From an uncultured Lachnospiraceae bacterium (lineage in GTDB: Bacteria; Bacillota; Clostridia; Lachnospirales; Lachnospiraceae): DNA of 21,582 nucleotides. The notes beneath the pieces are model-generated. The model saw only the letters and a list, made by a program, of their open reading frames with translations, did no database searches and had not been told where the DNA came from. The stretch is taken from the NCBI GenBank assembly GCA_947169935.1, contig CAMVRS010000060.1, positions 1 to 21,582 on the forward strand. Direction: 5' to 3'. Shown in pieces: positions 1 through 21,582 of the stretch (its first letter is position 1; each line of letters starts with the position of its first letter). The translations under genes were made by a program, and so were the position numbers.

Positions 1-235
1 GGGAATGCTGATGGATGATTGACATCATTAGCAGGACCATTATGCCGCTTAAAGCAACGAAGTCCACCCAGCATGTGCTGCATACGAAGCCGAAAAGGCT
101 GCCGGCAATGCAGGCTCTCTGCACCCAAATTAACAGATACAGTGTTTCGGCAATCAGTTCGCAGACTTTCACGAACATGCCAAAGGCTGTATCAGCCTTA
201 GTATCGCCAATTTCTTTTGTTAACAATTTTCTCAT
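1..235 (-). CDS. hypothetical protein, N-terminal part only (ORF runs off the left edge)
   Basis: Absent from the supplied track because there is no stop in the window. Minus-strand ATG at 235-233, with GGAGG (complement of 243-247) 7 nt upstream. The frame stays open for all 78 codons to position 1 (MRKLLTKEIGDTKADTAFGMFVKVCELIAETLYLLIWVQRACIAGSLFGFVCSTCWVDFVALSGIMVLLMM...). The C-terminal half is hydrophobic, suggesting membrane segments. The plus-strand ORFs 15..239 and 19..201 lack an SD and look like shadow frames. Confidence 0.45.
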   Translation of the reverse strand, partial: MRKLLTKEIGDTKADTAFGMFVKVCELIAETLYLLIWVQRACIAGSLFGFVCSTCWVDFVALSGIMVLLMMSIIHQHS

Positions 236-341
236 ATAGAATCCTCCTCTTGTTAGATTAGTTATTAAACATAAATATAGGAGAAAGCATTATGCGATAA
301 AAAAAATAATGCACTTTTATCTACATACAAAAATGAATGTT

Positions 342-370
342 TTACCGATAAGCAGCCATTATGCTATAAT
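342..370 (+). promoter_or_regulatory. candidate sigma-70 type promoter for the 394..1158 gene
   Basis: TTACCG (342-347), 17 nt spacer, then an extended -10 TGcTATAAT (362-370). The start codon lies 24 nt downstream. Motif match only. Confidence 0.4.
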
Positions 371-393
371 TGCCACATAAAAGGAGGAAATAC

Positions 394-1158
394 ATGGGGA
401 TTTTGATAGGTATATGCATATTTACAGCCCTTATATTGCTGATAAATGTCGTTCTTTCGTTTAAATTCAGGGGTAAAACCTTCCCTGAGTGCGACAATGG
501 TTACAAAAAAGACGCCAAAAGACGGGAACAGCTTCACTCCTTCGTATACGGACTGGATGATAATAACAGGAAAGTCAAAATACCGGCGTCGGAAGCCATT
601 GCTTATTGGCAGGAACAATATATGGAAGTATATGATAACCTGCTTAAGGAGTGTGACCGGGCCAAAGGAAAGCATGTACGCGGAAGGCTCCCGGTTGATG
701 ATATAAAACCGTTGTTCGAATCCATGAAAAAATATCATGAAGTTATCACGGATATTTTATGTATAGAGGGGGGGCAGTTAAAAGAGATAGAAGGTTTCCC
801 TTCCGGAGAGGAGTGCTTTATAATATCTGACGACAACGATTATATTTTCAGGCTGTATAATGCATGGTACCGCTGCCGAAAAGCGCTTAAACGTGATGCC
901 AAAGAATATGCTTTCCACACGCACCATGATCCTGTCTTTTCGGTCAATCCTTATGGATTATATAAGAAATTTACCGATCTGGAGCGGTTAATGCTGGAAA
1001 AGGGATGGGATCCCGCTATCGTTTATGCCCTTAATAAGCTCACATATCCTTTTATCAGACATATAAGGGAGCCGTTTCCTATCGTGGATAAGAATATCAC
1101 GCTTGAGGGTGCACGGATCACAGGCATGTCCGGGCCGGTTCCGGATCCCAGAAAATGA
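394..1158 (+). CDS. hypothetical membrane-anchored protein (254 aa)
   Basis: Track ORF 370..1158. I prefer the ATG at 394 (MGILIGICIFTALILLINVV...) because AAGGAGG at 381-387 sits 6 nt upstream. One N-terminal hydrophobic helix followed by a soluble domain. No family recognised. Confidence 0.7.
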   Translation: MGILIGICIFTALILLINVVLSFKFRGKTFPECDNGYKKDAKRREQLHSFVYGLDDNNRKVKIPASEAIAYWQEQYMEVYDNLLKECDRAKGKHVRGRLPVDDIKPLFESMKKYHEVITDILCIEGGQLKEIEGFPSGEECFIISDDNDYIFRLYNAWYRCRKALKRDAKEYAFHTHHDPVFSVNPYGLYKKFTDLERLMLEKGWDPAIVYALNKLTYPFIRHIREPFPIVDKNITLEGARITGMSGPVPDPRK

Positions 1159-1181
1159 AAAAGGGCCCGTGGGCCCATTTT
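1152..1181. terminator. bidirectional intrinsic terminator between convergent genes
   Basis: GC hairpin GGGCC-CGTG-GGCCC (1163-1176), flanked by an A-run (1158-1162) and a T-run (1178-1182). It fills the 23-nt gap between the stop at 1156-1158 (+) and the stop at 1182-1184 (-). Confidence 0.6.
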
Positions 1182-3302
1182 TCATGTTCGGTCGCCGTCA
1201 TCTTTTTGTTTATTTTCAATGCTTTTGACTTTACTCTGTATCTGCAGGTTTTTCTGTATACTGCCAAGCTTTTCATCCAAAGTCATGCTTTCTATCCCGG
1301 CTCCGGCTCTTGCTCCGGCTCTGTTCTTGTTGATGATAGAATTATCCTTTCCGGCGATGCTTGCCATCACCTCTCTTTCAAGGGTTTCCGTGATCCTTTG
1401 GGCTGTAATGGAGCTCGCAAACATAGGTATAAATTCTTCAATACGGAGATTCGTTGATTTTCCGTTTTCTATGACAGTGACATTATCCCCGGGAGATATC
1501 ATGGCCGTTGAATGCACCAGAGCGTTATTCTTATAATAGTCCATATCTACAAAGAATATATTGCTGTTTTTTCTACAGACTACATGGAGAGCATCAATGA
1601 GATTTTTAGTCTCTTTTACAAACAGTTCCTTATGTTTTGATAAAGAGGACTCATATCTCTCCATAGCTATCTGGACGGCTATGTTCCTTCGATTATGCTC
1701 GGAGCCTTTTATACCCCTTGCCTCATCCCATTTAACGAGTTCAGCTGCTTTTGCCTGAATGCTTATGAGCTTGTCCTGCTCGGGAAGCTGTTCATTTACA
1801 CGGTTCATATACTGTAATACCGCGTCAACAAACTGCCCTCTGGTGGTCAAAGCCTTGCTGAGATCCGTCTTTTTCATCTCATCATATACGGCAAGATCTT
1901 TCTGAGGTATATTTTCCTTCTTATTAAAGAGCAGTTTGGCAATATCCTTAATGCTGCGGGCTTTTAACTCGGTAACAAGTTTCTTATCATTATTGTTCAG
2001 ACGTGCCTTAATGGTAGAATCTTCGTTCTGTATGGTCACCTCCGGTTCTATTCTTAAGCCGGCGGCTGCCATCTGATGTACGGCTTCGGGCATGTTGCAG
2101 ATAGACTGAGCCAGGTTATTTATATCCTGGGTCGCAAAGGAAGTGTCGCGGACGGGAGATATGTACAGATCAGTCTGTGCTACCGGATTGCCGTCAACCA
2201 GAACGTCATATTTATATGTGAAACCTTCACGCAGCTGCGGATTGCTCATCAGCTGGTCTTTTTCCATCATCTTCTGTTCGAATTTGGTGGAAATATTCTG
2301 CGCCAGACGGGCTGCGGCAGTATCAAGGGTTTCCTTTACGACGTCCCTGTCGCCCTGGAACAGATACTTTAAGTTTTCCATCTCATCAAAAGTATGGATC
2401 TCACAATGACCGTCGGGAAACGCAAAATTTATCATCACCCTGTTGGTATAATCTCCTGTAAAGAGTTCCCTTAACTGTTTTGTCCCGTCAGCAGCGCCAA
2501 AGTATGCATTTTCAATGCTGTCTAATGCCTGGGGAGTCAAGTTGCAGAGCTTCTTTTCCTTGCTCCATGCAGCCAAAAATGCCGTATTGGGGACTATCTG
2601 GTCATTTCCGTCTGCATCTTTAGTCAATTCGGGGAGCTTAATCAGGTCACGGTATTTATTGTCTATTTCAACAGATAATCTGTCATATTCCGCCCTGCTA
2701 TGGGCTTTAGAAGCCAAAACCTCCGGGCTTTCATATCCGCGGCGGATAAATCCGGGTACGGAATTGTTTTGCATCTGTTCAGTAATAACATTGAAGGTCT
2801 TATGGCTATCTATCTTATCCGGCTGTGAATGCTGTTCGGCTGCCATTTTATGGAAGGCATTGGCAATGCTACTTCTTGTAATGGAAAGATTTATGGAACC
2901 GATAGCCTCATACTCATTATTAAGGTGTGCTTCCTGGTTCTGGAAGAAGGTAAAGTCAGAACTGCCCTCTTTTATCCCGCCAAGGTCATACTTAAGGGTA
3001 TCCCTCTGGAATATCCTTGCGCTTATATTACCGGTCTCGTCACAGATAAGGTTTAAGTCATTGGTCTGGGCGTATTCGCCTTTTTCCGTAATAGGGATAT
3101 GAATGTCTAAAGTGGGTTTTTCCCCGGCTTCCATCTGGACGTTTCTTATGTCGGCCATATCTGCGCATAATCCGCGTATAGCCTCAGGGATAGTCTTATA
3201 CTGCTCGGAAGCAAGCTTGTCCTGCATCATATAGCCTAAAAGCTTCATGTCATCTTCGCTTCTTCCTGCAGGCATGACATTCATTGTATTCAGATCTGCC
3301 AT
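1182..3302 (-). CDS. large hypothetical protein (706 aa), last gene of a 4-gene operon
   Basis: Track ORF 1182..3317. I prefer the ATG at 3302 (MADLNTMNV...) because GGAGGAA (complement of 3310-3316) sits 7 nt upstream. The long uninterrupted frame has only short shadow ORFs opposite. No Walker A, DExH or other catalytic motif recognised. Confidence 0.75.
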   Translation of the reverse strand: MADLNTMNVMPAGRSEDDMKLLGYMMQDKLASEQYKTIPEAIRGLCADMADIRNVQMEAGEKPTLDIHIPITEKGEYAQTNDLNLICDETGNISARIFQRDTLKYDLGGIKEGSSDFTFFQNQEAHLNNEYEAIGSINLSITRSSIANAFHKMAAEQHSQPDKIDSHKTFNVITEQMQNNSVPGFIRRGYESPEVLASKAHSRAEYDRLSVEIDNKYRDLIKLPELTKDADGNDQIVPNTAFLAAWSKEKKLCNLTPQALDSIENAYFGAADGTKQLRELFTGDYTNRVMINFAFPDGHCEIHTFDEMENLKYLFQGDRDVVKETLDTAAARLAQNISTKFEQKMMEKDQLMSNPQLREGFTYKYDVLVDGNPVAQTDLYISPVRDTSFATQDINNLAQSICNMPEAVHQMAAAGLRIEPEVTIQNEDSTIKARLNNNDKKLVTELKARSIKDIAKLLFNKKENIPQKDLAVYDEMKKTDLSKALTTRGQFVDAVLQYMNRVNEQLPEQDKLISIQAKAAELVKWDEARGIKGSEHNRRNIAVQIAMERYESSLSKHKELFVKETKNLIDALHVVCRKNSNIFFVDMDYYKNNALVHSTAMISPGDNVTVIENGKSTNLRIEEFIPMFASSITAQRITETLEREVMASIAGKDNSIINKNRAGARAGAGIESMTLDEKLGSIQKNLQIQSKVKSIENKQKDDGDRT

Positions 3303-3386
3303 TTTCCATTCCTCCATATACTATTATGGCCACATCAGCCATTTCTGCTTTATAATATATATGATTTATCGATACGATAAAATTAT

Positions 3387-5192
3387 TTAATGGTTCAGAT
3401 AATATTGAACAGCCTGGTAATCCCTTACCTTTTCGTTTTCAAGAGCTTCTTTTGTATCCATGTATCTACCCGTACTATCCATGGAATAGTTATAGGTAAG
3501 TACCGGAAATTCATGGGCAGCCTCCAGCCTTACCCTATCGTATTGAGTCAAACCAAGGCCACAATTAGCTTTAACGTAGGCCGAAAGGTAGTTTACGCTT
3601 AGATCCTCCGGAATATCCCAATCCATCTCATAATTTGACCATATTATATAAGGTACGCTATATTGCGCTGCCCTTTTTTCGTATTCGTCATCTGTCCTTG
3701 ATACAGTAAATATATTGTAAAAAATCGGGGGCTGATGGTCGCCAAACATGATAACGACTGTTTTTTTATCACTTTTTGAGAGTTCATCGGTCAATTTCTC
3801 AAATGCTGTATCACTTTCTCTTATAAGGTTTAAGTATTGTTCCTCTTGTCCGTCATTGTTGTCTACGAAATCTATTGCCGTGTCATATTCGGTCATATAT
3901 CCGGCATGATTCTGGATCGTAACCAGAAAGACAAAGTTTTTTCCCTGCTTTTCCCGCAGATACTGTTCTGTAATATCATAACATGTTTCGTCGCTGATAA
4001 AATCCCTTATGTATCTGTATTTATCCCCAAATCTTGCTACAAAACCAAAGAAAAGCTTCTGGTTTACGTCGCTTCGGTTTATATTATCCTCCCCGGAAGC
4101 TTTAGCCAGATCCTCTCCGGAGATGAAATCCTTAAAGCCAAGGGCATCATACACTATGTCCCTTTTATAGCCGGTGCGGAAATAGGGGTGAATAGCGGTA
4201 TTGTTCCAGCCGGGCAGATCTTTAATGATAGATGATGTATCAGTAAGATCGTGCTGCAGATACGGGATAGTGTTCATTGGCATAAACGACAAAGAGTTGC
4301 CTGTAAGAAATTCATATTCGGTATTGCATGTATTTCCTCCAAATATATTGACATGAAGCCTGCCTTTTACGCAGTTCTTATCCAGAGAATGGATAAAGGG
4401 CAGCGGATCTTCATTATAAGTAATGTCATAGGACAGGGAATAGTCCGTCAGTGCTTCGTTCATTATCACTATTATATTGTCAGGCTGTAGGTCGGGGTCT
4501 TCCGGCATATCTTCGGTAGATAAAAGATACCATCTTGTGGCATTTTCATCATAGTTCTTCGGCGGATTGATCTTGCTCTGACGGTATTCAGAATACCAGG
4601 CAAAAAAGTATCCGTTTGTAAATATGAAATCTCCCTCATCAAAAATGGGAACTTCTACATACACGATATCCGTCAAAAATAAAAGTGCATATACATGAAT
4701 AGAGGCAAACAAAGATATAAGGGCAGCTTTTATCCTTAACGGTTTTTCTTTTTTGGGATCATATCCTAAATCCTTCAAAAACATAAACAAAACGACCGTC
4801 AGGAAGATATCTATTGCCAGGTGGATAAAGATAGGCAGATTTATATAAGAAGAGTAATGAGCTGCAACATTTAAGGCGTCTTTGATACTGTATATATCCA
4901 TAAAGGATATGGGACGTCCTCTTGAGGAGTTTACAAACTCATTTATGTAGTAAATGCAGAATAAAAGCGAGACCAGAATAACACTCCCCACTTTATAGGA
5001 AGTAAATAAAAAGATAAGTGCTATGACCGGAAGGATCAGAAATATGTTAAATATTGTCGGAATTCCGGTATTTACTGCAAGGATTATAAAGATATAAGCC
5101 ATTACGATAACGAATGGCTTATGTCCGTTTATCCATTTACTGATGCGTGAAGGTTCTTTTGTCTTGTTATCTTGCTTTGTTGTTCGGGTCAA
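3387..5192 (-). CDS. LTA synthase / sulfatase (alkaline-phosphatase superfamily) family membrane protein
   Basis: The N-terminal ~170 aa contain several hydrophobic helices. The C-terminal domain carries LtaS-type sulfatase motifs: IIVIMNEALTD, FGGNTCNTEYEFLTGNS (catalytic Thr region), HPYF, TIQNHAGY, VVIMFGDHQPP. The track start at 5192 is a TTG that overlaps the upstream gene by 26 nt. The first ATG is at 5102, so the start is uncertain. Confidence 0.85.
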   Translation of the reverse strand: MTRTTKQDNKTKEPSRISKWINGHKPFVIVMAYIFIILAVNTGIPTIFNIFLILPVIALIFLFTSYKVGSVILVSLLFCIYYINEFVNSSRGRPISFMDIYSIKDALNVAAHYSSYINLPIFIHLAIDIFLTVVLFMFLKDLGYDPKKEKPLRIKAALISLFASIHVYALLFLTDIVYVEVPIFDEGDFIFTNGYFFAWYSEYRQSKINPPKNYDENATRWYLLSTEDMPEDPDLQPDNIIVIMNEALTDYSLSYDITYNEDPLPFIHSLDKNCVKGRLHVNIFGGNTCNTEYEFLTGNSLSFMPMNTIPYLQHDLTDTSSIIKDLPGWNNTAIHPYFRTGYKRDIVYDALGFKDFISGEDLAKASGEDNINRSDVNQKLFFGFVARFGDKYRYIRDFISDETCYDITEQYLREKQGKNFVFLVTIQNHAGYMTEYDTAIDFVDNNDGQEEQYLNLIRESDTAFEKLTDELSKSDKKTVVIMFGDHQPPIFYNIFTVSRTDDEYEKRAAQYSVPYIIWSNYEMDWDIPEDLSVNYLSAYVKANCGLGLTQYDRVRLEAAHEFPVLTYNYSMDSTGRYMDTKEALENEKVRDYQAVQYYLNH

Positions 5193-7875
5193 TTATCTTA
5201 TCTTCTTTCTTATGTGCCGGCGCTGTCTTATTCTTTACGTTCTGCAGGACATCATTTATATCTATCATCTCCTGCTTTTCCACTGTCTGAACCATAGCCT
5301 GACGGAACGGGGAAAATATCTGGGCTTCCACGGCAAGAGCTATGACGTCCATAGCCATCTCTTTAGTAATGTTCCTTGCCGGCAGAGCAACAAACTTGCC
5401 ATCTTTCTGCTCATATTCTATAAGAATAGGCTTATTTATCTTGCCTTTGGGGAAGATCAGGTCTTTCTTTGCGGCGATCTCTCCGTCTTTTCTTGCCTCA
5501 ACTGCCAGGGATACATTATCCTTTATGGTATGTGCAAGATTCTCGTATGTTGCGTAAACCGCACCAAGGGCATCTTTTACTTCCTGGTTCCCTGATGCCA
5601 CAAAGAATGCCAGCTCTTCGGGGTTAGCAAAAAGCTTTTCCCCCGAATTCTCCGTTACAAGGTTGAATTTCTTATCTCCATTTATAAGATTGGCAGCCAT
5701 AGCTTTCTCTGCTATGACATTTGCTCCCTTATATGAGGCGATCGAAAGCTTGTTGGCTAAGATATTAAGCTCATTTGCCTTATACTCCTCAAACTGGGCT
5801 ATGGCGCTGTTGCGTATGCTGCTTATGGCATTATGGATAGCCATATTGGCATCCTTTATCATGGTCATTGACAAAGGAGAGAGCATGCCTACTGCGGAGA
5901 CGGCTTCTTTGGACTTACCGGGAGTAAGCAGATTTTTCTGGAAATTCTTAACAGCTTCGCCTATGGTTCCCTTAAAGAAGTTCTTAATCTTATCGACTAT
6001 GGTAGTCTTACTTGTTCCCTGACATATCTCCGTCGTAAGGGTAACATGAGGCTTTAAGTGGCAGGCCACGAACAGTTCGGTAAGATTTTCGGCTTCCTTT
6101 GTATCCGGATTGATAAAGTCAAAATCGCGTCCTTTTGTGGTGCTCTTTACGATCTTTATAGTCCATTCCTGTCCGGAATCTTTAATAGTCACTATATGCC
6201 CAAGATGCTCATTTAATATCTCATAGACATCAAACATGCCGATAACCGATACACTTCCGGTAGAGTTCTCTACGTCCATGGAGTCACGCATAAGTGCCTT
6301 TACGGTCTCCAGCACCTCCTCTTTACGTGCCCTTTCTCCGGCTGCCGAAAGAGAGAGCGCTGATTCGATCATGTTGTTCTGCTCCTGGGCAGGTGCATAG
6401 GGGCATACATAGATCTTCATAGGTGAACCCAAAACCTTGCTTTTCGATCCCTGATCCAGAACACAGAAGACCTCTGTAAACAAGCCGCGGTACTGGTCAC
6501 TTTCTGCCAGAGCCCTGAGCTGGTTGTCACGGTTTCCTTTAAGCGTCTCCATGTCCGCCCAATAAGTATCGGAGGAGTTCATGGCTATAGCTGTCACGCC
6601 AAGACCGTGCTTGTTCGTCATCTCGCGTTCACGCTCTATGTATTCTTTCTGCTGACGTTTCCGCTTATCTACAGCTATATTGTAGCGCTCAAGTATCTCA
6701 CTGACTGCCGCATTGAACTTCTCGACATGTGCGTCGGCTTTTGGGTCATACCCGGGGACAATAAATCCTTCGGGTCCTACGATACAGTCATAAGAGGAGC
6801 GCTCCAGAATGTATCCTTTTGGAGTCATCATACCGTATGGATCCTGCAGCACGAAATCGACGTATCTGCCATTATGGGAACGGGCAGCTACATCATTAAG
6901 CTTCTGCCTTAACTCCTGATCCATCTGGGCCATGGCATTTATTGCCTGGTTCTTTTCCTTGTGATTTTCCTTTGCGACAGGAGTATTGGCAAGGTTGTTG
7001 TACTGTTCTACGTTAGAGTTTATGGCTGCTATAAGGTACTCCACCTCATCACGCAGGCTCCTCTGCAGGAATATGGCATCCCTTATCGCGTTGGTGTACT
7101 CTGTCAGATCCCTTTCGCCAAATGCGATAAAGTTCTTATCCATCTTCTCAAGGGGAGATGCGTCATCTGTCTTGCTCATAATCGGGGCAACGCTGAAAAC
7201 AACCTGCCCTTTTCTGTTAAGGCTGGTCTTGCCGACATGGTCTATGAGCATGTTCTTTTCAGAGGATACATCACTGTCAAACGCGCCTTTATCACCCTTT
7301 ACCCTTAAGCCTTCGGCATACCCGCCATCAGAGCTTACGGCTACGACACCGTTCTGGTTGACCAATGGCATGAATATGTTGGCATTTTCAGGGATAACCC
7401 CGGCTACCAGGGCGTCCTGTACCTCTATGGAGATAGCCTTCGTCAGATCCGAAACGGGCTTATTCTGGGAGGGGATCATCTTAAGGCGGGCTTCAAGTAT
7501 ATTCTTGCCGTGAGCCATGGACGCACCTATGGATATACCGCCGTTATCCTCTATAAAACCTACCAGCTCATCTTCCTTAAGTTCACCAACTTCACGGTCA
7601 TTTAAGTTATAGACGCGGTATATGATGACAAAAGCCTTCTGCTCTTCGTTATATTCCACACATACGTTGATATGAGAAGGAGCCTGGGAAGGAGTCTCAT
7701 ATTTGGTGATATCGGTATTTAAGGCTATGGGGAAGACATATTCGGTCTTACTGTCCCTTAAGTCTTCTGCCGCCTGGATAAACGCTCTTACCGCAGCGCC
7801 GGAGTCTTTCGTCCGCAGAGCTTTGATAAGCGCTTCCTGCTTCTTATCCTGATTTCCAAATCCTAAAAAGCCCAT
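5167..7875 (-). CDS. very large hypothetical protein (902 aa)
   Basis: ATG at 7875 with GGGAGGA about 11 nt upstream. The 2.7 kb open frame is interrupted only by short antisense shadow ORFs. No canonical P-loop: GKT and GKS occur, but without the upstream Gly of GxxxxGK[ST]. No DExH or HD motif. No family recognised. Confidence 0.8.
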   Translation of the reverse strand: MGFLGFGNQDKKQEALIKALRTKDSGAAVRAFIQAAEDLRDSKTEYVFPIALNTDITKYETPSQAPSHINVCVEYNEEQKAFVIIYRVYNLNDREVGELKEDELVGFIEDNGGISIGASMAHGKNILEARLKMIPSQNKPVSDLTKAISIEVQDALVAGVIPENANIFMPLVNQNGVVAVSSDGGYAEGLRVKGDKGAFDSDVSSEKNMLIDHVGKTSLNRKGQVVFSVAPIMSKTDDASPLEKMDKNFIAFGERDLTEYTNAIRDAIFLQRSLRDEVEYLIAAINSNVEQYNNLANTPVAKENHKEKNQAINAMAQMDQELRQKLNDVAARSHNGRYVDFVLQDPYGMMTPKGYILERSSYDCIVGPEGFIVPGYDPKADAHVEKFNAAVSEILERYNIAVDKRKRQQKEYIEREREMTNKHGLGVTAIAMNSSDTYWADMETLKGNRDNQLRALAESDQYRGLFTEVFCVLDQGSKSKVLGSPMKIYVCPYAPAQEQNNMIESALSLSAAGERARKEEVLETVKALMRDSMDVENSTGSVSVIGMFDVYEILNEHLGHIVTIKDSGQEWTIKIVKSTTKGRDFDFINPDTKEAENLTELFVACHLKPHVTLTTEICQGTSKTTIVDKIKNFFKGTIGEAVKNFQKNLLTPGKSKEAVSAVGMLSPLSMTMIKDANMAIHNAISSIRNSAIAQFEEYKANELNILANKLSIASYKGANVIAEKAMAANLINGDKKFNLVTENSGEKLFANPEELAFFVASGNQEVKDALGAVYATYENLAHTIKDNVSLAVEARKDGEIAAKKDLIFPKGKINKPILIEYEQKDGKFVALPARNITKEMAMDVIALAVEAQIFSPFRQAMVQTVEKQEMIDINDVLQNVKNKTAPAHKKEDKIIDPNNKAR

Positions 7876-7908
7876 TTTTTTCTATTCCTCCCATGGAATT
7901 TTTATACT

Positions 7909-8505
7909 TTACTGCATATATACGGTCTTACCGCTTATTATTGAGGGTATATTGCTGATAGCTACCCTCAATGACGCCATCTTTAATATATTTCGCGGAT
8001 CGATCCGGTAGCTCTTAAGGAGCATATGCTCAAATCCGTTAAAGACCTTCCGGTCAAACAGGCCTTCCGTGCAAAAATCATAATCCTTAAAATGTCCTAC
8101 CCTTACTATCCGTCCATACCATCTGGTACGGCATCTGCAGGTCTTTCTTACCAGATAGGCTACCCTGTACATGGTCATGACCATATATGAGTCGTCCCTT
8201 ATGATATAGGTAAAGGTTTCTCTCTCCTTATCCAGGATTTCCTCTGTAAGAGATAGGTATTCCCGCAGGGTTGAGCGGAAATTTGTCATATCCTTTTCAG
8301 AAGCCTGCTTAAACAGCTTTTTCTTGTCTAATATGATAAGGCATGCTGCCGAAAGCCTCGCTGATGATAGCATATAGTCGTTAGTATATCTCTCTATCAG
8401 CTTTGACCGCTTTGCCAGCTTTACGCTTCCCGCCGGCATGGATACGGCTGCTTCCGGCTCAAGGATCTTGCCGTTTTTGTCTATAAAAATGCTTGATGAA
8501 AGCAT
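7909..8505 (-). CDS. hypothetical protein (198 aa), first gene of the operon
   Basis: Track ORF 7909..8559. I prefer the ATG at 8505 (MLSSSIFIDKNG...), which is preceded by GGAGGATAAA. Its stop lies 33 nt before the 902-aa gene start. Confidence 0.65.
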   Translation of the reverse strand: MLSSSIFIDKNGKILEPEAAVSMPAGSVKLAKRSKLIERYTNDYMLSSARLSAACLIILDKKKLFKQASEKDMTNFRSTLREYLSLTEEILDKERETFTYIIRDDSYMVMTMYRVAYLVRKTCRCRTRWYGRIVRVGHFKDYDFCTEGLFDRKVFNGFEHMLLKSYRIDPRNILKMASLRVAISNIPSIISGKTVYMQ

Positions 8506-8718
8506 TTTATCCTCCAAAAGTCTGTTTACCATAACATAGCAGATTACGTATACCGCCAAAAATATGCTACGCTATGCCGGACCGGGCATAAAATCGTATC
8601 TTACATATATAATTTAGCAGATTTTTTCAAAAATCACGAAAAAAAGATAAAATACCATAAATGGATGAAAATCCATAAATAAACATAATCTCCTCATCTT
8701 AAAATGAGCAAAGCATAC

Positions 8719-8756
8719 AAAAAGCTCTCAGTTCAGATGTCTGAGAGCTTTTTTTG
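8719..8756. terminator. intrinsic terminator downstream of 8809..9513 (bidirectional shape)
   Basis: Perfect 9-bp stem AGCTCTCAG (8723-8731) / CTGAGAGCT (8741-8749) with a 9-nt loop, an A-run on the left and a T-run (8749-8756) on the right. Confidence 0.65.
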
Positions 8757-8808
8757 ATTACTAAAATATTAAGCTTTCTGGTTTGCCGTGTCCGGTATCA
8801 GCAGAGTA

Positions 8809-9513
8809 TTAAGCTAAAGCTTTTTCATAAGATTTTACAGCTTTTTCCCATATAGATACGGTACTCTTAATGTTCAATCTACCATCATACCACCGGTCAG
8901 CCTGCATGGGGGATGCAATCCCAGCAATATCCTTTGACATCTGTTCCGGGAGCTCCTTAAGTCCACAGGTTTTTAAAAAAACATTGATATCCTTTGTCTC
9001 TATAAGTTTAGATACCATTTCTATCATTTCTTCACAGGAGATGTTTTTTTCGATCTCTGCATTTTCAAAAACAAAATCTTCACCGGGATAATCAACTATT
9101 TCGTCAGATATTTCACTAACCAGACAATCTATAAAACAGCCAAGGTCAAAGTATATATACAGATCATCGTCATACATATAGTTGTCACCCTGATCCCAAT
9201 AAAATATTGCCGGAGAAGGAAAACAATCTCTTTGGCGGATATTGATATGTCCGTCACCATGAAATTCGATAGGATCCATGTGGATGCCAAAATCCATTCG
9301 GTAATATACCGACCCATCCTCATCTTCATCTTTTTCTCCTGCTTCTATGGATCGGGGAGTATGTAAGGTGAAAAATCCGGGGGCATTGTCATGGACTTCG
9401 GTGTTCTCAATACCTTCCTCAAAATCCCTGACAGTCATACCGCACAGGCTTGCACATAACTGTATTACAGCATCTTCAAGTTCCTTTCTTCTTTCAGCAC
9501 TTAATTTATCCAT
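8809..9513 (-). CDS. strongly acidic hypothetical protein (234 aa)
   Basis: ATG at 9513 preceded by AGGAGGAAGCAG. The protein is rich in D/E runs (EKDEDEDG, YMYDDDLY, EISDEIVDYPGEDF). No family recognised. Confidence 0.75.
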   Translation of the reverse strand: MDKLSAERRKELEDAVIQLCASLCGMTVRDFEEGIENTEVHDNAPGFFTLHTPRSIEAGEKDEDEDGSVYYRMDFGIHMDPIEFHGDGHINIRQRDCFPSPAIFYWDQGDNYMYDDDLYIYFDLGCFIDCLVSEISDEIVDYPGEDFVFENAEIEKNISCEEMIEMVSKLIETKDINVFLKTCGLKELPEQMSKDIAGIASPMQADRWYDGRLNIKSTVSIWEKAVKSYEKALA

Positions 9514-9523
9514 CTGCTTCCTC

Positions 9524-9865
9524 CTATATAAAATCCCGTATACTCATGCCTGGAGCATTCCAGGGGCACCCCGGTCCGTAATCACCGGCTGTGGCGGACG
9601 GAGTGTAGTATCTCTCGTCATCATCGGTTTCAATCTCCCCGATCAGCTCTGAGAATGTGCAGCCGGTGAAAGCAGAAAGGATATCGTCGATAAACCCTGT
9701 CTGGGTCTCTGACTCTGCCCGCGCTATGGACTCAAAGATCGCTTTTACGATACCATCATTAGCGTAGTGAAGAGTTTCGAACGCCTTTTCGCTTATGGTC
9801 TCCGTAAGCTTATTTCGGTCTATTGTGGGCAGGGATTTCTTTATTCTAAGTAATTCTTTTGTCAT
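9524..9865 (-). CDS. hypothetical protein (113 aa)
   Basis: ATG at 9865 preceded by AAGGAGAAATAAAA. Its stop lies 10 nt before the next gene, so it is probably co-transcribed with 8809..9513. The C-terminus is ...GDYGPGCPWNAPGMSIRDFI. Confidence 0.7.
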   Translation of the reverse strand: MTKELLRIKKSLPTIDRNKLTETISEKAFETLHYANDGIVKAIFESIARAESETQTGFIDDILSAFTGCTFSELIGEIETDDDERYYTPSATAGDYGPGCPWNAPGMSIRDFI

Positions 9866-9928
9866 TTTTATTTCTCCTTTCGTTTATATATATCTGATAC
9901 TGATAATATGCATAAAAGCGTTCTGATA

Positions 9929-9964
9929 TAAAAAACGGCCTCCGGATGCCGAAAGCCGTTATTT
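9929..9964 (-). terminator. probable intrinsic terminator after the 79-aa gene
   Basis: Stem AACGGC (9934-9939) / GCCGTT (9955-9960) with a 15-nt loop. A/T runs flank both sides, and the structure starts immediately after the stop at 9965-9967. Confidence 0.45.
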
Positions 9965-10204
9965 TTACTGCCAGATCCCGTAGGATATGGTGTTATCCGA
10001 TATTCTGTTGATGCGCGTTAACAGTTTAAGCCTTTCCCCTGTATTTATATCGTATAGCTGGAGCAGGTCAATGCTGCGGCGCATATCAAAGTCCTTTACT
10101 ATCCTTGAAGCCTTTTTCTTCATCTCTTCTAAAGATGAGGCTTCGATCTTGCGGTTATCAAGACCCTGCAGGATGCCAAAGAACTTTTTCTTTCTCCAGA
10201 ACAT
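9965..10204 (-). CDS. small hypothetical protein (79 aa)
   Basis: ATG at 10204 preceded by AAAGGAGGATATGCT. A terminator-like hairpin follows directly downstream. Confidence 0.55.
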   Translation of the reverse strand: MFWRKKKFFGILQGLDNRKIEASSLEEMKKKASRIVKDFDMRRSIDLLQLYDINTGERLKLLTRINRISDNTISYGIWQ

Positions 10205-10293
10205 AGCATATCCTCCTTTTTTATATCATATACATATATAATATATGAAAAAGGATACTATATAAAAAAAGACAGAACATATGCTAAGAAGTT

Positions 10294-10488
10294 TTATATG
10301 CCTCTTTTTCTTCCGGCATATTCAACAAACTCTGACATTTCTTTTCCTGTTTCGATCGTTGATTTTAAAGTATTCAGATATTCTTCCTGACTGCACAAAT
10401 AATCATCAGGACATGGTACATACCCGAATTTGTCTTTGTATTGAAGATTGAGGGGCTGACAGACCTTTCCGAATTCAATCGATGTCAT
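10294..10488 (-). CDS. small hypothetical protein (64 aa); start uncertain
   Basis: The track ORF 10294..10512 starts at a GTG that lies inside the IscB-element end hairpin. The first ATG is at 10488 (MTSIEFGKV...) and has no convincing SD. Low-confidence gene. Confidence 0.35.
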   Translation of the reverse strand: MTSIEFGKVCQPLNLQYKDKFGYVPCPDDYLCSQEEYLNTLKSTIETGKEMSEFVEYAGRKRGI

Positions 10489-10507
10489 AAAAATCTCGGC
10501 GTGGAAA

Positions 10508-10527
10508 CCCACAGGCTTGCCTGCGGG
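10508..10527 (-). repeat. right-end (RE) subterminal hairpin of the IscB element
   Basis: 8-bp stem (one G-U pair) with a CAAG loop, 12 nt downstream of the iscB stop. It differs at 3 of 20 positions from the hairpin at 12022-12041. Confidence 0.65.
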
Positions 10528-10538
10528 AGGAACCGCCT

Positions 10539-11777
10539 CTAACCTACCTTTCTTTGTTCTATAAGAATATTTTTACGCATTTCCAGCATCCGAAGATTCT
10601 TACATCCTACGGATGCATTCACTTTAGTACCATCTAAAAGCCGTAAATCCATTCGGCCTGTGGAACGTCTGCCAAATATAAAACAGTTTTGTACTTTCCA
10701 CTTTACTTTATCATAAAGCCTGAATCCCATTACCTCATAGGGAGCCTGATTACGCTTTCTGATGCCACCCTTAAGGATAGTGTTCTTATGTATCTGACGG
10801 TTATGGCATCTTACTTTCTTTTGGTAATATACCGTTCCGTCTGATACAGCCTTTGGATTACCGCTTATACAACGGGCATCTATATAATGGTCTTTTGGCA
10901 AATCGTTCTCTATACGGGTATTCTTTGTAATGTATCCGTAAGTCAGGTTTACATTTGGATATACCTTTTTAAGTTTATTGTATATAGACCATCGTAAAAT
11001 CCCCATGAAAGCAGCATCCTTAAACAACATTCCTCGCTTTATGGTCTTTGGTAATCTGACAGTACCTTTATGATGACCAGTATGACAGGTTTTACATAAG
11101 GTAATCAGATTATTAGGAGCATTGCCGCCTGTTTTCCTGCTTTCAATATGATGTACATTCAGGATTTCGTCTTTTGACTTACCTTTACAGCACTGACAGG
11201 TATGACCATCCCTGAACAGTATATATTCCCTGACATTCCAGAAATCTGACTGTTCGCCTTGCTGGTAATCCGTACCGCTTATCATAGGATTTTTTATCTT
11301 TTGGATATCAAAGGATGCAACCTCTATTATAATTTTGGTAATCGGGAGTATCTCATGTACTCTGCGGATCACTGTCAGGTGGGTATCTGCTTTATTCTGG
11401 ACCGAAGGAGCTAACCATCCATCCTTACGCCTGCGGTTATCAAAACGCGGTTTGCGGTATCTGGTTTTACGGTTTCTTCTGGTCCTGCGGTTCTGTCTGC
11501 GGGTAGAAAGCAAATCTACTATATCGTTTCGCAGTTCTATATCGGACTCGAATAATACTTTGTTTTCTGTAGTTGCTGAAAGACCGATATGCTTACTTCC
11601 GCTATCTACACCTAAAGTAATGTCTTGTGTATAGTTCTTGCTGCTATACAGCAGTTGTATCGTAAACGGACATCTTTTGATTACCTTTGCCTTTTGGGTT
11701 TTTAACAGAATACGGACTTTTGCATGGTTTTCCGTGGGCATTAAAGGCTGTCCGTTTGAACTTATAACGTAAACCAT
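10539..11777 (-). CDS. iscB: IscB RNA-guided nuclease (412 aa)
   Basis: N-terminal PLMP motif (NGQPLMPT). RuvC-I LGVDSGSKHIGLS. Arg-rich bridge helix RRQNRRTRRNRKTRYRKPRFDNRRR. RuvC-II IIIEVASFD. HNH CQCCKG...NVHHIESRKTGGNAPNNLITLCKTCHTGHH. RuvC-III DHYIDARCI. C-terminal TID-like segment YEVMGFRLYDKVKW...IFGRRSTGRMDLRLLDG. ATG at 11777 with AAGGAG 9 nt upstream. Confidence 0.9.
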   Translation of the reverse strand: MVYVISSNGQPLMPTENHAKVRILLKTQKAKVIKRCPFTIQLLYSSKNYTQDITLGVDSGSKHIGLSATTENKVLFESDIELRNDIVDLLSTRRQNRRTRRNRKTRYRKPRFDNRRRKDGWLAPSVQNKADTHLTVIRRVHEILPITKIIIEVASFDIQKIKNPMISGTDYQQGEQSDFWNVREYILFRDGHTCQCCKGKSKDEILNVHHIESRKTGGNAPNNLITLCKTCHTGHHKGTVRLPKTIKRGMLFKDAAFMGILRWSIYNKLKKVYPNVNLTYGYITKNTRIENDLPKDHYIDARCISGNPKAVSDGTVYYQKKVRCHNRQIHKNTILKGGIRKRNQAPYEVMGFRLYDKVKWKVQNCFIFGRRSTGRMDLRLLDGTKVNASVGCKNLRMLEMRKNILIEQRKVG

Positions 11778-12051
11778 AAGGTCCGTCTCCTTTCTAACTC
11801 AGTTAAGAGTTAATCACTCACTCCGAAGAGCGGTTAGTGTACCATCGCCAATGTTAATGAGAGGTTTTATGCAAGCAACACTGTTCCTATACCTCAGAAC
11901 CGTTTAATCACTTACCTTAGAGCTACAGACTTGGTACTATATCCGTAGGTAACTATATATTCTCTCCTAACGTAGTCTCTGTTTCAAGGCTTAGGCTACT
12001 CACTCAGGGTTGTCATGCAACCCCACGGGCTTGCCCGTGGGTATTAGTGAG
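11778..12051 (-). ncRNA. putative omega-RNA scaffold of IscB (the guide would lie immediately 5', about 12052-12070)
   Basis: A non-coding ~275 nt stretch directly upstream of iscB, which is where omega-RNAs are encoded. In minus-strand reading it is dense in helices. A closing helix CTCACT (12051-12046) / AGTGAG (12004-11999) encloses the LE hairpin and a second hairpin GGTTG-CATGA-CAACC (12022-12008). Further features are CTC-UUCG-GAG near 11830 and TAACTC-TTAACT-GAGTTA just before the SD. The ends are not determined. Confidence 0.6.
12022..12041 (-). repeat. left-end (LE) subterminal hairpin of the IscB element
   Basis: Perfect 8-bp stem CCCACGGG/CCCGTGGG with a CAAG loop. It is the counterpart of the hairpin at 10508-10527. 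Confidence 0.65.
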
Positions 12052-12115
12052 ATCTCATTCTCCTCATTAAATCTTTTAAATTTACATATACTCTGTATAT
12101 AATGTAAATCTGAGG

Positions 12116-12625
12116 TTATTCGCCTAACCCCCAGTCGTCTTTGCTCTTTTTCAGATCTGCCATCTTAGCTTTGTTCATGGCTATTCGTATCTGTCTCATT
12201 TTTTCTTCTGCAGCCTTATTGGGGGTTGTTGCTATCATATTTTTTGCTCCTTTAAGATTATCTTCTTTAATGATAGCATCACCGACTTTTGTTCCCAGGG
12301 ATTTGCCATCGCCTTCTTTGACGTTTCTTGCCGGTGTGAGTCCTAAGTTTGTCCCGCCAAGACCACCTTCCGGTTCTGCGGGAGCTCCGTCTGCTCCGCC
12401 GTCCGAATCCCTGTTATCCTTTTTATCTTCCTGTTCTTGTTTTGTTTGCCTTTGGCTTCTTTCGTCTATCGGATATGTTGGTCCGGGCAGGGCCTTATTC
12501 CCTGTCGGTGCTGCCAAAGAAGAATCAATGGTATCAAATGAATCATCTTTCAGCCGCCGAGCGGCATTTTTCGTTTTGGCATCCAGGGCTCTAGCTTTTA
12601 ATTCGCTTATTTTTGTTTCTGGCAT
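12116..12625 (-). CDS. hypothetical low-complexity (K/D/G/E-rich, probably disordered) protein, 169 aa
   Basis: Track ORF 12116..12682. I prefer the ATG at 12625 (MPETKISELKARALD...), which is preceded by AAAGGAGGTTATATAC. The antisense ORF 12141..12776 is longer but has no SD, and its composition looks like the mirror of this frame. Confidence 0.55.
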   Translation of the reverse strand: MPETKISELKARALDAKTKNAARRLKDDSFDTIDSSLAAPTGNKALPGPTYPIDERSQRQTKQEQEDKKDNRDSDGGADGAPAEPEGGLGGTNLGLTPARNVKEGDGKSLGTKVGDAIIKEDNLKGAKNMIATTPNKAAEEKMRQIRIAMNKAKMADLKKSKDDWGLGE

Positions 12626-12680
12626 GTATATAACCTCCTTTATAACATTTATGGATAATGACCAGGAAAAGCACTGCCTC

Positions 12681-12712
12681 AAAAAACCATCAGCAGGAAC
12701 CGGATTGCTGAT
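12681..12712 (-). terminator. candidate intrinsic terminator at the distal end of CRISPR-array transcription
   Basis: In minus-strand reading: ATCAGCA-ATCCGGTTCC-TGCTGAT (stem arms at 12706-12712 and 12689-12695), followed by GG and TTTTTT (complement of 12681-12686). Confidence 0.45.
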
Positions 12713-12825
12713 ACATCTTACATTCCTTTCACAGGATATGCCAAGAAAATGCGTATTTTTATTATGTGCAGTTTAGAGAAACACATCCTGTTACCGAAAT
12801 AGACATATTGTTTTATAATACCTCT

Positions 12826-12921
12826 TTTTAAATTCACGTGCTTTCATAACACGACAAAAAACGTAAAACGCATAAGCTTATCATCAGTCATTTCTATTTA
12901 CATAATCATACAGGTTACGAC
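12826..12921 (-). repeat. two decayed terminal CRISPR repeats with the ancestral spacer between them
   Basis: 12890-12921 (atttctatttacataatcatacaggttacgac) matches the repeat consensus at 22 of 32 positions and keeps the 66-nt phase with the repeat at 12956. 12826-12855 (ttttaaattcacgtgctttcataacacgac) resembles the cgcatgt...acatgcg repeat variant with 2 deletions. The gaps between units are 34 and 34 nt. Confidence 0.5.
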
Positions 12922-12955
12922 CAAATTCTTCTCTATGTGCTTAAATTATAATGCG

Positions 12956-14307
12956 ATTCCAATTCACGCATACTCGTGGGGTGCGACCTTTTATAGTAAT
13001 AGATGTCCCTTTTCCAGCCCATTTCAATTCACACAACTGCGTAGGTTGTGACTTGCGGCAATGACCGGCGGATACTCATTCATCACAATTTCAATTCACA
13101 CAACCGTATAAGTTGCGACCTAAGTTTTTTCACAAAATAAGTTTTAATATGTAATTTCAATTCACGCATACTCGCGGGTTGCGACCCATTTCATCAGCTT
13201 CGAGTGTCGAATAAATCTATTTCAATTCACGCATGTGTATAACATGCGACGTGAGTATTTTTTGTATTGAAAGGAGAAAACTATGATTTCAATTCACGCA
13301 TGTGTACAACATGCGACTGTTCTACGCCAGCCCCGATCTTCCATCTCACGGACATTTCAATTCACACAACCGTGTAAGTTGTGACTCAGTGGTTGGGTAT
13401 CAGTAATTATAGAAAATCATTTCAATTCACACAACCGCGTATGTTGTGACTAATCTTAAGAATCGTAAATCTACAACTTATTTTTATTTCAATTCCCACA
13501 ACAGCGTAGGTTGTGACACTGGGATAACCTCTTTAATTTCGTTGGGAGTGCCATTTCAATTCACACAACCGCGTAGGTTATGACTTTTTCTGTATCAAAA
13601 AAAGTGACAAAACATAATGATTTCAATTCACACAACCACGTAGGTTGTGACGCATCACCAGCTCCTTATAATACCCTGTCACATCATTTCAATTCACACA
13701 ACCGCGTAGGTTGTGACAAAATAATTGACGCAAAATCCAAAACTTATTTTATTTCAATTCACGCATACTCGAGGGTTGCGACATGAGCAGTCATAATCCT
13801 AATGTATTTTTCATGATTTCAATTCACGCAACAACGTAAGCTGCGACCTTTTATAGTAATAGATGTCCCTTTTCCAGCCCATTTCAATTCCCACAACCGC
13901 GTAGGTTGTGACTAATCAATCGTATACGTATGGCGGACAAAAACGCATTTTAATTCACACAACTGCGTAGGTTGTGACGCGTCCTCCTTGTTAATAAGGG
14001 CTTTCTCACGACAATTTCAATTCACACAACCGCGTAGGTTGTGACAGGGTTATTGACGATATCGATCCAGTCGTCCAAATTTCAATTCACACAACCGTGT
14101 AGGTTGTGACAGAATCGTTTGTTCCAGAGCGCGAGACATACAAGATTTCAATTCACACAACCGTGTAGGTTGTGACTCCTTACGGTATTCCAAAAGTCCT
14201 TCCTGCAATATTTCAATTCACACAACCGTGTAGGTTGTGACGGGAGAGGAGACGAAAAGATACAAGACCGCAAAAATTTCAATTCACACAACCGTGTAGG
14301 TTGTGAC
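12956..14307 (-). CRISPR. type I-C CRISPR array: 21 repeats of 32 nt, 20 spacers of 33-36 nt
   Basis: Repeat starts: 12956, 13021, 13088, 13154, 13219, 13286, 13354, 13419, 13486, 13553, 13620, 13686, 13751, 13816, 13881, 13947, 14014, 14079, 14145, 14210, 14276. The leader-proximal consensus, read on the minus strand, is GTCACAACCTACACGGTTGTGTGAATTGAAAT: a 7-bp stem-loop followed by the ...ATTGAAAT end typical of I-C repeats. The orientation is the same as the cas genes. The four repeats nearest the cas genes are identical, and the distal ones diverge. Confidence 0.97.
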
Positions 14308-14499
14308 AGCAAAATAAAACCAAATAATACCCTTCTTTAATACTACTTTGGTAAATCTCGTCTTATAACTATTATATTATTCATTCATTTCTGTATATAA
14401 TTGTCAATGTGCGGGACAAAACATCAACGTTTTTATATAGCAGACGGTGCGAAGGATCCGCAAATCACATGTCTGCTTCACCTTCGCACCAGATATAAC
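14308..14499 (-). promoter_or_regulatory. CRISPR leader (AT-rich) between the cas7 stop and the first repeat
   Basis: A 192 nt non-coding, AT-rich stretch adjacent to the homogeneous end of the array. On the minus strand there is a perfect TTGACA (14407-14402), but no good -10 at 17 nt (ATGAAT), so the promoter is not pinned down. It also contains a 10-bp perfect inverted repeat (14446-14455 / 14481-14490). Confidence 0.6.
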
Positions 14500-15360
14500 T
14501 TATTCGTATACCTTAACTTCTATCTCTGCAGGTATATCCTTGTCTATCTTGAACTCATAATCCTTAAAGCTTCTTGCCGGGGCTGCGGGATCCTTACGTG
14601 TTATGGATACCTTATCGAAGAGCTTGTAGTAAGGAGCGTTTCCGTGCTTGCTCTGATGCTTAAAGACGATAAGCTTTCTTGCTACAACATGTCCTCTTGA
14701 AGATGAGGTATCCTCACTCCACATATTCTGCAGCGCGTCGATCAGTGCCTGCATGTCTTCCTCACTGAACCCGGTCTTCTCTGCCAGCTCTGCTGACACA
14801 TGACCTTCAAATATGTACAGACCATAAGGAACTATGAACTTGTTGCCCATTGTATTATCGTGGGTCTTCTTCTCATTCTCCGTTGCAACAGCGCAGCGGG
14901 TAATGGTGATCTCCTGGGGGACGATAGGGTCAACGGAACGTCCGAAGCTTACCTGTACGGGACCCTTTACCTGCGCATTCAGGTTCATCTTTGCAAAACC
15001 GGTAAGGACTGCTCCAAAAGCGCGGATATCGAAATAGTTATCGCACATGAAGCTATGCAGCTTTGAGCCTATCTCAGGATCCTCTTTCTTTGATCCGCCT
15101 CCAACAGCCTCATAAGCAGCTGAGTCCTTACTGTTAAGGAAGTCATCGCTCTGGATATAGATGTTGTATCCGGCTTTATCGCTCATGCTCCTGGTCATAT
15201 AGTCGCGGATCTTTTTCTTAAGGCATACGTCAGTAATGATGCCGTGTCCGGTCTCAGCGTCCTGTCTGGGCATGTTCCCCATGTCGGGATCGCCATTAGG
15301 GTTACTGTTGATAACCTCTACTGCCAATAAGAAATCGTACCTGTTCTTTAATGCTGCCAT
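14500..15360 (-). CDS. cas7: type I-C Cascade backbone subunit Cas7c (Csd2), 286 aa
   Basis: The N-terminus (RYDFLLAVEVINSNPNGDPDMGNMPRQDAETGHGIITDVCLKKKIRDY) is the Csd2/Cas7 I-C signature. AAGGAG lies 10 nt upstream of the ATG at 15360. Confidence 0.95.
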   Translation of the reverse strand: MAALKNRYDFLLAVEVINSNPNGDPDMGNMPRQDAETGHGIITDVCLKKKIRDYMTRSMSDKAGYNIYIQSDDFLNSKDSAAYEAVGGGSKKEDPEIGSKLHSFMCDNYFDIRAFGAVLTGFAKMNLNAQVKGPVQVSFGRSVDPIVPQEITITRCAVATENEKKTHDNTMGNKFIVPYGLYIFEGHVSAELAEKTGFSEEDMQALIDALQNMWSEDTSSSRGHVVARKLIVFKHQSKHGNAPYYKLFDKVSITRKDPAAPARSFKDYEFKIDKDIPAEIEVKVYE

Positions 15361-15395
15361 GTTTTTATTTCTCCTTTTCTATTTATTTTTATTGT

Positions 15396-15809
15396 TTAGT
15401 TTTCTGCTGCTTCTGTATTTTCAGAAGATGCTGCTTCTTTTTTCTCTTTGGGAGTAAAGTAGTATGCTTTCTGGTGGTAGTACCCAAGCTGGAACCTGCT
15501 CTGCTCTTCCAGGGACATGCGGGTAGGATATGTAGTGCTTATCCTGTTTAGCAGTTCTTCCATCTGTCTCTCAAGGTGGATCGCCACGCCCCTCTTTTCA
15601 TCGATCTTTTTCATCTTCTTGAGATGATACTCCGAATGGTTCACGAGCATAGGGAATACCATTGCGGGAGTGACTGATGCAGAGTAGATGTACTTGTCGC
15701 GGATAGTCTTCTGTATGTTCCTGATCGCCTCTATCTGAGTGCGCTCCAGCAGGAAAAACAAACGTCCGAGAATGTATGCCTGATCGTCACATTCATTGTT
15801 AAGAGCCAC
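15396..15809 (-). CDS. cas11: predicted Cas11c small subunit made by internal initiation within cas8c (137 aa)
   Basis: Perfect AAGGAGG (complement of 15818-15824), an 8-nt spacer, then an in-frame GTG at 15809-15807. The product starts (M)ALNNECDDQAYILGRLFFLLERTQ..., which is the helical C-terminal bundle of Cas8c. Internal translation of Cas11 from cas8c is established for type I-C. This particular start is predicted from sequence only. Confidence 0.55.
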   Translation of the reverse strand: MALNNECDDQAYILGRLFFLLERTQIEAIRNIQKTIRDKYIYSASVTPAMVFPMLVNHSEYHLKKMKKIDEKRGVAIHLERQMEELLNRISTTYPTRMSLEEQSRFQLGYYHQKAYYFTPKEKKEAASSENTEAAEN

Positions 15810-17201
15810 CTGTAATACCTCCTTTGGATATCCTTTTATTTGCTTACGGGTATAATACCCTTTGATGAACGATACATGTATAGTCCTTATGTCCTGCGTA
15901 CTCTTAAAGCGTCTGTTATACGCTCCGAGCATATTGAAGGAGAAGGGAGTACCGGTGAACACGGACTTAATCATCTCCTCAAGAATGTCGGGATTTACGC
16001 TTGACTTATCCTGCATCCTCTTTGTTGCTCCTATGAGCTGATACAATGTCGGTACTTTAGCGTCATCTTCCTTGCCTAAGGGCGCTATGTCGATATCATC
16101 ATAGAACTTAACGACGTTAGCCATAAACTTACCTACCGTCATATGGGTAAACAGCTTGATCGATAAGCGCGCCTGGTTAGCTTCTATGCCAAGAAGACAG
16201 TATTCGGAGTTGGGATCTATGACCGTTCCTTTATATACGACCCTCTCTCCGTCTGCCAGGGACTTTATCATCTCCCGGGGACTAAACCCTTCTTCATCGG
16301 ATCTGTCGCCGTAGATGACCGCATCAACCAGCTTTCTTATAACTCTCTGCTGTTCATCGGAGTCTGTTTCGCTCCAGATAAATATGACGTCGTCGCCCAG
16401 GATAAAGACGCCCTTATTGTTAAGCATATATTTGAGGGCTGTGGTATAAGCAAAGGCCTCATACGGTGTCATAGGTGCATTTTCGCCTTTATCCTTATAT
16501 TCTCCACTTACGCTGGGAAGATTAAAGGATACTAGGGCTGCCCCGCTGCTCAGTGCTCCGGGGAACGAGGTTATCATGGGGTGTGTCTTTGCAATGGGTC
16601 CTTTTTTGCCGGATACGATGCTTATTCCCTCAGGCAGGCCTTCGGTTTCCGTCTCTTCGTAATATCTACTCCAGCATTCTTTGACAATCTTATTCTCATG
16701 CAGATATTCCCCATCCACTTCAACAACATAGTTTCCCTCAAGCTTATCTCCCTTAATGTCTTTGGAATAAGGAAGACTTTCGATATTTAAAGGATCCCAG
16801 TTATCTAGGAAGGTCAGATATGCGTCGATAACAGGCTCCTTTTCGTTCCCACGCAGAACCTCGTGCTGCAGCTGTCTGAATGCATTGAAACACTTAAGAG
16901 CACGGGCTTTTTCTGCAGGATCTGCCAGACCAAGGATATAGGATTCCTTTTCCCAGCCGAAATAGGGTTTTACCTTATTCGATCTTGACCCGGAGAAAGG
17001 AAGTTCTATCTTTAAGGGAAATGTGAGCTCCTTGCCTTTGGGTGATAAAACCGTCTCAAAAAGAGGTTCTATGTTCTTAAGCTTGCCGTTCTTACTGAGG
17101 CAGAGCTTATAATTGATCTTCTGGATAGAAAATCCCGGCAAAGGAACCTTATCTTCTTTTTTAAGGGTTTCATAATAGTTTATCAGTGACTCGATAACCA
17201 T
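15396..17201 (-). CDS. cas8c: type I-C large subunit Cas8c (Csd1), 601 aa
   Basis: Correct position between cas5 and cas7, and correct length. The N-terminus is Csd1-like (MVIESLINYYETLKKEDKVPLPGFSIQKINYKLCLSKNGKL). The start ATG at 17201 shares one nucleotide with the cas5 stop (TGATG), indicating translational coupling. Confidence 0.92.
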   Translation of the reverse strand: MVIESLINYYETLKKEDKVPLPGFSIQKINYKLCLSKNGKLKNIEPLFETVLSPKGKELTFPLKIELPFSGSRSNKVKPYFGWEKESYILGLADPAEKARALKCFNAFRQLQHEVLRGNEKEPVIDAYLTFLDNWDPLNIESLPYSKDIKGDKLEGNYVVEVDGEYLHENKIVKECWSRYYEETETEGLPEGISIVSGKKGPIAKTHPMITSFPGALSSGAALVSFNLPSVSGEYKDKGENAPMTPYEAFAYTTALKYMLNNKGVFILGDDVIFIWSETDSDEQQRVIRKLVDAVIYGDRSDEEGFSPREMIKSLADGERVVYKGTVIDPNSEYCLLGIEANQARLSIKLFTHMTVGKFMANVVKFYDDIDIAPLGKEDDAKVPTLYQLIGATKRMQDKSSVNPDILEEMIKSVFTGTPFSFNMLGAYNRRFKSTQDIRTIHVSFIKGYYTRKQIKGYPKEVLQVALNNECDDQAYILGRLFFLLERTQIEAIRNIQKTIRDKYIYSASVTPAMVFPMLVNHSEYHLKKMKKIDEKRGVAIHLERQMEELLNRISTTYPTRMSLEEQSRFQLGYYHQKAYYFTPKEKKEAASSENTEAAEN

Positions 17202-17869
17202 CAGCCTTTGACCTCCTCACTGTTTTCTGCGGGTACTTTTATAACTCCGTCTTCCATTACTGCCCTGAAAAATCTGGGCACCGGATCGGAAGGGTTGCTG
17301 TAATCAAATGAATGGAGCATAAATCCTAAATCTCTGCGTCCTTTAAGCTCTTCGGGACATTCATATTCTCCCTCTGCTATCTTGACGTTGGCTACGCATT
17401 CCCGTAAGCCTAAACATGGCTGTTCAAAACACTGCCCTCTCTTAAGCCGGTTGCCAAGGATAGCGGTAACCTTATCCCTTAACTCCTTCGTGTCCTGAGC
17501 CTTGTCGATATCATAATGTGCGTCTATGACATACCGGACATCCTTAAGCATCATGGTCGATCGCTGCTGTCTCATGATCCCTTCTGTCACTAGAACAGCT
17601 GCAGAAGGATTTCCGCTTTCCATGGCTGCTTTAAATGAACTTACTTTTGCTTTGCTGCGGACCTCATTCCGACGGATATTCTCAAACTTGATCGGTGAGA
17701 GAACCCTGATCCGGTCGATCACAAACGACACTCCCGGATGCCAGTAGATGGCCCGGAATATGCCTACTGCTGCTGATGGGGTGATAACGTCATACGATAC
17801 ACGCTCGGTTTTGAATTCGGGACGAGTAAAACATGCGTTCTTACCCCACACTTCAATACTTATTCCCAT
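17201..17869 (-). CDS. cas5: type I-C Cas5c/Cas5d (pre-crRNA endoribonuclease subunit), 222 aa
   Basis: EVWGKNACFTRPEFKTERVSYDVITPSAAVGIFRAIYWHPGVSFVIDRIRVLSPIKFENIRRNEV is the conserved Cas5d N-terminal signature. AGGGGG lies 7 nt upstream of the ATG at 17869. Confidence 0.95.
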   Translation of the reverse strand: MGISIEVWGKNACFTRPEFKTERVSYDVITPSAAVGIFRAIYWHPGVSFVIDRIRVLSPIKFENIRRNEVRSKAKVSSFKAAMESGNPSAAVLVTEGIMRQQRSTMMLKDVRYVIDAHYDIDKAQDTKELRDKVTAILGNRLKRGQCFEQPCLGLRECVANVKIAEGEYECPEELKGRRDLGFMLHSFDYSNPSDPVPRFFRAVMEDGVIKVPAENSEEVKG

Positions 17870-18017
17870 ATCTTGCCCCCTTTGCTTAGGTTAACTACTA
17901 TATATAATATATTAGATTTTTTTTATAATAGCGACAGCGTACAACGCATACTGTAATTGTTCTCAAAAATGTTCTAATGATGTACGTTGACGAATTTTTT
18001 CTGTTAATTAAATATAA

Positions 18018-18662
18018 TCAATTAAATAACGGTCTTTGCTTTGATCTTACTGACTTTATATGGAGCTTGAATTCCTTTCGGCTGTTACAGTTAAGCCTTT
18101 TTATACGCTCACATACATATATAACATCTTTATTGGCGGATTTTGGGTTACCTTTTGTCGGTTTTTGTGCTTTTACCTCCTTTAGCACTGCATCCAGCTC
18201 ATCGACAGATATAACCAGCATATCCGACCTTCCGACATTAAGTACCGGATCAGAAGCAAACACTACTACCGGAATAAGCTCTATTGATGTCTCCAGTAAC
18301 TCCTCTACGGCTTTCAGGTGCCCGTAATTCTGCCAGACCGGGTTATAAAACGTATAGATTCGGCCCGCAGGAGTAATCTGCCGCCAGCTTTTCTCATAAG
18401 AGCATCCGCTGATAAGCCCCCCATGGTTCTTTGTCTCCACGATCAGGAGACAATCTTGGGATACAGCTATGTGATCTATCTGCACTGTACGTCCGTTCTC
18501 CTTAAAAATGAGGTCATCAAACACACGGAAACCATGTCTCCTTAATATTCTGCTTACTCTTTTTTCTCCCTCCTTACCGCTCTTTATTGCCCTTTTTTCA
18601 GGGCTAACCTTAAAAAGATATATCAAAAGCGGAACGGAGAGTAATATCACAAATCCAAGCAT
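18018..18662 (-). CDS. membrane-anchored NERD (nuclease-related domain) protein, 214 aa
   Basis: Track ORF 18018..18743. I prefer the ATG at 18662 (MLGFVILLSVPLLIYLFKV...): GGAGG lies 8 nt upstream, and the longer N-terminus would run through the upstream terminator hairpin. One N-terminal TM helix. NERD core: GKEGEKRVSRILRRHGFRVFDDLIF...VQIDHIAVSQDCLLIVETKNHGG...W...YNPVWQNYGHLKAV, containing a D...E-x-K nuclease motif (IDH / ETK). Confidence 0.8.
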   Translation of the reverse strand: MLGFVILLSVPLLIYLFKVSPEKRAIKSGKEGEKRVSRILRRHGFRVFDDLIFKENGRTVQIDHIAVSQDCLLIVETKNHGGLISGCSYEKSWRQITPAGRIYTFYNPVWQNYGHLKAVEELLETSIELIPVVVFASDPVLNVGRSDMLVISVDELDAVLKEVKAQKPTKGNPKSANKDVIYVCERIKRLNCNSRKEFKLHIKSVRSKQRPLFN

Positions 18663-18743
18663 TATGTCTGCCTCCGTTCTACCTTTAATATATGCGATTT
18701 TTAGAAGTGAAAAATTAGTATGTAGAGATTTGATGTAAAACAC

Positions 18744-18772
18744 AAAAAAAGGTGCTGTCTTTCGACAACACC
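18744..18772 (-). terminator. intrinsic terminator after the DUF5688-like gene
   Basis: In minus-strand reading: GGTGTTGTC-GAAA-GACAGCACC (9-bp stem with one G-U pair) followed by 7 T (complement of 18744-18750). It starts about 20 nt after the stop at 18792, and it separates the NERD/cas transcription unit from the upstream genes. Confidence 0.6.
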
Positions 18773-18791
18773 TTTGAAATAAATTGGCTGC

Positions 18792-19736
18792 TTAAGCCGC
18801 CTTACGCGCCAGATACTTCTCAGCAAGCTCAAATGCCTTAGCTTCTGAATCATAGTGGTACACGTTGTCGGACAGCTTATCTTCGGGAGCCACCTGAGTC
18901 GCATTGACTTCCTGCACCATGTTCTCCAGTTCACGGGGGCACATATCGCCTCTTTCGGGAAGTAATATGATCTCGTGAATACTTGAAGGCAGGACATAGA
19001 AATCTCCGCCCAACTGCTCAGCAACCTGCTCCAGGAATCCGGGATATGCCAGCACTGCAGCACCGTTTAACTTATTCGGGTTTGATGCAACGAACATCAT
19101 CTCATCCTCCGGATCAACGAGTGCTATCCCTAACATCTGAGCTGTTTCGGGACCCATCATCTCGGCCATTAACTGACTCATTCCCTTGATCTCTGCGGGA
19201 TTGTTCTTCGGAGCAATTTCAGCTGCATCTGCAAACAACTGCTCGGGTGTCACTCCCATGGTCTCAAGCATCTGGTTAGATACCAGGCATGAAGCGTTTC
19301 CGTTTTCACCAGTGCTTAAAACAAAGCGATATACAACCGCCATGTCTTCAAGAACCTGATGAGGTACGGTTTCCAGAAGCTCTTTATTTGTCTCTGCAGA
19401 AACAACCTGGATCGCAAGCCTGTCCTTCATAACGCTGTAGTTCGTAATTTCCGAAACGTTAAAATTAGGTTTTTTAGCGATCAGGCCATTGTTGATGATT
19501 TCGGTCCACTTGTCGAGAACCTCATCATATGTAACTCCGTCTTCTAACGCGGCGTATGCTGCATTGATATTGATGTTTGCCCCGATGTTGCTGCCTTTGG
19601 GTGTTACGCAAATTGCCTCATAGCCGTCATTGAGTTTTTTAACCTCTCTGACTGAAATTTCGACATTTGCGCCCTGCTCTGCAAATCTAGCCTTAACATC
19701 CTCGACAAACTGCGCCTTGAAACATGTATAATCCAT
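18792..19736 (-). CDS. DUF5688-like protein (314 aa), a family common on Clostridia conjugative elements
   Basis: ATG at 19736 preceded by AAAGGAGGAAAATAAA. The C-terminal motifs GGDFYVLPSSIHEIILLP and MVQEVNATQVAPEDKLSDNVYHYD match what I recall of DUF5688 proteins. The family call is from memory, not from a search. Confidence 0.7.
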   Translation of the reverse strand: MDYTCFKAQFVEDVKARFAEQGANVEISVREVKKLNDGYEAICVTPKGSNIGANININAAYAALEDGVTYDEVLDKWTEIINNGLIAKKPNFNVSEITNYSVMKDRLAIQVVSAETNKELLETVPHQVLEDMAVVYRFVLSTGENGNASCLVSNQMLETMGVTPEQLFADAAEIAPKNNPAEIKGMSQLMAEMMGPETAQMLGIALVDPEDEMMFVASNPNKLNGAAVLAYPGFLEQVAEQLGGDFYVLPSSIHEIILLPERGDMCPRELENMVQEVNATQVAPEDKLSDNVYHYDSEAKAFELAEKYLARKAA

Positions 19737-19837
19737 TTTATTTTCCTCCTTTTGATATCGCAGTGATAAACTGCATTAGAATTATTTGACACTAATAATA
19801 TAAATAAAAGCATATCGTCATAAAAAAAAATTGACAC

Positions 19838-19866
19838 AAAAAAGAGCCCCGGAGAGGACTCTTTTT
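19838..19866. terminator. intrinsic terminator after 19885..20421 (bidirectional shape)
   Basis: In minus-strand reading: GAGTCC-TCTCCG-GGGCTC (6-bp stem with one G-U pair) followed by 6 T (complement of 19838-19843). The plus strand also shows a T-run at 19862-19866. Confidence 0.55.
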
Positions 19867-19884
19867 GAAAAAAATAAGGTTATT

Positions 19885-20421
19885 TTACGCATTTCTGCTC
19901 TTTTCCACATCCGAACGTTTTATGGTGAATCGCCCCTGCCAGTCTTCGCTATAGGCATCTGTATACGTATAGACATCAACATCTTCGTTATCCTTTGCCT
20001 TTCCGTCGATGACCGCCAGCTCACCTCGTTTTACCTCTGCGAGGGCAAGATCCTGAGCGATGCAACCATCAGTTTCGTATTCAAGGACCATCTGCCTGGT
20101 ATCATAGTCGGATCCACATGTTTCTGCGATAAGCGAACCGCCCGGTACAGGCTGGATCAGCTTCGTCCAGAGAGTCGCAGGATCTACTATTACAGAAGGA
20201 TAATTTCCGGTATCTTCACCTTCATCAAGCTCATTATAGTAGTCCTTAAGCTTTTCCCAGGCTTCGGCACCGCTGTCAATCCCGTCACAAAGATCATCAA
20301 GCTCATCAAAAAGTCCGTCATCGCAGGTATCTATCCCCGTAAGTTCATTTTTGAGAGCTATTATCTGGGCCGTTAAATTGCAGATCATATTCAGTTTAGC
20401 CCTGACGTCTGCTTTAGTCAT
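19885..20421 (-). CDS. acidic hypothetical protein (178 aa)
   Basis: ATG at 20421 preceded by AAAAGGAGAAGAAAACTT. The central region is rich in D/E (DTCDDGLFDELDDLCDGIDSGAEAWEKLKDYYNELDEGEDTG). The plus-strand ORF 19831..20376 is a shadow frame. Confidence 0.75.
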   Translation of the reverse strand: MTKADVRAKLNMICNLTAQIIALKNELTGIDTCDDGLFDELDDLCDGIDSGAEAWEKLKDYYNELDEGEDTGNYPSVIVDPATLWTKLIQPVPGGSLIAETCGSDYDTRQMVLEYETDGCIAQDLALAEVKRGELAVIDGKAKDNEDVDVYTYTDAYSEDWQGRFTIKRSDVEKSRNA

Positions 20422-20670
20422 AAGTTTTCTTCTCCTTTTGTTAGAATGTTTTTTACGTTAATAATATAGGTGATAGCTTTTACTGATAAAAAAGTATGTT
20501 ATGGGCTTACGGATTATTCCTACAGTTAGCCCCTGTATTGTGTAAACTCTTATATTTTTTTTTGCGGGCAAAACCGTGAACTTCCACATTGTTTCAAGAT
20601 TTTCTTTTTGGTAAATTTTCTTTGTGCGATAAAGCACACAAAAACAAAACAAAAAAGGAGATTTTATACT

Positions 20671-21129
20671 ATGAAGGCAATCTTAATACTGTTAACCGCT
20701 GCTACTGTTGGAACCGCACAGCCCGCTGTAACTGAATTGTCTATAAACGATAACGCCGGTAACGTGATCCGAACATGGGATATCGAAGATACAGATATCT
20801 TTTCTGATATAGCCTTACCCGCAGATAACAATGATAATGTGCTGCGCAGATCCAAGATAATAATCAAGAAGCTGAGGGATACCTCTGTTGATGAAATATC
20901 CTCTGAATATGCGATTCCTGCAGATACAAAGGATAATATATTGCGCCGTTCCAAGATAATCATCAAAAAACTTAAGAACTCCGATAATGAGCTGGATTCT
21001 TTCGCTACCGTTAAGGGATATGGCAAGCTGAACTCTTTCGCTACTGTTAAAGGATATGGCAACAACAAAACGTGTGGTATCTGGAGTAGGATTAAATCGT
21101 GGTGGTATGAATATACTCATAAATCATGA
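20671..21129 (+). CDS. secreted hypothetical protein with internal tandem repeats (152 aa)
   Basis: Track ORF 20608..21129. I prefer the ATG at 20671, which is preceded by AAAAGGAG (10 nt spacer). The N-terminus MKAILILLTAATVGTAQP looks like a signal peptide. The protein contains two repeat pairs (see the repeat feature). Confidence 0.65.
   Translation: MKAILILLTAATVGTAQPAVTELSINDNAGNVIRTWDIEDTDIFSDIALPADNNDNVLRRSKIIIKKLRDTSVDEISSEYAIPADTKDNILRRSKIIIKKLKNSDNELDSFATVKGYGKLNSFATVKGYGNNKTCGIWSRIKSWWYEYTHKS
20812..21063 (+). repeat. in-frame tandem duplications inside the secreted-protein gene
   Basis: Unit A: 20812-20880 (ALPADNNDNVLRRSKIIIKKLRD) against 20911-20979 (AIPADTKDNILRRSKIIIKKLKN), 99 nt apart. 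Unit B: 20992-21027 (LDSFATVKGYGK) is directly followed by 21028-21063 (LNSFATVKGYGN). Confidence 0.75.
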
Positions 21130-21184
21130 TTTTTCGTTTTCCGATATTGGCTGAACGGATATATTTAAATGAGTCAACGAAAAT

Positions 21185-21216
21185 AAAAAGAGTTCCCTTT
21201 GACAGGAACTCTTTTT
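21185..21216. terminator. bidirectional intrinsic terminator between convergent genes
   Basis: Perfect 8-bp stem AGAGTTCC (21189-21196) / GGAACTCT (21205-21212) with an 8-nt loop, an A-run on the left and a T-run on the right. Confidence 0.7.
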
Positions 21217-21219
21217 CAT

Positions 21220-21582
21220 TTAATATGACTCTAATTCGTCCTCCAGGATGGTCATCCTGGACTTCCCGTATGATTTGATTGCCGCTTCGATATCCTCCGG
21301 GGAGACATCATCTTCTATCTCCTCATATCCGGGATCGCCGCCGTCTTCGTCCCAATAGGCATCTGCGGACTGAACATGCGCCTCCGTTTCATAAGATATT
21401 TCTATGGAGACCTCATCTTCGTCGTCCAGCCACGTTGAATCGGTGATCTGGGCGTCTACATCAGCAAAGAGCTGGTCAACAGCCTTCTCCGTATCCTTCC
21501 AGATAGGATTACCATTCTTCCGGATAACGAACTCAAGTCTGTATTTATGTGTTACTATCTCATCTATAAAACCAAAATACAT
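21220..21582 (-). CDS. strongly acidic small hypothetical protein (120 aa)
   Basis: The ATG sits exactly at the window edge (21582-21580), so the true start could lie further upstream and the upstream signals are not visible. Roughly a quarter of the residues are D/E (WLDDEDEVSIEISYETE, YWDEDGGDPGYEEIEDDVSPEDIE). Confidence 0.65.
   Translation of the reverse strand: MYFGFIDEIVTHKYRLEFVIRKNGNPIWKDTEKAVDQLFADVDAQITDSTWLDDEDEVSIEISYETEAHVQSADAYWDEDGGDPGYEEIEDDVSPEDIEAAIKSYGKSRMTILEDELESY

Follow-up and report, generated by a model that had tools for sequence, protein, structure and literature searches.

Type I-C CRISPR-Cas systems, such as those of Desulfovibrio vulgaris and Neisseria lactamica and of the gut Firmicutes loci compared here (L004, L007, L009, L018 and L019), carry Cas5c, Cas8c with an internal start for Cas11c, and Cas7c, and have no Cas6. 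The type is further characterized by Cas3 (an HD nuclease and SF2 helicase) encoded beside the effector genes, by a cas4-cas1-cas2 adaptation module, and by repeats of about 32 nt with a 7-bp stem, a 5-nt loop and a 3' ATTGAAAT/C handle.

Several reduced systems have been described. First, a huge-phage variant has I-C-like Cas5, Cas7 and Cas8 on a mobile element without Cas1, Cas2 or Cas3, and a phage helicase replaces Cas3 (Al-Shayeb et al. 2020, PMC7162821). Second, Altae-Tran et al. (2023, PMC10910872) reported an incomplete, Cas3-less type I-C effector with a Cas8-Cas5 fusion, for which a DNA-binding role was suggested, as well as Cas8-HNH and Cas5-HNH Cascades, which were proposed to cut with their built-in nuclease. 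Third, the I-C CAST of Rybarski et al. (2021, bioRxiv 10.1101/2021.08.16.456562) uses Cas5, Cas7 and Cas8c without Cas3 or Cas1/2, next to TnsABC and TniQ, and has no detectable array. Fourth, type IV-A3 systems on Klebsiella conjugative plasmids have neither a nuclease nor an adaptation module; new spacers enter their arrays through host Cas1/2, which acts at a leader-repeat junction compatible with it, and the systems are used against rival plasmids by silencing (bioRxiv 10.1101/2023.06.23.546257).

The locus described here lies in a 21,582-nt stretch of DNA (the window) from an uncultured Lachnospiraceae bacterium. It consists of cas5c, cas8c (with cas11c) and cas7c, followed by a leader and an array. 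The reading that we favor, at a little under an even chance, is that it derives from type I-C, is functional, is carried by a mobile element and interferes by binding. Such a system would be a reduced recognition machinery in which adaptation, and possibly cleavage as well, is outsourced; competing mobile DNA may be bound by it instead of being cut.

Effector genes, leader and array

All components of the locus are on the minus strand. The cas5c gene (17201..17869) encodes a pre-crRNA endonuclease subunit of the Cas5d family, 222 aa in length (PF09704, E=1.6e-33; TIGR01876, 177 bits against a cutoff of 85) that aligns over its full length with D. vulgaris Cas5c (PDB 7KHA_A, E=2.7e-57). In terms of the triad defined for Cas5c together with a description of its substrate (PMC8524198), Y42 and the invariant lysine K133 are both present, and the Cas3-less clade to which the locus belongs has Val at the third position, where canonical gut loci have Phe. 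The large subunit gene, cas8c/csd1 (15396..17201; 601 aa), matches PF09709 (E=4e-129) and TIGR01863 (345 bits, cutoff 219), and its product aligns end to end with Cas8c of D. vulgaris and N. lactamica. The backbone subunit gene, cas7c/csd2 (14500..15360; 286 aa), matches PF05107 (E=1e-94) and TIGR02589 (312 bits, cutoff 182). Thus, the three Cascade genes were correctly recognized in the preliminary description as intact and of these lengths, and the good Shine-Dalgarno sites and coupling overlap noted there can be read directly in the operon as GAGGAGG, AAGGAG and TGATG.

Cas8c also appears to encode Cas11c by internal translation, as is typical of type I-C. An in-frame GTG at codon 465 is located 7 nt past an AAGGAGG Shine-Dalgarno sequence, itself encoded by conserved PKEV codons, and the predicted 137-aa product (15396..15809) begins where the Cas11c chain 7KHA_K begins (residue 3 of that chain corresponds to query residue 467). 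No model for Cas6 matched in the window in Pfam or NCBIfam, as expected for the type. Two functional segments of Cas8c are retained: residues S70-G71-S72 are the aligned counterpart of the PAM-reading SGS loop of the N. lactamica protein, and residues 278-301 are equivalent to its Cas3 "recruit loop" (A276-P297), with hydrophobic residues kept.

The array follows cas7c directly, separated from it by a 192-nt AT-rich leader (14308..14499) that ends in ...TTTTGCT at repeat 1. It spans 12824..14307 and has 23 repeats, each 32 nt long, of which the final two are degenerate; its 22 spacers measure 33-36 nt, and one of them is present twice (12988-13020 and 13848-13880). The consensus repeat, GTCACAACCTACGCGGTTGTGTGAATTGAAAT, has a 7-bp stem, a 5-nt loop and the ATTGAAAT handle, as in canonical systems. 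Compared to canonical arrays, which hold 28-47 identical copies, the repeats are heterogeneous, with 18 distinct sequences among the 22 well-formed ones. Nevertheless, 92% of the cells in the stem alignment are paired and six of the seven pairs are altered on both sides, and compensatory changes maintain the hairpin. The leader-repeat junction TTGCT|G is common to the window, its relatives L006 and L002, and four canonical I-C arrays (L004, L007/8, L009/10 and L018).

No match to the Cas3 HD domain, to a DEAD/ResIII helicase, or to Cas4, Cas1 or Cas2 was found among window ORFs of at least 80 aa (Pfam, NCBIfam, PADLOC), and profile searches detected no helicase domain of any kind in the window. 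In tblastn searches with the Cas3, Cas4, Cas1 and Cas2 proteins of three complete I-C loci, the window gave no match at E<=1, hence no pseudogene remnants, and no remnants of these genes were found in L002, L003 or L006. The earlier claim that no Cas3-like nuclease-helicase occurs within 21.6 kb is therefore upheld, and the adaptation module is likewise missing from the window.

These features set the locus apart from each of the reduced systems. Compared to the huge-phage variant, the window has no helicase and has a plasmid-like backbone. Compared to the fused and HNH-bearing Cascades, cas5 and cas8c are unfused, have normal lengths and each match a single family throughout, with no HNH or other inserted domain; the sole HNH domain of the window belongs to a separate IscB gene. 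The resemblance to type IV-A3, a plasmid-encoded system without nuclease or adaptation module, is a functional analogy only, as the proteins are unrelated: no Csf1, Csf2, Csf3 or DinG was found in the window, and the effector proteins are of I-C families. Furthermore, the DinG helicase of type IV-A is needed for silencing within gene bodies, and silencing and plasmid targeting by the window locus are putative.

Relatives, carrier element and neighboring genes

The cas genes are closely similar to those of L006, a 97% relative with a 99% identical cas7c, and dN/dS between the two is about 0.045 (0.047 for cas8c, 0.042 for cas7). This ratio indicates strong purifying selection and supports the view, taken in the preliminary description, of an apparently functional I-C Cascade without cas3 in cis. 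The Cas8c proteins of the window, P0002 and P0003 form a monophyletic clade, which a long branch of its own sets apart from canonical Cas8c at 31-37% identity, whereas canonical gut Cas8c proteins are 42-90% identical among themselves. The clade is rare, with only two representatives standing out among about 1,370 Cas8c clusters at 50% identity. There is no cas3 within 7-10 kb on each side of L003 and L014 or within the 10-kb contig of L017, and no cas1, cas2 or cas4 in the DNA available for the other sampled loci of the clade. By comparison, cas3 is present in every canonical neighbor locus examined, and cas4-cas1-cas2 in all but L018, where no cas1 was called. The question raised earlier, whether loss of cas3 is conserved among homologous loci, can thus be answered for the DNA available: the Cas3-less layout is a recurring trait of this clade. 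As a separate observation, ResIII proteins near cas5 in L003 and L014 adjoin methylase genes and resemble restriction-modification subunits.

These results bear on two further explanations. One, which we consider highly improbable, holds that the locus is a remnant without function, or that its Cascade now serves RNA-guided transposition. Deletions of cas3 do occur, and Tn7-like CASTs include I-C Cascades without Cas3 and adaptation genes (bioRxiv 10.1101/2021.08.16.456562). However, a recent deletion remnant, which had been named as a possible refutation, is contradicted by the purifying selection, the clade-wide layout and the lack of pseudogene remnants, and the reading frames, the Cas11c start and the hairpin covariation are all intact. 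As for transposition, no window ORF scanned matched the TnsA, TnsB, TnsC or TniQ families, and the reported I-C CASTs are without arrays, compared with 23 repeats here.

The other explanation is a complete but split system, with cas3, and perhaps cas4-cas1-cas2 as well, located on another part of the same large replicon. Three protein-cluster members, of 601, 286 and 902 aa, are located on a contig of 21,612 nt, so the window is probably close to the full assembled contig, and the whole element may exceed 100 kb. Acquisition at the leader end, moreover, requires adaptation genes from some source. Even so, we regard a split system as unlikely: cas3 is always immediately upstream of cas5 in the canonical loci examined, three to four independent Cas3-less lineages lack cas3 throughout their available DNA, which in L003 extends up to 9-10 kb on each side, and no cas gene is present in the 22.7 kb examined of a related 113-kb element. 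The window is collinear with this 113-kb contig (L011), which encodes Rep_3, an SSB and a DnaG-like primase and contains two iteron families. The carrier is best described as a large plasmid-like element of the Rep_3 family from a gut host of Lachnospiraceae type; within this element, the CRISPR block occupies an accessory slot that varies between relatives; L011-L013 have no CRISPR block in the syntenic region.

Only two nucleases are found near the cas genes, an IscB and a membrane-anchored NERD protein. The IscB element (10539..12051, minus strand) lies 0.8 kb beyond the array and is a complete OMEGA element, with a 412-aa RuvC and HNH protein (10539-11777; NF040563 guided_IscB, 388 bits, cutoff 175) and an upstream HEARO/omega RNA (11833-12051; Rfam RF02033, 112.6 bits, gathering score 83). 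Its RuvC and HNH catalytic motifs align with those of OgeuIscB and are apparently intact. NERD is a nuclease-related domain, and the gene in question (18018..18661, minus strand; PF08378, E=2e-23) encodes a protein of about 214 aa (counted from the ATG at 18661) that has a hydrophobic helix at its N-terminus. The stop of the gene at 18018 is 148 nt upstream of cas5, exactly the gap and neighbor given in the preliminary description, and no terminator was detected between the two genes.

It was suggested earlier that the complex might recruit a different effector, and a cis-encoded IscB, NERD protein or other ORF could in principle stand in for Cas3, as HNH-bearing Cascades are known to do (PMC10910872). 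The comparisons speak against this proposal, to which we give very little credence. IscB comes with its own omega RNA, and the 2.9-kb block that bears it (9950-12823) is missing from L006, as is IscB from L002 and L003; because it is missing from the closest relative, IscB is best regarded as an unrelated insertion rather than part of the system. No NERD gene adjoins cas5 in L003, L014 or L017 (the position is outside the covered DNA of L006 and L002), and the protein is a predicted membrane-anchored neighbor whose membership in the system is putative. The genes for the 216-, 902- and 711-aa proteins are backbone genes that occur in L011-L013 as well, and Cas5 and Cas8c contain no added domain. 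Taken with the array, the missing cas4-cas1-cas2 and the Cas11c start, none of which had been mentioned before, IscB changes the picture from a Cascade without Cas3 to an effector and array that outsource adaptation and possibly cleavage.

Spacer acquisition and mode of interference

Spacers at the leader end differ between the window and L006, and also between L003 and L014. In the latter pair, the trailer-end spacers are common to both and in the same order; in the former, the older spacers are shared with their order partly changed. Window repeats 1-4 are all the same variant. The turnover of spacers at the leader end, the spread of the first-repeat variant and the TTGCT|G junction of canonical form together suggest that spacers are acquired in trans, and since acquisition genes are missing in cis, the element probably relies on its host for new spacers.

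These observations fit a mechanism of four steps. First, the array would be transcribed from the leader, Cas5c would cut at the base of the 7-bp/5-nt hairpin, and Cascade would assemble on the crRNAs, as the intact proteins and the hairpin covariation suggest. Second, Cascade would recognize protospacers flanked by TTC, the PAM expected from the retained SGS loop, in other mobile elements. Third, Cas1-Cas2-Cas4 of a co-resident canonical I-C system would add spacers at the leader end. Fourth, by analogy with plasmid-borne type IV-A3, which silences rivals without a nuclease and gains spacers through host Cas1/2 (bioRxiv 10.1101/2023.06.23.546257), no cis-encoded nuclease would be needed: stable Cascade/R-loop binding would block transcription or replication of the rival element, and a compatible host Cas3, where present, may be recruited opportunistically. 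The first three steps are reasonably supported, and the fourth, interference by binding alone, is the weakest.

Alternatively, host Cas3 may be the obligatory effector. In this case, R-loops formed by the plasmid Cascade would recruit Cas3 of the host I-C system for processive degradation, and the plasmid would save on genes that the host supplies (cas3, cas1, cas2 and cas4). This reading and binding alone, both put forward in the preliminary description, are each plausible, with host Cas3 the less likely of the two. A co-resident I-C system is implied by the spacer turnover and the canonical junction, and such a system would supply Cas3 too; the recruit-loop segment is retained, as expected if Cas3 is still used, together with the SGS loop. 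Canonical I-C loci are abundant among gut Firmicutes in the lists of matches, and the use of host Cas proteins was proposed by Al-Shayeb et al. for phage systems without interference genes (PMC7162821). However, at 31-37% identity the Cas8c branch is long for a protein surface that would have to go on binding foreign Cas3 proteins. A 4-residue insertion marks the window/P0002 branch, and aliphatic residues take the place of the aromatic ones of the recruit loop. No host was found, nor any host repeat identical to the window repeats. In addition, there is no evident reason to carry a Cascade where a complete host system is available. As a complete host I-C system would leave only the array needed, an own Cascade without Cas3 suggests that Cascade alone gives a benefit, which favors interference by binding.

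A co-resident host system would also suit an anti-defense decoy. In that case, the host I-C system would face competition from the plasmid-encoded Cascade or from the heterogeneous repeats: host crRNAs would end up in complexes to which Cas3 is not recruited, or Cas proteins would be titrated away, and the plasmid would thereby be shielded from host CRISPR. The repeats are unusually heterogeneous, yet keep the hairpin and handle, and repeat-mimicking RNA anti-CRISPRs are known on mobile elements (PMC10651486). This role is nonetheless hard to credit: there is no sign that Cas3 docking has been lost, and the array, with its 22 spacers, its turnover and its repeated targeting of variants of the same coding sites, indicates an offensive role.

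Under the favored binding mechanism, Cascade would be aimed at diverged rival elements, both at their protein-coding genes and at AT-rich sites that resemble intergenic DNA. A protospacer search with the array spacers gave no match. Some spacer pairs differ solely at synonymous third-codon positions. Among the spacer families with an inferable frame, two of three pair with the template strand, a poor orientation for a helicase-free transcription roadblock within genes, and the spacer purine content of 0.50 gives no bias to the non-template strand; spacers without strand bias are also what canonical arrays contain, in keeping with the use of host Cas3. On the other hand, GC content is below 0.32 in 7 of 20 spacers versus 9-13% of TTC-flanked 34-mers from family plasmids, an excess of AT-rich spacers that presupposes targets composed like this plasmid family.

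The effector module and its missing partners

The three effector genes of the system lie on the minus strand as cas5c (17201-17869, 222 aa), cas8c (15396-17201, 601 aa) and cas7c (14500-15360, 286 aa), in the positions and with the intact lengths reported in the preliminary description, and each matches its type I-C family in Pfam and NCBIfam with scores far over the curated cut-offs. The SD sites (GAGGAGG and AAGGAG), the TGATG stop/start overlap and the 148-nt gap between cas5 and the upstream NERD gene can likewise be read straight from the sequence. Furthermore, window Cas5c and Cas8c can be aligned over their full length to the subunits of known structure from D. vulgaris and N. lactamica. 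Within cas8c, an in-frame GTG at codon 465, 7 nt downstream of AAGGAGG, coincides with the N-terminus of the separately translated Cas11c chain in the D. vulgaris structure, and the PKEV motif conserved across I-C Cas8c proteins corresponds to the embedded ribosome-binding site for Cas11c. With this predicted internal start, the gene set of the effector complex is, as judged from sequence, complete (Cas5c, Cas8c, predicted Cas11c and Cas7c). In the N. lactamica protein, the SGS loop that reads the PAM aligns with residues S70-G71-S72 of window Cas8c; the authors of that structure regard the loop as a predictor of TTC specificity, and we infer TTC as the PAM with fair support. Both Y42 and the invariant lysine K133 of the Cas5c triad are kept, and there is similarly fair support for crRNA processing by Cas5c.

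The partners of a complete type I-C system are not encoded alongside this complex. Searched against Pfam, NCBIfam, PHROGs and PADLOC, no ORF of the 21.6 kb has a match to the Cas3 HD domain, to a DEAD/ResIII helicase or to Cas4, Cas1 or Cas2, and tblastn with Cas3, Cas4, Cas1 and Cas2 queries from three complete I-C loci detected not even a fragment in the window. Both kinds of search thus bear out the earlier claim that the stretch holds no Cas3-like nuclease-helicase, and they extend the absence to cas4-cas1-cas2, which that claim had left out. Two large proteins, in which no Cas3 motifs had been found by inspection, are products of backbone genes for 902 aa (5167-7875, minus strand) and 711 aa (1182-3317, minus strand); they are family-less, with no match in the four profile collections. 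They were rejected as a hidden Cas3 or effector, as they lack domain matches and are carried by CRISPR-free relatives. That a different effector acts in cis, one of the three readings first proposed, is considered very improbable.

The rarity of the system was assessed by an exhaustive Cas8c search of 1.84 billion representatives (E<1e-30), which returned about 1,370 clusters, only two of which stand out as near the query. Near relatives of window Cas8c are 97% (P0001), 59% (P0002) and 41% (P0003) identical, and all others are at most 37% identical. In an NJ tree, these three proteins form a clade apart from the canonical gut Cas8c proteins, whose mutual identity is 42-90%. The locus of P0002 (L002) has the order cas5-cas8c-cas7-array on a short contig whose upstream side lies outside the sequence. 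That of P0003 (L003, on a 66-kb contig) has cas5-cas8c-cas7 plus a 20-repeat array, with no cas3 and no cas1, cas2 or cas4 over 9 kb upstream and 10 kb downstream; for the window system, a cas3 placed elsewhere on the same replicon is regarded as improbable. A Cas7 search added three further loci of the L003 lineage (L014, L015 and L016) and one of a fourth lineage (L017). Whether the loss of cas3 is conserved, a question raised by the preliminary description, can be answered in that, within the DNA available, the layout recurs in the L003/L014 lineage and in L017. All seven canonical loci compared (L004, L007, L008, L009, L010, L018 and L019) have cas3 directly upstream of cas5, and six of them have cas4-cas1-cas2, L018 having cas4 and cas2 calls only. 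Taken with the Cas3-less members of the clade, these loci identify the layout as a lineage trait, and the Cas3-less, adaptation-less arrangement is, by this sequence comparison, a rare, old and maintained state.

Two additional relatives deserve mention. In L017, the fourth Cas3-less cas5-cas8c-cas7 lineage (2993-6368) has a Cas7 58% identical to that of the window, and no CRISPR array occurs anywhere on its 10-kb contig. A 1003-aa homologue, P0267, matches the whole of Cas8c through residues 1-603 (33% identity) and is longer by about 400 residues; it may be a fusion protein.

The array, its turnover and its targets

A CRISPR array of 23 repeats, left out of the preliminary description, lies 3' of cas7 on the minus strand (12824-14307), joined to it by a 192-nt AT-rich leader that directly follows the gene. 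The repeat, GTCACAACCTACGCGGTTGTGTGAATTGAAAT, is typical of type I-C, with a 7-bp stem, a 5-nt loop and the handle ATTGAAAT, the geometry of a Cas5c substrate (PMC8524198). Unlike canonical I-C arrays, which hold 28-47 identical repeat copies, the window array has 18 distinct sequences among 22 repeats. Other heterogeneous arrays occur in L002 (3770-4928) and in L006 (2558-3994), a 4.8-kb metagenome contig 96.7% identical to the window over cas8c-cas7-leader-first repeat. Several stem variants are interleaved along the array, and the stem changes are compensatory: among 36 distinct repeat sequences from the window, L006 and L002, 92% of stem positions are paired and six of the seven stem pairs show two-sided changes, the scores of shuffled and slid controls being far lower. 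These compensatory changes indicate that the crRNA hairpin is selected while the repeat sequence drifts. Between the window and L006, dN/dS is 0.047 for cas8c (488 codons) and 0.042 for cas7, and both genes are under strong purifying selection. Collectively, purifying selection, hairpin covariation and the absence of any cas pseudogene lead us to reject a non-functional remnant, and the suggestion that the locus could be a recent deletion remnant fails on the same grounds.

The heterogeneity of the repeats suggests infrequent acquisition together with recombination between arrays, beyond leader-end addition alone. The window and L006 have about six older spacers in common, partly reordered, and differ at their leader ends; L003 and L014 have five trailer spacers in common, in the same order, and likewise diverge on the leader side. 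In the window, the four repeats nearest the leader are of one variant (ACACGG) that is found nowhere deeper in the array, and the canonical array of L007 shows the same leader-end pattern. Copying of the first repeat at each integration would leave such a footprint. Moreover, the leader ends in the five bases TTGCT, directly ahead of repeat 1, in the window, L006, L002 and four canonical I-C arrays. The turnover at the leader end, the first-repeat variant and the shared junction together indicate that spacer addition probably continues through a canonical I-C integrase provided in trans. The window array contains two copies of one spacer, GGGCTGGAAAAGGGACATCTATTACTATAAAAG (12988-13020 and 13848-13880), and L006 a single copy.

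No protospacer was found in the window, the fetched loci, GenBank phages or PLSDB. All spacers of four arrays gave only chance-level matches of 11-17 nt to the window and every fetched locus; blastn of the whole array found nothing in phages and only weak repeat-to-repeat matches in plasmids; and six exact or codon-degenerate patterns derived from five spacers had no match in IMG/VR. Apparent iteron targets upstream of Rep_3 in the related contig L011 (15 nt for S05/W18, 11 nt for W09) were discarded, as the matches do not extend and about 0.4 such 15-mers and 10 such 11-mers are expected by chance across the loci searched.

The spacers themselves carry some information. Variants within three spacer families differ only at synonymous third-codon positions, with inferred peptides A[LM]TGGYS[LF][IV][TA], SGIRIPPM and L[DG]DWI[DR]IV..P; spacers that vary in this way include W19 and W04 in the window and S14, S15, S16, S18 and S11 in L006, S14 and S15 being adjacent. 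Such synonymous-only variation points to protein-coding genes, sampled at the same sites in homologues that have diverged, and the same site in homologues of one target gene appears to have been captured repeatedly. GC content is below 0.32 in seven of the 20 window spacers, and one spacer covers a ribosome-binding site and ATG; among TTC-flanked 34-mers from plasmids of the family, only 9-13% are equally AT-rich (binomial P about 0.002-0.01). The AT-rich spacers hint at intergenic targets, presuming that the targets share the composition of the plasmid family. The spacers have a purine content of 0.50, equal to that of canonical arrays, and by this measure show no transcription-strand bias.

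Mode of interference

Compared to complete type I-C systems, the window matches in the composition of its effector module but lacks both cas3 and cas4-1-2, and it should be filed as an I-C-derived variant rather than a canonical member. Type I derivatives without Cas3 have been described as guides of transposons (CASTs) and as HNH-Cascades, and type IV systems count among them by functional analogy. To our knowledge, an I-C Cascade with a large updated array and without Cas3, helicase or adaptation genes corresponds to no described subtype. The I-C CASTs are relatives in kind, but the window has no Tns genes; that it represents a remnant or a CAST is hardly credible. Plasmid type IV-A3 systems are functionally alike and also feature trans adaptation. 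A huge-phage I-C variant has a helicase instead of Cas3 (PMC7162821), and an incomplete I-C system with a Cas8-Cas5 fusion has been suggested to be a DNA binder (PMC10910872). None of these published relatives unites the features of the window system, whose Cas5 and Cas8c are separate, which has neither a helicase nor Tns genes, and whose large updated array lies on a Rep_3-type plasmid.

Interference by binding only, with no nuclease in cis, is our tentative preference, at a little under an even chance. First, the absence of Cas3 is ancient and shared by loci on different elements. Second, an element able to rely on a complete system of its host would need only an array and not its own Cascade. 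Third, a close functional precedent exists in plasmid type IV-A3, trans adaptation included. However, the Cas3 recruit-loop segment is still present in the alignment of window Cas8c and the spacers lack strand bias, both of which weaken binding only; loss of the loop was thereby rejected as a means of discriminating between readings. Furthermore, trans adaptation implies a host I-C system and hence a host Cas3. These same three points favor a host Cas3 acting in trans, a reading we consider rather unlikely but not negligible. A decoy role has very little to recommend it.

On the binding-only reading, the system may be an I-C-derived, nuclease-free and helicase-free Cascade turned to plasmid warfare, having converged on the lifestyle of type IV-A. 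Its spacers would be obtained through host I-C Cas1-Cas2-Cas4, and rival plasmids or phages would be excluded by R-loop binding alone at promoters, origins or essential genes. This fuller scheme is possible, though it falls short of being probable; if true, the system would be a distinct variant derived from I-C, and no natural "CRISPRi-only" type I system with a large, actively updated array would be smaller. If binding alone works, nuclease-free conflict between plasmids would have an origin in type I-C separate from type IV, and gut Firmicutes would offer a compact three-gene natural CRISPRi module. If host Cas3 and Cas1-2-4 are borrowed instead, the plasmid would clearly be outsourcing both ends of CRISPR immunity, which bears on cas module exchange and on gut plasmid ecology.

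The carrier element and its other passengers

The window is collinear with L011, a 113-kb contig, through 120-aa and 178-aa genes, DUF5688, and 113-aa, 216-aa, 902-aa, 711-aa and 262-aa genes. L011 has a Rep_3 initiator with two iteron families upstream (eight and nine copies), as well as an SSB, a DnaG-type zinc-ribbon protein and a sigma-like factor. This collinearity and the Rep_3/iteron region mark the backbone as plasmid-like, belonging to a large element of the Rep_3/iteron type; the single taxonomic label at hand is that of a Lachnospiraceae MAG. Among 5.8 billion proteins, homologues of the 902-aa protein fall into only five clusters, all on related plasmid-like contigs (74% identity in L011; also L012 and L013), and no match in IMG/VR. 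The slot that holds the NERD gene, cas genes, array and IscB is bounded by DUF5688 and the 113-aa gene and varies among relatives; no cas genes were present in the DNA seen of L011 and L012. A different element carries the L003/L014 lineage; its genes include T5orf172, NT5C and some resembling type III restriction-modification genes. The whole window had no megablast match in GenBank phages or PLSDB, and IMG/VR gave a remote partial match only. Exact matching of Cas8c, and scans of genome contigs with Cas8c and with a protein from the edge of the window, likewise produced no match, and a metagenome scan yielded L006 alone.

No replication gene was found anywhere in the window. The L011 segment with about 1 kb of iterons and Rep_3 (6870-9112) corresponds to window 8560-9865, and a 234-aa, highly acidic ORF without family match (8809-9513) stands at the iteron/Rep_3 position. 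Between the 902-aa and 711-aa genes lies a 601-aa membrane protein with a sulfatase domain and LtaS-like architecture (3387-5192, minus strand), which has no counterpart at the same position in L011.

Beside the array, IscB (10539-11777, minus strand, 412 aa; NF040563, 388 bits) has RuvC and HNH motifs that align with OgeuIscB and are apparently intact, and a HEARO/omega RNA (11833-12051, minus strand; RF02033, 112.6 bits) lies directly upstream. This OMEGA module (10539-12051, minus strand) is complete and has no TnpA. It belongs to a 2.9-kb block (about 9950-12823), also including a 170-aa low-complexity ORF (12116-12625), that is missing from L006, where the homologue of window position 9949 follows within 170 nt of the array; no IscB occurs near the arrays of L002 and L003. 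IscB was rejected as a partner of Cascade on account of its own omega RNA and its absence from relatives, and it is an independent OMEGA element. Related plasmids carry TnpB (OrfB_IS605) in L012 (1794-3125 and 12929-14329) and L013 (5816-7216), and OMEGA-type elements thus seem to be frequent guests on this backbone.

Upstream of cas5, the NERD gene (18018-18743, minus strand), listed as 241 aa, starts inside a strong terminator hairpin (18748-18775); its true start is probably the ATG at 18661 after GGAGG, which makes the protein about 214 aa long, with a hydrophobic helix at its N-terminus. Between the gene and cas5, no terminator was detected. Finally, a 36-nt tandem duplication (20990-21062; two copies, 89% match) overlaps ORFs at 20608-21129 on the plus strand and 20664-21068 on the minus strand.
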